A DNA stretch of 64,000 bases. It comes from a virus. The stretch is taken from the IMG/VR virus record IMGVR_UViG_3300036781_000275, positions 9,324 to 73,323 of that record; one strand, written 5' to 3'. Each line of letters starts with the position of its first letter. Position 1 is the first letter of the stretch. Positions 1 through 64,000 of this stretch are shown here, piece by piece. A program made the position numbers and the translations under genes. The notes beneath the pieces were generated by a model. It was given only the letters and a program-made list of their open reading frames with translations, made no database searches and was not told the DNA's origin.

Positions 1-130
1 TCAGCGGAGCGCGCCTTGCGCGGTATCCGTGCCAGCTTTGCCGGCGGGGTCGTCAGTTGTCTTGCACGGGCGGCCTTTGGCCCTCGTGCCGGGTCACATC
101 GGCTTGGCTTCTGTGACCTTGCTGGGAAAC

Positions 131-159
131 ACGATAGTAGGCGTATCCGATCGTGTCAA
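131..159 (-). promoter_or_regulatory. sigma70-type promoter TTGACA-17-TATCGT firing toward the left edge (probably capsid genes)
   Basis: Minus strand TTGACA (159-154), 17-nt spacer, TATCGT (136-131), immediately after the stop of the upstream gene. Confidence 0.65.
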
Positions 160-606
160 CTACCGTATCCCCGGCAACGTGAGCACGTCGATCCCATCCC
201 CGCAAAACACGTCGAAGTCACACGCCACCTCCACCGCCTTTGCGCGCATCGTGTCCGAGCGCCATAGCAGCCACAGCATAATCGCGGCCGGATCCATCCG
301 CGAAGAACTTCTCATGAATCGGCACCGGATACGGCTTGCCCTCGTACCGGCTCAAGCTGCCATCGGGAGCCACGACCAGTGCCCACACACGCGCTCGTCT
401 TCCGTGTCCCCCATGTGGGGCGGCCAGCGGTCGGCGTGCGCTCCTGCCCTGAACCAGTCCATAAACGGTTCACACAGATTGCGTCCGCTGAAACCGATCA
501 AATGGTCATTCACGGCGTAAATCTTCGTCGCCGTCCGCCGCATGCCCTGACAAACCGTTCTCCGGTCTGCCGCGAGCATGCGGCCATCCCACGCGATGAC
601 GGTCAC
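160..606 (-). pseudogene. Ntn-hydrolase/proteasome-beta-like phage protein interrupted by two compensating frameshifts (real or sequencing error)
   Basis: Starts MTVIAWDGRMLAAD. Removing 2 nt in the GT run (~385) and 1 nt in the A run (~240) restores ...FFADGSGRDYAVAAMALGHDARKAVEVACDFDVFCGDGIDVL, the typical C-terminal half. Confidence 0.6.
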
Positions 607-610
607 GTGG

Positions 611-1528
611 CTATTCTGGTCGCTTCTTGACCGACCCCCCTCGCTTGGCAGCCAGTGCCTTCGCGGCGCGGTACTTCTCAGGGATACGGAAATCTTCCGC
701 GCTCAGCCAGACGTCGACGCCGCCCTCGCTCTGCCGGCCACCGTTCGCGCGGCCACCCGAGCCTGACGTATCGGGCGCGGGAAAGTTTTTCGCGAACTTC
801 TTGTTCTCGCGCATCTCGGCGATTGCATCGGCGATCGTGACCGGCGCGCCGTCGAGCCCCTTCGTGCGCACGTTCCCTTCCGCGTCGACAACACGCGTCA
901 CGTAGCCCGTGCCTTCCTTGACCATCTTGAGTTGCTTGATCAGGTGCGGCAACAGTACGTCCACGTCGTCAGTCTGGCCGGCGAGCCCAGTCATCGCGCG
1001 CGCTTCGATCATTTCGGAGTGCAAGCTGACCAGCGCTTCATCGCGCTCCGCGGTGATCGTGGCGATCTGCTTCGCGGCTTCTTTCTTGACGCGTTCCTGC
1101 TCGGCCAATAGCGCGTCTTTGCCTGATGTGTCGACGCCCTTTTTGCGCAGCTCCGCCAGCTCGGCGCGTTCGGCTTGGATCTCTTCGATCGTCCCGAATT
1201 CCTCGTACCGTTTCTTTTCGTCGGCGAGTTTGCGATTCGCCTTGAGCAAGTCGTCGCGTTTTTTGATGACGCCCTGAACTTCGCTCTCCTTGTATGTCTT
1301 CTCCGCTTTGGCCCCGGTGCCGCCCTCGCCACCGTCACCTCCGTCGCCGCCGGCCGCACCGTCGTCTCCCCCTGCGCCGCCCGTGCCGCCGCCCGTGCCG
1401 CCGCCCGCACCGCCATCGCCATCAGGAGGGAATTTGTAAAACGCCCTCGCATACCACCGACGTCCGCGCATGTCTACCACCCGCCGCTGAGTGTGTTTGT
1501 CGGGCGTCGGGGCCGCTCCCCGCGCCAC
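611..1528 (-). CDS. capsid scaffolding protein (start may be 1471)
   Basis: Gly-rich N-terminus, long acidic/basic coiled coil, SGSGG tail; position after gp7-like gene. Confidence 0.7.
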   Translation of the reverse strand: MARGAAPTPDKHTQRRVVDMRGRRWYARAFYKFPPDGDGGAGGGTGGGTGGAGGDDGAAGGDGGDGGEGGTGAKAEKTYKESEVQGVIKKRDDLLKANRKLADEKKRYEEFGTIEEIQAERAELAELRKKGVDTSGKDALLAEQERVKKEAAKQIATITAERDEALVSLHSEMIEARAMTGLAGQTDDVDVLLPHLIKQLKMVKEGTGYVTRVVDAEGNVRTKGLDGAPVTIADAIAEMRENKKFAKNFPAPDTSGSGGRANGGRQSEGGVDVWLSAEDFRIPEKYRAAKALAAKRGGSVKKRPE

Positions 1529-1608
1529 TTGCTTTCAATCACGAACGGCATGGAGTATGCGTGCCCCTTGCGGAAAACGCAACAGGGCAGGACGAGTTTT
1601 CTGGCGCG

Positions 1609-2679
1609 CTACGCGGCGCGCTGCTGATCTTCGCGCTGGCCTAACGGTTGCCGCGATGAGGCCGCAAGGAAATCGGCCCGCCGCGTCGCGTTGACCGGGA
1701 GCACGCTGATTACCTGCGTGCACCGGCAGTTGTAGACGCCATCGCCCGGCACCATGACGCCCCCGTCGACCGGATATAGCTCGTTGATTCCGACTGTCGT
1801 CCCGTGGGCGTCGTGATGCTCGTCGCGTTCACGGCCGTCGAGTGTGGTCACCCACGTCTTCACGATGTCCTGCTCGTCGACGCCGGCCGCGTCCGCGAAG
1901 TTGAGCCACGCGCCGAACTGCGCGTTCTTCAGCGCGCCGAGTGAGGCCGTACGTGACCATGCCTCTGCGCGATTTGCGAGCAGCTTCCGGCCGTACGCGA
2001 GTACCATGCTGTCGATCTTTGCTTGCGTAATCGTGCCTTGCCCGGCAATCAGTTTTTCGAGTATCGAGTCATAGCGCTGATCACGGAGCGCGCGCGTCAG
2101 CACCTTCGGATCGCCAGCGATCGCGTTAATGACGTCCGCGCGAAACGATTGAATCAGCGAGTTGTCGTACGGGGTGAGCCCGATGAACTGTCGCGCCTCA
2201 ACCGCCACTTGCCGCGGGTTGATGCCGGCCGCGAGTCCGCGCGAAATTACGTCGACGAACCCGGCGCGCGCCTGCCCCAAGAGCTGCGGCACCATCTGCT
2301 GCACGTAGCCAGCGAGCACTTCCTGCGCCGGCCCTATGTTCGGGTTCCATGTGAAGCGCGCCAGTGTCCCGCCGGCGGCCGTCACGATGCGCGGCAGATC
2401 GGCGTTCGACACGATCTGTCCGCCGCGGCTGAAGGTGTCCGCAATCGACCGCACGATCATCGCGGTTGCCGCGTTCGACAGTCCTGAGCCGTACACGGCG
2501 TCGGCCGCGGCGAGCACGTTGCCTGAAGCGATCGCGTCGACGACCGCCTTGAACGCGATGTTATCCCTGATCTGCGCGATCGCCGATTCGAAGGCGCGCC
2601 GCACGACCGGCCCGCGCTCCGCGAGCAGCCGATCGAGCCGCGACAGGAGTCGCGCCTGCGTGCCGGTGAGCTGTGCCAC
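1609..2679 (-). CDS. head morphogenesis/minor capsid protein (SPP1 gp7 / Mu F-like)
   Basis: KTWVTTLDGRERDEH...HG and NCRC motifs. Confidence 0.85.
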   Translation of the reverse strand: MAQLTGTQARLLSRLDRLLAERGPVVRRAFESAIAQIRDNIAFKAVVDAIASGNVLAAADAVYGSGLSNAATAMIVRSIADTFSRGGQIVSNADLPRIVTAAGGTLARFTWNPNIGPAQEVLAGYVQQMVPQLLGQARAGFVDVISRGLAAGINPRQVAVEARQFIGLTPYDNSLIQSFRADVINAIAGDPKVLTRALRDQRYDSILEKLIAGQGTITQAKIDSMVLAYGRKLLANRAEAWSRTASLGALKNAQFGAWLNFADAAGVDEQDIVKTWVTTLDGRERDEHHDAHGTTVGINELYPVDGGVMVPGDGVYNCRCTQVISVLPVNATRRADFLAASSRQPLGQREDQQRAA

Positions 2680-2680
2680 G

Positions 2681-2953
2681 TTACGGCTTTTTGGTCTCCG
2701 CCTGTCGGCCCTTGATGGCTTCGACGAGCGCGCCCAAACACAGATCCTTCATGAACCGGCCGGCGGCGAATTGCGCTTGGGCTTCCGACATGCCGCCTTT
2801 CACGAGTCCGACGAAATACGCGGCGTGCATGAGGCCGAGCATCGTGGTACTCGCGGAGATTTCGCTTGCGCGCTGCGCGAGGAAGTTCGCGACGACCTCT
2901 TCGATCATGTCCCTCGCTTTTTCCCGATTCGCGTCACTCGGTTGGTCACTCAT
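2681..2953 (-). CDS. hypothetical protein
   Basis: Tightly packed ORF starting MSDQPS, overlapping upstream stop. Confidence 0.55.
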   Translation of the reverse strand: MSDQPSDANREKARDMIEEVVANFLAQRASEISASTTMLGLMHAAYFVGLVKGGMSEAQAQFAAGRFMKDLCLGALVEAIKGRQAETKKP

Positions 2954-3335
2954 TCTCGACGACTCCCGGTCGTGCATCGTTGTACTCGCATTCCAGCGTC
3001 AACCGTTGATCGGTGTCCACGATGATCGTGATGATCGGCGTCGCGCCGCTCCCAAAGAGCTGCGACATCAAGGACGGCGTGAGGCCGACCGCATCGAAGT
3101 GAATCAGCCAATCACCAACTTCCTGTTCTGGCTGATCGCCGACATACACAACGGTCGCATCACAACCGGGATCCGGCGAGACGGTCGTTGAGGCGTCGCT
3201 CGCCGCGAGAAACGCCGACACCGCCTTCATCATGCTCGGGATGAGCGGCACTTTCGCGCCCGTCGTCAGATCAACCGTTTGTAGCGGCACAATCAGGTCG
3301 ATGTCGTTGAGCGGACTTACCGGGATAGTCGCCAT
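2946..3335 (-). CDS. putative virion adaptor-like protein
   Basis: GGAG SD, beta-rich 129 aa, structural context. Confidence 0.5.
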   Translation of the reverse strand: MATIPVSPLNDIDLIVPLQTVDLTTGAKVPLIPSMMKAVSAFLAASDASTTVSPDPGCDATVVYVGDQPEQEVGDWLIHFDAVGLTPSLMSQLFGSGATPIITIIVDTDQRLTLECEYNDARPGVVENE

Positions 3336-3345
3336 GTGGGCTCCG

Positions 3346-4977
3346 TTACGTGTTCGGCTCGATGCGTCGAATGCGAATAATAGGGACCGTGTTGATGACG
3401 GTCACGGTTGGCGTCGTATCCAATGCCAGCACCGGCGCTGAGGTGTCGAGTAGCGCGACCGTACGCGAGACGTCGAGATACTGGATCGCCGCCGGATCCG
3501 TCCGGTGCACGCGCGCCAGCGAGCGCCCGTAGCATCGCGCAAAGGCACGCGCCGTGCCGATCGAGATAAAGCCGGCGTCGCTGAGCGCGAACGCACGGGC
3601 CAGCGCACGCGCGGTGCCGGCCACTTCGATCGTGGTCCGTGCGTGCCCGGTCGCTCTGGAGAGCGCGCGCGCCGTGCCACGCACGTCGTCCGTGGTCGTG
3701 CTGCGGCCGACCGCGCGCGCCAGCGCCACCGCGTGCCCCGTGCAGCCGACGCGTGTTTCCGCTTGCCCGAAGGCTCGTGCCAGCGCACAGGCGGTGCCGC
3801 GAGCCGCGTCGACGTTCTCCGACTGTCCGAGAGCCCGGCCAAGCGCGCGCGCCATACCCTGCGCGGCGACTCCAGTGGCACCCGGCGCTTCCGCGCGGCT
3901 CAGGGCGCGGGCGGTGCCAGCCGTGGCCACCCGCGACGCCCCGTGGCCACTCAGCGCCCGGCTGAGCGCGCGCGCTATGCCGGCCGATTCGAGCCGACTG
4001 GATCCGGGTCCGCCGAGTCCGCGGGCCAGCGCGCTCGCCCGCCCCGCGCACGGGATGATCGTGGTCGTAAAGCCAAGCCCAGTCCCGCGCGCGAGCGCGC
4101 GCGCTACGCCGGTGCAAGCGACGGTCGTGCCAATGATCTCCGACGTACCAACCGCGCGGCCAAGCGCGCGCGCCGTGCCCGCGCACGCAACCGTTGTTCC
4201 CGCGATCTGCGCCTGACCGTAGGCGCGCGCGAGCGCGCGAGCGGGCGCGGCCAGCGAATACAGTACGACTTCGCCCGGCGTGAATGCTCTGGCGAGCGCC
4301 CGCGCCGTGCCGGTGCATTCGACGAATGTGCCAGCCGTCGCGACGCCATAGGCGCGGGCGAGTGCGCGCGCCGGCGCGGCATAGCCGACAAGGTTGATCC
4401 CGGTCGCGAGCGCGCGCGGTAGCGCGTGCGCAATGCCAGCCGTTGGCACCGTGGTCCCGATGAGATCGCTGAGCCCGCTTGCGCGCGAGAGCGCGCGAGC
4501 GACGCCGACGCATTCGAGCCGCGTGTCACCGGGGCCAAGCCCGCGCGCGAACGTGCGTGCCGTGCCGGTGCACGGGATGATTGTGGTCGTGAAGCTGAGC
4601 CCGGTGGCGCGTGGTAGCGTGCGCGCGAGACCGGCTGTCGCGACACGCGTCGCGCCCGGAGCGGTAACGCGACTGAGGCTGCGCGCCACGCCCGCCGTCG
4701 CGAGTCGGCTCGATCCAGCGCCGCCGAGCCCGCGCGTCAACGCTCGCGCTTTCCCGGCGCATGCTACGATGTCGCTGCCGCCGGCCGCCGTCGCCACACC
4801 GAATGCGCGCGGCAACGCCCTCGCCGGAGCTGCGTAGCCGACAAGGTTGACACTGAGCGCGAGTGCAACCGCCAACGCGCGCGCTTTGCCATTGCATGCG
4901 ACGATGTTCGCCGGGTTGCCGACTTGGCCTTGCCCGACGTACGCGCTATTCGCGCCGACGACGATCCCGTTCGCCAT
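3346..4977 (-). CDS. repeat-rich putative virion fibre/filament protein
   Basis: More than 20 degenerate (C/A)xGxARALARAxG repeats; located between portal and gp7. Confidence 0.6.
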   Translation of the reverse strand: MANGIVVGANSAYVGQGQVGNPANIVACNGKARALAVALALSVNLVGYAAPARALPRAFGVATAAGGSDIVACAGKARALTRGLGGAGSSRLATAGVARSLSRVTAPGATRVATAGLARTLPRATGLSFTTTIIPCTGTARTFARGLGPGDTRLECVGVARALSRASGLSDLIGTTVPTAGIAHALPRALATGINLVGYAAPARALARAYGVATAGTFVECTGTARALARAFTPGEVVLYSLAAPARALARAYGQAQIAGTTVACAGTARALGRAVGTSEIIGTTVACTGVARALARGTGLGFTTTIIPCAGRASALARGLGGPGSSRLESAGIARALSRALSGHGASRVATAGTARALSRAEAPGATGVAAQGMARALGRALGQSENVDAARGTACALARAFGQAETRVGCTGHAVALARAVGRSTTTDDVRGTARALSRATGHARTTIEVAGTARALARAFALSDAGFISIGTARAFARCYGRSLARVHRTDPAAIQYLDVSRTVALLDTSAPVLALDTTPTVTVINTVPIIRIRRIEPNT

Positions 4978-4988
4978 GCTCGCTTACG

Positions 4989-5969
4989 TCACACGAGTTC
5001 GACGGTCGCGGTTTCTACGACCAGCTCGTCCGATGCGTTGCTCACGTTCATCGTGAATTGCACGCTCAATACCCGATCGCCGGCATTAGAGTCGACCGCC
5101 GCTGCACCCGAAAATGGGCCGCCTGTTGGTAGCGTGCCAGCCGTAGTCGGAAATGCTGGACCAATGCCAGTCGTCGCAGTCGTACGTGCCCCGATCGGGC
5201 TGATGCTGAGCATGCCGACCAACGCCTGATCGGCGTTCGCCTGCGCGCACACGTCGAACGTCAGGAACCACGCCGCGCGATCGGCGTCCGCGGTCGAGGC
5301 GGCTGACGTTACATCGAACATCGTGGTGCCACCGTAGATGATCTTGATGCGCACGGTGGGCGTGCCGCTATTCCAGAGGAAGTTTCCGCCCATGCGGACG
5401 CGCAGCGTCTTCCCCGACAAAAAGAGTCCGCTCGGGATCGTGACGCCAGACCCCGCCTTGTTGAGCGCCTCAATCGCCGACGATGTGGTGTTCGTGGTCT
5501 CGGCGGCCACCGTCTTGAAAATGGTGATCGGCCCCGATGCCTGAATGACGCGCATGTCGACAATCTGATCCGTACTGATCGTCGTGTCTGAGGCCGGCAC
5601 ATACACCGCCGCAATCACCACGTCGTTCGCCGTGCGCGCCGGTGGTGCGGGGGTCGCCGATGGCGTGCCGGCGCGCACGGCCTTCGTGCCAGAGGAATTG
5701 ACCACGACGAGATCGATGCGCGGATTCGAGCCGTCCGCTGTCGTAATCGTCACGTTCCCAGCGGTGACCGGCTTGAGTATGCCGTTCGTGAGCACCGCGC
5801 CTTTCGCGACCGCGCATGTCATGTCGGGCGAGCCTTGCGCGGTGACTGCGCAGCCCGAGAGCACGCAATCGGTGCCCACCATGCCGGCGGTGAGCACGTC
5901 GAGATATGCGCTGAACAGCACACTCTGAAAATCGCTCTGCGCGGTGCCCTTATCGGGAATCGTCCACAT
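4989..5969 (-). CDS. virion structural/fibre protein
   Basis: TADGSNPRIDLVV..GTP..P..P motif typical of phage fibre/minor tail N-terminal domains. Confidence 0.65.
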   Translation of the reverse strand: MWTIPDKGTAQSDFQSVLFSAYLDVLTAGMVGTDCVLSGCAVTAQGSPDMTCAVAKGAVLTNGILKPVTAGNVTITTADGSNPRIDLVVVNSSGTKAVRAGTPSATPAPPARTANDVVIAAVYVPASDTTISTDQIVDMRVIQASGPITIFKTVAAETTNTTSSAIEALNKAGSGVTIPSGLFLSGKTLRVRMGGNFLWNSGTPTVRIKIIYGGTTMFDVTSAASTADADRAAWFLTFDVCAQANADQALVGMLSISPIGARTTATTGIGPAFPTTAGTLPTGGPFSGAAAVDSNAGDRVLSVQFTMNVSNASDELVVETATVELV

Positions 5970-5978
5970 GGTTCATCC

Positions 5979-6737
5979 TCAGAGTTTGATCAAGACCTTG
6001 ACGTATTGCGCGAGCTGCCTGATGCGGAGCGTTGCGAGTGCGCGCGCGATCGCGATCGCCACGCCCGCTGTTGGCACCGTCGTTGCACCGGTTGCCGGCA
6101 AGTAGGCGACGGCTAAGCCGAACCAGTTCAAATTCACGCCACAGTCCACCGTGAGCGCCGGCGAACTATCGCTGCCGATCAGTTTGTATTGCACATAACC
6201 AGTGATGAAGCCGGTGCCGTTGTTCTGAGAAAATATCAGTGAGTCGCTAGCGGCCGTGTAGGTCAATACGCCAGAGCTATCTTCGTTGAGCAGCGAAACC
6301 ACGACGCCGCCTGCATGTGCTCCTACTGCGCCGCTGCTCTCCGCTTCTGTCGATCCCGTATTTGTGACCGGCGAGCCGTCGAGCGGCGAGGCGTTGAAAT
6401 TGGAATACTCGGCTGCCCCAGCAAATCCGAGATCTGAAGAGGGATCCGCTAATAGCGTCAGCGATCCGCTCCCGGTCACCGGTACGCGCCATATCTGCTG
6501 CTTGAGGTGCCCGCTGAGTACAGAGTTCTCCGCATCCTTCACTGGCGTACCGAGGGTCGCCGTTCCAGCCGTTTTCGTTATAACAAACGACCCACCAGCA
6601 CCGGCGGAGTTGAAGCTGGTTCCCGTTACGACAATCGTATTGCCATTCGTTACGTCGACCGACATAACGAGCGGTATCGCGGCTACCGTAACCGACCATG
6701 CGGCACCCTGCGTCTGGACGCATGCGATAGAAGTCAT
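5979..6737 (-). CDS. putative virion fibre/adhesin module
   Basis: S/T/G-rich beta protein; C-terminal TTVPTAGVAIAIARALAT resembles a repeat of the 543-aa protein. Confidence 0.55.
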   Translation of the reverse strand: MTSIACVQTQGAAWSVTVAAIPLVMSVDVTNGNTIVVTGTSFNSAGAGGSFVITKTAGTATLGTPVKDAENSVLSGHLKQQIWRVPVTGSGSLTLLADPSSDLGFAGAAEYSNFNASPLDGSPVTNTGSTEAESSGAVGAHAGGVVVSLLNEDSSGVLTYTAASDSLIFSQNNGTGFITGYVQYKLIGSDSSPALTVDCGVNLNWFGLAVAYLPATGATTVPTAGVAIAIARALATLRIRQLAQYVKVLIKL

Positions 6738-6744
6738 GAATCAA

Positions 6745-7485
6745 TCAAAGATTGTGAGCGGCCCACTGGCTGAATCCGTACTCGGCATTATGCCCCGCGC
6801 CTGCTGCTTCCAGATTGAAACCCATCCCCGGTGTCCCATCGGACCACTCGCTATCCGTGGCCGAGCCAATCAGCACGCCGTTCTTATACAGACTGATCAC
6901 GTTGCCAATCGCGTCAGCGGTAATCGTATCGCCGGTCACGACGTTGTATTGCGATCCGCTGAATGGCGAACCGCCGATGTAGTCGAAGTCTCCGAGATCG
7001 CCATGCCATACGACGATGATCGCGTACCCGCCGCCGCCCTGATCCATCGAGAGCGAACACTCGTATCCGCGGTTCGTATTGGCGGAGATTGCTGAACGGA
7101 GGTTGACGATAGTGCCGGTCGCGCGCTGATTCGCCGAGAACGGCGTCGTCAGAATCGCGGTGGCGTCGCGGAACCCACCGCTCACGTCGATCTGCTGGCG
7201 GCCGAATGCGAGTCCCGGCGTCTTCTGCACGTTGGCCCATTTGAGCCCCGTCGTGAACCCGCCCCTCCAGATGCCGCCCTCTGAAATGGGGTTCTCTGTG
7301 CCGGCAAACGCCGAGCCGTAGCCCAACAATCCGTTCGCGCGTGCGCGTGCGAGCGCACGCCCAGTTCCCAGCCCGTCTACAAACGTTTGGCTGGGAACTG
7401 GCGCAACGAGTCGGTTTCGAACACGTACGGACGGCAGCTCAGATCTGGATGACCAGCGCGGCCGACGCGAATTCTGGCGTCGCAT
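6745..7485 (-). CDS. putative lectin-like beta-sandwich virion protein (start uncertain)
   Basis: GDTITADAIGNVISLYKNG..IGSATDS...G.PG motif; N-terminal GTGRALARARA repeat. Confidence 0.55.
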   Translation of the reverse strand: MRRQNSRRPRWSSRSELPSVRVRNRLVAPVPSQTFVDGLGTGRALARARANGLLGYGSAFAGTENPISEGGIWRGGFTTGLKWANVQKTPGLAFGRQQIDVSGGFRDATAILTTPFSANQRATGTIVNLRSAISANTNRGYECSLSMDQGGGGYAIIVVWHGDLGDFDYIGGSPFSGSQYNVVTGDTITADAIGNVISLYKNGVLIGSATDSEWSDGTPGMGFNLEAAGAGHNAEYGFSQWAAHNL

Positions 7486-8065
7486 TCTGTGCGATCGCGA
7501 GCGCCGTGTACGGGATGAACATGGCCGCGCCTGATGCGGTCACGTCAACCGCGGATCCGCCCGACGTTGTGGAGAGCTTGAACGCGTCCGTCGTCAAACC
7601 CGACGCGAGCACGAAATACGCCGTGTTCTCTGCGAGCCCTGCTGGCAACACCGCGCCCGGCGCAGCGAGCACGAACACGCGCTGATCCGTCGAGAGGCCA
7701 TGCGCGGGCGCGGTGATCAAATCGCCCGTGTCCGCGGTGCCCACGATCGGCACATCCGAATCGAGCAGCCCGATCCACTTGAGCGTGCCCGCCGTCGACG
7801 CGCTGTAAATGCCCCAGCCAATCGCGTTGACCGAGCCTGCGTCCGTCTTCTGGCCGCCCGTGCACGCGGAAGAGTTCGCGCGCTGACGGCCGCCCGCCGG
7901 CGACGTCGTGGCTGGTGAGCCGAACGTGATCGCGGCGCGCGCATAGCCCGCGTACGACAGCTCCGTGACGGTGCCGGCGCGGTAGTCGGTGATCGCGGAC
8001 AACCACCCCACGTAATGCGAATCGAACGTGTTGAGGATGGCGTCGCGTGCTGATGTGGTAAGCAT
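7439..8065 (-). CDS. phage fibre-associated structural protein
   Basis: ELSYAGYARAAITF...GIYSASTAGTL motif of a common small virion protein family, with an inserted HGLSTDQRV..LPAGL..YFV..FKLS domain. Confidence 0.65.
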   Translation of the reverse strand: MLTTSARDAILNTFDSHYVGWLSAITDYRAGTVTELSYAGYARAAITFGSPATTSPAGGRQRANSSACTGGQKTDAGSVNAIGWGIYSASTAGTLKWIGLLDSDVPIVGTADTGDLITAPAHGLSTDQRVFVLAAPGAVLPAGLAENTAYFVLASGLTTDAFKLSTTSGGSAVDVTASGAAMFIPYTALAIAQNATPEFASAALVIQI

Positions 8066-8117
8066 GAAATGTCTCCGAAAAGTGTGTGAGCTGTGATCCG
8101 ATCAAAACACGCGAACG

Positions 8118-9851
8118 CTACGCCGCTTGCTGTCCTTTCCCCGGTGGCGGTGGCGCGCCGCCACCACCGCCCGGCCCTGCCGCTGATCCCGTCGCTTCGA
8201 TGTTCGTACCGTCTGGCGTCGTGGCCGTGACGTGTACGCCTTCCGCCTCTGCGATCTTCACCCCCGACTTCGCTTCCGCGAGCATCCGGTCCTTCGTGAG
8301 CGCCGCGAGCTGCGTCAGGAGCGCATCATCGAGGCCCATGTCATCCGGCAACTTGCCGGTGCGCAGCACGTGCTGCATCGCGGCCAAATCGATGCCGTCC
8401 TTGAGGTAAATCTCCCAGCACAGTTGCACGAACGGCAGGTTGAACTCTTCGAAGAACGACGTGTCGAATTCGAGCGAGCCGCCGGCCACGGGATCCAGTC
8501 CCATGTATGCGGCCATATCGCCCTGTGCGCCTTCGAGTGCGTCCTTGAGCGATTCGACGGCCGCCTTCAATCGGCCATTGCGCGACCGTACCATGATCGC
8601 GACTTCCGTCGCGGTCATCGGGCTCGCGTCGGTCTTCCCTTCGAGCATGATGCCGCCCTGCAATTCCATGCGGCGTTCAAGATCGACGAGCCGCGTGCGC
8701 ACTGCGCCAATGTCAACGCCAGATGTCTCCAGCATCTTCGCGTCGCCGCCCATCGGGACGTCGATGCCGTAACCGCCCATCTTCACGGTGCCTTCGCCTT
8801 TCGCTCTCGCGTCGCGGCCGATGAACACAGGCGTCGGGTTGCACATTTTGTGCATTTTTATCGCGTAATCGCTCGTGACTTGCGTGTGCTCGACGTTCGT
8901 CTGCGCGAGCCCCCACAGATACGGCTCGCTCTTCAGCATGCCGAGCCGGCGGCCGAGGTACGCGACGCGCAGCGGAATCGTCTTGGGGCCGCGCACGGTG
9001 CCCGACGTGTCAATCTGGATCGCGGTGCGACCGGTGCGCCGGCCATTGCTGGCCATGACGTCCTGCTCTTTCCAGACCTCCCACGTGATTTCGCCGAGCC
9101 CAATAGGTTGCGGGTCGCCAACCGGATCGCCATCGTCGTTCATGCCGGTCGTCGTGGCCTGATCGTAAATGACTTCCTGCGTGAACACGCGGTACTGCTC
9201 GACTTCCTTCGTGCCGAAGCGTCCTTTCTTTTCTTCGATGCACTCTTTGATCACGACCTGCGCCAAGCGCTCGATGCCGCCAATGACCACGGGCACCCAC
9301 GAGATGATCTGATCGGCGCGCACGACGCGCATGTACGGCCGGATCCCGCGCGTGTTGAGATCATCGAGCGTGAGATTCGATCCGACTGGCACGTTGGGAT
9401 ATTCCGTCAGAATCGCGACGTGCCCGTCGAGTCCTTCATCGAACGCCTGCCGCGCGAACACGTCGAGGTTTTGGCCTTCGCCGTCGATGTTCTCCAGCAG
9501 CTCAACGATCTTCTTGTCGATGTCGTCGCCGCGTTTGATGCCGCGGGCGAACACGATGCCCATCAGGCCCTGCGCGGTCTGCTCGTACGCGTCGAACGCC
9601 CACGTGATGGCGAGGCGGGCTTGATAGTCGAGCGTGTCTTCAGAGAGAAACTTGGGGAGATATTGCGCCGACTGGTTCTGCGAGTACGTCGCGTCGGGCA
9701 TCATGGCGACGGAGCCGCGAAATGCCGGCGTGCCGCGGCGCACGTCGTGACAGAAGTCCCACTTCAGCTTCTGCAAGTCGTACGCGGCGCATGTCGCGTC
9801 TGGCGTATCGCCCGACGAGGCCGCGTCGGGTGTGTCGTTCGAAGATGCCAT
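8118..9851 (-). CDS. portal protein (DUF4055-like)
   Basis: YLPKF..E...Y.ARL, ENIDGEGQNLD.FA, RPY, TATE motifs; 577 aa downstream of terminase. Confidence 0.85.
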   Translation of the reverse strand: MASSNDTPDAASSGDTPDATCAAYDLQKLKWDFCHDVRRGTPAFRGSVAMMPDATYSQNQSAQYLPKFLSEDTLDYQARLAITWAFDAYEQTAQGLMGIVFARGIKRGDDIDKKIVELLENIDGEGQNLDVFARQAFDEGLDGHVAILTEYPNVPVGSNLTLDDLNTRGIRPYMRVVRADQIISWVPVVIGGIERLAQVVIKECIEEKKGRFGTKEVEQYRVFTQEVIYDQATTTGMNDDGDPVGDPQPIGLGEITWEVWKEQDVMASNGRRTGRTAIQIDTSGTVRGPKTIPLRVAYLGRRLGMLKSEPYLWGLAQTNVEHTQVTSDYAIKMHKMCNPTPVFIGRDARAKGEGTVKMGGYGIDVPMGGDAKMLETSGVDIGAVRTRLVDLERRMELQGGIMLEGKTDASPMTATEVAIMVRSRNGRLKAAVESLKDALEGAQGDMAAYMGLDPVAGGSLEFDTSFFEEFNLPFVQLCWEIYLKDGIDLAAMQHVLRTGKLPDDMGLDDALLTQLAALTKDRMLAEAKSGVKIAEAEGVHVTATTPDGTNIEATGSAAGPGGGGGAPPPPGKGQQAA

Positions 9852-9972
9852 CGTCCCCCGGATTGACGCGGGGAACTATGACGGCACGTATGCCTCTCTG
9901 TCAACGAGCTGTTTGGCAGCCTGAGCCGGTTTGGGCGGCCACTTTGCGCGTTTCGTCCCACCTGAACGCGAC

Positions 9973-9998
9973 GATGGGCGGCATTTCGGCCGCCCATC
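9973..9998 (-). terminator. GC-rich hairpin after moron
   Basis: GATGGGCGGC-loop-GCCGCCCATC; weak U tail. Confidence 0.4.
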
Positions 9999-10013
9999 TG
10001 TCACCCCGGCGAG

Positions 10014-11063
10014 TTACTCCTCTTCGTCCCCGTCCGGTTCCTCCTCCTCGTCTTCATCGTCGCTCGGCTCAACTGGCGGCTCCTCATCGATGAGCGCCGC
10101 AAGGTTGCCCGCGAAATCGTCGGGCATCTCTTTGCGCAGATCCTGCGCGACGGTCGTGTACGCATCGCTCACCAGCCCCAGCTCGGTGCGCGCCTCCTGC
10201 TCTGCGCGCAACACGCTGTTCCATGCGTCGACGTCCAGCTCTTTCATGACCTCGCGTTCCACGAGATCCGCGAGCACGGTCGGATCGAGCGCGTCCAGCT
10301 CCCACGATTCGTCGCCGTACTTGAACTGGTAATCGTTGAACCGGCTGTCGGTTTCCTTCGCCGGGTTCGGCGGCGGCTTGTACCGATCTATCTGCGGCAT
10401 GTTGAGCGCGAGCCGCCGCACCTCGACGCTGCGCGCGCCGAATAGCACGAGGCGATCACGAATGTCGCGCGTCATGTCGATCCCGCTCGGATCGTGATCG
10501 CCGAAATGCAGGATCAAAATGTCACGGCCCGGATTGATGCGCCCGACACCCTTCGGCTTGGTGCCGACGCTCACGTGCCTCAGTCGCTGCGCTGCGCCCC
10601 AGATTTCGGAATCGCTCGTGTAGCCGCGGCACGAGAAGAACGGCAACCGCCATTTGTGCGCGACGCGTTCGAACACGCCCATCAGTGCGTCTTTCTCGAA
10701 CCACACTTCGATGTACGTGGGCTGCGTCAGCCACCGATCAAAGCGGAATTGTTCGGCGACGGCCTGCACGATGTCGGCCGGCGATTCCCACTTCGACAGA
10801 TCCTGAAGGTTGCGTGTGCGATCGACAATCGCGCTCCAGTCAATCAGGCCAGCGCGCCGGCCCTTGCTGACGATGTTGCCGAGCCGGTTGTATTCGCGCG
10901 CCGTGTTCGGGATGTAATCACGGCTCACGAATTGGTAATAGAGCTGGCGCAGCGTGAGCGTGTAGCCGAGCGCTGCGTACTCGTCGATGATCTGGTTCGC
11001 CTGTACGATCACCGCGAGTGTGGCGTCCTTCATGCCGACGACTTCGTACGCAATCTTCGGCAT
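10014..11063 (-). CDS. Topoisomerase VI-A/Spo11/JetD-like wHTH-TOPRIM protein
   Basis: TLRQLYY (catalytic-Tyr wHTH), EVWFEKDAL, RGY.S, HFGDHDPSG (DxD); acidic tail. Confidence 0.75.
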   Translation of the reverse strand: MPKIAYEVVGMKDATLAVIVQANQIIDEYAALGYTLTLRQLYYQFVSRDYIPNTAREYNRLGNIVSKGRRAGLIDWSAIVDRTRNLQDLSKWESPADIVQAVAEQFRFDRWLTQPTYIEVWFEKDALMGVFERVAHKWRLPFFSCRGYTSDSEIWGAAQRLRHVSVGTKPKGVGRINPGRDILILHFGDHDPSGIDMTRDIRDRLVLFGARSVEVRRLALNMPQIDRYKPPPNPAKETDSRFNDYQFKYGDESWELDALDPTVLADLVEREVMKELDVDAWNSVLRAEQEARTELGLVSDAYTTVAQDLRKEMPDDFAGNLAALIDEEPPVEPSDDEDEEEEPDGDEEE

Positions 11064-11064
11064 G

Positions 11065-11707
11065 CTATTTCGCGTCGCCGCTCACGCAAAACTGATCCAG
11101 CCATGCGTGTACATCCGCCAAGGTGCGTTGATCCGCGTCATTCCATCCTCGCACAACGGACACCATCTCCTCTGTGCCACCAACTTCCAGCACCGCGCCG
11201 GCGAGACAGAAGCAATCGCCTTTGTCTGGCAGCACTTTCTTGTCAGCGCCCTTGATCCAATGTTCGGGGTCAAGCAACGCTTTCGCTTTTGTTGCGATTT
11301 CGCACGTGGGTTGCGCATAAGGCTTCGGCGCGGCAATGAGACCGCCACCGTGCCAGTCGCCACCGTGCCAGTCGCCACCGCGCCAGACGCCACCGCGCCA
11401 GTCGCCACCGCGCCAGACGCCACCGCGCCAGTCGCCACCGTGCCAGTCGCCACCGCGCCAGACGCCACCGCGCCAGTCGCCACCGCGCCAGACGCCACCG
11501 CGCCAGTCGCCACCGCGCCAGACGCCACCGCGCCAGTCGCCACCGTGCCAGACGCCACCGTGCCAGACGCCACCGCGCCAGACGCCACCGTGCCAGTCGC
11601 CACCGCGCCAGACAACGCGGCCTCGCGCGTCGATCTCTATGTCGGCGTTTTCGGTAATCGCGCGCACCAGCCATGCGGGCGCGTTTGAGAGTTCGGAAAT
11701 TTTCATT
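11065..11707 (-). CDS. W[RH]GG[DV] pentapeptide-repeat protein with DUF6197-like C-terminus
   Basis: Start MKISELSNAPAW; 18 pentapeptide repeats; C-terminal CFCLAGA...WND...RT..DV. Confidence 0.65.
11343..11612. repeat. 15-bp tandem repeat, 18 copies (GCCACCGYGCCAGWC)
   Basis: Directly visible; only two variable positions per unit. Confidence 0.95.
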
Positions 11708-11731
11708 GCCTTAGAGAGAAGAATCTGGTCA

Positions 11732-12085
11732 TCACAAACCGTCCGCTTTGCGCATGAGCGTTTTCGCCTGCTCGATTGTAAACGCGCCACCCATGCGCCG
11801 ATGAAACTGCTGCACTGCCGCTGCTTCCGACATATGCCTGAACAGTTTGATTTCCTCGGCGTTTGGAGCTGGCCATTGTGGCTGTACATCTGGCGCGAGC
11901 ACGCGCACGCCGCCATCGGTTCTATAGACTTCGACCACGTTGATTGCCGGCGTAATGCCGTTGTCGAATTGGCGCAGTGAGATTAGCCCGCCAGTGCCAT
12001 CGGGAAAGCTGAACTGCACGATCCGTTCGCCCGGCGCAGCACATTTCTGCGCGCCGGGCGCTGGTTCCACCTGTGCCAGCTTCAC
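11732..12085 (-). CDS. hypothetical protein (GTG start overlapping upstream stop)
   Basis: VKLAQVEPAPG... part of the 11732-12358 ORF; GTGA overlap. Confidence 0.5.
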   Translation of the reverse strand: MKLAQVEPAPGAQKCAAPGERIVQFSFPDGTGGLISLRQFDNGITPAINVVEVYRTDGGVRVLAPDVQPQWPAPNAEEIKLFRHMSEAAAVQQFHRRMGGAFTIEQAKTLMRKADGL

Positions 12086-12345
12086 AGTTCTTCCTCGGTG
12101 ATTGGCAATGGTTCGCCCGTGTCCTCGTTGACCGCGCTCAGCGTGTACGCGTGCCGGTAGTCGAGGCACCGGCTGATCTCGTGCCGCGCCATCGCGAACG
12201 CATGCTCGCGATCCTGCTCGGACCACGACGCGCTGACCGGCATGCCGTCCGTCGAGACCCAGCGGCGATGACCGCCGTTCACGGGATCTCGCTCGATGTG
12301 CAGCACGATGCTCGTGCGTTGCGTTTCGGTTTCCGTCATTGCCAC
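12082..12345 (-). CDS. hypothetical protein, first gene of moron
   Basis: Preceded by conserved leader and promoter module. Confidence 0.6.
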   Translation of the reverse strand: MAMTETETQRTSIVLHIERDPVNGGHRRWVSTDGMPVSASWSEQDREHAFAMARHEISRCLDYRHAYTLSAVNEDTGEPLPITEEEL

Positions 12346-12376
12346 ATTGACTCCGCATTGGAAGTTGTTTGGTCTG

Positions 12377-12457
12377 GCCCTGCCCGATGAGATAAAGCTA
12401 ACGCCTGTTAGGTGCCTGTCAAGCCCTCACGTAAAACATTGATTTTCCCACAGTTAG
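12377..12457 (-). repeat. 81-bp promoter module copy A (IHF-like site, TTGACA, palindrome 12398-12411, TAGCTT)
   Basis: Near-identical to 26835-26915 and 41387-41467. Confidence 0.9.
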
Positions 12458-13863
12458 AACCGCACACGCACTCGGCCCCATTTCCCGCGCACCGTATTCA
12501 GCCGGTAGCGCCACTCGTCGCCGATATGGTCCTCGTTCTCTGTGTTGACGTCGTTGATCTTGATCAAATCGCGCTGGAGCGCCGGCACGGTGCGAATGAA
12601 TTGCGGGCACGTGTTCCAGCAGAAAAACCCCGCCTCTTCCATCGCCGATTTCTTCGCGTCCTTGAAATCGTGCGACGCCATTAGCATCGATCGGCATTTC
12701 TCCCAGCCATTGACGCGATGGTTGTCGGCGTCAATCCAATCAACGCCGCGCTCCTTCATCTGCTTCGCAATCGAGTCGCCGGTTGTGGCGTCGTGCGTGA
12801 TCGTCGGATCAGCCGGCCCACCGTACACGGTCACACCGTACTTGTCCTGAATTGTTTTGTCTGCTGCGAGCACCGCCTCTGCGATCTGGCGGTTTGTCCA
12901 GTGCACGCCCTCGTTCGGCTTGCCTGACCACCCGTAAATCTCTGCGATGCGAAACACTGTGCCGGGCGGAAACTTGTACATGCGCCCGTCCGCCAGCTCG
13001 CACGGCGTGCCGTCGCTCTCCGCGTAGTAGCCCACGCTGAACGGTTTCGCCGAGCCCCAGTCGAACGCACGGTCAACGTACCACGCCTTCGGGATCCTGA
13101 ATGGCTGCATCACGTGCACATCAGCGTTCCACAGATCATCGAAGAATCCGCCGGCCACTATGTCCCACCCACCCTTGAGCCACGCTTTGCGCCGGTGCGG
13201 ATCCGTGTCGGCGGCCAAGATGTGCGGATACCGCGGGTCCGCTTTGATCAGCGCTTTGTTCTCGGACCAGTGGCCGCGCACGCGCACGCGTGTGATGCCG
13301 CCTTTGAGCCGGATGATCTTGCCGGCGGGCGCGGGATCGATGACGTACGCCTTCACGACGTGGTGCCCAACACCGAACGGGTTCGTGGTCGCGCGGATCC
13401 GCCGCGGCACGCCCGGATGCGTCGAGCGACAGCACGTGTTCATCGCCTCATAGCACTGCATGTTCGGCCAGTTCGTTAGCTCATCCCAGCCGATCCACGG
13501 GTACTCGTGCCCGTGATAATTCCAGTAGTCTTTCGGCGATGCCATGTAGCGCAACAACAGCTCTTCGCCCGTTGCGAATTTCCAAATGTGGTCGCTGGCG
13601 TTGTACTTGGCGTCAGGGAAGCATGCCGAGAACAGACGGATCGATTTCTCGATGACGTCGCTCAGCTCCTTGTAGGTGCGCCGGAACAGGATGCCGCGCC
13701 AGTATCGGCCGTACCCCTGCCCGACCTCGCTCGCGAAGTCCGCGAGCAGCGCGACGGTCTTACCGGGTCCGCGCGTCCCGTCGTAAATCGTCTCTAGCGC
13801 CGGCGATGTCAGGAACACGCGCTGCGAGCCGGGTTGCGCTTCCCACGCGGCGAAATCGATCAC
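12454..13863 (-). CDS. terL: terminase large subunit
   Basis: GTRGPGKT Walker A, IGWDE Walker B, ATTNPFGVGH, RAFDWG and EDHIGDEWRY RNase H motifs. Confidence 0.93.
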   Translation of the reverse strand: MIDFAAWEAQPGSQRVFLTSPALETIYDGTRGPGKTVALLADFASEVGQGYGRYWRGILFRRTYKELSDVIEKSIRLFSACFPDAKYNASDHIWKFATGEELLLRYMASPKDYWNYHGHEYPWIGWDELTNWPNMQCYEAMNTCCRSTHPGVPRRIRATTNPFGVGHHVVKAYVIDPAPAGKIIRLKGGITRVRVRGHWSENKALIKADPRYPHILAADTDPHRRKAWLKGGWDIVAGGFFDDLWNADVHVMQPFRIPKAWYVDRAFDWGSAKPFSVGYYAESDGTPCELADGRMYKFPPGTVFRIAEIYGWSGKPNEGVHWTNRQIAEAVLAADKTIQDKYGVTVYGGPADPTITHDATTGDSIAKQMKERGVDWIDADNHRVNGWEKCRSMLMASHDFKDAKKSAMEEAGFFCWNTCPQFIRTVPALQRDLIKINDVNTENEDHIGDEWRYRLNTVRGKWGRVRVRF

Positions 13864-14498
13864 CGTTGGTCCTCGGATGATTCGTCATCAGCCGCGTCGT
13901 CTGTCACAGACGGCAGCGGTCGCATACCGAATTCCAGCGGTTTTGACGGCTCTCCTATCACAATCTGCGTCGGGTCGTCCTTCGATCTCCGCCGGCCGCG
14001 TCGCCATTCGCGGGTCACGTGCAGGTGGCACGGATAGCACAACAGACGCAAATTCGCCGGGCGATCATCACCGCCGTCTGCTACCGGGATAATGTGGTCA
14101 CACTGCCACGGTGCTGCTGCGAGTGGGCACGCCGGTCCCTGCTCGCCTCGGTAGATCCGGCGCTTCTCGTTGTCCCACGAACTGTGCCAGTCGTACCGCA
14201 TCCAGCCCGGATGTTCGAGCTTGCATCGACGGCACCGCCTGTCGCGCCGCTTGATCGTCTCCGCGAGCGCCTCCCACGACGCCACGCACAGAAATTGGTC
14301 GACGCACCCCTCGCCACAGAACGTCGATCGCCGCGGCGCGACTTCACGACCGCACCACCGACACAGCCGGCGGCCGTGCGCGCCGCGTCCAGCCGGCTGC
14401 TGCACGTCGAGCCCGCGCCGCACGCGCCACCGCCCCCATGGCGGGATGATGAGTTTTTTTACGCGATCGTGCGGACTGCCTTCGGCGAACCCGCTCAT
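13860..14498 (-). CDS. HNH endonuclease (packaging-associated)
   Basis: CRWCG...C...C, RDRRCRRC, DHIIPVADGG...NLRLLC.PCH. Confidence 0.85.
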   Translation of the reverse strand: MSGFAEGSPHDRVKKLIIPPWGRWRVRRGLDVQQPAGRGAHGRRLCRWCGREVAPRRSTFCGEGCVDQFLCVASWEALAETIKRRDRRCRRCKLEHPGWMRYDWHSSWDNEKRRIYRGEQGPACPLAAAPWQCDHIIPVADGGDDRPANLRLLCYPCHLHVTREWRRGRRRSKDDPTQIVIGEPSKPLEFGMRPLPSVTDDAADDESSEDQR

Positions 14499-15136
14499 CG
14501 CGCGGGCTCATCATCGAGCGCGTTCACGGCACGCTCCGCTTCCGCGGCCAGCTCGGCCTGTTGGCGCGTCGATACCTTCTCCCACTCCGCCTCATCGGTA
14601 AGGCGCATCGGCAGCTTGAGCACGCCAGCCTTCGCGCGCTCTTGACTGTCGTCTTTCTCGACACTTGCCGCGGTTTCCTTCCCGTTCACGTCATGCGCGC
14701 GACGTTCGAGATCCGCCGAGAGCTTCGCCATGCGCGTCAAGTCGGTGACGTCTTTGATGTCCTCGGGCTTCATGCTGGCCAGCTTCTGCACGACCTGTAG
14801 CTGCATGGCCTTCGCGATCTTGATGTGTCGCGCCGCCATTTTTTTTCGCTCGGCCACCGCGCTCCGCGTCTCTTCGCGGGCGAGATGTCGGTCGTATTCA
14901 AGCGCCCGGCTTACCCAATCGTTTGCCTGTGACCACTTCTTGAGTTGTGGGACACCATACGGCAACCCCTTTGCAGTGCGTTTGCCGGCGGCGTTCTCAG
15001 CGGCGTAAACGATTGTCGCGGCTTCTCTTACGGTTCGTCGTGCGCCGAGATCGAGATAGACCGTGAACGCCCCGAACGACCGCGACGATTCACGGTCGAG
15101 CGCATCCCATGGGTTGCGTTCGTCGGCTGCCGGCAT
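14495..15136 (-). CDS. terS: terminase small subunit
   Basis: PW....ES...F.AF.VY.DLG..R...KWS....W..RA..YD motif; upstream of terL. Confidence 0.7.
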   Translation of the reverse strand: MPAADERNPWDALDRESSRSFGAFTVYLDLGARRTVREAATIVYAAENAAGKRTAKGLPYGVPQLKKWSQANDWVSRALEYDRHLAREETRSAVAERKKMAARHIKIAKAMQLQVVQKLASMKPEDIKDVTDLTRMAKLSADLERRAHDVNGKETAASVEKDDSQERAKAGVLKLPMRLTDEAEWEKVSTRQQAELAAEAERAVNALDDEPAR

Positions 15137-15177
15137 GACGGACGTGCGCGCGTGCCCAGCGTCGGGCGAGCGCGGAG

Positions 15178-15969
15178 CTACACGGTGTACGGGAGTACGA
15201 TCCGCCGGCGGCCCTTATTGAGTACGCGTTTCGTGAGCGGGTTTCCTTTCGGGCTGCCGCGTTGAATGGCTTCGCCGAAGTGCGCGCGCAGAAACTGGTA
15301 CGCTTCTTCTTCGGCTGTTGGGTGCCGGAATTCGGCGAGCCCGCCTTGTCCGGTGTAGGTCTCTTTGAATCCGCATGCGAACCGCTGATCGAGCCAGCAG
15401 TACCGGTGCAGTGCCGCGTTGAGCAACGACAGCCAGAAATCGCTCACGGGCAGCGAGCTGTCGGGACAGAAGAGCTTCGAGCCGGCCGCGATGCCGATGC
15501 AGCCGTCGAGCACGTAGCCACCGAACGAGTAGGGTCTGAGCTGGCGGTACGAGGCGGGATTCACGTGGGTGGCGAAGCCGAACAGATACGTGTTCATCAT
15601 GACGGCGGTCGCGTAGCAGTTCTGAATGATGTCGTACGCTTCGCGGCCGGTCGTGCGGGTTTTGCGTCTGGCGCGGTTCGGGGTTTTCGAATCGGGCGCT
15701 TTGCCCATGTAGAGCCGGAACAGGCCGATGAAGTCATCATCCACCATGCACACGGGCGCAAAGTTGTTGATGATCCACGTGCGTTTTCTGGCGATACCGA
15801 TGATCGAGTCGGGGTGTGTGACGATTTGATCGGCCGCGTGATGCTTGCGGTACTCGTCGTACTGGGCTTCAGGCACGCACAGCTTGCCGCCGTCGAGGAA
15901 TTGCATCGTGGTCACGCGGCCGGCGCGCTTGTGCGACGGGATGATGATCGCGCAGTCGGGGCCGTTCAC
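15178..15969 (-). CDS. GT-A fold glycosyltransferase (TET-associated/GREB1-like)
   Basis: IIIPSHKRAG, GIARKRTWI, MVDDD, D..LSL, GG..EFR motifs; GTG start overlaps ParB stop. Confidence 0.7.
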   Translation of the reverse strand: MNGPDCAIIIPSHKRAGRVTTMQFLDGGKLCVPEAQYDEYRKHHAADQIVTHPDSIIGIARKRTWIINNFAPVCMVDDDFIGLFRLYMGKAPDSKTPNRARRKTRTTGREAYDIIQNCYATAVMMNTYLFGFATHVNPASYRQLRPYSFGGYVLDGCIGIAAGSKLFCPDSSLPVSDFWLSLLNAALHRYCWLDQRFACGFKETYTGQGGLAEFRHPTAEEEAYQFLRAHFGEAIQRGSPKGNPLTKRVLNKGRRRIVLPYTV

Positions 15970-16787
15970 AGGTCGGTCCCCGTGGCAGCGGGACGCAGCT
16001 CTTCGGTGAGCGCGGCGAGATCCTCGGTGACGGCTTGCGCGTGTTCGCTCGGCGTGGGCTCTGCTGGTTTCGCTGACGGCGCTGGCGCGGGTTGCGCGCG
16101 CTGCACGCATCGTTCGAGCACGTCGTTCGCGAACATGACGGCCGTTTGTCCGAGCGAGCCTTTGCGATCACGCATGACCTGCGGGTTCAGGAGCGTCTTC
16201 AGTCGTGCCCACTCCATTTCCGTACGACAGACCAAGATGATCGCGTTGTAACCCTCGTCCCAGTTCGGCGCGATCGGATACGCGACGGCGCTCGGCTTGT
16301 CGTCTTTTTCGGTGGGCACGTCGTCACTGGCTTCGCGGATCGTGAGCGCTTCGGCGAGTTCGGTGAGATTGGCGTCGCCGGCCATCTGGTCGAGCAACGC
16401 GGACAGGGCGAGTTCATCGGTCTCGGCCATTTGCCCGATCGCATCGTGTGACGCGATGACCGCATCGGCCTCGTCGTCGTTGAGATCGGTGAGCAACACG
16501 GGCACGTCGCCGGTCGCGAGTTCCTCGTGCCGCAAGTGCCCGTCGATGATCGTGAGCCCACCGTACCGCGGCGAGTCGTACACGACGAGCGCTGTCGTGA
16601 AGCCGAGCCGGTTTAGCGAGAGACGGAGCGCGCTGCGTTGATCCGCGCCGTGTATGCGCCAGTTCTTCGGGTGTGTGCGCAGCGTCGCGGCGTCGACGAG
16701 GCGCATCGCGGTGATGCGGTTACGGATCCCATTAGCCAAGGCCAAGGGTGTGCTGCTGTTCGCGCTGTTGTTGGCGGGGCTCGTCAT
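15966..16787 (-). CDS. ParB-like N-terminal domain protein
   Basis: HPKNWRIH...LGF....VV...IIDGHLR motif. Confidence 0.8.
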   Translation of the reverse strand: MTSPANNSANSSTPLALANGIRNRITAMRLVDAATLRTHPKNWRIHGADQRSALRLSLNRLGFTTALVVYDSPRYGGLTIIDGHLRHEELATGDVPVLLTDLNDDEADAVIASHDAIGQMAETDELALSALLDQMAGDANLTELAEALTIREASDDVPTEKDDKPSAVAYPIAPNWDEGYNAIILVCRTEMEWARLKTLLNPQVMRDRKGSLGQTAVMFANDVLERCVQRAQPAPAPSAKPAEPTPSEHAQAVTEDLAALTEELRPAATGTDL

Positions 16788-17478
16788 GGACCGGTTCTGC
16801 GGGGGAGAGAGGTGGGGGCGCGAACGCTAACTGCCGGGCGTGATCCCAGCCATGGCTTCTGACCATGATGCCGAGCGCGCGGTGCGTGTCGTAATGCCCG
16901 GAGAGCATCGAGGGGCCGCGATTATCGCGACGGCCTTCGAATGTGTGATCATCGATCGCGAAAGCCGGCATGCCTGACCATGGCATGAGGCACGGGGCGC
17001 GAAAAGCATCGGTCGACGGCTTCATGGTGAGCCAAGTCCAGAAAACGTTTCTGGCGCGCGTGGTCATCCAGAATCCGTAGCGCTTCGCTTCGGCCATCAG
17101 GAATTCAGTTTCCGCGTATTTCGCGGCGCGTGCTTCCTGTTCGAGATCGCAGAAGCGATCCGAGAGCGCGCGGATCCCGTGGTGTGTGTCGCGCGAGCAG
17201 AGCGCGGCGAAGTCTTCCGCCTTCAGCTCAGCGAGCGCCGCGGGGAAGCTGGCGAGCGAGGGGAAGGTGTCTTCGAAAAGCCCAACAGTGAGCGTGGCAG
17301 CAATCGTCGAACGGTTCAGCCGGTGGCGCGCCTGAAGGATTCCTTCAGGCCAGCCGATGCGCAGCGCCTTGACGGCGAGTGATTTCCATGCTGATTCGCT
17401 CCAGCCGTCGATAAATCGGATGGGCTTGGCCGCCTTCGGTGTCTTTGGTTCGGAAGTTCGTAACCGCTTTGTTGGCAC
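16732..17478 (-). CDS. hypothetical protein (MgsA/RarA C-terminal-like helical domain)
   Basis: S.AVKALRIG..., ED, FAIDDHT.EGR motifs. Confidence 0.5.
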   Translation of the reverse strand: MPTKRLRTSEPKTPKAAKPIRFIDGWSESAWKSLAVKALRIGWPEGILQARHRLNRSTIAATLTVGLFEDTFPSLASFPAALAELKAEDFAALCSRDTHHGIRALSDRFCDLEQEARAAKYAETEFLMAEAKRYGFWMTTRARNVFWTWLTMKPSTDAFRAPCLMPWSGMPAFAIDDHTFEGRRDNRGPSMLSGHYDTHRALGIMVRSHGWDHARQLAFAPPPLSPAEPVHDEPRQQQREQQHTLGLG

Positions 17479-17509
17479 TGGTTTAGCTCGTGTGAGAGAT
17501 GCCCAAAAG

Positions 17510-17523
17510 CTAACACCCGTTAG
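17510..17523. promoter_or_regulatory. palindromic operator CTAACACCCGTTAG
   Basis: Member of CTAAC-N4-GTTAG family, upstream of ParB/GT/terminase operon. Confidence 0.75.
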
Positions 17524-17823
17524 GTGCTAGCGCTAGTGCCTCAGCGAGCGGAAATAGGCGTCGTCCGGGTTATCATTCATGGCCTGTTTGGCCTGTGGCG
17601 AGTAGTCTGGCCCACTGGCTCCTGATTGGATCGACTGGGCACGCGTCAGCGGCACTGGGCGGGCTACTAGGACGCACGCGCAGCCGTCCCCCATGTCGCA
17701 GTCCTTGGGGTCGTTGAGGTACGGGCAGCGGGTCGCGCGGTACATGGGGATCGGTGCGGCTCGTGTGGCTCGGTCGGTGCGGGTCGTCATGGCGTCCGCC
17801 TGTGCTGACTGTTTCACGTGAAA

Positions 17824-18261
17824 CTATTCGGGCAGGTCCGCGTCGTCGCGGCCCTCGTACGGCAGTACCCACGCCTGTTCGAGCTGATCGAGCAACGCGA
17901 GCGTTTGCAGCGGTGACAACCGCCGGATCTGCTCTGAGAGCTGGTCACGCAGCGTGGTCAGCGGCTGATCGACGTCGAGATTGCTCACGTGCGCCCACAA
18001 CAGCCGCGGATCAATCACGGTTCCCTTCAGGGCCTTCGCGAGAAACTCGACCTCGCCGGCCGTTACGCCGAGCTTGGTACGCTCCTCGCGCATCGCGGTA
18101 TACGCGCGCAGCAGATCGTGTTTGATCTTCGACGAGAACGCTGCGCCGCCAGCGACGCGTCGCTCCAGCTCTTCACGCAACCCGCCGCCCAGATGCACCG
18201 ACGCGTTATCGCGGAGCTTCGTCTTTTCATCATGACTGTCTCCGCTGTTCCTCACACGCAC
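17824..18261 (-). CDS. hypothetical protein, possible DNA-binding regulator
   Basis: Own promoter-like TTGCGA-17-TACGAT just upstream; helical, LSPLQTLALLDQLE tail. Confidence 0.5.
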   Translation of the reverse strand: MRVRNSGDSHDEKTKLRDNASVHLGGGLREELERRVAGGAAFSSKIKHDLLRAYTAMREERTKLGVTAGEVEFLAKALKGTVIDPRLLWAHVSNLDVDQPLTTLRDQLSEQIRRLSPLQTLALLDQLEQAWVLPYEGRDDADLPE

Positions 18262-18314
18262 ATCGTATCAACATACGGCGTGGATCGCAAGGGCCTACGC
18301 GGCGCATACGACAA

Positions 18315-18344
18315 CGCCCCCGGATCATCGCGGATCCGGGGGCG
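18315..18344 (-). terminator. intrinsic terminator-like hairpin
   Basis: CGCCCCCGGATC-6nt-GATCCGGGGGCG perfect 12-bp stem. Confidence 0.6.
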
Positions 18345-18618
18345 CATGGTCGGCCGTGCGTACTGCGTCCTACCGCCGCTCAGGGTGGCGCTGATTTCGG
18401 CGAGACACCGGTATACGTACCGACGTACCCATACTCCTCACCCATAAGCGCACGCGTCAGATCTTCGAACGCCGTGATCCAACCTTTTGTTGCATTGCTA
18501 AGCTGATCGTAGCTGTTCATGGACTTCCTGAGCGCGCCGGCCGAGCGCCGCATAGCCCATCGCAACCGCCGACGCGTCCGATTCGCTCGCCGGCGCAACC
18601 TGACCTCGCGTCGCCGGG

Positions 18619-18873
18619 TCACGTGCTCGCCTTCCCGCCGTTCTGCGGCTCGAACGGCGATTCGATGCCGAGACTGACCGGTTGAAGCGACTCGCCGAAA
18701 TTGGCCTGCGACAGCCACAGCTTGCCATGCACGAGCACGTGTAGTCGCTCGCGCAGCGTGAGGCTCCAGCGTAACACGGTGGTCCGGGCGTCCGTGTAGG
18801 CCGGCAACGGCAAGTACGGCGGCTGATTCTCCGCCCATGTCGTGTTCTGCTCGGGAAATGTGATCGGCTTCAT
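18619..18873 (-). CDS. conserved small phage protein
   Basis: MKPITFPEQN...AENQPPYLPLPA...W.LT.RERL. Confidence 0.6.
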   Translation of the reverse strand: MKPITFPEQNTTWAENQPPYLPLPAYTDARTTVLRWSLTLRERLHVLVHGKLWLSQANFGESLQPVSLGIESPFEPQNGGKAST

Positions 18874-19087
18874 GTTGATGAGGGTAAGTTGTGTTTTCGC
18901 TGGAACGCGCGCTTGGCCGCGGCCGATTCGCGCTCGCCAACCTCACTCGGTGCAGTCGCCTCACGGATAGCGTCCGCGATGTCGAACAGCGCGTAAACCA
19001 GCGCCGTCGTTGCATGCGCACGGTTGTTGTCTTGATCAGTACCGGAGATGTGCGCGAGCGCGTACTCGGATCTTTTCCGAGGTGTCA

Positions 19088-19267
19088 TCACTTCGGGGCT
19101 CCCGGCGCTGGGGTGTCCTGAGCTAATACCGCGCTGCACCACGGACAAAAGACAAAGCGTTTGCCAGTATAGCCCTTGTAGCTCTGAGGATTTCTCGCGT
19201 GGAGCAACAATGTTGGTGCGTTGAGGTGGTCGATGTTTGCGGCCCAATCTTCACAGTCGCATTTCAT
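19088..19267 (-). CDS. small Cys-rich protein
   Basis: MKCDCEDW...FCPWCS; overlapping start/stop junctions. Confidence 0.45.
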   Translation of the reverse strand: MKCDCEDWAANIDHLNAPTLLLHARNPQSYKGYTGKRFVFCPWCSAVLAQDTPAPGAPK

Positions 19268-19457
19268 TCCCCCGTCCTCCCGTCTTCTGGGGCAGCACCG
19301 CAGAGCCAGTCTTTGCGTGCGCCGGCCGCGTAGTGATATGCACATAGCAATCGGCTGCCGAAGTCTTCTGCTCGGACGCCGACGTTCTGACATCGCTCAC
19401 CATCGGGGCCGATGTACCAGCCGCACGCCGTTGGGGCTATTTGCCGTTGTTCTGCGC

Positions 19458-19736
19458 TCATCGGCTCGCTCCGTCTTCCAGAACATCATCTGAAAAATCG
19501 GCGGCGGTTTTCATCCCCCGCGCCGCGCGAATGACTTTGTTGAACGCATCGTCGCCAAACTTCTGACGTACGGTAGCCAGAATACCCGCCGCGATTCGCG
19601 CCACATCGTTCGGCGTGCCGTGCGCCATAATCGGAGAGTCGAGCCTCCCATCAATCGCCCCGAGCAGGAACGCGCTCGCGTCATCGACCACCACCGCCCG
19701 GCGCGATTCGTCAATTCCAGTGATCACGATTTTCAT
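19458..19736 (-). CDS. hypothetical protein
   Basis: GGAG SD, ATGA overlap. Confidence 0.5.
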   Translation of the reverse strand: MKIVITGIDESRRAVVVDDASAFLLGAIDGRLDSPIMAHGTPNDVARIAAGILATVRQKFGDDAFNKVIRAARGMKTAADFSDDVLEDGASR

Positions 19737-19929
19737 ACCGTGTCTCCGTCTTCCGGTCGGGGGGAACGGGCGGCGTCAATGGCAGCAAGCAAACGATCTC
19801 TGACGCCATACCGCACTGGCCTTTCCATCGCCCAATCTCTCGTGTACGTGAGCGGATCACACGGGAAGCATTGACCCGCCTTACTCACCTGCTCATTTCC
19901 TCGGCCGCATTTGTCGCACGTTCCGATCA

Positions 19930-20448
19930 TCATACTTTCACTCTGACTGGCCCGATGAGCAGATCAAGGACGACATCAGCAACCGCGTAAAAGTCGGTGG
20001 GTCTCATGCTGACAAATTGCCGCTGAAGTTCCAACGCAATCGCATCACCGACCTGTTTTCTTGTTACCGTGGCGACATGGCTTGCTTCAAGCGCATGCAT
20101 GCTGACGTGATTCTTCGCGCCCATTGTCTGCGCAGCATCCACGAGCGCGCGAATGAAGGGCCGCAGATCATCGTCAAACGTTGCTTGGTAATCGTGGCGG
20201 CCGTTCTCGCGTAATTCTTGGTTGAGCACGTCGAGCAGCGAGGATTCGCGACTTTCCAGCACAACGCGCCGCTTCGTGTCTTCGCTTGGCTCCTCTCGCG
20301 GGACGCTGGCGGGGGTGGTGGCGCGCTTGACGAGTTCAGCAAGCGCACGCTCCTGCGACGGTAGCAATGACTTGTCTCGCCGTAGCGCCCATTCTCCATT
20401 GCGGACAATCGCCGCCAATTCATCGGCCTTCATTCTGTCGTCAATCAT
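19930..20448 (-). CDS. hypothetical protein
   Basis: Coupled ATGA overlaps. Confidence 0.5.
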   Translation of the reverse strand: MIDDRMKADELAAIVRNGEWALRRDKSLLPSQERALAELVKRATTPASVPREEPSEDTKRRVVLESRESSLLDVLNQELRENGRHDYQATFDDDLRPFIRALVDAAQTMGAKNHVSMHALEASHVATVTRKQVGDAIALELQRQFVSMRPTDFYAVADVVLDLLIGPVRVKV

Positions 20449-20648
20449 CGTGGCTCAGTAGGATCGGGTTTGACAAGCGCCTCTCCGCACCAATCGAAGG
20501 CCGTGGTCTTCGGCCAGTACGCTTCGACGTACGCCGGTTGAGGAGCGTAGCGATGGCATTTGCCCGTCGTGTGGCCAGTCTTCGGCTGTTCTTTCGTAGG
20601 GTCTTTCTCCCAGAAACAGCAATTGGCGCACCGCACTTTTTCGGTCAT
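20445..20648 (-). CDS. small Cys-rich protein
   Basis: CANC.FW...GKCHRYAP...WP.T...DWCGE. Confidence 0.6.
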   Translation of the reverse strand: MTEKVRCANCCFWEKDPTKEQPKTGHTTGKCHRYAPQPAYVEAYWPKTTAFDWCGEALVKPDPTEPR

Positions 20649-20818
20649 TCCGGCTTCTCCTGCGCTGAATGCCGCCGCATGATTTCTCGCAGATCACCCT
20701 GCAAGCGCCGACCATGACATTGACGGCAAATGGCCTTGTTCGGCGATCCGCTCTCTCTGTCAGGGACTTCCTTGGGATTCTTGCCGCACAACTTGCACGG
20801 CTTGGTGGGTTTGGTCAT
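20645..20818 (-). CDS. small Zn-finger-like protein (57 aa, not in ORF track)
   Basis: MTKPTKPCKLCGK...ICRQCH...EKPE; SD and ATGA overlaps at both ends. Confidence 0.5.
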   Translation of the reverse strand: MTKPTKPCKLCGKNPKEVPDRESGSPNKAICRQCHGRRLQGDLREIMRRHSAQEKPE

Positions 20819-21115
20819 TCCGGCTTCTCCGGGGTGGCCGAACTTGGATAGGGCGTTGCAGCAGCGACATGCAAACGATGCAATGCGTTCTTGAATGCAG
20901 TCATCGGCAGACCGTTCTGCTCGCTCTCCATGATCGGCAGGAAATACGAGGCGGCGGCAAGCTGCTTGAAAATGTCCCCCAGTTCAGACCGAGGAATCAG
21001 CAGCGCCGAGACGTCCGCGCAACAGTCATCACACGTACACCGGAGATGGCCCTCGTCGTCGTTGGGCGGATTCACGGCGAGTTCTTCGCGCAGCACCTTC
21101 GCAATCGTGCTCACG

Positions 21116-21826
21116 TTATTTGGTCTCCGGGGTGGCGGCAAAGAGAGCGAGGACGTCATCACGACGCAGCCATTCTGTATCGTCAGCGCCAATGTCTGCT
21201 GGCAACGCTTCTACCTGCTCTCGCGTGACTCCGTCCACTCGGGGGGCGGCGGTCCGAAGTGGCATGTGCAGCGTTTCGCTATCGACCGCCACGTTCGCTT
21301 GTTCACGCGCGACGATTGGCGCTACCTGCTTCACGGCTTGCTCGATCATGTCATCAACGCCCCACGGTTTCTCCGGCGCTCGCGGCCCCTCTACGGGGAG
21401 GACGGCGGCTGGTTGTCGGCGGCGAATTGAAACAACAAAGCGCAGAGGGTCGCTCCGATCTTCAACGAGCTGCGATTCTGAGGGCAGCAGTCCAGTCTCA
21501 GCGACCCATGCTTGCACGTACTTTTCGCGTGCGCCAAGAATGGCCGTGGTGACCCTCATCGCCTCGGCTTCGATTTCCCCCTGCGTCAGTGCAATACGCT
21601 GTGCTACCTGTTCTGCGTCCCATTGGGCGTCGGGGATCGGATCAACAGCATCACGATCAAGCACGACACACTTCGCCACACTGCCAGTGCCAAGCCTCGC
21701 GGCATAATGGAGCGCGCTTTCGTTCGAATCACAGAGCGCGGCAAACCCTTGGTCAATAACGCACCACTGTTCGTCGCACAGCACCGCCCTGTGCGGCACT
21801 CTGATCGGGGGAGGACTGGCCGTCAT
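21116..21826 (-). CDS. hypothetical protein
   Basis: GGAG SD, 236 aa. Confidence 0.55.
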   Translation of the reverse strand: MTASPPPIRVPHRAVLCDEQWCVIDQGFAALCDSNESALHYAARLGTGSVAKCVVLDRDAVDPIPDAQWDAEQVAQRIALTQGEIEAEAMRVTTAILGAREKYVQAWVAETGLLPSESQLVEDRSDPLRFVVSIRRRQPAAVLPVEGPRAPEKPWGVDDMIEQAVKQVAPIVAREQANVAVDSETLHMPLRTAAPRVDGVTREQVEALPADIGADDTEWLRRDDVLALFAATPETK

Positions 21827-22201
21827 ATCGTGATCTCCAAGTCCAGCGTTTTACGTGACGGTTTGCGGTTAATCGTCCGCTGGTCGTCGGCAAACGCCTT
21901 TGCGATCTTCGCGGATTTCGCCAATGCGGCGGCGAGTTCTTTCTCGCGCCCCGTCCAGTCGATGAACGTGATCTGGGGAGGACTCATGGGAGAGGTCATC
22001 GGTCGATGATTTGCAAGAGAGTGATTTGCTTCTCGGGGCCACAGTGTTCTGTCTGCGCCTTCGCCTCATCCAGCGTCCAACGCCCAGCACTATCAAGGGC
22101 AGCCGAATAGCCCGCGGCATTCTTACGCCAAAATCGTCCGTGCTCACTGCTCCAAATCACAATCTTCGGTATGGCGGGGGCTGGCGTGGAGGGGGAGTCA
22201 G

Positions 22202-22573
22202 TCATCTTTTCCTCACGGTGTCGATCGGGATCACGTACACTTCGACCGCGTGCACGGGGAGCTGCGCGGCCGGCACGTGATAGTCGCCGTGGTTCCACTT
22301 GGCCACCTCGCTCGATGCGCGCCGCTGCGTGAGTAGATTACTCGTCATCTCGCCGCGTGCGTTCACGAGCACATACGCGTTCGCCAGCGGCACCGGGTCG
22401 ATCGGCGTCGCCGGCGCTGCTCGCGGTAGATGCCAGCCAGAGATCGCCAACGCGCTCAGCACCATCACGAGCGCGATTACCGTCTTCAGGGCGAACCAGT
22501 ACGCGACGTCGCGCGTCTCGGCGCGTTTGCTTGCTCGGATCTCGCCTGTTGTCATTCTTCGCGCCCACGTCAT
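22202..22573 (-). CDS. putative membrane protein
   Basis: One hydrophobic helix, GAGG SD. Confidence 0.5.
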   Translation of the reverse strand: MTWARRMTTGEIRASKRAETRDVAYWFALKTVIALVMVLSALAISGWHLPRAAPATPIDPVPLANAYVLVNARGEMTSNLLTQRRASSEVAKWNHGDYHVPAAQLPVHAVEVYVIPIDTVRKR

Positions 22574-23551
22574 GCCTCACCTCGCTTGAGTGCGACCACA
22601 TACGCGTCGAATTCCTTGCTGATCTGATCCATCCACTGGAGATCGAAGTCGGTGGGCTCGGTGCCCGCATCCACGCCGCCCACGAGCATCGAGAACATGG
22701 TCAGCGCGCCTGTGTAGAACGCGCGGCGCATTTCAGTTTGTTGCCCGATCGGTGCGCGCGCTAACTGAATCGCTTGGAAGAAATCGTCCCATTGCTCGCG
22801 CACCGTGGTGCGTTCGCGTGGCGGGATGCCTTCGACGGGTTGTTGGCTCACAGCCCGGCTCCCTGTTCGATGCCGCGCACGATCCAGTATTCGCGCAACG
22901 CTTCGCCCGTCAGATGCCGCGACGGATCCTGCGGCGTCCAGTCTTCCGCGCGGTTGCGATACGTGCGGTCTTCGCGCGCCGGCCGAGTCGCCAGTACCCA
23001 CCGTGCGCCCAGCGCGATATACGCGAGCAGGAGCGCCCACGCCACCACATGCGCGGTCATCGTAGCCCCCGCTCGATTTGGGCCGTGTTGAGGGCACGCT
23101 GACTCTCCGCGGCCCAGTCGATGCCGTGCTCCTCCGCGAAATGCGCACAGTCGGCCAGCAGCGCACGGAACGGCTCCAGCTCGTCCGGGGTGTCACGCGG
23201 TCGCTCGATGAGCCCGCGCACCCGTCGCACCGCGGCGTCGGTGCGCGCCGCGATGCGTTGCCGCGCCCGGAACACCGACGCGTGCGTCATCAGCACGCGT
23301 CTCACCGGCCGAGCGCCTTCACGGCTTCACGGTGCGCCTGTCGCATCGTGTTCGAGCGGTCCGCGAGCTTCTTGACGATCGCGTCCAGCTCGCGCGCTAA
23401 CTGCTCCTCTGGCCAGTTCAGCGCCTTGTTCAGGTTGCAGCACGTGCACGTCTCCACGCGCCGGTCGAGCGTCGCGATGACCTGCTCCACCAGTTCGGCG
23501 GCCGTGTTCAGCTTGCCGGCGTTGACGCTGGCGACTCCAATGGCGCTCATG

Positions 23552-23887
23552 TTACGAACCCTCCAGTTCGGCCAGTTTGTTTTTGATCTCGTCGACGTTG
23601 ACGCCTGCCTCGATCTCCGGTTCTTCCTCGGCCGAGTCCGCGGCATCGCTCAGAATTTCCGCGGCGCGCTCGATGGCCTGCCCGTTGTCGCCCTGCTGCA
23701 ACCCCTCGCTCATGTTGTTAAACTTTTCCTGCTCGGCGTCAGCGAGATCCCGCAACGCGCCGCCGCATTCGTCCTTGATGCGCTCGTTGACCGTTTCGAT
23801 CTGCTCGACGAGCTTCGCGCGCGCCGCGGCTAGCTCGGTCAGCTTGCCTACGATGTCTTCCACCTGCTTCCGGTCTGCCTGATTCAT
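23552..23887 (-). CDS. conserved acidic coiled-coil phage protein
   Basis: EQEKFNNMSEGLQQGDNGQAIE motif; variant conserved leader upstream. Confidence 0.65.
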   Translation of the reverse strand: MNQADRKQVEDIVGKLTELAAARAKLVEQIETVNERIKDECGGALRDLADAEQEKFNNMSEGLQQGDNGQAIERAAEILSDAADSAEEEPEIEAGVNVDEIKNKLAELEGS

Positions 23888-24148
23888 GGTCGTTGACTCC
23901 TCGTTGTGAGTGTGTGGGTTACATCACGCAGTTGATGCACAGCTCGTCGTCTTTGTAGCTCAGATCTCCGCCGCACTTTGTGCAGAGGCGGCCCATTTCG
24001 TCGGCAATCTCCGTTAGTGCTTGCGCGCAGAATCTGAGATCGGCCCGGCACCCTGTGCTCGCATCGGCGTCGCTCGCTTCACCGACACTGAGCTGGTGCA
24101 TGACGCCCTCAATCCGGCCGGCCCAGTTCTGGCGCTTGTTGTTCCCGT

Positions 24149-24388
24149 TCATGATCGCGCCGCCTTGCGCGCCGCGGCGCGCTGTTTCCGTTCACTGGTC
24201 TTGCGTCGCTTCTCGGCGTAGATGTGCAGCCGCACCGCTTCGAGCAGCGCCTGCCCGTACGGGAGCAAGTACGCCGTACGCCGACCGCGCTCGCGCAACC
24301 AGATGCCTTCCGGGGCCATCGCGACCACAAGTGGCGTGTGCGCGAGCGTGAGGACCTTCCGCTTCACGGGCTTCGTGATGTCGATCAT
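24149..24388 (-). CDS. hypothetical protein
   Basis: MIDITKPVKRK...; overlaps neighbours. Confidence 0.5.
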   Translation of the reverse strand: MIDITKPVKRKVLTLAHTPLVVAMAPEGIWLRERGRRTAYLLPYGQALLEAVRLHIYAEKRRKTSERKQRAAARKAARS

Positions 24389-24635
24389 CGCGCGCCCGCC
24401 CCAGTCATTTCTCCGGCGAAAGCGAACCATTCGTTGACAACAGCGGCCGTCGCTGGCTCGCTTGCATCGTATTCGGCGACCGCCGCAAACACCATGTCGT
24501 TGAGTGCGCGCATGACGCGTGCGCATGACACCGGGTTCGCTTCGTTGCTGGTCCGCGCAAAGTGCGCGTCGAACTGTGCTCTGGTCATCATTGACTCCGC
24601 GTTGGAAGTGTCAAGAGTGCTGCTCTGCCATAAGC

Positions 24636-24649
24636 CTAACGCCTGTTAG
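24636..24649. promoter_or_regulatory. palindromic operator in TTGACA-16-TAGGCT promoter
   Basis: CTAACGCCTGTTAG; leader motif at ~24590-24608. Confidence 0.8.
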
Positions 24650-25479
24650 CTCGGTGTCAAGTGCTCGGTTTCCGTCGCGCCGCCCAGAAATGACTCGTAC
24701 CCGTCCGCCGACTCCGCCGGCCGTTCCTGCTCGGTCAGGCATGCCGGGAGCGCTTCCCTGCGCCCGCACCACTGGCCGCCACTCCAGCGGAACCCAGCGG
24801 CCTTCAGGGCGTCCAAGGTCGCCCGCGCCGGCTTCTCGGCGAAAGTGACTGCGCAGTACTCCGCGCCGCCCGTGATCGTGAACCCGTTCGGCGCGTCTTC
24901 CGCGGCGGCCGTGCGCTGCTGGCGCGCCTTGACTTCCCCGATTCGCTGCTCGGCCGTCTTGATCTTCGCGAGACGGTTCGAGAGTCGCGCCCGCGGCACC
25001 GGCTGTTTTTCCCAGCTATACGCGTCCGCAATCTGCGCATCGATCCGCGCGGCCGTCACGTCGTTCATGCCCGGATACCCGACCATGGTCTTGTGTTTGC
25101 GCCACCACTGATTCAGCGCCTTGTCGCGCTCCTGTTCCGCGCGCAGCTCGACGACCTTCGCTTCGAGCTGCTCCACCGCGTCCGGGTCGTCGCTGAAGAT
25201 GGTGCGGTCCAATTGGTCCGACAGCCCGTGCGCCCGACCGCGGTGATGCGCGGCCAGCTTCTGCTGGGCCACCGCCTTGTCCATGTTGCTCGCCATGCGA
25301 TCGAGGTCGCGCCGGTGACGGCGCTCGGAGTGGTGACCCACGAGGATCGGCTGCCCGAGCGGGATCCCCGCGACCGCGCGGTGCGCTGCGTCGCTCGCGC
25401 GCTCTGAGCGCGCGTCAGCCTTCACGGCCCACTCCGCGCGTAGTGCCAGTTTCCTCTCCAGTCGCTCCCGTCGTGTCAT
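24646..25479 (-). CDS. DUF3560 domain protein
   Basis: IPLGQPILVGHHSERRHRR, ISDDPDA-like motif, LK..GFRWS. Confidence 0.85.
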   Translation of the reverse strand: MTRRERLERKLALRAEWAVKADARSERASDAAHRAVAGIPLGQPILVGHHSERRHRRDLDRMASNMDKAVAQQKLAAHHRGRAHGLSDQLDRTIFSDDPDAVEQLEAKVVELRAEQERDKALNQWWRKHKTMVGYPGMNDVTAARIDAQIADAYSWEKQPVPRARLSNRLAKIKTAEQRIGEVKARQQRTAAAEDAPNGFTITGGAEYCAVTFAEKPARATLDALKAAGFRWSGGQWCGRREALPACLTEQERPAESADGYESFLGGATETEHLTPS

Positions 25480-25945
25480 TGCTCGTTTTCTCCAGTAGTG
25501 AAAAGTTGACCGATGCTTCAGGCGTACCGCTCGTCGAGATTCGACGCGCGCTCGGCGTCATCGGGATTGCGCGCACTGATCCATTCCCGGCATTGCTGGC
25601 ACGTGCCGTACCCGTGGTCGCGGCCGGGGTTGTGCGGCCTCGCATCGGCGAAGCGATGGCCGCAACAGCAACAGGAGTACGTCACGCCCGGTTTCTCCAG
25701 TCGGTGGCGGGGGTGAGCGTGGCGACGAAATCGCGCCACGCCGTGCGGTATTCGTCCTGTTCGATCGCCAACTCGTGCGCCACTTCGACCGGCCAGTGTC
25801 GCGGCCACGGCCCGTACAGCGCGGCGAGCGCGTGCCCGATGAAAAATTGTCGACACCCCGTGACTTCGCGCTCGCCGCGCCATGTGAATTCCGAAGTGAA
25901 CAGCAGCGCCGACGACAGTGCGCTTTGCATGTGCGTCGCTCCGGG

Positions 25946-26428
25946 TTAGATGCGTTTCGCGCAGACTGGCCCGATGCCAGCCGCGACCGATTTCGCATCC
26001 TTCAGGAGCGCGCCGCAAACACAGCAGACTCCGTACTGGATCCCGAATGCTTTCGCCTGCTCCAGTGTCACGCGTTCCGTCGCGGTGAGCCGATAGATCG
26101 CGCCGGCCGCATAGCGGAATTCCCACTGCACGGTTTCGCCGTTCTCGGTGAGGCGGTCGCCGCCGATCGCGACGAGTTCCTTCGCGTAAAGGTTGCCGCT
26201 TTCCTTCGAGCGCTGGACCTTGAAAAGTCGCGCGTCCGCCGTGCGGTAAATGCCCGGCTCGGTCACTGGATCCGGCGCGGCTGGCGGAAGCGTCGCGAGT
26301 AAGCGCTCAATGATCGCGCTCGCATCGCGTTTCGTGAGCGGCTCGGCGGCCGTCACGGTGCCGCGTCCCTGTGCGACGAGTTTCCCGATGAAAGCGCGCT
26401 GGTTCGTGGTGGCGAGTTCGAATGTCAT
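25946..26428 (-). CDS. DUF6011 domain protein
   Basis: C-terminal CCVCG..L.D..S...GIGPVCA. Confidence 0.8.
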   Translation of the reverse strand: MTFELATTNQRAFIGKLVAQGRGTVTAAEPLTKRDASAIIERLLATLPPAAPDPVTEPGIYRTADARLFKVQRSKESGNLYAKELVAIGGDRLTENGETVQWEFRYAAGAIYRLTATERVTLEQAKAFGIQYGVCCVCGALLKDAKSVAAGIGPVCAKRI

Positions 26429-26485
26429 GGCCCTTTGTCTCCGCGTTGGAAGATGATTTGTTTAGCCCTGCCCGATGCCTCAAGC

Positions 26486-26499
26486 CTAACGGGTGTTAG
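26486..26499. promoter_or_regulatory. palindromic operator in TTGACA promoter (partial module copy 26465-26511)
   Basis: CTAACGGGTGTTAG plus CATCGGGCAGGG. Confidence 0.8.
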
Positions 26500-26528
26500 G
26501 TCGGTGTCAAGTGCCGTTGCGTGCTCGT

Positions 26529-26804
26529 TCAGTCTTGCGCGATTGCGCCCGGCGTATCTTGCGGGAATTCCACGGCGGTCGTCTCATCGATGCCGGCCGC
26601 GTTGAGCATATCCAGCGCGCGCCCCGCGTTCGCATTCTCGCATGCGCGCATGAGCCGGCGGCACAGTTTGCGCGTCGCCTTGTCCACGGTCGTGTCGATG
26701 GCGATCTCGCCGAAAAATGAACCGCAATCGTCGATCTCTTCCGCCGCGAGAAAAAGCCGCTGAAGTAGCGCGCTAATGCGTTCCTGCGCCGTTGCCGTTG
26801 CCAT
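26529..26804 (-). CDS. hypothetical protein flanked by promoter modules
   Basis: Conserved leader immediately upstream. Confidence 0.6.
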   Translation of the reverse strand: MATATAQERISALLQRLFLAAEEIDDCGSFFGEIAIDTTVDKATRKLCRRLMRACENANAGRALDMLNAAGIDETTAVEFPQDTPGAIAQD

Positions 26805-26834
26805 GGTCGTTGTCTCCGCATTGGAAGAGTGTTG

Positions 26835-26915
26835 GCCCTGCCCGATGAGGTAAAGCTAACAGGTGTTAGATGCCTGTCAAGGGCTTACGCAAAACCTTCA
26901 TTTTCACACAGTTAG
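26835..26915 (-). repeat. 81-bp promoter module copy B (palindrome 26856-26869)
   Basis: Aligns without gaps to copies A and C. Confidence 0.9.
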
Positions 26916-26920
26916 CCCCG

Positions 26921-27502
26921 CTACTCGCGCTCGCGCCGGCGGTAGGCCATTTCCTGCCTCACCATCCGGTCAGGCAATCGGAGACCGCGCGCCTGTGCGA
27001 CCGCACGTAGCTGCCGCTCCAGCGCCGGCATGACGATCGCGTTCGCGGCGTTGCGCACGCGTTTGTACACGTGGGCGTTTGGGATCCGCTGATCTTTCGT
27101 CATCCACTCTGGCCGCCACCGCTTGTTGCCGATGTGCATCGAGAGCGCCGCCGCCGCGGACACCGAGCGCCGCTTACCGGCCTCGCAATGCACCACGAGT
27201 CGCTTGGCGCGTCGATGCTGGAACGCGAACCGTGCGATCTCGTTCGCATCGATCACGCTGCACGCGTCGTCATGCTCGCCGTCGATGTCATCGAACTTCA
27301 GCCGCAACAGGTCGTGCCAGCCCTCGCAGAGCACTGGATCCGGCGCGCTCTTCGAGACGATCGAAATGATCACGTGATCTGCGCCCGGAATGAAGGTGCG
27401 CGCCTCGACCAGACCGCACGTGACGATCTCGGGGAACGGACGCGGCGCGTCCAAGAATTGTTGCAGCGCATGCGCGGCGTTCACGGCGTCTTTTTTGTTC
27501 AT
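26921..27502 (-). CDS. dual-specificity/tyrosine phosphatase-like protein
   Basis: VVHCEAGKRRS (CX5R), L.F.D, PN.HV motifs. Confidence 0.8.
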   Translation of the reverse strand: MNKKDAVNAAHALQQFLDAPRPFPEIVTCGLVEARTFIPGADHVIISIVSKSAPDPVLCEGWHDLLRLKFDDIDGEHDDACSVIDANEIARFAFQHRRAKRLVVHCEAGKRRSVSAAAALSMHIGNKRWRPEWMTKDQRIPNAHVYKRVRNAANAIVMPALERQLRAVAQARGLRLPDRMVRQEMAYRRRERE

Positions 27503-28008
27503 AGCTCGAACGGGAGAAACGGTTGAGTTTTCGACACGTATAGCGGGTGTCGCGGGTTGCCGCTCTTCGTGAGTCCCAAACAGTGCACGGCGCGATTCGC
27601 GTGGCCGTCGCGGATCAGCGCGCTGACCGCGCGGTGTCGATCCTTGAACGTGCCGAGATCGCCCCACGCGACGACGGTAATTGCCTGCTCGTTGTGAATG
27701 AACCGGAGCAAGTTGTCGTCATTCGCCGGCCCCACGGGATCGGGGTGGCCGTGCAAATACGTCGGGTCCGTCGAGCGCAGCGCGAACAGGTTGAGCATGA
27801 CGAGTCGCCGGCATTGCTCGCGAATCGCGAAGCCGACACACCGCCTGATCGTCGGATCGTCGACGTGGCCGTCCGCGGTGGACGGATTGAATCCGATCAC
27901 GACGAGTGTTGGGCCGGGCGCAAGGCGCAGATCGCGCCAGAGCTGATACCGATACCGCTTGCACGGCGACAGGAGCGCGCCGCTCCCGAAATACATGGAC
28001 GGTTTCAC
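27499..28008 (-). CDS. DUF1643 domain protein
   Basis: YRY.L.R, GFNPSTAD...DDPTIRRC, NLFA.R.TDP, AWG, PRHPLY. Confidence 0.9.
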   Translation of the reverse strand: MKPSMYFGSGALLSPCKRYRYQLWRDLRLAPGPTLVVIGFNPSTADGHVDDPTIRRCVGFAIREQCRRLVMLNLFALRSTDPTYLHGHPDPVGPANDDNLLRFIHNEQAITVVAWGDLGTFKDRHRAVSALIRDGHANRAVHCLGLTKSGNPRHPLYVSKTQPFLPFEL

Positions 28009-28448
28009 CGGGGCCGCGGCTCGCGCGTCGCGTTGAGATGATCCCTGACCAACGTATCGGGAATGTCGAAGAGCCCTTGCCTGCCCTTGTACGGGATCGG
28101 GTGCGTGAGCAACACGAAATGCGAGAACATCCACGCCCACCGATCGTCGTCGTAGTTGCCGAGTAACAGCTCGGTTGGGCTCAAGCTATCACGGATCGTT
28201 TCGACGCGAACGCAACCGTCGAGCTGCGCCAACGCGACGATCGCCCCCAGTGGCACCGTGTGTATGGTGAGCGGCGCGAGCAACTTCGCGATTTCTGGCC
28301 GTTCCGCGAACGCTCGCTCCTCGCGCTGGAATCGTTGCGCAGCGTGAATCGCAATGGCCCCGCGGTGCCGGGTGGACCAGTGCCGGGTCTCGTTGCGTTT
28401 GATCCCGATCAACGATGCCCACGGTTGCCAGAGCGAGATCGCTTTCAT
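28005..28448 (-). CDS. ASCH domain protein
   Basis: MKAISLWQPWASLI..K.NETR.W....RG..AIHAA, KG.QGLF. Confidence 0.85.
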   Translation of the reverse strand: MKAISLWQPWASLIGIKRNETRHWSTRHRGAIAIHAAQRFQREERAFAERPEIAKLLAPLTIHTVPLGAIVALAQLDGCVRVETIRDSLSPTELLLGNYDDDRWAWMFSHFVLLTHPIPYKGRQGLFDIPDTLVRDHLNATREPRPR

Positions 28449-28756
28449 CGCGCCGGCCGTTTCGGCGGCGAAGTGAAATGCTGGCTGTAGAAATTCTTCA
28501 GCTTCGGGTTAGCGCCGATCAATGCGTGCACGCGAGTGATCGCTTGCTCCACGTTGCCGATCTCCGTGAGCAACTGATTGATGTTGTTCACGCCGTCCAT
28601 TTCGTACGGGTTCCTTTTGCGCCAGCCGAACCGACTGATCTTCGAGCCGGCCACGATGACCTCAGCGCATTCTTCCATGAGCTGCGTCAGCGCACGCCGC
28701 TCCGGCTCACTCACATCGCGCGCGAGTTTCCGGCGCTTGAATTGTTCTTCACCCAT
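28445..28756 (-). CDS. MazG-like NTP pyrophosphatase-family protein
   Basis: LMEECAEVI...SKI.RFG...L..EIG. Confidence 0.65.
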   Translation of the reverse strand: MGEEQFKRRKLARDVSEPERRALTQLMEECAEVIVAGSKISRFGWRKRNPYEMDGVNNINQLLTEIGNVEQAITRVHALIGANPKLKNFYSQHFTSPPKRPAR

Positions 28757-29061
28757 TGCGCTTACCCCTTATCGTTGATTGCCGCGCCCGCGGCCGCCGT
28801 GAGAATCCCCTCGACGCGCTTCACAAACTTCGGTTCGATCTTCGCGCGATCATAGCGTCGGTTCCTCTGGGGGCAAAATGCTCGCGATGGCGCGAAACCG
28901 CGCTGGCGTGAATTTGACTCGTTGCACTTCGGTCCACCGTCCGTTGATCACGCGATGGTAGAGCTTGCCGCCCTGAAAGCCCCACTCGCCCGTGCCGTCG
29001 TGGTGCGGATCCCTGATCGTATATTCGCGCCGGATGTAGAACATGCGCGGCCGTAACGGGC

Positions 29062-29367
29062 TCACTCGTCGTCTCCGTCGAGTACCACGTGGAAAATCGC
29101 CGTGTAGCACGCATCGCAGTGAAACGCGCCTCGATCTTTCTTTTTCTTCCCACAGATCACGCACCGGCCGCGGCGCAGATATTTGAGCGCGAGCGTGCGT
29201 GATCTGTTTTGCGGCGCATCGACCGGTAGCATCGCCTCGTCCTTGAGCAGCTCCGGCATGGAACGCTGAAGGATCCCGCCATGGTTCGCGCCTTCGCACG
29301 CGCAGTGGCAGCGCTGACCCGTCGCGGCCTCGCAGCGCGCTGCCCAGCCCTTCGAGCATTCAGCCAC
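29062..29367 (-). CDS. Cys/His-rich Zn-binding protein
   Basis: C.AA....C.C.C.G.NHG and CVIC...CDAC. Confidence 0.55.
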   Translation of the reverse strand: MAECSKGWAARCEAATGQRCHCACEGANHGGILQRSMPELLKDEAMLPVDAPQNRSRTLALKYLRRGRCVICGKKKKDRGAFHCDACYTAIFHVVLDGDDE

Positions 29368-29737
29368 CGGCCGTGCGGCCGATCCCCACGGCGCGCGCCT
29401 TGCGGATCGGTACGCGCTTTTTCTTCGTGGCGCGTTTGCCCGTGGCGGCCGTCGTCTCCGGGTCGGCCTCACGAATCACGTAACAGCGGGTCTGCTCGTC
29501 GATCGATTCGGCGCGCGCGTACGTACCGTCATCGTGCTTGACCATGATCGCGTAGCCGCGCTTTTGCATGTCCTTCAGCATCTTGAGCGCGCGCTCAACG
29601 TCGACCTCGTTCTCGTCGCTGAACGTGACCTCGATGTCGCCCTCGCCCGTATTGAGCACGGACAGCATGCCCGTGATGCCGGCGGGCAACGGTTCGCTGA
29701 GATCTTCGGCGCTGTCTACGATCATGCTCGCGGTCAT
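29360..29737 (-). CDS. small protein with C-terminal Gly-Gly
   Basis: LSVLNTGEGDI.VTF...VERA...DMQKRGY.I.V; ends TAGG-stop. Confidence 0.6.
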   Translation of the reverse strand: MTASMIVDSAEDLSEPLPAGITGMLSVLNTGEGDIEVTFSDENEVDVERALKMLKDMQKRGYAIMVKHDDGTYARAESIDEQTRCYVIREADPETTAATGKRATKKKRVPIRKARAVGIGRTAGG

Positions 29738-29768
29738 TGCATCGCTCCGGTTAAATCGGGAATCGCGC

Positions 29769-30476
29769 TCACAAGCCGCTCTCCGCGGTGTCGAGCGCGT
29801 GCTGGTTCGCCTTGCGCCAGAACATGGCCTCATCGCCCCGCATCAGCAACAGATGCGCGATCACGTCGTCAGTCGGCGTCATCGAGCCGACGAACGTTTT
29901 GTCGTAAAACCCGATCGGGTGCAAACAGAGCGCGCAGAGCGGATACGTGTGCTCGCCGCGGTCCTTCAGGGCGAGCGTCGGCCGGCCTTTTCGGAACACG
30001 TAGCTCACCCCGGAGCGCTTGCTCGTCTCGACGAACATGCCGAGCAGCATGAACTGCGTGAACTGTCGGTCCGTGACGTGATTCGCGAGCAGCTTGAGCG
30101 CGAGCGCCTCGGCTTGCATGTCGAACACCATGGACGCCGCACCCATCGAATTCACCATGAGCGCGATGCGCATCATGACCGGATCCCGTGACGACTTCAT
30201 GGCGCGGCGCTTCCCGGTCGCGGCCGATTCGAGGACCATCACGCACTGCCCGGTCGAGCGCGTCACCCACGAGTTGATCACGTGGAACCGTTCCTCCTGA
30301 TCGTCCTCGGGACGCTCCGGTTTGTCGAACATGTGCTCTAGCCGGTCCTTGTCGGGATAACCGGGAGCAACGGTGAGCGGAAACTCGGTGGTGGGCATCG
30401 GACACCCAGCCCATTCGCCGCGCTCGCGCATCAGGCGCGCCAGTGCGCGGCGTACCTCATCCCACGTGACGCTCAT
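29769..30476 (-). CDS. conserved phage protein with LCLHP motif
   Basis: A..LL...T..Q...F...SG..Y.FRKG...LCLHP....P.DD.IA.LL....DE..F...AN. Confidence 0.6.
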   Translation of the reverse strand: MSVTWDEVRRALARLMRERGEWAGCPMPTTEFPLTVAPGYPDKDRLEHMFDKPERPEDDQEERFHVINSWVTRSTGQCVMVLESAATGKRRAMKSSRDPVMMRIALMVNSMGAASMVFDMQAEALALKLLANHVTDRQFTQFMLLGMFVETSKRSGVSYVFRKGRPTLALKDRGEHTYPLCALCLHPIGFYDKTFVGSMTPTDDVIAHLLLMRGDEAMFWRKANQHALDTAESGL

Positions 30477-30660
30477 CGCGGTTCCTTGAACGTGGCCACG
30501 GCTTTCCGTGTGGCCTCGTTGAATTCGGTGACCGTGTACTCGGCCGGGATCCACGGCGGAGCGATCGGACAGAGGATCGTCACACCCCGGCTCGGCGCGT
30601 GCACGTTCATGTCGAGCCGGATCCCATCGTACGAGCCGCCGCGGAATTCCATGTCGAGAA

Positions 30661-31401
30661 TCACAGGAGCTGCCCGCCCATGTATTTCTGGATCATCGCA
30701 TGATGCGTCACCCCGTCGAGCAGCGCCTTGTCATGGGCGCGCGCGTCGGGCCAGCCGCCCAGTTGCTTCAGATCGAACTTCGTGCCCGTGTCGCGGCACT
30801 CATCGCGCAGCCGGCGCGCCCACGCGAGATCCATGGGGCGCGGATCGTGACCGCTCTCGCCGCCCGTGATGACCAACGAGATCGGGTTGCCTCGCTCGTC
30901 GGCCCGGAGTGCCGTGTACAGGGACAGCGGCCCCAAGAGCGGCTCCGCCGAAATGAACCGGCCGCCGATGCTGGGAATCTGGTTCAGCAAATCCGCGCGA
31001 TGCGCGAACCGTTGATTCTCCACGCTCACTCCGAGCACCACGTTCGGCCAGCCTTGACCCCACGATTTCGGCGCGCACTCTGGCCAGCGCTCGATTCGCT
31101 TCGTGAGGATCATGTACGTGTGTGGCGTGTCCGCGATGATCTCCCACGCCTCATCGCGCCACGCGTCGGCCGCGGGATGCAGGAAGTCGCTCATCGAGCA
31201 CGTAAACACGATGAGCGGCTCTTTCCATTTGCGCGGATCCGCAAACGTGGTCTTCGAGCGCGTCACGGTATCGAAGTCCTGACCGAACCGTTTCATTTCG
31301 CGCTCAGCGTAGCAATGAGCGCAGCCAGCGCTCACCTTGTTGCACCCTCTCCACGGATTCCAGCTCGCTTCCGTCCAACCGATACCGGTATGCTTACCCA
31401 C
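30661..31401 (-). CDS. DUF5131 (Gp37/Gp68) radical-SAM-like protein
   Basis: WT..SWNPW.GC.KVS.GC.HCYA, SMSD, LTKR, SAEPLLG, GGESG. Confidence 0.9.
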   Translation of the reverse strand: MGKHTGIGWTEASWNPWRGCNKVSAGCAHCYAEREMKRFGQDFDTVTRSKTTFADPRKWKEPLIVFTCSMSDFLHPAADAWRDEAWEIIADTPHTYMILTKRIERWPECAPKSWGQGWPNVVLGVSVENQRFAHRADLLNQIPSIGGRFISAEPLLGPLSLYTALRADERGNPISLVITGGESGHDPRPMDLAWARRLRDECRDTGTKFDLKQLGGWPDARAHDKALLDGVTHHAMIQKYMGGQLL

Positions 31402-31801
31402 GCGGTGCCTCCAGCGCGACGCTGGCATTGAGTAATGGACACACCTCCGCATGCGCGAGAATCGCGCGCAGCGTCGCCACACTTACCTCTTCGTTACCGA
31501 TCTGCACGTACGGTTCTCTCGGCTCTCGTTCGTCCGCTTTCCCCGTGTGGCACGAGAAAAATTCATCATCCGGCGTCAGATGCTGATGGTCGATCTCGAT
31601 TAGCGGGCGATTGTGTTCCTTACCCATGGCGATTGCGCTCCCGTTTACGCGCGCGCTTTTCTCGGGCGCGCTCCAGCGCCGCGCGATCACCGTCGTTGCG
31701 CGGCGTTTTTGGTTTGTACTCGGGCGTCGGCTTCGACGGATCCGGCCGGCCGAGCGGCGTGACGCCGGGATGCACGTACCGCTTCTGCGGTTGACGTCGC
31801 C

Positions 31802-32218
31802 TCATTGCGCTTCCGCCTTCCGTTTGATTCGGCGCTCCGCGGCTTTCCGCGCACGCACAACCTCTGAGAATGAACCGTACAGCGAGTTGCGGTGCGCCGG
31901 CGGATCATACCAGACGGCACGCCACATGTCGGGCGTTCTCGCCCGGCTGACGCCACGAATGCCGCTCTGCGCCCGTACCGGCGTGCGATGGATGCAGTAG
32001 CGCCCGCGCTGGCCCTGCCCGTTCAGGCGTGGCCGTTTGCGGAGCCGGGCGGCCAACCGTGTCGCGCGTCGACGCGCCTCGATCTGTCCGAGTTGCTTCA
32101 CAGAAAAATATCGTTGATAGGTCTGATGTTGCCGTTGCACGTGCACGCGATAACACCGGAACGGCACGATGTACGTGACGCCCGGTGCTATGCGTATGCA
32201 GCGCCCATCGCCTTTCAC
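31802..32218 (-). CDS. AP2-like DNA-binding protein
   Basis: Basic; YFSVKQLG..EA...A and SGIRGVSR..W.A.W. Confidence 0.5.
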   Translation of the reverse strand: MKGDGRCIRIAPGVTYIVPFRCYRVHVQRQHQTYQRYFSVKQLGQIEARRRATRLAARLRKRPRLNGQGQRGRYCIHRTPVRAQSGIRGVSRARTPDMWRAVWYDPPAHRNSLYGSFSEVVRARKAAERRIKRKAEAQ

Positions 32219-32384
32219 GTCGACGGAGACTCCGGCGCAGTCACCTTGGACCGCCTGCGCCTCGGCGTGGATGGCGTGAGTAAGCGCGCCATCTTGAGCA
32301 ACGACGGCGGTTCCTCGACCGACGCGCGGAACACGATCTGCTCGCCGCTCTCGTCGATCGCGGTGACGGTGACTTCGAAGCGCT

Positions 32385-32864
32385 TCATCGCGTGCGCTTC
32401 CGCCATGCCGTCTTCACTGCGTTGCGCTTCGCGCGTGCGGCGCGGCCGGCGACGGTCGTCGGGCGCAGCAGTTTTCTGTTGCTCACGCGGCTCAGCCGGC
32501 GCTTCTCGACCGACGCCAGTTTCTTCGCGACCGCTATCGCCGCGAGTTCGGCGGCCTTTTCCTGCTCTGCCCTGAGTTCATCCGTGGCCTTGACGAAATC
32601 GCGCCGGAATGAATCGGCGGTGTCGCGCATCGTCTCCATGTCGGGCTGGCGCAGCACGGTCAGCTTCCGATCCTTGAATTCGTCCAACGCGCGGAACAAT
32701 ACGTTCCGATTCATCGGAGAGAGGAACAACGCTGCGTTCGCCGGCGCGGTGCGGATGGTTTCCATCAGCGACTGCGCAATGCTCGTGTCGGCCGCCGCGG
32801 CGTCGCGCCCGGTCAGTCCTTCCTGTTTCGTGCCGTCAACACTGACGGTTTCCTTGAGTGCCAT
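32385..32864 (-). CDS. hypothetical protein
   Basis: Downstream of operator-promoter. Confidence 0.5.
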   Translation of the reverse strand: MALKETVSVDGTKQEGLTGRDAAAADTSIAQSLMETIRTAPANAALFLSPMNRNVLFRALDEFKDRKLTVLRQPDMETMRDTADSFRRDFVKATDELRAEQEKAAELAAIAVAKKLASVEKRRLSRVSNRKLLRPTTVAGRAARAKRNAVKTAWRKRTR

Positions 32865-32914
32865 AGCGAATGTGTGTGCGAAGAGTGGAACAGCGCGGTT
32901 CGTGAGCCCATACC

Positions 32915-32928
32915 CTAACACCTGTTAG
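32915..32928. promoter_or_regulatory. palindromic operator CTAACACCTGTTAG
   Basis: Within TTGCGC-16-TAGGGT promoter. Confidence 0.75.
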
Positions 32929-33217
32929 GATTCTGCGCAAGTACCGGCCTCGTTATGCGCCCGCGCTCAGCTTTTTGCTGCGATATTCGACCAGCGCCTG
33001 CGCGACGCACCGGTGCAGCGTCACGAGCGGATCCTCGCCGTGCTGGTATGCTCGCGACAGTGCGTCCTGTGTCACTTCGACGTTCGCGCCGCTCGGCGCA
33101 TGCGTGACCCGATAGGCCGCATGCAAATAGTCGTACGCGATCGTCAACGGCTGATCTTTCCAGAGCGGATGCGCGCGGATGTGCTCCAAGCTCGGCGCGA
33201 GATGCCCGTACGCCACG

Positions 33218-33592
33218 CTAACTCTCCCTGATCGGCAGCACCAGTACGCAGTCGCCGGGGTGCCCGCTCCACACAAACGGCAACCCCGCCTTGCGCAGCG
33301 CCGCGCACACCGCGTGCCCGATCTGCTCGTTCGCGTAGTAGTCGCCGCTGCACATAGCAAACTGAATCGGCAGCGGCGTCTTGAGCGCGCCGCGCGGCGT
33401 CACGGCCTCACGCGTGACTTCCCGTGTCACGTAGATCGTGGTCTGCCCAACCGCGCACCCATTCGAGAAGCGCGCCGATGCGTGCTCGTTGCAGCAGATC
33501 GTGTCGACCTCCACGATGGGCCGATGCGTCGCGCGCGGAAACGCGTCCTTCATCGGGGCCAGCGCGCGCTTCACGTCGTCCAGCGTGATCAC
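33218..33592 (-). CDS. hypothetical protein
   Basis: GAGG SD; ALRKAGL.F.WSG.PG.CV.V. Confidence 0.5.
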   Translation of the reverse strand: MITLDDVKRALAPMKDAFPRATHRPIVEVDTICCNEHASARFSNGCAVGQTTIYVTREVTREAVTPRGALKTPLPIQFAMCSGDYYANEQIGHAVCAALRKAGLPFVWSGHPGDCVLVLPIRES

Positions 33593-33765
33593 TGGATCCT
33601 CATGGCAAGCCGTCGCGCCGGATCATGGTGCGAATCTGCGTGGGCGTTCGGCCGGCGACCAGCTCGAACAGGCGCGGCGCGCGCACCCCGTGCTGGCGCG
33701 CGACACGCTCGACCCGCGTGCGGAATGTCGCGCGCATCGTGGCGATCTCGCGCAACGCGGCCCGT

Positions 33766-35097
33766 TCAGCCACCGTCAGATGCAACCGCTTGCTCGCCGG
33801 AATCGGCCGCGGGCGGGCGCGGGACGTCGTGGCCTTCGGCCGTGCCTTCCGGCGTGCTGTGCGCTTCCTCACCACTGTGAGACTCCGGGTTTTGGGATGC
33901 CGCTAACCTACCTACGACGGCCGCCGCTGCGCTACGCCGCCGGGCATGGTGCGCGCCGATCGCCTCCACGGCCGCACGGTCGCGTGCCTCTCGGCGGACG
34001 TCGTACGTCTTGTTCACGCTCCCGCGCTCAGCGTTGCCTCTGACTTGTTGGTGCCAGAAGTAGGTGCCGACCGCACGACCGAACAACGGACGCTCCTCCG
34101 TGAACGTCTTGAAATGCCCGCGCGCGATATGCAGCGCGGCCTCGATGCGCTGCGCACCCGTCTTCCCGCGCGATTCGCGCAGAATCTGCTTGAGCGGCTC
34201 CACGACGACCGTGCTCCACCGGACCAGTGGCTTGCGCCGATTGATCTCGCGGATCCGGTTGAGCTTGGCGAAGCTCTCCGGTGTGTGCATCGGCTCGACC
34301 GTGACGTTCTTGCAATTCATGAACCCGAGCGTCATCAGCGCCGGCGTGACGAGCCCGCGGAGATAATGCAGCGCAAACTCGCGCGTTTCGGCGTTCGCGG
34401 CCAGCACGATCAAGTGATCGTCAAACGTGCCGTCTGTTGGATCCGGCAGGATGAGCTTGCCCAGCTCATCGAGATAGACAAACACGGTTCCCATCGGGCC
34501 GACCACGATTTCGCCGGCCTCGTGGTGCCTGTACCCGACAAACCCGCTGATCGCGAGCATCCAGCGCGCCACGCGGGCATGGCGTCGCAGCGCGCGCGCC
34601 ATGTTGATCGTGCGGGGCGGCGCGTTGATGTCACCCATGATGCCCGCGGTGAGCTGATCCGTCAGCACTTCGATGGTGATGCGGTCGCTCTGGGTCTCCA
34701 CGAGTGCGGCCGTCGCATAGAGTCCCTTGCCACGTTCGACGTTGCCCGCGCCATTCGTCGTGTATTCCGGTACGCGCCCCTCGACCCACATCACTTCGAA
34801 CGGCGGCGCAATCGGCGGCAGATCGGTCCACGCGTGATCGTCCATCGAGGTTCCGTACAGATGCGACCACACGTCATCTGCGATGATCGGGGTCGCCTGA
34901 TTCAGCGACTTGACGAGCGCGCGCGCCGTGTCGTCGCCGACGACCTCGTGATACGGCACGTACCCGCGCTGGATCTCTGGCGGGCCGGGCAGTTTCGCCG
35001 CGGCGCTGTCGCGGGCGGCCGGCCGCGGTACTGCGACTCGGCCGAGGATGCAGGGCGGTCCTTCCTGCAACGCCGCGAGAATCCGCTCGTGCCGCAC
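33766..35097 (-). CDS. conserved phage protein with H-x-ARGH motif
   Basis: PPFE.MWVE; LHIARGHFKTF...FWH..VRG....G.V.KTY; start and end uncertain. Confidence 0.55.
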   Translation of the reverse strand: MRHERILAALQEGPPCILGRVAVPRPAARDSAAAKLPGPPEIQRGYVPYHEVVGDDTARALVKSLNQATPIIADDVWSHLYGTSMDDHAWTDLPPIAPPFEVMWVEGRVPEYTTNGAGNVERGKGLYATAALVETQSDRITIEVLTDQLTAGIMGDINAPPRTINMARALRRHARVARWMLAISGFVGYRHHEAGEIVVGPMGTVFVYLDELGKLILPDPTDGTFDDHLIVLAANAETREFALHYLRGLVTPALMTLGFMNCKNVTVEPMHTPESFAKLNRIREINRRKPLVRWSTVVVEPLKQILRESRGKTGAQRIEAALHIARGHFKTFTEERPLFGRAVGTYFWHQQVRGNAERGSVNKTYDVRREARDRAAVEAIGAHHARRRSAAAAVVGRLAASQNPESHSGEEAHSTPEGTAEGHDVPRPPAADSGEQAVASDGG

Positions 35098-35101
35098 GCG
35101 G

Positions 35102-35662
35102 CTACCGTCGCGAAGAGAAGACGGTGACCGGGGAGATCGGCCGCACAAGGTTCGTGATGTTGCGGCCGTCTTCGGTGCCCACGACGATCGCGCGCAGTTT
35201 GAGCGTGGTCGTGCGCGGTTCCGTCGAGGTGTAATACGCGGTCACCACTGGGCCGGATTGGCCCAGCCGGTCAGCAGAGAATGCGGCGACGGCGAGCGTT
35301 GAGTCGTCGAGTTGATTCGCAAAGGCAGTCCAGCCGGCCACGTTCACGGTGACCGAATCGAAATGCAGCGGATGACCGCTCGGGATCGATGCCGAAATCA
35401 GGCGCACATCCAGCGATGCGACGGTCTCGGTGTCCGCTTGCGAGAGGTCGACCACGACCGGGAACGCGTGAGACACGCCGACTTTCACAGTGGTCGGCGA
35501 TGGCACGCCGATCGAAAGGCCAATCGAAGGGCCGGTGACATGCGCGCGATCCACGACGACACTGGCAGCGGCTGGCGGTGCGATGGGATCGCCGGCACAC
35601 GCGGCGAGCGCGATCACGGCGAGGACACGGCGGATACTGCTACTGCGGCTGACGGAATTCAT
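35102..35662 (-). CDS. lipoprotein with cohesin-like beta domain
   Basis: Signal peptide with lipobox LAAC followed by AGDPIAP. Confidence 0.6.
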   Translation of the reverse strand: MNSVSRSSSIRRVLAVIALAACAGDPIAPPAAASVVVDRAHVTGPSIGLSIGVPSPTTVKVGVSHAFPVVVDLSQADTETVASLDVRLISASIPSGHPLHFDSVTVNVAGWTAFANQLDDSTLAVAAFSADRLGQSGPVVTAYYTSTEPRTTTLKLRAIVVGTEDGRNITNLVRPISPVTVFSSRR

Positions 35663-36243
35663 GCGGTACGCTCCTTGGGTTGGTTGTGCCGGGTTTTCCG
35701 GTGTGCAGCGTGCGGGAGGTTGTCGACCCGTAGCTGCGTCAGGGCCGTAACATAGGGGGCGAAGAGGGTGACGCGCATCTGCTCGATGAGCGCGGCCGAT
35801 GTTTGCGTGCGACGGAACTCGGTGGCGGTCATGCCGCACTCAATGCGCACGAACCGCTGGAAATTCTGCGGCGCAGCCCACCCCTCGTCCAGCGCGATCA
35901 ACGAGATCGACCGGCGCGGGTTCGCTTCGAGCGCGCCCGCCATGCACGCCAATTTGATCGCGCTGAGATAGCGCTTTGGCGATGGCAACCCGAGCCGATC
36001 AAACCGGCTCACCATGCTTTGCGGGTGGCTCATGCAGAAGTCGGCGACCATGCCGCGCACCGTCGACCACCGCGTGCGCCGCGCGGCCATGCCGGCGAAA
36101 AGCTGATGCGTGCTCCAGTGCAACGCCACTGTGTCCGCGATCGCGATCATAATGCGATGCTCCATCGGCACACCGGCGTCAATCGGTTTCGTCTGGCGCG
36201 ACGGCAGTCGCTGCCCGCACGCCAGACACGTTTCAGAATTCAT
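35659..36243 (-). CDS. AraC-family HTH regulator
   Basis: GLPSPKRYL...SI..IA...G....Q.F.R..R...GMTATEFR. Confidence 0.75.
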   Translation of the reverse strand: MNSETCLACGQRLPSRQTKPIDAGVPMEHRIMIAIADTVALHWSTHQLFAGMAARRTRWSTVRGMVADFCMSHPQSMVSRFDRLGLPSPKRYLSAIKLACMAGALEANPRRSISLIALDEGWAAPQNFQRFVRIECGMTATEFRRTQTSAALIEQMRVTLFAPYVTALTQLRVDNLPHAAHRKTRHNQPKERTA

Positions 36244-36248
36244 CGCGC

Positions 36249-36935
36249 TTATCTCGTTTGCTTGAGTAGTTCGCCCGCGTCGAACTCGATCGAGGCGAGG
36301 ATTTTGCCGACGTAAGCATCGGTCGCGCCGCTCGTGGCGTTCCGCGCACGCTGCACTTCGCGCTGGATCCGCCGCGCGATCTTCGCGAGCGCGTTTTTTT
36401 CAGCGTTCGTCATGCCGCGCATTGCGGGCGCTTCCGGCTCGGCTGGCGTTTCCACTGCCACCGGCTCCGGCTCGATGGCCGGCTCTGGCGCTGTGACCGT
36501 CTCGGCCGCCTCCGCCATCGCGCCGACGTCGGCCGCGCTCATGTCGGGTTCATTCGTAAATACCAGCGGGCGCGCATCAACCAGCGCCCGCTCCTCACGG
36601 GTCAGCTTGAATAGCGAAGGTGGCGCGACGATTGGCCGATCATCAGGCGTCAGCGCGAACTCCGCACCCGGTGTGGGCATCGGTCCGCGATGCGATCGAC
36701 GCCAGCTTCCGACGCTCTTGGCGACTTTGAGGCACGATGTGAGCGGCAACACTTCACCGTAGCTCGCCTCGTTGTCGGCGAATTTCTTCCGTATGCTCGC
36801 CTGTAGCTTGCGCTGTTCGATCTCGTCGGGGAACGACAGCGGATATTCCGCGCCGGCGCTCTTGGCGTGCGGCCGGCATGGCGCGAGATATGCGCCAGTG
36901 TAGGCCATGATACCGTCGATCTTGCTGTCGATCAT
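36249..36935 (-). CDS. hypothetical protein
   Basis: Conserved leader and operator upstream. Confidence 0.6.
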   Translation of the reverse strand: MIDSKIDGIMAYTGAYLAPCRPHAKSAGAEYPLSFPDEIEQRKLQASIRKKFADNEASYGEVLPLTSCLKVAKSVGSWRRSHRGPMPTPGAEFALTPDDRPIVAPPSLFKLTREERALVDARPLVFTNEPDMSAADVGAMAEAAETVTAPEPAIEPEPVAVETPAEPEAPAMRGMTNAEKNALAKIARRIQREVQRARNATSGATDAYVGKILASIEFDAGELLKQTR

Positions 36936-36978
36936 CGTTGACTCCGCGTTGGAAGTGGGAAGTGTCTACACCCCTAGC

Positions 36979-36992
36979 CTAACATGTGTTAG
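36979..36992. promoter_or_regulatory. palindromic operator CTAACATGTGTTAG
   Basis: Within TTGCGC-16-TAGGCT promoter. Confidence 0.8.
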
Positions 36993-37014
36993 GTAGGGCG
37001 CAAGCCCCCCCGGT

Positions 37015-38178
37015 TTAGCCGTCGATCCCCACTACCTCGCCGAAGGGGGCCGCCTCGATGGTTCCGGTGACTGCCCAGAGCACTGGGAGCGCCGGCGGCT
37101 CACTGGGGAAGCTCCCGGCAAGGTCCGTCAGATACACCGCGCAGACTGGCGGCTCGTCCATCGTGTCGACCGCCTCCAGTGCCGGCGCGAAGTCGGTGCC
37201 GCCGCCGCCCATGGGGCGCAGCTCGACCGGCTCGCCCTGCTCGAAGGTCTCCGCCGCGTTCACCGCCGCGTCCGCGTACACCACGTGAATGCGCGCGGGC
37301 TGTAACTCGTCGGCAATCGCGTTGATTTCGGCCGCGAACTTCGCGAGCGTCACGTCGTCAATCGAGCCCGACGTATCCACGATCACCGCGATCGCGCCGA
37401 GCTGTTCCGAGCGCAGCGACGGCAGATACAGCCGGCGCGCCAGATAGCGAGTGTTCGGGCGCGTCCACGCGTAGTCCGCCTGTGCGGCTTGCTGCACGAA
37501 TCGGCGGAGCGCTGATCGCCAGTCGACTCGCGGCTTCACGGCTTGCTTTACGAATCGGCCGAGCCCCGCCGGCAGTGCACCGCGCGCCCGTGCTGCCGCC
37601 GCGGCTTGCTGCACCGCTTCGCGCCACTCCGGTTCTGTGTTGCTGTCTTCGGTGGCATCGGCTGGCGCGTCGCGCACTTCACCCGGCTGTTCCTGCTCGG
37701 TGCCGTGCGGCTCGCTCTGCTCTGCGTCCGGTTGCGGCGCGCCGTTCTCGTCTGGCGTTCCCTTGCCGTCCTGCCCGTCTGAGCGCGGCAACCGATCGTA
37801 AATCCACTCCGACGCTTTGCCCGTGAACTGCGCCTCGCAGAGCACGCCTTTCGGCAGCTTGAACCCCGACTCGCGGAGCATCGTGTTGATCGCGTGGTCG
37901 CACGCAATGTTCCATTTTTTCTGTTCGCGCCCGTCTCTGCGCCACGGGTGTCCGCATGCGCAGTGCATCACTTCGTGCGCGATGATGCCGACGATCACGT
38001 TGTGTGATTGCGCATCGATAAACTCGGCGTTGTAGCCGAGTGTGCGGCCGTCGACCCACGCCGTTTTGCAGCTCGGATCCTCCACGAGCTTCAGGCGAAG
38101 CGCCAGCGCGCCGAAAAACGGTTGATCGATCACGAGCGCCGCGCGCGCCACCATCATTTTCTTTTCCGTCTGGTTCAT
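37015..38178 (-). CDS. DUF2201-type metallopeptidase plus vWA protein
   Basis: HEVMH zincin motif, WNIACDHAIN, MIDAS DTSGS, GGGGTDF, YLTD. Confidence 0.88.
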   Translation of the reverse strand: MNQTEKKMMVARAALVIDQPFFGALALRLKLVEDPSCKTAWVDGRTLGYNAEFIDAQSHNVIVGIIAHEVMHCACGHPWRRDGREQKKWNIACDHAINTMLRESGFKLPKGVLCEAQFTGKASEWIYDRLPRSDGQDGKGTPDENGAPQPDAEQSEPHGTEQEQPGEVRDAPADATEDSNTEPEWREAVQQAAAAARARGALPAGLGRFVKQAVKPRVDWRSALRRFVQQAAQADYAWTRPNTRYLARRLYLPSLRSEQLGAIAVIVDTSGSIDDVTLAKFAAEINAIADELQPARIHVVYADAAVNAAETFEQGEPVELRPMGGGGTDFAPALEAVDTMDEPPVCAVYLTDLAGSFPSEPPALPVLWAVTGTIEAAPFGEVVGIDG

Positions 38179-38224
38179 TCGCGTTGACTCCACGTTGTGA
38201 GTGTCTCGCCTGCCTGATCCCAGC

Positions 38225-38238
38225 CTAACGCCTGTTAG
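38225..38238. promoter_or_regulatory. palindromic operator CTAACGCCTGTTAG
   Basis: Within TTGCCA-16-TAGGCT promoter, after hairpin at ~38252-38280. Confidence 0.8.
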
Positions 38239-38292
38239 GTGCGATGGCAAGGGGAGAAGCGGCCGGCGGCCGTCTCTCCCGATGCCGGTGGG

Positions 38293-39216
38293 CTATTCCT
38301 GCTCGGCGGGCGGCTCATAGAAGCCACTCATTGCGTCGAGAATCGACTGGGTGCGCGCCGCCGCGTCTGCCCGGAGTGTCTCCGCGGCTGACCCCGTTTC
38401 ACGCAGCAGCTTGGGACTGAGCGTCATGATCTCCCGCGCGACTCGCGTGCGGATCACTTCGAGGTTCGCGTCATCCACCACGTTCAGCCGGGCCACGAGG
38501 TCCGTCGTGTCCGTGGTTTGCTTCACGATCGCGTCGCGAATCGCGGCGCGCTTCGCCTGACCGGTTGGGCTGTCCTCGTTGATCGCGGGATCCGCGACGA
38601 GTCGGTGAATTCTGGCCACCGCCTCATAGACTCGCGACCATGTGTCCGTCATGGCATCCTTCACGGCGCTCTCCACACGGTCCGTGATGGACTTCTCCAG
38701 CTCGGCGATTTGATCCGCCGGCAACGCGAGCCGAAAATCGCCCTGCGCTGGGAGCGGCGCGAAGTGGAGCGCGAACTCGAACTTGCCGCGCACTTCGCTC
38801 TCGGCGGGATAGTCCGCCTCGTTGTACAGGCCGTTCAGGCGCACTTTCGCCTGTTCCTTCAGCGCCGTGTAGTCGCTGACGAATTGATCAACTGCGGCCT
38901 CGAAGGCTACACGGGCCTTGCGGAGCTGCTCCGTGTACTGGAAATAGTTGGTCGACGGCAGCAGCCTCCAGCCCTTGTCAGACCACGGCAGCGCGTTGAC
39001 GTCGTGGAGTGCGCGCGCGGCCGTCGCGGCGGAAATCACCTTGTTGAGACTGGTATCGGGGCCGCCGAGCAGATGTTTGTTGTACCGGCCCGCGTCACGC
39101 CCCGCGGCGTGCTCAGTGTTCACCTTGTCGGTGACCTTCTTGTCGAAGCGTCGCGCCGTCCATGTCGAGACATGGAGCTTCACGGTCAGCGCGCGGGATT
39201 GAATGTCGATGCTCAT
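38293..39216 (-). CDS. DUF3150-like protein
   Basis: S.WTAR..D, LPWSD.G.RLLP, L.GLYN..DYP....V..KF; usual partner of AAA/vWA. Confidence 0.65.
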   Translation of the reverse strand: MSIDIQSRALTVKLHVSTWTARRFDKKVTDKVNTEHAAGRDAGRYNKHLLGGPDTSLNKVISAATAARALHDVNALPWSDKGWRLLPSTNYFQYTEQLRKARVAFEAAVDQFVSDYTALKEQAKVRLNGLYNEADYPAESEVRGKFEFALHFAPLPAQGDFRLALPADQIAELEKSITDRVESAVKDAMTDTWSRVYEAVARIHRLVADPAINEDSPTGQAKRAAIRDAIVKQTTDTTDLVARLNVVDDANLEVIRTRVAREIMTLSPKLLRETGSAAETLRADAAARTQSILDAMSGFYEPPAEQE

Positions 39217-40247
39217 TACTTGGTTTCTCCAGAGAGAAGTTGACCCAGCTCGCCAGAGCTGAGTTTGATGAAATCGGCTGTCTGTGTGATCGCGGGGTTC
39301 CGCCGGCTTGCATCGCGCGCCAGCAGCGCCGCGAACTCGCCGTGTTGCGCATCGATCAAGCGTTGCGCGTACAGCGCGACTCGACCGAAGTTGGTGGGCG
39401 TCGCCTTGGTCGCGAGCGCCGTGGTGATCGCATAGAGCGCCGCGGGCTTTTCAGGAATCGGCGCGACGTCGGGATTGAGCAGCACCATGTCGATGCTCGG
39501 CAACTCTTTGAAAAGTTGCAGGAAGCCGCGCAGCTCGACCGCCGCGCCATCGCCAACCGCTCCAGCAAGCGCCGCCTGCTCCACGGCCGCCGGCAAATTC
39601 ATTCCGAGCACGCGGGCCGCGTTCGACCATGTGCGCGGCGTCGGACTGTTCGTGAGATCAGCGCTCGCCTTGAACTGGCTCAGCAGCTCCGGGCGGAAGC
39701 GTAGGAAGGCAATCAGCTCGGCCGGAATGTGCGACTGCGTGAATGCCCACTGGCACCACTCATCAAGATCGGCCTCCAGCTCGACGATCGCCGTGAAGCG
39801 CGACTTGACCGGTTCGAGAATGCCGCTGACGCCGGCCTTGTCGGTGCGACGATTCGTTGCCGCGATGAATGTCACACAGTCGGGCAATTTGTGCCCGTTG
39901 ACTCGGCGCGCAAGCAGGAGCTGCATGAAACTGGCCTGCACCGCCGGCGTTGCCTGTCCGAGATCATCGAGAAACCACACGGTCGGTGCGGTCGCGTTGA
40001 TCGCGCGCGCCAATTCGCCGAACGGGAGAAAGTGTGCGGACTGCTCGTCTTTGCCGACCCACGGCAAGCCCTTGACGTCGGTGGGATCCGATACGGCGGG
40101 ATGGCTCAGGATCAGCTCGGCACCGACCGCCGTGGCGGCCTTGGCCACGATGTCAGATTTGCCGATGCCCGGCGCGCCCGTGATGAGGACCGGCTGTCGT
40201 GCGGCGATCGCACTGCCCAGCAGGGTAGAAAGTTCCGATGGTTTCAT
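39216..40247 (-). CDS. MoxR-like AAA+ ATPase
   Basis: GAPGIGKS, FLDDLGQA, AATNR, SRF, PTPRTW. Confidence 0.88.
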   Translation of the reverse strand: MKPSELSTLLGSAIAARQPVLITGAPGIGKSDIVAKAATAVGAELILSHPAVSDPTDVKGLPWVGKDEQSAHFLPFGELARAINATAPTVWFLDDLGQATPAVQASFMQLLLARRVNGHKLPDCVTFIAATNRRTDKAGVSGILEPVKSRFTAIVELEADLDEWCQWAFTQSHIPAELIAFLRFRPELLSQFKASADLTNSPTPRTWSNAARVLGMNLPAAVEQAALAGAVGDGAAVELRGFLQLFKELPSIDMVLLNPDVAPIPEKPAALYAITTALATKATPTNFGRVALYAQRLIDAQHGEFAALLARDASRRNPAITQTADFIKLSSGELGQLLSGETK

Positions 40248-40294
40248 GCGTTGACTCCTCGTTGGAAGTGGAATGTTGTCGTGCTTCGCGTAGC

Positions 40295-40308
40295 CTAACG
40301 GGTGTTAG
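40295..40308. promoter_or_regulatory. palindromic operator CTAACGGGTGTTAG
   Basis: Part of ~29-bp direct repeat with 40599-40627. Confidence 0.8.
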
Positions 40309-40562
40309 GTCGTGGGCGCAAGGGGGGTAATGATCGAGCGCGGCGCAGTGAAGACCATGAACTGTCGGTGGCCCGTCTCCAGCACGACGACCGGGCAGCC
40401 GTCGCGGTCGAACACTGGCACCGACTGGCTGTAGCGGTACGGCTGGTATGGGTAGAGATGGCTCGGCGCTTCGCCGATGGGCTCAGCGCTCAACTCGGCG
40501 CAAAAGCGGGCATGCGCCGAGTATCCGCGCAGCGTCTTGATTTTGGTAGGGGTCGTGTTCAT
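40305..40562 (-). CDS. hypothetical protein flanked by direct repeats
   Basis: Conserved leader; stop codon lies inside downstream operator. Confidence 0.55.
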   Translation of the reverse strand: MNTTPTKIKTLRGYSAHARFCAELSAEPIGEAPSHLYPYQPYRYSQSVPVFDRDGCPVVVLETGHRQFMVFTAPRSIITPLAPTT

Positions 40563-40600
40563 GGCGTTGCCTCCACGTTGGGAAGGTTGATGCGTGAAGC

Positions 40601-40614
40601 CTAACGGGTGTTAG
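40601..40614. promoter_or_regulatory. palindromic operator CTAACGGGTGTTAG
   Basis: Within TTGCGC-16-TAGGCT promoter. Confidence 0.8.
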
Positions 40615-40850
40615 GTCGTGGCGCAAGTGGGCGCAGTGGCGCGCATCGCGAGCCGCGCGAGGATCGACTCGGTGGACTCCATTTCGCGCGCCTCGCCGCC
40701 GAAAGTTTTGGCGTAGTCTTTCGCGCGCGCCTCTGTGATGTTGACCATGTGCTGCGAGATGAACTGGCCCGTCCACTCCCACGTTTTCGGTTCGGGTCCG
40801 CTCATGCGCGCAGCGAGATCGCGGAAGTACTGGAGTGTTGCCTCGGTCAT
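40611..40850 (-). CDS. hypothetical protein
   Basis: Conserved leader at ~40854-40873. Confidence 0.55.
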   Translation of the reverse strand: MTEATLQYFRDLAARMSGPEPKTWEWTGQFISQHMVNITEARAKDYAKTFGGEAREMESTESILARLAMRATAPTCATT

Positions 40851-40882
40851 TATCGTTGCCCTCTCGTTGGAAGGTTGGGGGT

Positions 40883-41356
40883 TTAGTGCTGTTCGTCGTT
40901 GTTGATCACGACCACTGTGTCCGTCTCGCGGCTCACGATGTCGAAGCTCGTTGCGATGTCGCGAGATTTTTCGGTCAGAATCTGCGCCGGCACCGTCCGT
41001 GCGCGCTGCGCATTGCGTACCATCGCCGTGTTCAGCGAGCAAACCACGTAGCATAGCTCGGTCGTGAAGCCGGCCGCGCGCGCATCGCGAATGCGCCGCG
41101 TCATGCGCTCGGCGTTCGTGCCAGTGCCGTCGATGATCCAGTTACCGGCCTTGCCCGCCACCGCCGCCGCGAACTGCTGCTCGGCGATTTCCATCGAGTA
41201 GTTGTGCAGGGGAGCCGGGTTTTTCGGATCGTAATCCGGGTGTGCCGCTTTGATCGCGTCGGGATCGATCACGGTGAATCCTTCGTAGCGCGCCCGTCCA
41301 ACTGTGCTCTTGCCAGCGGCCGGAAGCCCCATGAGAAAGATCATCGTTGCCGTCAT
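40883..41356 (-). CDS. P-loop kinase (AAA_33/zeta-toxin-like)
   Basis: GLPAAGKST, IDPD, IIDGT, RN.QR.R.VP. Confidence 0.8.
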   Translation of the reverse strand: MTATMIFLMGLPAAGKSTVGRARYEGFTVIDPDAIKAAHPDYDPKNPAPLHNYSMEIAEQQFAAAVAGKAGNWIIDGTGTNAERMTRRIRDARAAGFTTELCYVVCSLNTAMVRNAQRARTVPAQILTEKSRDIATSFDIVSRETDTVVVINNDEQH

Positions 41357-41386
41357 GTCGTTGTCTCCGCGTTGGAAGATCAGTGA

Positions 41387-41467
41387 GCCCTGCCCGATGA
41401 GAGAAAGCTAACACCTGTTAGGTCCGTGTCAAGCCCTCACGTAAAACATTGATTCTGGCACAGTTAG
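41387..41467 (-). repeat. 81-bp promoter module copy C (palindrome 41408-41421)
   Basis: Near-identical to copy A. Confidence 0.9.
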
Positions 41468-41919
41468 CGAGTCTTGCGCCGGAACTGGGTGGGGCGGCCG
41501 GGTCGTTTCGTCGGTTCCTTGCGGTATCCCTTGCTCGCCCATCGCGCGACGAGCTGCCGGCAATGATCAAGGCTGTTCGATATTCTCCCGCCCAACATGA
41601 CCGCATGCGTGGCGTGCAGGTCATCGAACGTGCCACAGATCGCGAGCACGCCCGCGTCGAGCCGCGCGACGAGAAACTCGTGCTGCGCGCGCGTCAACTG
41701 TCCCTTGGCGGCCTTCGCTTCCCACCACAGCGCGTGACCGTACTTGTCGTAATAGCGATCGCTCACGCCTTTCGTCATGCCAATCACGTGCATCGGGAGC
41801 GAGAACTCAACGCGCGAGAACCCGGCACGCAACATGTAGTCGTCGCCGAGCTGCTCCTCGTCGGTCTCGCTGCGCACGCGTGGTTTCGCGAAGTCGGGGA
41901 GCGGTGGCATGTCGCTCAT
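41464..41919 (-). CDS. VRR-NUC-like nuclease
   Basis: GVSD...WWEAK...G.LT..Q..F. Confidence 0.65.
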   Translation of the reverse strand: MSDMPPLPDFAKPRVRSETDEEQLGDDYMLRAGFSRVEFSLPMHVIGMTKGVSDRYYDKYGHALWWEAKAAKGQLTRAQHEFLVARLDAGVLAICGTFDDLHATHAVMLGGRISNSLDHCRQLVARWASKGYRKEPTKRPGRPTQFRRKTR

Positions 41920-42455
41920 TTCAGGCATACGGTCGCTCCCTTTCGCCATGGGGCGCGTTCTCTGAACCGAGCCAGCTCGGTCTCGCTGACAGCCCACCCG
42001 TCGTCGTTCGCAGCCATGACTTCTACCTGCACCTTCACCTCATCGCGTAGCCGATCTAACTGCATCTTCATGCGATAGTCAGTCTTAAATCGCGACGTAA
42101 CTCGCTCATCGAGCGCTTTGATCGCCGCCGTCATGGCCGGTTTCACGCCTGTTCCCATTAGCTCGGCGAAACGCACAGGATCGCGTGACGTCATGCCTGC
42201 GAATGCGTACGCCGCATAGTCGCATCGCGGCATGTCCCGTGCAAGAACGCTGAACCTGACTTCGCGCCACTGATCGAGCGTGACGGAATCGCGCAGCGGC
42301 GTGAAACCCGGCACGAGCAGCCGCCGTGGCGCGGCGCGCTCCAGCGCTTCGAGCAAGCTTGGCACTACCAGCAGTCCAGCGCCGACCGCGGCCGTGATCT
42401 TCGCCGACGTCAGCAGGAATCTGCGCCGGCTCTGCACGAGATCAAATTCTCTCAT
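41916..42455 (-). CDS. protein with twin-arginine-like signal
   Basis: SRRRFLL followed by hydrophobic stretch. Confidence 0.5.
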   Translation of the reverse strand: MREFDLVQSRRRFLLTSAKITAAVGAGLLVVPSLLEALERAAPRRLLVPGFTPLRDSVTLDQWREVRFSVLARDMPRCDYAAYAFAGMTSRDPVRFAELMGTGVKPAMTAAIKALDERVTSRFKTDYRMKMQLDRLRDEVKVQVEVMAANDDGWAVSETELARFRERAPWRKGATVCLK

Positions 42456-42476
42456 CGTGTTCCCTCGGTGTGAAGG

Positions 42477-42549
42477 TATGCCGTGAGGGACTCGAACCCT
42501 CGACCTTCCGATTAAAAGTCGAATGCTCTACCTGTTGAGCTACCGGCGC
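42477..42549 (-). tRNA. tRNA-Lys(UUU) with imperfect acceptor stem
   Basis: GCGCCGG TA GCTC..GAGC A TTCGA CTTTTAA TCGGA ..GAGGG TTCGAGT CCCTC ACGGCAT A; two acceptor mismatches, no encoded CCA. Confidence 0.8.
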
Positions 42550-42557
42550 TGACGTGC

Positions 42558-42845
42558 TCAAATGCCACGGATCGAGCGGAGGACTCGCCGATCTTTCCGT
42601 TCGGCGTCAAACAGGTCCACTTCTCGCTGCACATTGAGCCAGAACTGAACTGACGTGTTCAGCGCCTTCGATAGGCGTAGCGCCACCGCCGCCGTGACCT
42701 GTGCGCGGCCTCGCACGATGTTGCGAACACGATGAGCTGGAAACTTCATGCGGGCCGCTAAGCCTTTCTGCGTTAGATCAGGATGTTCGCGAATGTAATT
42801 GCCGAGCACTTCGCCCGGCGTTGGCGGCCGTACCGGTCTTCTCAT
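42558..42845 (-). CDS. higA: HigA-family antitoxin (orphan)
   Basis: PTPGEVL..., LTQ..LA, I..G...VT...ALRL.KAL.TS.QFWLN.Q...DL. Confidence 0.85.
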   Translation of the reverse strand: MRRPVRPPTPGEVLGNYIREHPDLTQKGLAARMKFPAHRVRNIVRGRAQVTAAVALRLSKALNTSVQFWLNVQREVDLFDAERKDRRVLRSIRGI

Positions 42846-42870
42846 GTCGCGCTCCACGGAGTGTGTTCTG

Positions 42871-43341
42871 TCATTCGCCGCGCACGTCGAGCGGCTTGCC
42901 GTCCCGCATGTACCGGAAGAATCTGACACGGACCATCACATCATCACCGAGCCCCGGCCGATAATTCCCCTCATGCAAAAAGTCGTCCGCTACCGCAACC
43001 CACCCTGCGCGATCTCGCCGATTCTCCAGCAACACACTCTCGATATACGCGGCCGTCTCCGTGCTCGGCTGCCGCGTCCCACCAGCGTCAACCGTGAATT
43101 GCACTCGTGATTTGCGAATCACGAGATCGCGTTCTTCGAGTTCACGCGTCGCGCCCAGCAGCGCTAAGTGCTCGACATCGCACGTCAGCAACTGCACGCT
43201 GCGCGTCATGATGATCTCCGCGAGCTGCGACGCCAGCATCGTAAACTGAATGAAATCAGCGCGGCTCTGTTCGTCCTGCACGCTGAATACGATGCTGCCG
43301 CCGGCGGTCGCGTGAATGGATACGTTCGTGAGAAGTCTCAT
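42871..43341 (-). CDS. hypothetical protein (near-leaderless)
   Basis: ATG 8 nt after -10-like TAGGTT overlapping degenerate operator 43353-43366. Confidence 0.5.
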   Translation of the reverse strand: MRLLTNVSIHATAGGSIVFSVQDEQSRADFIQFTMLASQLAEIIMTRSVQLLTCDVEHLALLGATRELEERDLVIRKSRVQFTVDAGGTRQPSTETAAYIESVLLENRRDRAGWVAVADDFLHEGNYRPGLGDDVMVRVRFFRYMRDGKPLDVRGE

Positions 43342-43446
43342 GGCACGCAAACCTAACACATGTGAGGACAGGCACGGAAGGCTTCGAGGATCTCCACATT
43401 CCCACGCGGTTGTTCTGGTAGTGCCAGTTAGTCGACACACCGGAAC

Positions 43447-43650
43447 CAGTAACTGTAATAGTAGCGTGGATAAGCGTGGATAACTCTGTAACTGATTGCG
43501 GTTGCTAACGTTGACGCTGATTTACTTCTGTGGAAATCGTGTGCATAACGTGTCGACAAGTCCGGTTGTCCACTCACCGTGAGGCGCGCGCCGCGGGCGA
43601 GGTGGAGAACGGGAGCGGATCCACAAGTAATCCACCGAGTTGTCAACAGT
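43447..43650. other. oriC-like replication origin: DnaA-trios plus cluster of DnaA boxes
   Basis: CAG TAA CTG TAA TAG TAG directly followed by CGTGGATAA x2; TGTGCATAA, TGTGGAAAT, TTGTCCACT and further degenerate boxes; AT-richer intergenic region. Confidence 0.7.
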
Positions 43651-43658
43651 CGTGCGGG

Positions 43659-44126
43659 TCAATACGGCCAGCATTCAACGCGGCGCGGCACACTGGCCGC
43701 TTCCTCCGCGCTCGATGCTACGCGGATCGGCCCCATAGGCACGTGAAACCTGACGGGCTCGCGCTGGCCAGTCGTGATGTCGCGCACGAGCACGCAGACC
43801 ACGCGGCGCGCCAACCACTCGTGGTCCTTCGGGTCATAGATCTTCTCTCCGAATAGCACGAACGGCCGCCGCTCTTCGTGGTACAGCTTCCTGAGAGCGC
43901 TCTCCGCCACGCTGCGCACCATGTGATAAATCGCGTCTTCGTCTGCATTCACATTCGCGAGGAAATCAACCGTGAACGTGCATGGCAGTTCGCGCGGAGA
44001 TCGATCGACCACGTTCCCGCTGAGCTGGATCCAGTACCGTACGGAGAGCACGTTGTCGATCAATTCGATGCGCCGCCCCAGTTTGCCGACGATGCTATGC
44101 TCGCCCGGATACGTACCGACGCTCAC
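43659..44126 (-). CDS. hypothetical protein
   Basis: HE...F.LFGEKIYDP motif. Confidence 0.5.
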   Translation of the reverse strand: MSVGTYPGEHSIVGKLGRRIELIDNVLSVRYWIQLSGNVVDRSPRELPCTFTVDFLANVNADEDAIYHMVRSVAESALRKLYHEERRPFVLFGEKIYDPKDHEWLARRVVCVLVRDITTGQREPVRFHVPMGPIRVASSAEEAASVPRRVECWPY

Positions 44127-44458
44127 CCGATGGCACCGGTTCCGAAAACCCGGTGCTGTGCGCCCAGATTGCCCGTGGAGAGCCGATCGCGCCCTGACCG
44201 GTAGAGGAGTCCCATCTTGACCAGTTCGGCCCGCCGCGAGCGAATGCCGCTCGCCGTCTGTGCGACTAGCGCCACCCCGGTCTCCCGGTGTTTCAGATAG
44301 AGCGAGATGGCTTGCTCGTCCGTGAGCGGCGCTTTCGCGTCGACGAACACGTACAGCACGTCGCGATGCGATTGCAGCAGCTTGAGGCCGCGATACGGGT
44401 CGAGCTGGAGCGGGAGCTGCGCCGGGTCATCCGGCGCAGCAAGTTTCGCGGATCCCAC
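44123..44458 (-). CDS. winged-helix DNA-binding protein
   Basis: LTDEQ...SGIRSRRAELVKMGL...SG.......G. Confidence 0.6.
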   Translation of the reverse strand: MGSAKLAAPDDPAQLPLQLDPYRGLKLLQSHRDVLYVFVDAKAPLTDEQAISLYLKHRETGVALVAQTASGIRSRRAELVKMGLLYRSGRDRLSTGNLGAQHRVFGTGAIG

Positions 44459-44461
44459 GGC

Positions 44462-45400
44462 TCAGCGCGGACGTGTCACGTTGTAATACTGCGACAGCCC
44501 CTGCACGTGGTACGGCGCGATGATCCGCGCGAGTGCCCGCGTCCCGTCGACGTCGCCGAAGTTGTACGTGATGATGTCCTCGTGCTTGCCGGCCAGATAG
44601 GCCGCGTATACCTCGCTCCCGTGCATGCCCGCCTTACCGGGCAACCCGAACGCGGCAAGCCACTCGTCGAGTTTCCCGGTCGCCCGCATGTCCCAATTCG
44701 AGAGCGCCATGCGCACGTCGAAGTGCGGACAGTGCCGGTAGCGTTGAAACAACGTGCCAAGCTCGAACGGGTTCGGCAACGCCAGCGGCACGGTTAACTC
44801 GTCTGGCAATACGATGCGCTCACCCACCGGGATCTTCGCGACTAGCGCATCGCGCGTGCGCTTGATCTGCCCGCGCAGAATGTGCGAGCGCACCACGCCG
44901 AACGTGAGGTCGAATGCGCCACTGTACGTGACCACGAGCGCTGCGCCGCTGATCTGGCGCAGCATCGAGTCAACGACGCCCGTTTCCTCCTGCTCATCCT
45001 TCGCGTAGAAACACACGCGATCGCGCGCGGTCTCGTCGCGCCAAAAGGTTTCCGGGGTATCCGTGAGCACCGCACAGCTCAGAATGCGGCCCGTGCGCGC
45101 CGACAAGCCCAGTTCGCCCACGCGCTCGGCGCGCTCGACTTCGAGCTTCATCATTCGCTCAACCTGCTTCTCGGCCCACGTGGTTTTATCCGTCTCGCGC
45201 CACGCATCGATCGTGTCTTGCTTCTTGTAGCTCTTCGGTGCCGGCCGGTCCTCTTCGCTGTAGGTCTCCGCGTTGATGACGGCTGACCGCTTCTGAATCT
45301 CCTCGTCGATGCGCGCCACCTCCGCGTTGATCGGGATCGTCTCGATGTCCACGGTACAGATCGCGCCGCCGTGGTACTCGTACTGATTGTCGTACGCCAT
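44462..45400 (-). CDS. 3'-5' exonuclease (DEDD, PolB-related)
   Basis: VDIETIP, TYSGAFD, HFD, Y..GDV. Confidence 0.8.
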   Translation of the reverse strand: MAYDNQYEYHGGAICTVDIETIPINAEVARIDEEIQKRSAVINAETYSEEDRPAPKSYKKQDTIDAWRETDKTTWAEKQVERMMKLEVERAERVGELGLSARTGRILSCAVLTDTPETFWRDETARDRVCFYAKDEQEETGVVDSMLRQISGAALVVTYSGAFDLTFGVVRSHILRGQIKRTRDALVAKIPVGERIVLPDELTVPLALPNPFELGTLFQRYRHCPHFDVRMALSNWDMRATGKLDEWLAAFGLPGKAGMHGSEVYAAYLAGKHEDIITYNFGDVDGTRALARIIAPYHVQGLSQYYNVTRPR

Positions 45401-45445
45401 GTCGTGTGTACTCCGCCGCTGGAGTGAAATAGGTGAGCGCGCAAC

Positions 45446-45459
45446 CTAACAGGTGTTAG
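45446..45459. promoter_or_regulatory. palindromic operator CTAACAGGTGTTAG
   Basis: Upstream of exonuclease. Confidence 0.8.
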
Positions 45460-45477
45460 CGCTCATTCGCAAGCCGC

Positions 45478-46461
45478 TCAGGGATCGTCTTCCGCAAACG
45501 TGGGTGCCAATTCCAGATCGACCTGCTCGGTCTCTAGCGCACCAATAGCGCCCACGTTTTTCACGGCCTGTCGATAGTACGACGGTTTCAGTTCCGCGCC
45601 AACCGCGCGTCGGCCAGCGCTCACTGCGCTATAAACTTCCGAGCCAACGCCCATAAACGGCGTGAGCACCGTCTCGTTTGGATTGGACCAAAGCACAAGG
45701 CACCGATCTATCACGTCGAGCTGCAACGGATGCACGTGCTTCTCGTCTTCGGCATCACGCGCAGCGCGATATGGTAGTACGCGGCCGAGGCGAATGTCAT
45801 CCCAAAACGCTGACGCATATTGTCGCCAGATCCAATGCGAGTAGCGGTTCTCGATTTGGTTGCCGGTCCAGCCGCGATACCGTAGTAACTCAGCCGGCAT
45901 CACGCGTTCTCCCGCGTACTCCATAAGTCCCGTGGGATGCGCAATCGGAATCGTGTTCTGTCCAGAGCGCCTGAACACAAGAAGATAATCGGCCGACGCC
46001 ACCGTGCACCGCGACGAATCTTCCACGATAGACTTATGCGCAAGCGCTTTCGTCATGGTGCGATTGCGCACGGCGAGCGGTTCCTTCCAGATGTGGTAGC
46101 GCGCGACGTAGTGAAAGCCGATCTTCTCGTGGAGGCGAATGATGTCACCGGGAAAATCGGTCAGCGAATCGAGTCCAGTGTTGCCGGTTGGAACGTCCAT
46201 GCAATGCACGGCCGTCATGCGCCCCGGCAGGGTGAGGCGATGGATCTCCCTGACCACAAACTCGTAGTGGGCGAAAAACTCCTCGCGGTTGGCGCAGTTC
46301 GATAGATCGCGGTCGCTGGATGAGTAATGGTAGAGCCCAGCGAACGGCGGAGAATAAATAGACAGATGGATGCTGGAGTCTGGGAGATTCTGCATGACCT
46401 CCATACAGTCGCCAGAATAGAGCGCGTACCTATCGGTGATTACCTGTTCGGCAATAGCCAT
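45478..46461 (-). CDS. DNA amino-methyltransferase (N4-C/N6-A, beta class)
   Basis: GDC, YSPPF, KHVHPLQ, LTPFMGVGS. Confidence 0.9.
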   Translation of the reverse strand: MAIAEQVITDRYALYSGDCMEVMQNLPDSSIHLSIYSPPFAGLYHYSSSDRDLSNCANREEFFAHYEFVVREIHRLTLPGRMTAVHCMDVPTGNTGLDSLTDFPGDIIRLHEKIGFHYVARYHIWKEPLAVRNRTMTKALAHKSIVEDSSRCTVASADYLLVFRRSGQNTIPIAHPTGLMEYAGERVMPAELLRYRGWTGNQIENRYSHWIWRQYASAFWDDIRLGRVLPYRAARDAEDEKHVHPLQLDVIDRCLVLWSNPNETVLTPFMGVGSEVYSAVSAGRRAVGAELKPSYYRQAVKNVGAIGALETEQVDLELAPTFAEDDP

Positions 46462-47819
46462 GATGGTATTTGTGTTGATTCGCTAAATGTGGATTGGCGC
46501 TCGAGCGCCATCTCGTGATTCATATGCTGAACCAACGAGGAGAACATTTGATCGGCGGCCTGTGATTTCCGCTGGAGATTCTGCTTGATCCCTTGCCCGC
46601 CAGCCGTGGTCACAATGTCAACGGTCACCGGCCGGTTCTGCCCGAAGCGCAATGAGCGGCGCACCGCTTGATAGTATGCCTCGAACGAATGCGATGGAAA
46701 AAACGTCATGTGCGCGCAATGCTGCCAGTTTAGGCCCCACGCGCCGATCTTGGGTTTCGTAATAAGCACGCGGATCTGACCGCGCGCAAATCGTAGAAAG
46801 GCGTCCTCTTTCTCGTCGTCAGAATTGGCCCCGCTGATCTCTACAGCGTCGGGGATTAACTGCCGAAGTTGCTTGCCCTCGTCGTTCAGGTGGCACCAGA
46901 CAACGGCGGGCTCGCCCGTATTGTTTACGAGCGATGCCGCACGCTCACAGCGTTCCGCGAGCGTGCGACGTGCTTCTTCGCGTTCTTCCCAGAGTCCATG
47001 CGCTGGGAGATCGAACAGCATGCCTTCGCGCGTATTTCTAGCATCCACGACGTGCTCTTGCTCGATCAATGGCGGTAGCACAAACCGCATGTCGCTAAAC
47101 CCGAGATCGGATGGCCGTCGAATCGCCCGTGCCCACGAGCACACCCACCGCCAAAAATGCTGTTCGGCGTGACCCTTGAATCGCCATTTCGCCGCACCGC
47201 CGTATTGCCGGCCGGTTGCGGAATTGTTCAGATCGTTCTTGAAAAACCGATTCAGCATGTCCATATACCCAAGACACCCGAGCGCTTCGCTCGTCGTCCC
47301 CAGCTCTATGTAGTCGTTCGGGGCGGCAGTCGCCGTGCAGAGTAACCGGTATTGCATTTTCTTCATGAACGCCGTCACGGCCTGTCGTCGCGCGCCGTCA
47401 AATGATTTGATCGCGCTCGATTCATCACAGATCACACCGACATAATCAGCCGGATTGAAATGGTGTAGCCGTTCATAGTTCGTGACTGTGATACCGGCAT
47501 GGCGGGTGCCGTCGATGGACTTGCGCACTTCGATGCCGAACTTGGCCCCCTCCTCAACGGTTTGCGCCGAGACCGCCAGTGGAGTGAGAATCAACACACG
47601 GCCGTTTGTATGCCTGACCACGTTGTCAGCCCATGCCAATTGCATCGGCGTTTTCCCGAGCCCGCAATCCGCGAAGATCGCACCACGTCCCTTGCGGGTA
47701 ATCCATTCGACGAGTGCCGCCTGAAAATCGAACAGGAACCCGTGTGCTGAGGTCGCCGCGAATCCATCCATCGACCCAATCTGGGCTTTCGCATCGAGAA
47801 ACTTCTCGTAGTCCGTCAT
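46440..47819 (-). CDS. SNF2-like superfamily II helicase
   Basis: ADCGLGKT, DESS, TATAAPN, GLNWQ, QAVRR..RFGQ. Confidence 0.88.
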   Translation of the reverse strand: MTDYEKFLDAKAQIGSMDGFAATSAHGFLFDFQAALVEWITRKGRGAIFADCGLGKTPMQLAWADNVVRHTNGRVLILTPLAVSAQTVEEGAKFGIEVRKSIDGTRHAGITVTNYERLHHFNPADYVGVICDESSAIKSFDGARRQAVTAFMKKMQYRLLCTATAAPNDYIELGTTSEALGCLGYMDMLNRFFKNDLNNSATGRQYGGAAKWRFKGHAEQHFWRWVCSWARAIRRPSDLGFSDMRFVLPPLIEQEHVVDARNTREGMLFDLPAHGLWEEREEARRTLAERCERAASLVNNTGEPAVVWCHLNDEGKQLRQLIPDAVEISGANSDDEKEDAFLRFARGQIRVLITKPKIGAWGLNWQHCAHMTFFPSHSFEAYYQAVRRSLRFGQNRPVTVDIVTTAGGQGIKQNLQRKSQAADQMFSSLVQHMNHEMALERQSTFSESTQIPSWLLPNR

Positions 47820-48604
47820 CCGCGAAACCGTCCGCACTCCGCCATCATATGCGGCTCCTCGATCGGGCATTCGAGGTGCGCGTGATGACATGTCATGTCG
47901 GGATACGCGATCGAAAACGTCACGGTCTCATGGCTCGGATAGTGCGGCTCGTGGCGGCAGTTGTACGGCGCACGCCGCTCGGTTTTGCCTTCCTCCAACC
48001 ACACGCCGTGCATCAGCTCGTACAGCACTTCTTCATCGGCGCTGAGTGGCCACGTTGGTACTATCTCATCCTCGGACCGGTCGCTCATCTCGCGCGAATG
48101 CTCGGCGCAAACAGTTCGTCATGCGATTCGATCTCGCAGAAATAGTCCACCCCGATCCGCCGACGCGCCGGCCGCAAACACTGCGTGCTATGCGGCGCTG
48201 AATGGTGCTGGCAATACCGGCCGGGAATGATCGGCGGGAGCACGCGCGGCGCATACTCGCCGCGCCGGCGTGACGTGATGTAATCGCCCACTGATTCGTA
48301 TCCGTGCCAGAACATCACGGATCTCCACGCGTCGCAGCGTCAACGATTTGGCGCTCCGTGATCCCCATGCGGCCAAGCCCAGCCGCCAAACCATGCCGCG
48401 CCAGCTTCATCAGCCACTGACGCTGCGTCTCCGACGTCTCGTTCCATTCCTCATCGCTCAGCTCGAACGGCGTCGTCGAGAACGCGCTGCCATGCGGCTC
48501 CTGCTCGGCCATCGCGGCCGCAATATGATCGGGAAGGCACGACGCGCGCATCGCGCGCGCCGCGGCCTCAACCGCGACAACTGGTAAGCGGACGGTGCCC
48601 ATGG

Positions 48605-49078
48605 TCAATCGGGAATGTCGTCGTCGTTCGTGAGTCCGTCCTTCCACGGCTCGGGCGGATCATCGCTGGCGGGGCGCTGTGAATCGCTCGTCGGATCGAA
48701 CGCGTGATCCGTCGAATCAAATGCGCCGCCGTCGCCCTCGACGCGCTCTTCGCCATCGCGCTCATCACCGGGGATCGTGCCACCGGTCAAGTCGATGACC
48801 TCGCCGCCCTTCGCGGGCGGTTCGTCGAACGGGAGATCCGGCTGCTCTCCGACCACGTGCGATTCCGGCGCGGGCTCGTCCATGATCTGCGGTTTGATCT
48901 GATCGCGAATTTCCGCCGCGATCGACAACATCGTGTCGTACCCATCCGTGGGCACGCCGAACTCGCTCGCCTTTTTCTTCTGCTTGCTCAGGGCGCTTTC
49001 GTATTCGGCGAGCGCGTTGTTCACGACGTTGCGCTGCCGGCCGAAGAGCCTGAGTACCATTTCGCCATTCTCGTCCAC
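48605..49078 (-). CDS. acidic hypothetical protein
   Basis: GGAG SD; acidic C-terminal DDDIPD (SSB-like tail). Confidence 0.5.
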   Translation of the reverse strand: MDENGEMVLRLFGRQRNVVNNALAEYESALSKQKKKASEFGVPTDGYDTMLSIAAEIRDQIKPQIMDEPAPESHVVGEQPDLPFDEPPAKGGEVIDLTGGTIPGDERDGEERVEGDGGAFDSTDHAFDPTSDSQRPASDDPPEPWKDGLTNDDDIPD

Positions 49079-49118
49079 GTGCCGCTCCGTGTTCGTCAGG
49101 GGGGAGAAAGAGTGTGCG

Positions 49119-50633
49119 CTACGCGCAGACGCCGACCTCGCTCTGCATTTTGCGTTTCATCGCGATGATCGCGTCAGCCCGTGCGCCCGGAAACATCTCA
49201 CGAATCTTCTCCGGTGCCAAGGTCTCGGCCGCGCGGAGATTTGTGGCGGTATCGATGCGCGCTCTTTCGAACGCGGCTTCGTCTTCGTCCTGTGCGTCGA
49301 GCTGTTCCGGCGTGCGATCGCGCAGCAAGTCGCCGAGCGGTGGCTCGCTGGGCAACGGCACCGGTGTCTCCGTGGTCGTGGCGAGATGCACCACGCAGAA
49401 CGGATCCTCAACGCCGTCCTTGCACGTGCATTCCTGCGAGAGCGCGGCGGGCGTTGGTTCGCCGCGCGACAGGTGATCCGCGATTTGCGCGGCGCTCGCC
49501 GAGCCCAACGGTGGAAGCGGCGCGCGGAGCTGCGGAGCCTTGGCGTCTGGCGCTGGCGTCGCGCCGGCCATCGACTCAGCGCGCAGTCCTGCCGCCGCCC
49601 TGAACAGGCCAGTCGGCTCTAGCCCAGCTACCGGGTCTCCGTCCAGTGTCACGACGTCGCCGCCGAGCGATTCGGCGAGCGCCGCGTCGGCCGCCGCGTT
49701 GTTGCGGTCCTCCAGCTCCGCGGAGAGATCCGCAAACACCTGCGCGATGCGCTCGTTGTCGGGCTGTTTCGCCGCGGCACCTTGAGCGCGCGCGTACCCG
49801 TCCTTCAGCACGTCGAGTGGCAGTTCGGGCAGCGGCTTGCCCGCGTGCTCTTCGAGCCCCTTCATCTTCACGAACCGCGGCCCCTCATATTTCCGCGCCA
49901 CGACCTTCTCCTCGGCTTTCGCCGACGACAACCATCGGCGAATGTCGCCAGCCACGTCCGGGTCTTTGAGATCCCACAGCGTGTCCGCGTCCGTCCCGAA
50001 CAAGCCCGTGTTGTCTTTCGTGCAATGCGCCGAGTGCGATGGCATCACGTCGAAGACCAGCGCGAATTCATATTCCGTGCCCTCGCGCACCGTGGGGTTC
50101 ACGCCGAGCTTGATGGGCTTCTTGCCGCCGTTGTGGTCGACGAGCTGATACTCCTGCTTCGAGCGCGACGTCGCGATCACGTGCACGGGCGCTTCCAGAA
50201 TGTGCCGGATCAGATCGTCCCATTCGCGGCCGAACATCTTCCAATTCGCGAAGCCATTCGAGCCGGGGTTCGCCTTGTCGTACTTCTCCTTGCGGTCGAG
50301 CAAGTCCTGCCACGCGTGATGCAGCGAATCGATCACGACCACTTTGAATCCGGCCGCGACGGCCGCATCGAGCGCGGCTTTGTACGCGGCCGGCGTGACC
50401 GAACCGATGTCGCTGAGCGAGAGATGCTTGAACGGAAACTCGTCCGCGTAGTACAGCATGCGGTCGTTCTCGCTGTCGATGGCCGCGATCTCGCCCACGT
50501 CGAGCCCGCGCGCCAAGTAGAGCGCGCCTTTGCTTTTGCCGGATCCGCTCGGCCCGTTGATCATGGCTTTGAGCTTGACCTTGGCTCGTTCGGCGGTGCG
50601 AAAGACGAACGCCGTGTCTGGTTTGGCTGTCAT
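49119..50633 (-). CDS. AAA_24/Sak4-like recombinase ATPase
   Basis: GPSGSGKS, IDSE, VIDSL.H.W, H.I.T.RSK.EY, EYEF. Confidence 0.8.
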   Translation of the reverse strand: MTAKPDTAFVFRTAERAKVKLKAMINGPSGSGKSKGALYLARGLDVGEIAAIDSENDRMLYYADEFPFKHLSLSDIGSVTPAAYKAALDAAVAAGFKVVVIDSLHHAWQDLLDRKEKYDKANPGSNGFANWKMFGREWDDLIRHILEAPVHVIATSRSKQEYQLVDHNGGKKPIKLGVNPTVREGTEYEFALVFDVMPSHSAHCTKDNTGLFGTDADTLWDLKDPDVAGDIRRWLSSAKAEEKVVARKYEGPRFVKMKGLEEHAGKPLPELPLDVLKDGYARAQGAAAKQPDNERIAQVFADLSAELEDRNNAAADAALAESLGGDVVTLDGDPVAGLEPTGLFRAAAGLRAESMAGATPAPDAKAPQLRAPLPPLGSASAAQIADHLSRGEPTPAALSQECTCKDGVEDPFCVVHLATTTETPVPLPSEPPLGDLLRDRTPEQLDAQDEDEAAFERARIDTATNLRAAETLAPEKIREMFPGARADAIIAMKRKMQSEVGVCA

Positions 50634-50774
50634 GCGATGGTTCTCCCTTGCGTCCACGTGATGAGCGTCCTACGTTGCTCGGTGTTGCACGCCTCCGGGG
50701 CGTGTAGTGAATGGCCTGTGTAATACCCTTGCCTTCGGCGGCTCGCACGTCATCTCGTGCGGGCCGCTGTTGCA

Positions 50775-51035
50775 TCAGACGGCGGCCGGCTCCGCCTCAA
50801 CCGGTTCAGCGCGTGGAAAGAGATCGTTCACGCTGCGTCCAACACGGTTCGCGATCTCATGCTTGATCGCCGGGTTATCCCACTTATCCATCAGCACGGC
50901 GTGCACGTTCGTGCGGTGAAAGCCGGTCGCTTTCGCGATGGCTGTCTGCGGCACCCCGTACTCTCGTAGCAACGCGAACCGCTCCGCCTGAAGTGGCGTG
51001 AGTGCCGGTTTCGGTTTGGTTGGCTTTTTGCCCAT
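50775..51035 (-). CDS. XRE/Cro-like HTH regulator
   Basis: QTAIAKATGFHRTNVHAVL...IA..VG.SV.DLF. Confidence 0.75.
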   Translation of the reverse strand: MGKKPTKPKPALTPLQAERFALLREYGVPQTAIAKATGFHRTNVHAVLMDKWDNPAIKHEIANRVGRSVNDLFPRAEPVEAEPAAV

Positions 51036-51056
51036 GGTTCCCTCCGTGCGAGCAAT

Positions 51057-51070
51057 CTAACGGGTGTTAG
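51057..51070. promoter_or_regulatory. palindromic operator CTAACGGGTGTTAG upstream of HTH gene
   Basis: 21 nt upstream of the HTH start codon. Confidence 0.8.
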
Positions 51071-51079
51071 GCATCCGCG

Positions 51080-51898
51080 CTAGTGCTTTTGATGTTCCTT
51101 CCCATCAACAACGTTGAATCCAATCGCCCAGACAAAGGGATTTGATTCCCACGAATGGCCACGCTTCGCGTTCAGCGAGTCCCAGAGCGCGGCATACGTC
51201 TTTACCGGGTTGTCGAGTACGCCCGTGTTCATGCAGTCGAAGCACGCGAGACTCGTCGGCGGCTGATCAAGATGCGTACATCGCGTATACGGCACGCCCT
51301 CAAGAATGGCGTCGTTGAGCGTGATGTCCTGCACGCGCTGCGCGCGCACCTCGGTCACTTCGAGCGTGATCCGTGATGCCCACCGCGGCATGAAGATCGA
51401 CGGTGTTCGGCGGATCCCGTAATCTTCGGCGGCATCCCCATCTGGGCACGACGCCACGTACTGCACTACTCGGCCGTCGTCGTGCGTGGCCTCAGCATCC
51501 CGCGCAAAGTGCGCCGGCGAGATGTAGGCGGTCTCTTTGACCCAGAGCTGCGACGCCGGCGGCGTGTACGGGTCACGCCTGTCGGTGCTCGGCTTCTGAT
51601 CGTAGCAGCGCGCGGGCGCAATCTTCGGCCGTAGTCGATCGACCACCCCGTCACACCCCATGGTTTCACACCATACGCAACCGTTCGCGCTCTGATGCAC
51701 CGGCACGTGCAGATATTCAGCGCCGCTCCCAATGCCGTCGCGCCAAGCTCGCGCGAAATCGGCATGCGCGAAGAACTGACGGCCCCACGCGCCGAACTGC
51801 GCGTTATCTGGCGTGATGACGCGCCGCGTCTGCGTCTTCGTGCCGGCGAGAATCGCGCGCACGCTCTCTGCGCCGAAGATCATACCGCGCTCTGTCAT
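51080..51898 (-). CDS. ASCH-related conserved phage protein
   Basis: VRAILAG.KTQTRR, LWVKET, PSIFMPRWASRITLE, W..NP.VW. Confidence 0.8.
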   Translation of the reverse strand: MTERGMIFGAESVRAILAGTKTQTRRVITPDNAQFGAWGRQFFAHADFARAWRDGIGSGAEYLHVPVHQSANGCVWCETMGCDGVVDRLRPKIAPARCYDQKPSTDRRDPYTPPASQLWVKETAYISPAHFARDAEATHDDGRVVQYVASCPDGDAAEDYGIRRTPSIFMPRWASRITLEVTEVRAQRVQDITLNDAILEGVPYTRCTHLDQPPTSLACFDCMNTGVLDNPVKTYAALWDSLNAKRGHSWESNPFVWAIGFNVVDGKEHQKH

Positions 51899-52256
51899 TT
51901 GTTAACGGTCTCTCCGCACGTGCTCCAACAAAACCAGTGATCGCCGTAGTCGACCCAATTGTGATTGCACTCCGCGCTATTAGGTGGCGGCCCAATGATC
52001 ATCGCGACTGTCTTCTCCGCGCTACGCCAGCGCTCAGCGTCCACCTTGTCCGCCTCGGTCGCGTCAGACCGCGCCTCCTCGATCGCCACGATCAGCGCGT
52101 CGCGCCATTTCGGTAGCTCGCAGTCGTCGACGTGCTTGCCGCTGCGGCATTTACAGACGCGGGCGCGCAAGATCAGTCCCTCCACGAGCCCCGTACGGTC
52201 GAAGCGCCACGCCTCTCGTTGGCGTGGCGCGGCGACCGATTCCGCCGGCGTGTCGC

Positions 52257-52568
52257 TCACGAGCCGAGCGGTTCCAGTTCGCCGAGCGGGTTTACTTCGC
52301 TCTTCAGCTCGCCGCGCGCGTTTAGTTCGCCCACGCGTACCGGCCTGCCATCGGATGGCTTGTACTCGACGCTGCCATCGACCGGGTGGATGTTGAAGTT
52401 TTTCGGCGCGTCGATCAGCACGAATTTCTTGGCGTAGCTCGGCGCTTCGGCCTTGCAATTGCGCAGCGCGATCTTCGCGTCTGCGCCCTGACCCCAGCAG
52501 TTCGAGCCCATGACGAGCGCCGTGCGTCCTGCCGGCGCGGTCCAGATTGCTTTCGCTGATTTCACCAT
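52257..52568 (-). CDS. hypothetical protein
   Basis: Conserved leader at 52571-52590. Confidence 0.6.
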   Translation of the reverse strand: MVKSAKAIWTAPAGRTALVMGSNCWGQGADAKIALRNCKAEAPSYAKKFVLIDAPKNFNIHPVDGSVEYKPSDGRPVRVGELNARGELKSEVNPLGELEPLGS

Positions 52569-52618
52569 ACCGTTGTCTCCGCGTTGGAAGCGCGAGTGAA
52601 TTCTCGCATATCTCTAGC

Positions 52619-52632
52619 CTAACAGGTGTTAG
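52619..52632. promoter_or_regulatory. palindromic operator CTAACAGGTGTTAG
   Basis: Within TTGCGC-16-TAGGCT promoter. Confidence 0.8.
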
Positions 52633-52654
52633 CTCGGCGCGCAAGGGCCAGCAG

Positions 52655-53080
52655 AAAAGCCGCCCGGTGCGCGATAATCAGTCGCGTCCGGTACGGCTTT
52701 CACTTCAGGCGTTCACGGTTTCCAATATGACCGCGCATGGCCGGGCACACAAGAGAACGAGCCGCTTAGGGACGAATCCCCGCGGCTCGTTGCGCGACAG
52801 AAGCTTAGCGCTTCCTGTAAGCCGGTCTCTTGCGGCGGCCCGGATGATTTGCGATCAAGCGCGCTCCCTCGTGAGAGTTCGTGCGTCCGTGAACCTCGCA
52901 TGGTTAACGCCTCTGGCCCGAAAGCGCAACGGCCGTAGCACAACCGGGTTCAGCGCTCGCTCTTCGCTGATGGAGCCGGTGCTACGACCGTTGCAAAAGC
53001 TGACCACCTATCCTGAGCTGATCCGATGCGCTCGTCCACGCACAAGCAGGAAGAGGCCGGGGCCTTTTGTCAGTGGTCAA
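52655..53080 (-). ncRNA. candidate large structured ncRNA directly 3' of tRNA-Met
   Basis: No credible ORF; long stems at 52926-52994, 52756-52791, 52656-52700 plus long-range complementarities. Confidence 0.55.
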
Positions 53081-53081
53081 A

Positions 53082-53154
53082 GAGCAGGGACCGGACTCGA
53101 ACCGGCAACCTCCGAGTTATGAGCCCGGTGCGCTACCAATTGCGCTACCCTGCG
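53082..53154 (-). tRNA. tRNA-Met(CAU), initiator-like
   Basis: CGCAGGG..GCGC..GCGC A CCGGG CTCATAA CTCGG..GCCGG TTCGAGT CCGGT CCCTGCT; C1:U72 mismatch. Confidence 0.88.
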
Positions 53155-53201
53155 ATCGTCAATCTATGCGGCTGTCTGCTGTCTCCACCAGAGCCATTCA
53201 G

Positions 53202-53657
53202 TCAGGGCGTGCGCGTGATCGTGATACCGTCGGGACCCGACGAGGTGTTCGAAAAGATGACCGACTCCGTGAGCGGATCTTTCCGATAGCTCACGCTGGC
53301 CGGTTTGCGTGGTTTGCGACGCCACTCCACCGTGACACCGCCGTGCATGGTCGCGTACAACGCTTCGCCGTGTGCGAGCACAATGTGGCCGTCAGGATCT
53401 TCGCGGTACACCGTGATCCAATCCTGATCGAGATCGTACGCAACAACGCCACTCTTGAGTTCGCGCCCGTATCGGCGGAACACGATGTCCCAGTCTTTCG
53501 TGCCGAAGAAATTCTCGTCTTTCCTGACGTCGAGCTTGCGCGGAATTTCCCGCTCAGGCTGCGCGAACAGTTTCGTGATCGGCGAGAGCGCGACCACACC
53601 GACCGCCGTAGCGAGTGCCGTGGCGTTGCGGAAGAAACTGCGACGGTCTTGATCCAT
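53202..53657 (-). CDS. protein with twin-arginine-like signal
   Basis: DRRSFF followed by hydrophobic helix. Confidence 0.55.
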   Translation of the reverse strand: MDQDRRSFFRNATALATAVGVVALSPITKLFAQPEREIPRKLDVRKDENFFGTKDWDIVFRRYGRELKSGVVAYDLDQDWITVYREDPDGHIVLAHGEALYATMHGGVTVEWRRKPRKPASVSYRKDPLTESVIFSNTSSGPDGITITRTP

Positions 53658-53680
53658 GGCCGTACGGTAGCGCCAGCCAG

Positions 53681-54388
53681 CTAGAACCGCAACGTCAGCA
53701 TGCGGAGCTGCACGGGGCCTTGCTTGACCGTGATGTTCGTGGCGCTCGGCTTCTGATCATGCACGGCCAGATAGACGATCGTACCGACCGCTACCGCGTG
53801 CCCCACCCAGTGCCATGCCGTGCCGGCCGACGCCTGTTTCTTCAGTACCGCGATCTCTCGGTTCCCGTCGTCGACGAGCCCTTGCAAGGCAAGCCGGGCG
53901 CGTTCACCGGCCGCGATCGTACTGGAGTCGTTCGCGATCAAATGGCCCGCCTCGACCAGCCGCGCCTGTAGCGCCACGTCCCTCTCGGCGTGTGCGTGTT
54001 CTGCCGAGTCACTCGCCGCAACCAGTAACTCTACGTGGTCTCGGAGCTGCGCGGCCGTGCTCGCGGAATCGTGCGCCGCGGCCAGTGCGGCATCGCGTTC
54101 GTTGGCGAGTTGCCTCGTGACGCTATCGGCGTGTGCCGTGGTGCGGTATAGGGCGGCCGTATCGGCACGGTAGATGGTCCGCGCCTTCGCGTTCACGATG
54201 GCCGCCTTGACGGCCGTGTCGACGGCAGCGCGGGTCTCTTTCCCGTGCACGGCTCTGATCGAATCGAGCTGCGCCGTGAGCAGCTTCCGCGCGCCGACGT
54301 CGCGCTCGTGTACGACCAGCATGGTGCCCACGGCCACCGCGACCGTGAGCACCACCGCTGCAACAACCAGCTTCGCTCCGCTCGTCAC
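53681..54388 (-). CDS. spanin-like membrane-anchored coiled-coil protein
   Basis: N-terminal TM, Ala-rich coiled coil, C-terminal hydrophobic segment; downstream of endolysin. Confidence 0.5.
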   Translation of the reverse strand: MTSGAKLVVAAVVLTVAVAVGTMLVVHERDVGARKLLTAQLDSIRAVHGKETRAAVDTAVKAAIVNAKARTIYRADTAALYRTTAHADSVTRQLANERDAALAAAHDSASTAAQLRDHVELLVAASDSAEHAHAERDVALQARLVEAGHLIANDSSTIAAGERARLALQGLVDDGNREIAVLKKQASAGTAWHWVGHAVAVGTIVYLAVHDQKPSATNITVKQGPVQLRMLTLRF

Positions 54389-54392
54389 GCGT

Positions 54393-55085
54393 TTACGCCT
54401 TCAGACCGATCTTCTTGCGCGTCCAGTGGTAGAAATCGGCCATCATGTGGCGGAACGAGTCCCACTCCCGCTCGATCCACGGCTCGTTCGCCTTGCCGCC
54501 CGGCACCGCGGTCGGCGGCACGCTCGCCGCGACACGGCCGCTCTGATCGATCACGACCGCCTTCACGCCCACCGGCAGATTGTGCGCCGGATCGCCTTCG
54601 GGCAGCAGCGTCGCGACGGGCGAATCCGGGTGCTGAATGGTGGCACCGGCGTCCGTCACCGTGAGCGTCGCGCCCACCGGCGCGTCGTCCATGGCGTGCG
54701 GATCCCCGACAAATCCATGCGCGTCCGTCGCCACCGGGGCCGCGACCTGCGCGGCGCTCGGCGTCGTCACGAACTGGTCGACGGCCGCGAAAAATGCCGA
54801 CGTGCTACGCGGGCCGCTGCCGTCGCCGATCGTGCGGTTGCCTTCGGCGTCGACGCCGTACGTGTTGTTGATGAAGTTGCCGAGCGCGAGATCGTTGGCC
54901 TCGCTTGCGTCCGCGAACGCTGCGATCGCGGGATGCTTTTCACGGAGCCATACCTCGTACTCCGGGTAGACGCCTTCCCAGTTGTCGGCCGGATCGAAGA
55001 TCGGGGCCTGTGTGATACCGCCAGCCGGGAACGTGCCGGCGAGCAGTCCAAGCCCGGACAGAATGGGTCGTGCTGCTGTGCTCAT
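54393..55085 (-). CDS. hypothetical protein
   Basis: 230-aa ORF with good packing. Confidence 0.55.
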   Translation of the reverse strand: MSTAARPILSGLGLLAGTFPAGGITQAPIFDPADNWEGVYPEYEVWLREKHPAIAAFADASEANDLALGNFINNTYGVDAEGNRTIGDGSGPRSTSAFFAAVDQFVTTPSAAQVAAPVATDAHGFVGDPHAMDDAPVGATLTVTDAGATIQHPDSPVATLLPEGDPAHNLPVGVKAVVIDQSGRVAASVPPTAVPGGKANEPWIEREWDSFRHMMADFYHWTRKKIGLKA

Positions 55086-55121
55086 GGTGCGGATCTCATG
55101 GTGAAATGATGGAACGGGAAA

Positions 55122-55640
55122 CTACGACGGCCAGCCGCTGGCCGGCGCGGGAACGAGATGATCCTTCACGAATTCAGGGAACATACGCCATGTGCGGAGC
55201 GCGTACTGTACGGCGACGCGCTCTTCGGGGGAGTTTTTGTGTCCGTGCAACCGCCACATGTCGAACACGCGGAGCGTCCAACGCACCACGTCGAGGAACG
55301 AATCGTCGTTCCCGTATTCCTTGCGACGCGCCAGCATGTGTCCGATTTCGTGCGCGATGCCGCCCCAGCCGTTCGGCTCGCCGGCGGCGAGTGAATCATC
55401 GGCGAGATAGATGGTCGAGCCGATCGAGAAATCAGAATCGATCAGGCGCGCCACGATATGACGGGGCGCAACTTCGAACCTCAGTGTGATCTTGGCGTCT
55501 GACCCGAGCTGCGGCACGTTCTGCGTGAACATGTAGTGCGTGCCGTTCGCGAGGAGCGTTATCAGCACAATAACGCCCGCCAGCAGCGCGAGCGCGATGC
55601 CGCCGACGATGTACAGCGCGCTATGCAAAACCGGTATCAT
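55122..55640 (-). CDS. membrane-anchored zincin-like protein
   Basis: N-terminal TM, IAHEIGH, downstream E. Confidence 0.55.
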   Translation of the reverse strand: MIPVLHSALYIVGGIALALLAGVIVLITLLANGTHYMFTQNVPQLGSDAKITLRFEVAPRHIVARLIDSDFSIGSTIYLADDSLAAGEPNGWGGIAHEIGHMLARRKEYGNDDSFLDVVRWTLRVFDMWRLHGHKNSPEERVAVQYALRTWRMFPEFVKDHLVPAPASGWPS

Positions 55641-55660
55641 CGCTCGCCCTCGAAAGAAAA

Positions 55661-55952
55661 GTGGAGCCGCGGGGAATCGAACCCCGGTCCAAAAGACCTA
55701 CTCATCACCAACTCTACAAGCATAGGCCGTTGATCGTCAGACGGCCGGCTGTTCATGCGGGGAGCGGCCTTACGGTCGCACCGTCCACCAGTTACGCAGC
55801 CATCTGGATCGGCGTAACGCGATTTCGTGCACTTCGGAACGCACACAGCGACACTTCGTTGTCTTTGGCTGTTATGGTTTGGCCCTGTTGGATCCGGGCC
55901 GCGATCGCTTGCATCGGTGCATTTCAATCTTCTGTCGAAGCCAGTCGGCCCC
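55661..55952 (-). ncRNA. ssrA: tmRNA
   Basis: 5' GGGGCCGAC..GGCTTCGAC; 3' GGACCGGGGTTCGATTCCCCGCGGCTCCAC; G3:U pair; tag ORF 55869-55792 AKDNEVSLCAFRSARNRVTPIQMAA-stop after ATAACA. Confidence 0.92.
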
Positions 55953-55964
55953 TGTCCTCCGTGT

Positions 55965-56399
55965 TTACGCTTCCGGCAATTCCTCGCTCTCGCGGACGGT
56001 CTCCGTTACCGCTTCACCTTCCGCCGACACCGGACCGTCCGCGATCGTCAGCGGCTTGACCGGCTGCACGTCCGTCGATGCGAGCGTGTCCGCATTCTCG
56101 GGCAGCCCTTCGGGCAAGCCTTCGATGCGCACGTTCGCACCTTCGAGCACGCGCACGCGCTGATGTGACCCACGGTGGCTGTGCTCGATCACCGCCTCGC
56201 CGTTCGGCAAGCGTTCCAGTACGTGCACGGTCTTCCGTGTCGTGTCGACCGCGAGCACGTCCGCCGTTGGGAGCTGCTCCCACCGCGGCTTCCGCGTATC
56301 CGGCTGACCCGGATCCGGCGGAGCCTGCTCGCTCACCGGGGTCTCGCGGAAAATCTTGATGTGTGCGCCTGCGTGCGGATCACCGGCTTTGAGCTGCAT
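55965..56399 (-). CDS. hypothetical protein
   Basis: GAGG SD; degenerate operator at 56408-56421. Confidence 0.55.
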   Translation of the reverse strand: MQLKAGDPHAGAHIKIFRETPVSEQAPPDPGQPDTRKPRWEQLPTADVLAVDTTRKTVHVLERLPNGEAVIEHSHRGSHQRVRVLEGANVRIEGLPEGLPENADTLASTDVQPVKPLTIADGPVSAEGEAVTETVRESEELPEA

Positions 56400-56471
56400 G
56401 GTGTGACCTCTCAGGTGTTAGGAATCGTTTGCTCGCCAACAATACATGACGAGTCCAGAAATAACCAGCCC

Positions 56472-56780
56472 CTACGTGACGTCGCCGTTCTGAATGAACC
56501 CGTGCCAACAACGCGTCCGAATCTTGTTGCCGTTCTCATCGACTTCAACCAGATCGATCGAGGGGCTCAACGTGAGTGAATCAGGGAACGCGCCGCTGGC
56601 CTGCCACACCTTGTACAGCTCGCCCTCCTTACGCGGCCGTTCATGAAACGGCTGCGCGCTGATCAACACGCCTACGCGATGCGCAGCCGCGCCCTCGCAG
56701 ACGGGACAGTCGAAAAAGATGATCCCGTCTGCGACGGTGCCAGAAATTCCGGGTTCCAGATCGGCGAGCCGTTTTTTCAC
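56472..56780 (-). CDS. DUF6527-like protein
   Basis: CPVC...H...W...G....LTLSPSI...CWHGFI.NG. Confidence 0.7.
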   Translation of the reverse strand: MKKRLADLEPGISGTVADGIIFFDCPVCEGAAAHRVGVLISAQPFHERPRKEGELYKVWQASGAFPDSLTLSPSIDLVEVDENGNKIRTRCWHGFIQNGDVT

Positions 56781-57088
56781 GCTGCGGTCGGCGGATCCGT
56801 TTTCGCCGGCGGAGCTGGCACGATGCCGGCCGCCGCTACGGCCTTCGCTTTCTTCTCCGCGTCAGTCGGTCCCGGTCCGCTCGTGTGCTCGGTCCCGATG
56901 TCATGCACGGTGCCCGGTTCATCGATCACGGTCTGTCCGGTCACGGGATCGATGTGCGAGTACACCGGGTTGAGTGGTGGCGCGCCGCTCGACGTCGGCC
57001 GCCCCTTCGCCCTGATCACGAGGAACGCCGGCAACACGATGCCAACCGCTACCGCCACTACGACGATCGCAATCTGTGCTCCGCTCAT
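56777..57088 (-). CDS. small membrane protein
   Basis: MSGAQIAIVVVAVAVGIVLP TM; GGAG SD. Confidence 0.55.
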   Translation of the reverse strand: MSGAQIAIVVVAVAVGIVLPAFLVIRAKGRPTSSGAPPLNPVYSHIDPVTGQTVIDEPGTVHDIGTEHTSGPGPTDAEKKAKAVAAAGIVPAPPAKTDPPTAA

Positions 57089-57636
57089 GTCATCGCTCCT
57101 ACGGCGCGCCAGACCGCCTGCACGCCTTGGGTTCGCAGCAGCGTCCGCGCCACGTCGCTCGGCGACGGCTTGCATGCCGCGTGTTGATGGTGCGGGAGAT
57201 CCGGGTGCGTCCAGTCGCCGCCCCATTTACAGCCGTGTGCCTTGAATGTAGCCGCAACCTTCGCAAACCACGCGTTCGCTGCGGTCTCGCGCGCCGCTGA
57301 CTTCGGCCATGCCTTCACGGCCGCCTCGTTATCGAACCATTCGTACTCCGTCGAGATCACGTCGACCGCCAGCCCGTAGCCGTGCCACGTATAGGTCTCG
57401 TCGATCGCGTTCGTCACGGGCTCGCTCGGCGGGATGATCGTGCGCCCGCGCGCGTAGTACAGGACGGCCGTCGCGTGGGTTCGTGATGTCTCCGCGATCT
57501 TCGCATCGAGGCCGGCCGCCAGACACGCCGCAACAGCGGCCTCAACGTTCGCGCGGAAGATCGGGGCCAGCGCATCGAGCGAGCGGATAATGGTGGGCTC
57601 GGCCGCCGCGGCCGTCGCCGCGTCGCCGGCGCTCAC
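57085..57636 (-). CDS. endolysin, peptidase M15 family
   Basis: ETSRT...YARGRT...VTNA....WHGYGLAVD...WGGDW..PD.PH. Confidence 0.88.
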   Translation of the reverse strand: MSAGDAATAAAAEPTIIRSLDALAPIFRANVEAAVAACLAAGLDAKIAETSRTHATAVLYYARGRTIIPPSEPVTNAIDETYTWHGYGLAVDVISTEYEWFDNEAAVKAWPKSAARETAANAWFAKVAATFKAHGCKWGGDWTHPDLPHHQHAACKPSPSDVARTLLRTQGVQAVWRAVGAMT

Positions 57637-58049
57637 ATGACCCCCGCGTTCGGATCTCCATCCTTCCATGCGTGAGGCGTGAACACACTGCCTACGGTAC
57701 GCGTCCCGCCCTGCCCAAACCGCTCCAGAATGTGCGTGCCGAATTCGACGATCTCTTTCGCGGGCAATTTCTCCAGCGCGGCCGTGATCGGGCTCGACAG
57801 GATGAGCGCCATGCACAGCGTCGCCTCTGGCCAGCCGGCGATGCCCGCACTCCACATCTGGTGAAACATGGCTACCGAGAACGCCGCGATCGCGATGCTC
57901 GTCATCGACAGCACAACCGGCGCGCGCGTCGCGAGCACGCGCTGCGGGTTCTTCTCCATGAGCGGCGAAACGATACAGAGCCCTACGCGTGGCCAGATCA
58001 CGCTCACGACGACCGCCACGCCAATCCCGGCCCACATTATCCAGTTCAT
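57633..58049 (-). CDS. holin-like membrane protein
   Basis: Three hydrophobic segments, directly upstream of endolysin. Confidence 0.6.
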   Translation of the reverse strand: MNWIMWAGIGVAVVVSVIWPRVGLCIVSPLMEKNPQRVLATRAPVVLSMTSIAIAAFSVAMFHQMWSAGIAGWPEATLCMALILSSPITAALEKLPAKEIVEFGTHILERFGQGGTRTVGSVFTPHAWKDGDPNAGVM

Positions 58050-58576
58050 GAGCGGCTCAGGTTGCTGAGTTCAGGGTTTTTGATTTTGGCTCTCGTTGAG
58101 AGGCGATCGAGCGCGAGCTTCGCCGCTTCCGAGAAGTCGAGCAAATACCGTACGTTGCCGCGCACACCGTTCTTGCCTTCCGGCCCCATGAGTGTTTGCT
58201 CGAACGCGCTCAGCCTGACCTCCAATGCCGCCACCTTGGTATCGAATTCGCTCCCGATTTCATTGACCGCGGCCTTGCGTTCCGATACCTCCTGCGTCAA
58301 CGATGCGTCGGTGCTGTTGATTCTGGTCTCATTATGCGCCGCGGTCGTGTTGGCTTCCGCACTCGCGGTCGCAATTTTTCCTTCGATGTCGCGCACGATC
58401 GATTCGCGCAGCCCGTTCAGGGCGAGCTTGCGCATGTCTTCATCAGCGTTCGCCTTGCGTTCCACCTGCCAGCGCCACCACATGTGTGCAGCCCCGGCCC
58501 AGCCGATCGAACACGCGCTGATCAAGACCGGCTGCATCCATGCGGGTAACATCCCGATCTGCGGATCGGTAGGCAT
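58046..58576 (-). CDS. membrane-anchored coiled-coil protein (lysis region)
   Basis: N-terminal TM, coiled coil. Confidence 0.55.
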   Translation of the reverse strand: MPTDPQIGMLPAWMQPVLISACSIGWAGAAHMWWRWQVERKANADEDMRKLALNGLRESIVRDIEGKIATASAEANTTAAHNETRINSTDASLTQEVSERKAAVNEIGSEFDTKVAALEVRLSAFEQTLMGPEGKNGVRGNVRYLLDFSEAAKLALDRLSTRAKIKNPELSNLSRS

Positions 58577-59773
58577 TTAGGCCACCGCCTGTGCCATGAC
58601 GTCCATGGTGCGCGCTGCTCCTTGTGCGATACCCACCGCCTTGAAAGCAAAGCGTCCGTATGTGCCTGCTACTCCGCCCAGCGAGTTCAGATAGAATCGG
58701 GCAGCGGCCCACGCTGGCGCGAGTGCGCCCGTCGCTACCGGTGTGCCCGTCACAACTGCGCCGCCGTTGACGCGCGTGCTTGCCGTGCACAGCCCTGTCT
58801 TGTCGATCGTGAGCAGTGCTTCTACCTCATCACCATATGCGATCGCATTCGTCACGCTCCCTGAGCCCGGACCCGATGGAAAACCAAGCCCTGCATTATC
58901 GTGCGTGAATGAAAATTTGTTTGACCCTCCCTCGCCGGTTAACAGCGGGGCGTCGCCAGCAGCATCGCAGATTGACCAATACTTGTCGTTCCCCGACAGC
59001 GCTTGCGCCGTCCCGTAGTTGATGCCGCGAACGTAGATGCTCATGGCCTGCGGCAGCGACAGAAACGGGAAATACGCGGTCTCTGCGGCGCGCGTCACGG
59101 CAACCGTAGTGGCAGCCATCGGTGACGTCAACACGGTGCCGGTTTCGTTCGTCACCATATCCACGCTAATTTTGTCGCCATTCGTGACGATGCGAATGCC
59201 GACGCTCGGATTCGCGAGCGTTTGCGCCGGCGGCCCATACCGCGCGTACGCCGCGGTCAGCGGGCCAATCGTGGTCCACGTGGATCCGCCATCGACGCTC
59301 ATTTGGATAGCGCCGGTGCCGGTCTCGCGCTTCGCATACATCGCGACGATGCGGCTGCTCGATCCGAGCGTCACCGCTTGGACCGCCGTTGCATTGCCGG
59401 CGGTCGCGCCGAGGATCTTCGCGTTACCACTGACGCCGGGCACGCCAACGCCATCGATCCCCACCGTGGCCTGCGCGGTCATGTTGGTGCGCGTCCACGC
59501 CGCGTTGCCCACGTTGCGATTTTGCAGCAGCACCTGCGTGCTCGTCACTTCCAGCAGCAGCGCGAGTGAACCGTCCGCCGTGATGATGAACCGCGGCGCA
59601 TTGTCGACGGGCGCGTAGTAGAGCCCATCGCTCGCGAATGCCGCGGCATTGCCGGCGCGCACCAGCACCATCGATGCGCCGCTCACCCGATCCACGAGCG
59701 AGACGTCGCGCGCGTTCCACCCCAACATGAGCCACGGGGGCGGTGTGTGTCTGACCGCGAACAGCGCCGTCAT
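58577..59773 (-). CDS. tail fibre/spike protein
   Basis: R...A...DG......NAPRF....LLLE...T and T.....TRAAE motifs; lectin-like C-terminus. Confidence 0.7.
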   Translation of the reverse strand: MTALFAVRHTPPPWLMLGWNARDVSLVDRVSGASMVLVRAGNAAAFASDGLYYAPVDNAPRFIITADGSLALLLEVTSTQVLLQNRNVGNAAWTRTNMTAQATVGIDGVGVPGVSGNAKILGATAGNATAVQAVTLGSSSRIVAMYAKRETGTGAIQMSVDGGSTWTTIGPLTAAYARYGPPAQTLANPSVGIRIVTNGDKISVDMVTNETGTVLTSPMAATTVAVTRAAETAYFPFLSLPQAMSIYVRGINYGTAQALSGNDKYWSICDAAGDAPLLTGEGGSNKFSFTHDNAGLGFPSGPGSGSVTNAIAYGDEVEALLTIDKTGLCTASTRVNGGAVVTGTPVATGALAPAWAAARFYLNSLGGVAGTYGRFAFKAVGIAQGAARTMDVMAQAVA

Positions 59774-60582
59774 GAGAGAAAGGCCGGTAGAAGTGAAACT
59801 GCCAGTGTGCCGCGGGTTGTTTCGATCGTTGGCAAGTCCTGCGGGTCAATGTCGAAGAACGATTCACTCGCGCCAAGATATTGAATCCAATCGGTCGCCA
59901 CGCCGCCCGAATACATGGTCACTGAAAAGCCGCGTTGCGAGCGCACGAACTGCACGTACTGACTCGCCGTGAGTGTTTGTGAGAGCGTCCACCGTGCCAG
60001 CTCGGTGCCGCTCGCATTCTTCAGCGTGATGACTGTCGGCGACGGTGTAACTGCGCCGTATAGCGTGACCGTCATGTTGCGGATCCGCGCGCTCGACGTG
60101 CCGATCGGCAGCGGCACCGGCACGTTCACCGCGCCAACGCTTGCGATTGCCGGATTTCTCGCGTACCACAGCGGATCATGGCACACCACGGTCACATCGG
60201 CCTGCGCCTGCGGCTGTCCCGAGAGCAGCGACGCGGGCGCAGAGGCCGCGCGCACCGGCCCGGCCGTCAGCAATCCGTAACACACTTTGTTCGGATCGTC
60301 GACGCAGCAGACTTCGACCAGCCCGTTGAATGCGCGCCACAGCTCGTTGAGCTTGTCTCTGCGATCGGTCAGTGACGACGGGCTCTGCGCATAGAGGCCG
60401 AGCCCGAGCTGGCGCGTCCCAGTGCGCGAGGCATAGCTCAACGGCACCTGTCCGTCGACGTTCATCACGTCCGCCGTTTGAAACGTGCGTACCGGCAAGC
60501 TCAGCCAGTCCACAAGGTTCGTCGGGAAGAACCCGAGATCCTCCACGGGCGTCCCGTTAATCGAGACCGTGACGAGCGTCAT
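59770..60582 (-). CDS. distal tail (Dit)-like protein
   Basis: ING....DLG, DDP....YG, C.DP.WY; adjacent to Tal. Confidence 0.7.
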   Translation of the reverse strand: MTLVTVSINGTPVEDLGFFPTNLVDWLSLPVRTFQTADVMNVDGQVPLSYASRTGTRQLGLGLYAQSPSSLTDRRDKLNELWRAFNGLVEVCCVDDPNKVCYGLLTAGPVRAASAPASLLSGQPQAQADVTVVCHDPLWYARNPAIASVGAVNVPVPLPIGTSSARIRNMTVTLYGAVTPSPTVITLKNASGTELARWTLSQTLTASQYVQFVRSQRGFSVTMYSGGVATDWIQYLGASESFFDIDPQDLPTIETTRGTLAVSLLPAFLS

Positions 60583-63500
60583 TGTGCGTTCTCCAGCGCC
60601 ACGATCGCGGCGAGAATCGAATCGGGGTTATTGTCGAGCACGATCTGCGGTGCGGCGATCTCGGTCGATTCGCGCCGCGCGATCCGCGTCACTTCCATGC
60701 ACCGCGGGGTTGCGCCGATGATGTTGCGCTGCGGATCAAAGAGCTTTGTCGTCACACCGAGCACGTACTTTGCCGCGTCTTCGAGCACCGCCACCCGGTA
60801 CACGATCGACGGCGAGCTGCGCCCCTTGTCGAAGAGCAATTGATTCGCACCGACCCACGGAATCAGCTCGTCGCCCGTCACCGCGCCCACCGGCGTCGGC
60901 ATCGGTGCGTCTGCGGTCATCACGAACACCTCGATCGCTTGCAAATATATGACGCCGGTAAATGCTTCGAAGTTTTGCTGCCACGTGAGGAACGCGTCGG
61001 TTCCCGCCGGCACTACACTCAAGTCCACCGGTTGATCGAGTTCAAACGCGGTGAATGCCGGCGCAGCCTCGGTGCCTGCAACCAAGCTATCCGGGTTCAG
61101 CACCGAATCATCATAGCCGCCGAACGTGACTTGGAGCTGGGCGGTGTCCGCGTTGAATTGCTGCACGAGGAATCGAAAGCGGATCCATGCGCGATCCGCG
61201 CCGCCGATCGCCGGAATGTGCACCCCGCCCGTGAAGGATGGCCGAGAGAAGGTCGCGCCGAGGAACGTGTGCGCCGGCATGACCAGCATGTAGTCGCCGA
61301 GCCCGTCGCTTTGAATAGGTGACCACAGCGTGATCACCTCGTTGTCGGCCCATGTGGCCGTCGTATCGACAATGCACGTCACGCTCGCCTTGCCGGATCC
61401 GTCCGCAACGGCACGGTCGAGGATCGACATGTGTCGGCCGCCAGCGCTCGCCGAATGCACCCAGTCGCCGCATTGAATCACGCGGCCCGGTGTGAGCCCC
61501 TTGACGTTCATGGTCGTGACGACATCGGCGGTCTTGGCCTGCGCGCCGTCAATCGCGGCCACCGTCGAGCGAGAGACGGTTTGTGCGTCCGCCTTCACCC
61601 ACCGCGGCTGCCCGATGCTGCTCGCGTTGGCTCCTGTCGCCACGAGTCCTGTGAACACGGGCAGATTCGACACCCACAGATCGAACCGCGGATTGTCGCG
61701 GTAGTTGCGCTTGTAGCCGTCTGTGAATTGCGGGAAGCCGTCCACGGATCCATACAGGGCCAGATTGACCGGATCATCGAGATGCAACCGGTACGTGTCG
61801 GCTGCATCGTCGCGGAATTCCATGAGCTGGCCGGCCACGATTGGTCCTTTCGTGCCGCCGACCGCGGTCACCGTCTGCGCGCCGGCGGCAGAATCGGCCA
61901 CCGCGAACCGCAACCGCCCGCTCGGCAGAAGATTGCCATTGCGATAGTAGATCGCGATGCCACCCAACGTCGACATCATGACGAACACGTCATCGGTCGA
62001 GTCGTACAGCGCGCATTCGCCCGGTGTGTGCACGTACCCGGCAATCGCGTACGCCGCCGCGGTGTCAATCACGACTAACGCGTGCCGGTTCGTGCCGTTC
62101 TCGTGGAAATAGAGCTTCCCCCCGATGAACGGCATGATCGTCATCTCTCCGCTCAACACGACCGGCGTAATCGCGCCGCCGTTCAGTGAGCCGAGCGCGG
62201 TGCTCGTGCCAAGCGTTGCGCCGGCCTCGTTGTAACTCCGCGCGTGCGGGTTCGAAATGGCCTCAACCATGTACACGACGCCATTCGCGGTATCAGCGCC
62301 CAGCGCCGCCACATTACTCGCGAATGGCGTGATGGCCGCGATGTGCGCGAACGTGTTGTCATAGCGATGCACGGCCGTGGACGTCGACGAGAACGTATAG
62401 AACGCATTCGTCGCTGAACTGAACAGGCAATGTTGGCTGTTCGCGGCGAGCGTGTCGAGATAAGCCGCGTGCGCGTGCGTCGACATCACCATCAGCTCGA
62501 TCCCGTGCGTGCCTGTGGCAAAGCCGATCGCGAGATGTGTGCCACCCAGCGGGACGAGGTTGGTCAGCGTTGTTGGGCCAGCCGCGCACGCGTAGTTGCC
62601 AGCGCTCGCTTTCGTCGACAGCGTGATCCGCTCGATCTTCGAAGCGTCAGAACACGCCACGAGCAGCTCATCGGTGCCGCCGTCATAGCAGATCTCGCCG
62701 AAGCTCGTTGAGCCCGAAATGCTCACCGTGCCTGACGTGTTATCGCGCAAGTCGTACCAGCACAGCGTGTCGAACGCGCTGGCGTAGCTGAACACGCTCC
62801 ACCAGATCGTGCGCCGCGTCGGATCGTATGCGTATCCCTTGGGCTGCGTGCCCGTCGTGATCCGTGGGAAAATCATGTTGAACGAGACGCTGGCGTACGT
62901 GCCGTTGAGTTGATCATCCGCGCCGAGCGGTCCATCGCCGCCGGCCTGCGGATGCGCTAGCGTCGCCACAAGCCCCGTCACCGCCGACACCTTCCACCCA
63001 TGCTGTCCGATGTGCGACTCGTCGATTTCGGAGCCCACCACCGCGCCAAACGGAAACGCCCGCGTGTAGAACCGTTGATCCGCCGTGATGTCCCGGTCCA
63101 TGGCCTGCACATTGACCCCGACGCGCGCTTCCGGCGACGTCGCGCTCTCGCCGATTCGGACGAGATCGAGCAGGAACTTTTGACTGATCGTGTCGCGCCG
63201 CGCCTGTAGCTCGTACTTGGTCAGCGTTTCAAGCTGGCCGCCGAGCGCGAGCGGCGTGATGCGCTTCGCGGCAATCGAATACTTGCCAGTCGGCGTCACG
63301 TCGCCGAGCGCGAAGTGCGTGATCCCCAGCGACGTCAGCCACGGCAGCATGAAATTCTGGATGTACTGCGCCGGCGTGAGCAAGCTCTCTGCGATATTGA
63401 ACGACGGCATGCCGCCCAGCGTGACCGCGATCGGGTTGCGGCCGAGATCGTTGATGATGGGCTCGCACGTGACGGTCGCAATCGGCGACTCCAGTTTGTC

Positions 63501-63734
63501 CGAGAGCTTCGTGATCCGGTATTCGTACACGGTGCCGTCTTCATCGACAATGCGCAGCACGTTGTAAATGGCACAGTACGCGATCGCGTCCGAGTCAATG
63601 GGCAGTGTCATCGTGGCCGCACCGCGGTCGTTCCCGATCGTTTCGCGCCACGACACGCCGATCCAGTCGACGACCTCGAACAGCTTGGTCGCGCCTGCAA
63701 ATTCGACGTTGGGCCAAATCGAAATTTTCGCCAT
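60579..63734 (-). CDS. tail tip/Tal-like protein with beta-propeller insertion
   Basis: N-terminal baseplate-hub-like region (G.N......I....YTR..PFG), central propeller-like repeats; 1051 aa. Confidence 0.7.
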   Translation of the reverse strand: MAKISIWPNVEFAGATKLFEVVDWIGVSWRETIGNDRGAATMTLPIDSDAIAYCAIYNVLRIVDEDGTVYEYRITKLSDKLESPIATVTCEPIINDLGRNPIAVTLGGMPSFNIAESLLTPAQYIQNFMLPWLTSLGITHFALGDVTPTGKYSIAAKRITPLALGGQLETLTKYELQARRDTISQKFLLDLVRIGESATSPEARVGVNVQAMDRDITADQRFYTRAFPFGAVVGSEIDESHIGQHGWKVSAVTGLVATLAHPQAGGDGPLGADDQLNGTYASVSFNMIFPRITTGTQPKGYAYDPTRRTIWWSVFSYASAFDTLCWYDLRDNTSGTVSISGSTSFGEICYDGGTDELLVACSDASKIERITLSTKASAGNYACAAGPTTLTNLVPLGGTHLAIGFATGTHGIELMVMSTHAHAAYLDTLAANSQHCLFSSATNAFYTFSSTSTAVHRYDNTFAHIAAITPFASNVAALGADTANGVVYMVEAISNPHARSYNEAGATLGTSTALGSLNGGAITPVVLSGEMTIMPFIGGKLYFHENGTNRHALVVIDTAAAYAIAGYVHTPGECALYDSTDDVFVMMSTLGGIAIYYRNGNLLPSGRLRFAVADSAAGAQTVTAVGGTKGPIVAGQLMEFRDDAADTYRLHLDDPVNLALYGSVDGFPQFTDGYKRNYRDNPRFDLWVSNLPVFTGLVATGANASSIGQPRWVKADAQTVSRSTVAAIDGAQAKTADVVTTMNVKGLTPGRVIQCGDWVHSASAGGRHMSILDRAVADGSGKASVTCIVDTTATWADNEVITLWSPIQSDGLGDYMLVMPAHTFLGATFSRPSFTGGVHIPAIGGADRAWIRFRFLVQQFNADTAQLQVTFGGYDDSVLNPDSLVAGTEAAPAFTAFELDQPVDLSVVPAGTDAFLTWQQNFEAFTGVIYLQAIEVFVMTADAPMPTPVGAVTGDELIPWVGANQLLFDKGRSSPSIVYRVAVLEDAAKYVLGVTTKLFDPQRNIIGATPRCMEVTRIARRESTEIAAPQIVLDNNPDSILAAIVALENAQ

Positions 63735-64000
63735 CAGTCGGTCCGCGTCGCGCCCTGACCGTTACGCAGCGTAGCGCGCCCGCCGGCGAGGACGTGATCG
63801 ATCGAGCGCGCGCTTGATACCGCGCCGGGCGTCGCCGCTTGATACGACGCACCATCGCGCAGCGGTTGTGTGTTGTATTCGATCCGCGCCAACCACACGT
63901 TCGCCGATGCCAAATAGGACATCACGCTCGCGCCTTCCGCGGCGCTCACGCCCTGCAAACCGCCGCTATTCGAGGCGGATGTCGGCGACGCTGCCCCACC
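63734..64000 (-). CDS. probable tape measure protein C-terminus (partial)
   Basis: Open reading toward window edge; L.RIE.NT motif; position upstream of Tal. Confidence 0.5.
   Translation of the reverse strand, partial: GGAASPTSASNSGGLQGVSAAEGASVMSYLASANVWLARIEYNTQPLRDGASYQAATPGAVSSARSIDHVLAGGRATLRNGQGATRTD

Follow-up and report, generated by a model that had tools for sequence, protein, structure and literature searches.

An intergenic DnaA-box cluster with adjoining DnaA-trios as a candidate oriC-type origin in a tailed phage genome

A single intergenic region in the 73,323-bp genome of a tailed phage (IMG/VR record IMGVR_UViG_3300036781_000275) carries a cluster of DnaA boxes that is unique in that genome, with a tandem pair of the boxes directly abutting a short run of DnaA-trios at the genome's least stable 15-bp duplex. 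Whether this region is an oriC-type origin, carried by the phage and fired by the DnaA of its host, is in our judgment an even question, and it is the reading that we develop here. What our analysis establishes directly is the sequence anatomy of the region, its uniqueness within the genome, its low duplex stability and the lack of recognizable replication-initiation genes in the phage.

The window analyzed here is a stretch of 64,000 nucleotides corresponding to bases 9324-73323 of the record. The first 127 bases of the record are identical to its last 127, and the assembly is therefore taken to be circular; IMG/VR assigns the record to its class of direct terminal repeats, and CheckV gives a completeness of 100%. 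The genome has a GC content of 63%, and its minus strand carries nearly all of the genes. The record is that of a tailed phage, with genes for a portal protein, for terS, an HNH endonuclease and terL (12.4-15.1 kb), and for tail proteins and an endolysin (57-64 kb). Two tRNAs and one tmRNA are also encoded, and neither a tyrosine integrase nor a ParB was found in the phage. The portal protein shows at most 29% identity to those of cultured phages, and the stretch is present in one sequencing run only, a soil metagenome that is probably its source.

The entire cluster lies between the orphan genes ORF155 and ORF156 (Table 1). This stretch had been predicted from the letters of the sequence to be intergenic and richer in AT, and both descriptions hold: ORF156 begins at the ATG at 43341 rather than at an upstream GTG, a coding GC3 signal appears in no frame, and of all 100-bp windows in the genome the one lowest in GC, at 42%, is found here. 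The coordinates predicted for the boxes were all borne out, and our scan adds two further two-mismatch sites, ATCTCCACA at 43390 and GGTGGAGAA at 43601. The boxes form two opposed arrays, in which they follow one another in steps of 10-12 bp with gaps of 1-3 bp. No perfect consensus box is present in the region, and it contains no repeat unit longer than the 10-bp tandem box. The IHF consensus WATCARNNNNTTR and the CtrA consensus are likewise absent from the region, and no Rfam family matches 43200-43800. The palindrome CACATGTG at 43353, the position of a degenerate regulon operator put forward with the original prediction, occurs twice in the window, which is the level expected by chance.

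Table 1. Features of the DnaA-box region and its neighboring genes, in window coordinates.
Feature	Position	Strand	Remarks
ORF156, orphan, first gene past the cluster	42871..43341	-	No family match; poor Atlas model
317-bp intergenic region with the entire DnaA-box cluster	43342..43658	.	Between ORF155 (stop 43659) and ORF156 (ATG 43341)
Outlying two-mismatch box ATCTCCACA (+ strand letters)	43390..43398	-	Near ORF156 start
DnaA-trio-like run CAG TAA CTG TAA TAG TAG	43447..43464	+	Three box-proximal trios fit 5'-TA(A/G)-3'
Tandem co-oriented boxes CGTGGATAA-G-CGTGGATAA, one mismatch each	43465..43473, 43475..43483	+	Abut the trios directly
AT-richer 45-bp spacer, tandem boxes to next array	43484..43528	.	
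Left array, three like-oriented boxes in 11-bp steps: TGTGGAAAT 43529, TGTGCATAA 43540, TGTCGACAA 43551	43529..43559	+	
Lone opposite-orientation box TTGTCCACT (+ strand letters)	43566..43574	-	
GC-rich block, ~78% GC, overlapping palindromes, between left and right arrays	43570..43600	.	
Lone two-mismatch box GGTGGAGAA	43601..43609	+	
Right array, three flipped boxes in 11-12-bp steps: GGATCCACA 43617, TAATCCACC 43628, TTGTCAACA 43640 (+ strand letters)	43617..43648	-	
ORF155, orphan, last gene before the cluster	43659..44126	-	No Pfam, PHROGs or NCBIfam match; poor Atlas model
ORF111, small winged-helix DNA-binding protein	44123..44458	-	38 homologues; AF2 pLDDT 85, three helices and a beta hairpin
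PolB-exonuclease-like 3'-5' exonuclease	44462..45400	-	PF10108, E 5.6e-15; phrog_403
N6/N4 DNA methyltransferase	45478..46461	-	PF01555; phrog_67
SF2 DNA helicase	46440..47891	-	phrog_62, E 4e-60; Helicase_C
AAA_24 / Sak4-like ATPase, C-terminal part without known function	49119..50657	-	PF13479; phrog_1366, phrog_124

Scored by mismatches to TTATCCACA, from which the box preference of the host may differ, the whole record contains no exact site, three one-mismatch sites and 91 two-mismatch sites. The roughly 260 bp between 43390 and 43648 hold all three of the one-mismatch sites and 11 of the 91 two-mismatch sites, and no 300-bp window outside the cluster has more than three box-like sites. 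The whole-genome scan that had been proposed as a check on the original prediction thus finds the cluster to be unique, with no similar box density elsewhere. The number of two-mismatch sites in the genome (91) is about that predicted by its composition (76-92), and because such sites are common, a chance pile-up of box-like 9-mers in an AT-richer spacer might be proposed. However, when the region was shuffled 2000 times, the mean was 0.67 sites and the maximum four, against the 11 observed, and the richest 300-bp window in 30 Markov-1 genomes also held four. In addition, every one-mismatch site of the genome falls in the cluster, and the spacing of the boxes is regular. As the shuffles never reach the observed count, we take the chance explanation to be refuted and its probability to be negligible. 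Beyond the cluster, one-mismatch boxes number zero against 4.4 expected, and none of 60 simulated genomes had zero, which hints at an avoidance of stray boxes. The sequence GTGGATAA has two copies in the genome, both of them in the cluster. Reading down the site list, G, T and A occupy positions 2, 3 and 6 in all 11 sites when these are oriented as TGTGGATAA.

The trio run at 43447-43464, abutting the tandem boxes, is present as predicted, and so is the departure from bacterial origins that had been pointed out along with it, namely a missing GC spacer: the last TAG abuts CGTGGATAA directly. The least stable 15-bp duplex of the genome is TAACTGTAATAGTAG (43450-43464), which is to say the trios, and the 80-bp window of lowest stability and the 100-bp window of lowest GC both begin at them; at 20, 30 and 50 bp, the trio site ranks high and is not first. 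Past the trios, 40-bp windows at 43420-43440 have a GC content of 47-50%, with no strongly AT-rich element. The hexamer TAGTAG occurs only eight times in the genome, counting both strands, and one of these occurrences abuts the strongest box pair.

The basal unwinding system (BUS) of bacterial origins, defined in B. subtilis, is described as tandem DnaA boxes together with DnaA-trios (PMC8287927, PMC6669920), with the trio consensus given as 5'-TA(A/G)-3' (PMC5742627). The rule stated for its recognition is a box with at most two mismatches, a spacer of 0-16 bp and at least three NAN trios (PMC8287927). In the phage, where up to two mismatches to TTATCCACA would be allowed for the box and up to four for a second, tandem and co-oriented box, we find two identical copies with one mismatch each, 1 bp apart, at 43465 and 43475. 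Three contiguous NAN trios (TAA TAG TAG), the bare minimum, stand at a spacer of 0 from the proximal box and of 10 from the distal box, and two more lie past one non-conforming triplet. By chance, the minimal trio rule is also satisfied beside 10 of the 91 box-like sites of the genome, and it is therefore weak when taken alone.

The orientation of trios relative to boxes was tested on real genomes by comparing TAGTAG followed after 0-16 bases by TGTGGATAA with the same pattern with the box flipped, a match being counted as clustered when at least three further one-mismatch boxes lay within 400 bp. Among the bacterial matches listed, 26 of 120 with TAGTAG-N0-16-TGTGGATAA were in box clusters, against four of 120 with the flipped box (Fisher p 2e-5). 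Clustered bacterial examples read TAGTAGTAG-GGGC-TGTGGATAn-TGTGGATAA and TAGTAGTAG-GGCC-TGTGGATAC-TGTGGATAA, and the GC spacer of 3-4 bp in such examples (GGGC, GGCC or similar) is absent in the phage. On the strand that reads TGTGGATAA, the phage trios are 5' of the boxes, which is the orientation found clustered in bacteria, and as judged from the sequence they are correctly placed with respect to the tandem boxes, in both side and strand. A second run of five NAN triplets, on the opposite strand beside the box at 43390, was also considered and was found to be within chance expectation.

A comparison of the region with known origins shows similarities to two of them along with some clear disparities. 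Like the BUS, the phage element has two co-oriented boxes within the mismatch limits and trios on the right strand and side, located at the least stable DNA. Unlike the BUS, it is found on a phage and not beside dnaA, and it has no 3-4-bp GC spacer and only three contiguous trios. In E. coli K-12 oriC, to which we applied the same scan, R1 is a TGTGGATAA-type box by the unwinding element and R4 a TTATCCACA-type box at the far end, and in the phage, too, the boxes at the unwinding side are of the TGTGGATAA type and those at the far end of the TTATCCACA type. The gap past the proximal boxes measures 45 bp in the phage and 46 bp in E. coli (R1-R5M). The opposed arrays of the phage, with boxes 1-3 bp apart, likewise resemble the opposed left and right halves described for E. 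coli oriC, where array boxes are 2-4 bp apart (PMC5742627). In contrast to E. coli oriC, the phage region has no IHF consensus in the interval from the proximal box to the left array, no AT-rich 13-mer repeats and no perfect R-type box, and it has only two GATC sites. Because the GC spacer of the BUS and the IHF site of E. coli fail here, we describe the element as BUS-like rather than as a member of that class; it is BUS-like and oriC-like in how it probably works and a proven member of neither.

The original prediction also held that no initiator, polymerase or primase could be recognized. This is true of the complete genome, but a replication and recombination module immediately upstream, made up of an SF2 helicase, a Sak4-like ATPase and a PolB-exonuclease-like protein, had been overlooked. 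On the coding strand, the cluster is preceded by the genes for the Sak4-like AAA_24 protein, the SF2 helicase, the methyltransferase and the exonuclease, and then by ORF111 and ORF155; it is followed by ORF156, an Xre-type HTH protein, a tRNA-Lys and a zeta-toxin-like kinase. Profile searches across all six frames of the complete genome detected no Bac_DnaA, Bac_DnaA_C, DnaB_C or IstB/DnaC, no Toprim_2, Prim-Pol, DNA_pol_A, DNA_pol_B or DNA_pol3_alpha, and no Phage_rep_O or Rep3_N. Scans of about 50 ORFs against PHROG, Pfam and NCBIfam were also unable to identify an initiator. The AAA_24 protein and a 460-aa ORF had no sequence match in the PDB. About half of the ORFs have no recognizable function, and those without an assigned function could hide a novel initiator.

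The plasmid and plasmid-prophage origins of P1 (oriR), RK2 (oriV) and pSC101 center on iterons, and their DnaA boxes are auxiliary to a Rep protein of their own. As a mobile replicon that would recruit host DnaA through boxes, the phage is comparable to these, but unlike in them no Rep3_N, Phage_rep_O or iteron set (direct repeats of ~17-22 bp) was found here. Elsewhere in the genome there is no conspicuous iteron-like cluster, and the sole large tandem repeat is built of a 15-bp unit at 11343-11611. Cumulative GC skew, another check put forward with the original prediction, lends no help in placing an origin, as the curve is monotonic with no inflection; since nearly all genes are on one strand, the skew says little either way.

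From the features of the region we infer DnaA binding, unwinding and origin activity. As the phage has no recognizable initiator, polymerase or primase and carries this chromosome-like stretch, it probably starts its replication by way of host DnaA. After entry and circularization of the phage genome, host DnaA would bind to the three best boxes, the tandem pair at 43465/43475 and the box at 43540. ATP-DnaA would next fill the weaker boxes, in 10-12-bp steps, along the opposed arrays at 43529-43559 and 43617-43648, and the result would be a left and a right DnaA oligomer, as at E. coli oriC. The oligomer anchored at the tandem pair would then spread onto TAA TAG TAG and open the DNA, and the helicase, primase and Pol III of the host would be loaded, given that the phage encodes none of these. 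A later, recombination-dependent stage of replication would be served by the SF2 helicase, Sak4-like ATPase and exonuclease that the phage itself encodes just upstream of the region. ORF111, whose matches in the PDB are to generic winged-helix proteins only, is a candidate accessory factor or a candidate rival binder of the boxes.

As a rule, an origin in a phage is defined through an initiator that the phage itself encodes. If the region is indeed an origin fired by host DnaA, a phage of lytic type that has no initiator and copies the origin grammar of its host, including even the DnaA-trios as its single-strand element, would indicate that the BUS is portable outside chromosomes, and mechanistic studies would gain a natural minimal origin of compact size, about 260 bp. 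Replication of the phage would also be linked to the DnaA-ATP cycle of the host, because amplified phage copies would in turn soak up DnaA. The arrangement could furthermore serve as a simple signature by which to predict, from sequence, where uncultured phages have their origins and whether they depend on host DnaA. More broadly, the phage may belong to an unrecognized class of tailed phages equipped with a complete origin of chromosome type, with trios, tandem boxes and opposed arrays, and leaving initiation entirely to host DnaA, a proposal to which we give somewhat less than an even chance. Within such a class, this phage would also rely on the host for helicase action, priming and synthesis. 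Selection for keeping DnaA on one site would then account for the scarcity of strong boxes in the rest of its genome, and phages of this kind would be coupled to the cell-cycle control of initiation in their hosts and could be in competition with it.

The region could instead be an array without origin function, which titrates DnaA or shifts its nucleotide state in the manner of datA and DARS, or which tethers phage DNA to membrane-bound DnaA in the manner proposed for T5; titration would stall or reprogram initiation in the host. Ordered DnaA-box clusters in the non-coding DNA of tailed phages, resembling the one described here, are indeed known from the injection-stop (iss) region of T5 and from E. 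coli phage P483, the latter having eight co-oriented boxes, five of them perfect, within 130 bp of non-coding DNA. T5 owns a replisome, and P483, a T7-like Berlinvirus, should by its classification presumably own replication proteins. Because phages with a replisome of their own carry such arrays, an array of boxes on a phage is not by itself an origin. For the T5-like phages, which have about eight ordered boxes, the authors argue that these are not an origin, and the iss boxes of T5 are described as paired at a distance of 3 bp, within inverted repeats that belong to the terminal repeat (bioRxiv 10.1101/866236). Both of these arrays are near genome ends, whereas the cluster studied here is in the middle of a genome without replisome genes and has trios, opposed arrays and 1-3-bp gaps within phased arrays. 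Opposed arrays are seen neither in P483, where boxes are mostly perfect and co-oriented, nor in the T5 family, where about half of the boxes are consensus, and trios were not seen beside the P483 array. The graded and imperfect boxes of the phage, in opposed and phased arrays beside trios at the stability minimum, are instead features of the unwinding type. The packaging genes terS and terL lie ~28 kb from the cluster, which is therefore not near a likely packaging end or a likely entering end, and a single copy of a cluster without a perfect box would be a weak sink before the genome is amplified. Box clusters of the chromosome that act on DnaA without being origins provide a second precedent: datA, described as needing an IHF site between its boxes, and DARS, with a defined three-box core (PMC5742627). 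The phage region is similarly a non-coding box cluster that could have DnaA itself as its target instead of initiating replication, but the IHF consensus is absent and a DARS core is not evident, and neither datA nor DARS has trios. Our preference for an origin over DnaA titration is one that we infer only, and we consider a sink or anchor to be unlikely.

Control of transcription by DnaA, with the boxes overlapping the promoter for ORF156 and for genes further downstream or forming a roadblock past the replication module, is a further alternative, under which expression would follow the DnaA-ATP level of the host. The position of the region, with co-oriented genes on either side and in a genome whose transcription is almost wholly from one strand, would be consistent with such a switch, and a weak -35/-10 pair can be discerned by eye on the minus strand over the tandem boxes. 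However, a consensus scan of both strands from 42800 to 44200 identified no sigma-70-type promoter and no intrinsic terminator. DnaA-regulated promoters usually carry one or two boxes, which eleven phased boxes with trios far exceed, and a switch would leave the trios and the stability minimum unexplained, making this a distinctly unlikely function. It would be slightly more improbable for the sites to be iterons that merely resemble DnaA boxes and are bound by a phage protein, either ORF111, encoded two genes upstream, or an orphan ORF, which would then be the true initiator or regulator. Candidates for such a protein are available, as ORF111 is confidently assigned to the winged-helix proteins and has homologues in numerous metagenomic sequences, and ORF155, ORF156 and many more ORFs have no assigned function. 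Nevertheless, the G, T and A of the DnaA-box core are kept at every site, and the orientation, spacing and trio geometry are those common to bacterial origins. Classical iterons, in contrast, all point the same way and are direct repeats with a length of 17-22 bp. The generic nature of the fold matches of ORF111 also speaks against this role, as does the fact that DnaA domain IV is not encoded.

Relatives in which conservation of the cluster could be examined were not found in any collection searched. A blastn search of the phage collection with 42800-44200 gave no match, and ORF155, ORF156 and the exonuclease had none in IMG/VR; among 5.8 billion proteins, the exonuclease has one homologue, which is 29% identical. 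The closest homologue of ORF111 (P0006) is absent from viral and metagenome contigs. Six relatives of the helicase (L001-L006) have only the helicase-methylase pair in common with the phage and carry no box cluster. The exact 19-mer of the tandem boxes has no match in IMG/VR and matches seven bacterial and six metagenome contigs. None of these contigs shares flanking DNA or any protein with the phage, and there is therefore no sign of a recent capture from a sampled oriC.

A literature search, judged mostly at the level of the listings it returned, found no description of DnaA-trios on a phage, although an origin with DnaA boxes, predicted by Ori-Finder, has been reported for a Pseudomonas phage with a polymerase and a primase of its own. 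Modules of trios, spacer and tandem boxes without dnaA occur in several IMG/VR records and may represent a wider, undescribed class. The trio pattern has at least 118 matches in IMG/VR, and among the matches listed 11 of 118 lie in box clusters, compared with five of 117 among those listed for the flipped-box control, an orientation bias that is not significant (p 0.19). Seven loci among the matches listed nevertheless show the full canonical module, consisting of an AT-rich stretch, trios, a GC spacer and tandem boxes, often with an opposed array. A dnaA gene was found in none of the five trio-module records checked. Virion genes were confirmed in one of these records and a weak capsid match was obtained in a second, the viral nature of the others resting on their classification by IMG/VR. 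In a complete 35-kb record with direct terminal repeats, the module lies ~500 bp past a DnaB-like gene, with an endolysin-like gene nearby, and this DnaB-like gene resembles those of Microbacterium phages. Microbacterium phage Dropshot, whose DnaB is like that of one trio-bearing record, has a RepA-like initiator of its own and no cluster; the Dropshot locus contains a single one-mismatch box-like site, which is located inside the gene for the RepA-like initiator.

No site within one mismatch of a DnaA box occurs outside the intergenic cluster anywhere in the whole phage genome, against an expectation from composition of about 4-6, and a complete lack of stray one-mismatch boxes was seen in 0/60 simulated genomes. 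This distribution suggests that selection may act against stray strong DnaA boxes in the phage genome. Within the cluster region, a minus-strand run of NAN triplets would make a second trio module placed back-to-back with, and facing, the first; chance expectation covers such a run, given 91 box-like sites.

Related arrangements are present in other viral records. Among the matches listed, the textbook form (trios, GC spacer, and tandem boxes) is found in seven IMG/VR loci (L263, L287, L304, L323, L326, L337, and L352), where it is often accompanied by an opposed array. None of the five trio-bearing IMG/VR records checked contains dnaA. In L323, a locus within a complete 35-kb record, the module lies approximately 500 bp after a DnaB-like gene. 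In the T7-like Berlinvirus Escherichia phage P483, a series of boxes occupies approximately 130 bp of non-coding DNA that carries no annotation, flanked by the early genes and, opposite them, by the record's terminase side. The 10-bp unit of the phage's own tandem box pair, GCGTGGATAA, also occurs in 3-5 head-to-tail copies in five bacterial and metagenome contigs (L253, L255, L257, L259, and L260), which show no similarity to the phage beyond this unit.

Features of the phage genome and of the P483 box array
Feature	Position (window unless stated)	Strand	Remarks
"DNA topoisomerase" PHROG match	10014-11063	-	E 2e-105; beside packaging genes
Tandem repeat, 15-bp unit CGCCACCGCGCCAGT	11343-11611		17.9 copies, 92% identity
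Beta-glucosyl-HMC alpha-glucosyltransferase PHROG match	15178-16110	-	E 5e-16
MoxR-type AAA ATPase and DUF2201 metallopeptidase/VWA partner	37015-40247	-	
Zeta-toxin-like kinase (PF06414) near Xre-type HTH protein	40883-42929	-	
tRNA-Lys (ttt)	42475-42549	-	~800 bp downstream of DnaA-box cluster
NAN triplets, five in a row	43408-43422	-	10 bp 5' of outlying box at 43390
SF2 helicase and methyltransferase pair	45478-47891	-	53-79% amino-acid identity with contigs L001-L006
tRNA-Met (cat)	53082-53154	-	
tmRNA	55659-55952	-	Rfam RF00023, 108 bits, full length
DnaA boxes, Escherichia phage P483	L494 2418-2543 = NC_028822.1 ~37256-37381		8 co-oriented, 5 perfect TTATCCACA

The helicase-methyltransferase pair resembles a mobile cassette of two genes, because the six contigs that carry it, which are binned to widely differing phyla, match the phage in nothing else. 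The helicase of Synechococcus phage S-H1 is 63% identical to that of the phage. Judging from the database matches, the glucosyltransferase and topoisomerase may indicate DNA hypermodification; the phage genome contains 707 GATC sites.

The tmRNA encodes an unusual tag peptide with the C-terminal end QMAA, as read by ARAGORN, and may be an aid in identifying the host. The Xre-type protein near the zeta-toxin-like kinase matches a "plasmid antitoxin" PHROG. The 15-bp repeat sits within an ORF region (11065-11916) that neighbours the genes for packaging; it probably encodes a repeat of five residues.

Follow-up and report, generated by a model that had tools for sequence, protein, structure and literature searches.

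A structured, non-coding tRNA trailer ending in a terminator-like hairpin at a transcription-unit border of a divergent soil phage

The locus and its genes

Directly downstream of a tRNA gene in a soil phage genome lies a stretch of about 430 nt that encodes no recognisable protein and runs up to a terminator-like hairpin. It was studied within a window of 64,000 nucleotides, which is the whole stretch of DNA analysed here and covers bases 9324-73323 in a virus record of 73,323 bases that is classed as complete; all positions given below are those of the window. The stretch, which we call the trailer, occupies window positions 52650-53081 on the minus strand, in the 3' flank of tRNA(CAU) and between this tRNA and the terminator-like hairpin T. 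Nearly all genes of the phage are on one strand, and every neighbour of the trailer is on the minus strand. The features of the locus, in the order in which the minus strand is read, are the following.

53657-53202, minus strand: 151-aa ORF, the gene upstream of tRNA(CAU)
53082-53154, minus strand: tRNA with anticodon CAT (ARAGORN; Rfam tRNA, 61.6 bits)
53000-53080, minus strand: D1, an irregular stem closed by a 9-bp helix (53080-53072 / 53008-53000), then CUUUUG
52926-52994, minus strand: D2, a 16-bp stem (one G-U pair) with a short extension and an inner hairpin of 6 bp, then GCUUUCG
52706-52920 (215 nt), minus strand: D3, nested helices (5+8+7+6+9 bp) that form a rod with two side hairpins
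52653-52701, minus strand: T, the terminator-like hairpin, 18 pairs with two interruptions and a 7-nt loop, preceded by an A-run and followed by UUUUCU
52616-52644, minus strand: first copy of a promoter-like motif, TTGCGC (52644-52639), a 17-nt spacer and TAGGCT (52621-52616)
52566-52590, minus strand: conserved 5' leader CTTCCAACGCGGAGACAACG, which contains GGAGA, with the ATG of the next gene
52257-52568, minus strand: 103-aa ORF, an ORFan and the first gene of the next unit, with a strong codon-position GC period

A preliminary description of this DNA, made from its letters only, had placed a large RNA beside a tRNA-Met gene. Both ARAGORN and Rfam agree that the trailer adjoins the 3' end of a tRNA on the minus strand, and its CAU anticodon is compatible with a methionine, an initiator or an Ile2 identity. 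The gene encodes no CCA, and the first acceptor pair is non-canonical (positions 1/72 are marked as non-standard by Infernal). On the minus strand the tail genes come first, followed by the lysis genes, the tmRNA, four small ORFs, tRNA(CAU), the trailer, T and the promoter-like motif. The genes upstream of the tRNA include a Dit tail protein (phrog_33, E 1e-9), which is preceded by a 1051-aa ORF in tape-measure position, and a weak match to an Rz-like spanin (E 4e-4), with further small ORFs between the tmRNA and the spanin match. The tRNA and the tmRNA are tightly packed between ORFs on the same strand, and no sigma-70-like site was found beside either of them. At Rfam gathering scores, the only RNA genes in the window are the tmRNA and two tRNAs; the phage also encodes tRNA-Lys(UUU).

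The phage genome and its assembly

The phage has a G+C content of 63%. The two ends of the record share an exact 127-nt overlap, described as a 'terminal repeat', and a 1093-aa ORF spans both ends; the record is thus a circular assembly with no mapped genome ends. A contig of 72,994 nt, assembled from the one public DNA run that holds the sequence, crosses the trailer site with zero differences from the record, and is not independent support because this run may be the record's own source. The contig breaks at a 15-nt tandem repeat, around 11.4 kb in the window. Among public sequencing runs, the trailer sequence was listed for this DNA run only and for no RNA run.

In a collection of 5.8 billion proteins, the best relatives of the portal protein are 39, 39 and 35% identical to it, and its identity to the portals of isolated phages is 28-29% at most. 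The large terminase subunit, TerL, is 51% identical to that of the Mesyanzhinovviridae, which are siphoviruses of Xanthomonas, Stenotrophomonas, Janthinobacterium and Pseudomonas. Judged from such protein comparisons, the phage is a deeply divergent singleton. An equivalent junction was sought in the Janthinobacterium phage Donnerlittchen (TerL 50% identical, with a similar tRNA-Met), but its genome layout differs. One account of the Mesyanzhinovviridae (PMC11946847) gives them no fixed genome start, which suggests headful packaging in that family; for the present phage the suggestion is carried over solely by way of the 51% TerL relationship.

Non-coding status of the trailer

The G+C content by codon position is flat over 52560-53040, and both flanking genes have a strong three-base period. 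ORFs inside the trailer matched no Pfam or PHROG family, and the same is true of a 191-aa plus-strand ORF in the region that overlaps the tRNA. A small ORF starting at ATG 52902, with AGAGG 8 nt upstream, was rejected as a gene candidate: its third-position G+C content is around 0.61 by hand count, compared with 0.70-0.90 in genes of the phage, and it has no family match. The trailer is non-coding, and the long non-coding stretch of the preliminary description therefore stands.

Predicted folding of the trailer

The minimum free energy (MFE) predicted for the minus strand of 52640-53081 is -205.7 kcal/mol, compared with -176.0 +/- 6.3 for 100 dinucleotide shuffles (z -4.69), and none of the 100 shuffles folded as well. 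Comparison with dinucleotide-shuffled controls had been proposed in the preliminary description as a test that could refute its structured RNA, and the trailer passed it. When the whole 73-kb genome was divided into 663 overlapping windows of 440 nt, the trailer ranked first in GC-corrected stability, with an excess of -29.6 kcal/mol (z -3.0). Most of its helices have pair probabilities (P) above 0.9 in the fold of 432 nt, and the dense self-complementarity that had been reported is real, the principal stems being present as described. Other long inverted repeats occur elsewhere in the window. The predicted fold is made up mainly of a long hairpin, a rod bearing side hairpins, and the terminator; it has one UUCG loop, zero GNRA loops and no recognisable tertiary motifs. 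The term 'ornate', used earlier for this RNA, is unsupported by so simple a predicted architecture lacking GNRA loops.

The helix of D1 begins 2 nt past the tRNA end. It is the pairing of TGACCAC with GTGGTCA noted earlier, extended here to 53000-53008 / 53072-53080 with a pair probability of 0.90; D1 as a domain beats its shuffles only weakly (z -1.55, 13/150 as good). A separate hairpin proposed at 53052-53068 (GGCCCCGGCC) had to be given up, since these bases are part of the irregular stem and form a free hairpin in neither fold. D2 has an MFE of -41.5 and a z of -4.97, with 0/150 shuffles as good. Its stem of around 16 bp with an inner hairpin agrees with the earlier reading: the arms 52926-52941 / 52979-52994 are 94% complementary (P 0.94), and the inner hairpin, 52970-52950, has a probability of 0.99.

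At its end the rod of D3 carries a pair of hairpins (52824-52795 and 52790-52757), with the UUCG loop in the second. Most helices of this domain have probabilities of 0.92-0.99 (z -2.66, 3/150 shuffles as good), long-range pairs are present, and there is no U-tract of its own. The stem noted at 52756-52791 is complementary at 10/10 positions (52756-52765 / 52782-52791), and the long-range pairing of GTTCACGG (52711-52718) with CCGTGAAC (52887-52894) is predicted with a probability of 0.98. A second long-range pairing, AGGCGTT with AACGCCT, holds in part: it forms in the fold of 442 nt, but in the fold of 432 nt it is displaced by alternative pairs. The helix of T has probabilities of 0.90-1.00 (z -2.89, 3/150 shuffles as good), and the terminal stem with a short U tract that had been recognised there was recovered at 52656-52674 / 52682-52700, with UUUUCU at 52658-52653.

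The complementary strand is also stable, with a z of -3.32 against shuffles and rank 9 among the 663 windows, and a strand difference of this size is nothing unusual in this genome (z -0.42). Strand-specific folding, considered as evidence for an RNA, was accordingly not significant and was abandoned. Because both strands fold almost equally, energy alone cannot separate RNA structure from dyad symmetry of the DNA, and a role at the RNA level is unproven over one at the DNA level. The near-equality extends to D2 (-4.97 on the minus and -4.51 on the plus strand) and to D3 and T taken together (-4.15 and -4.31), and it would suit an element that acts as DNA at the junction of late and early genes, such as an origin of replication, a site of packaging or recombination, or a group of palindromes that bind proteins. 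So would the position, for the site is non-coding and lies where transcription units meet, a place at which the ends or control regions of many linear phage genomes are found. However, there are no iterons or direct repeats beyond chance and no turn of the GC skew, and an origin is further contradicted within 52500-53200 by the lack of any DnaA-box-like site (up to one mismatch) and by a minimum 40-nt G+C content of 0.47, which leaves no AT-rich unwinding region. As for packaging, relatives of the TerL are described in PMC11946847 as circularly permuted headful packagers, and the terL gene lies 40 kb away. Two assemblies cross the site unbroken, of which one may be the record's source, and contigs cannot show ends. 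On this balance we consider a DNA-level element unlikely.

Hairpin T and the start of the next unit

In the predicted fold, T has the make-up of an intrinsic terminator, namely a GC-rich hairpin (52701-52655) directly before a U-run, and it stands at the end of a putative transcription unit. A simple consensus terminator scan listed none of the trailer hairpins, T included; we attribute the omission of T to the two interruptions in its stem.

The first promoter-like motif starts 8 nt past the UUUUCU of T. In its general form the motif runs from TTGnnn through a spacer of 17 nt, which holds the palindrome CTAAC-N4-GTTAG, to TAGnnT, and it always stands before genes; in the first copy the palindrome lies at 52632-52619. 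When one mismatch is allowed, the palindrome has 15 matches in the window, compared with 0.28 expected. Exact copies number 14 genome-wide, all in the minus-strand reading and extending from 12398 to 52632 in the window, so that the copy at 52644-52616 is the first of the 14 in the direction of transcription, with none from 52633 to the window end. Eight of the copies precede the same leader, CTTCCAACGCGGAGACAACG, together with a start codon, and this leader (up to three mismatches) has 8 matches in the window against 0.01 expected. From these features we infer that the 14-copy motif represents phage promoters with an operator-like palindrome.

The 103-aa ORF that follows the first copy found only itself at E<=0.001 in the collection of 5.8 billion proteins, in which 4 candidates were scored. 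The unit that it opens holds replication and recombination genes, including an AAA_24/Sak4-like protein and a helicase. The hairpin with UUUUCU, the motif eight bases later, and the tail, lysis, tmRNA and tRNA genes upstream together place the trailer at the border between the late unit and this next unit.

Searches for homologues

No homologue of the trailer was found in any collection searched, an outcome that we ascribe to the phage being a singleton. When the tRNA and trailer together were compared by blastn with 50,697 phage records, 309 records gave matches, without any reaching 80% coverage of the query, and the 20 matches listed all fall within query positions 1-81, which are the tRNA. 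The trailer alone, at E<=10 against the same number of records, gave matches of 23-37 nt in 3 records, with E values of 2-5.

Loci in IMG/VR and in metagenomes were reached through five flanking or marker proteins. In IMG/VR, the 151-aa ORF, a 512-aa ORF and the portal had no match, the 103-aa ORF had one weak match of 21 residues, and a 272-aa ORF (phrog_874) led to 20 loci with 28-39% identity. The 21 whole IMG/VR records obtained from the 103-aa and 272-aa loci contained only matches of 14-22 nt to the trailer, in 8 of the 21, and since neither the portal (0/21) nor a tmRNA above the cut-off (0/21) was found in them, they are not true relatives. In metagenome contigs the 272-aa ORF was found at 66 loci, with 25-74% identity in the best segment and at most about 40% over the full length. 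An nhmmer search of 95 loci with the trailer found nothing.

Pattern searches were equally negative. In the viral (IMG/VR) contigs scanned, there were no occurrences of an exact pattern for the 3' half of the tRNA, of two exact trailer probes or of a promoter-plus-leader pattern. The two probes were also absent from GTDB contigs; the promoter-plus-leader pattern had 7 single matches there, in unrelated bacteria and at chance level, and nhmmer found nothing at them. A sample of 801 proteobacterial genomes comprised 401 of one order and 400 scored genomes of the class. Eight of the 401 had short matches (20-69 nt, at scattered query positions, per-genome E 1.9e-5 to 9e-3), which nhmmer left unconfirmed at the five matched places to which it was applied, and none of the 400 had a match at E<=1e-4. 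Four further bacterial genomes had no match to the trailer, and the phage's own genome has no paralogue of it.

An orphan sequence in an orphan phage might be what remains of a lost gene or of lost tRNA genes, with T the only part still in use and the pairing a consequence of GC-rich sequence. Loss of a tRNA array is conceivable, as Bordetella phage PHB04 has a tRNA-Met followed by two tRNAs and a permuted tmRNA, and the presence of long inverted repeats at other places in the window also fits such decay. Nevertheless, no remnant resembling a tRNA or tmRNA was detected by Rfam at E<=10, nor any remnant of a protein family, and the trailer folds better than 100/100 shuffles and than every other genome window, which decay should not bring about. 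A decayed leftover is therefore quite improbable in our estimation.

Comparison with known RNA families

The preliminary description had called the RNA possibly GOLLD-like and had asked for an Infernal search of Rfam. A scan of the trailer gave no match at the gathering score, and a search of 52500-53200 with 4227 families at E<=10 gave three matches, all of which overlap the tRNA, so that even at this permissive threshold nothing fell in the trailer. Thus none of the Rfam 15 models, those for RNase P, 6S, introns, ribozymes, riboswitches, tmRNA and permuted tmRNA included, matched the trailer. The models of GOLLD (RF02032) and ROOL (RF03087) had no match at E<=10 anywhere in the phage genome, and in the case of ROOL the control genomes gave none either. 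A segment, ACCGGCUUAC, had been likened by eye and from recall to part of the RNase P core; no RNase P model matched it, and the likeness was dropped. On these model comparisons, the trailer belongs to no described RNA family.

GOLLD and ROOL are described, in PMC5737381, as large RNAs that often occur in phages or prophages and near tRNAs, with which they are possibly co-transcribed; ROOL averages around 581 nt and has six multistem junctions as well as three pseudoknots, and the function of both is treated in that literature as unknown. The trailer is like them in lying in a virus record directly next to a tRNA, but context alone defines no membership. It differs in having no match in sequence or structure and no family of homologues, in being shorter than ROOL (about 430 nt against the 581-nt average), and in its predicted fold of hairpins and one rod, which shows neither pseudoknots nor a multi-junction core. 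With context as the one point of agreement, and with all the models silent, it is extremely improbable that the trailer belongs, in diverged form, to GOLLD, ROOL or any other large RNA family so far described, and the label GOLLD-like is unsupported.

The trailer could instead represent a new and independent class of non-coding RNA in phages, a piece of about 430 nt that is cleaved off the tRNA precursor and acts in trans late in infection, possibly as a decoy or sponge for host RNases, for defence nucleases that target tRNAs, or for RNA-binding proteins. Its folding is the top-ranked structure of the genome and has a well-defined ensemble, the helix of D1 would close off its 5' end and T its 3' end, and compact phage genomes seldom retain 430 unused nucleotides. 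The same phage carries other RNA genes related to translation, the tmRNA and tRNA-Lys, and adjacency to a tRNA is shared with GOLLD and ROOL as these are presented in PMC5737381. Yet there is no homologue and hence no covariation, the fold offers no GNRA loops or recognisable tertiary motifs, its long near-perfect helices rather resemble terminators, RNase III sites or DNA palindromes, and the strand asymmetry is within the genome background. Pairing tests also failed to single out a target: 96/100 shuffled trailers paired equally well or better with the eight conserved 5' leaders, and 222/293 control segments did so with the phage tmRNA. We consider such a class doubtful, and it is slightly more doubtful that the trailer is the founding member of a helix-sealed, trans-acting class of about 430 nt that accumulates late in infection, with a possible role as a decoy of host nucleases or of defences directed at tRNAs.

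By-products of tRNA precursors can persist in the cell, as do the 3'ETS-leuZ RNA and the phage T4 RNAs, which range in length from some tens of nucleotides to about 140 nt. The 3'ETS-leuZ sponge of E. coli is reportedly a functional tRNA 3' trailer, and the stable RNAs C and D, which are said to be encoded by phage T4 within its tRNA cluster, reportedly have no known function. An RNA released from the present trailer would likewise be a by-product of tRNA processing, but those RNAs are far shorter than the putative one of about 430 nt.

A proposed 3' trailer and terminator module

The reading that we favour, tentatively and at a probability of around 0.4, is that tRNA and trailer are transcribed together at the end of the late unit, the trailer serving as a structured 3' end and terminator module. 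The observations behind it are the non-coding status of the stretch, its helices, T with its U-tract, the adjacent promoter-like motif and the late genes upstream; from them we infer transcription through the trailer, termination at T, processing and function. RNA polymerase would pass the tRNA, enter the trailer and halt at T, and D1 and D2, both of which have a short U-run behind them, might act as weaker stops ahead of T. In this way the trailer and T would keep late transcription out of the next unit, a tight stop being needed because the genome is assembled as a circle with nearly all genes on one strand.

When the 3' end of the tRNA is processed, the trailer would then come free as a by-product, an RNA of about 430 nt. 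Such release is a reasonable supposition given that the trailer lies 3' of the tRNA and ends in a terminator-like hairpin, and processing of the RNase Z/BN type is proposed because no CCA is encoded. The freed RNA should resist exonucleases, as the D1 helix would enclose its 5' end and T its 3' end. Phage T7 has RNase III processing hairpins between genes, at sites with characteristic internal loops. D2 resembles these in offering around 20 stacked base pairs, by prediction, within a putative polycistronic transcript, and this helix of the 20-bp class is a plausible RNase III site. The main job of the module would be termination, insulation and protection of the 3' end, and not catalysis or ligand binding.

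Intrinsic and tandem terminators provide a close likeness to parts of the locus: T is a GC-rich hairpin with a U-run between two transcription units, and the short U-runs after D1 and D2 recall terminators arranged in tandem. The module differs from intrinsic terminators in being around ten times longer, in the lack of a U-tract at D3 and in the silence of the consensus scan. The same features count against a terminator reading, for 430 nt far exceeds what a terminator needs, D3 alone occupies 215 nt, and the scan listed none of the hairpins. In addition, about 33 kb of the circle separate the tRNA from the nearest recognised promoter motif on its upstream side, and, with no homologue found, selection on the helices is unsupported.

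Significance

The trailer is real: it follows a tRNA at a transcription-unit boundary, is non-coding and is structured to an unusual degree. If it is only a compound terminator and protector of the 3' end, the biology is ordinary; the trailer is useful all the same for annotation of the phage, since it shows where the late unit gives way to the unit with the 14-copy motif. To our knowledge, few large tRNA-linked RNAs are known in phages. If the trailer is indeed a stable functional RNA, it would add to these a large phage RNA born of tRNA processing, and its source would be a deeply divergent soil phage whose portal has relatives only 35-39% identical.

RNA genes acting on translation

Three RNA genes of the phage act on translation: a tmRNA, tRNA(CAU) and tRNA-Lys(UUU).

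55659-55952, minus strand: phage-encoded one-piece tmRNA (Rfam, 108.1 bits)
53082-53154, minus strand: tRNA(CAU)
42475-42549, minus strand: tRNA-Lys(UUU), midway through the region that holds the replication genes

The tmRNA gene is closely flanked on both sides by ORFs of the late unit, and its tag, as predicted by ARAGORN, is unusually long (AKDNEVSLCAFRSARNRVTPIQMAA). The tRNA(CAU) gene does not encode CCA, and its first acceptor pair is non-canonical (C1 opposite U72). Initiator tRNAs have three G-C pairs in the anticodon stem, whereas the phage tRNA(CAU) has G-C, G-U and G-C at the equivalent place; it may be an initiator, an elongator tRNA-Met or a tRNA-Ile2. A counter-defence role for these RNAs is conceivable but speculative.

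In Bordetella phage PHB04, an unannotated 1.5-kb gap (about 45118-46432 of NC_047861.1) contains genes for tRNA-Met, tRNA-Asn and tRNA-Pro together with a permuted tmRNA (Rfam RF04321, 104.5 bits), none of which is annotated in the NC_047861.1 record.

Record ends and repeats

The 'direct terminal repeat' of the record is an exact 127-nt overlap between genome positions 1-127 and 73197-73323 (window 63874-64000), and is spanned by a 1093-aa ORF. The overlap arises from the assembly of a circular contig and does not represent a repeat mapped on the physical genome. Within the window, repeats occur at the following positions.

3583-4909: GC-rich family of degenerate repeats, each about 39 nt long, within a 543-aa ORF (3346-4977) of the structural region
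11298-11671: tandem array of a 15-nt unit, with at least 17 copies in register
52196-52238: 18-nt inverted repeat with a 7-nt loop, 89% complementary

Many imperfect palindromes occur in the GC-rich family, where the GC content reaches 0.74, and the Logan contig of the phage (72,994 nt) breaks at the tandem array. The inverted repeat, just 3' of the stop codon of the 103-aa ORF, may be a further intergenic hairpin signal.

A promoter-like motif

A promoter-like motif occurs at 14 sites across 12398-52632, all 14 copies being oriented alike, for example:

52616-52644
41408-41421
26486-26499

It consists of TTGnnn, an N17 stretch holding the palindrome CTAAC-N4-GTTAG, and TAGnnT. With up to one mismatch allowed, the palindrome has 15 matches in the 64-kb window, against 0.28 expected. 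Eight of the 14 copies are followed by a conserved leader, CTTCCAACGCGGAGACAACG, and three (12375, 26833 and 41385) have an 89-nt module in common. The motif probably marks a regulon under the control of a phage DNA-binding protein.
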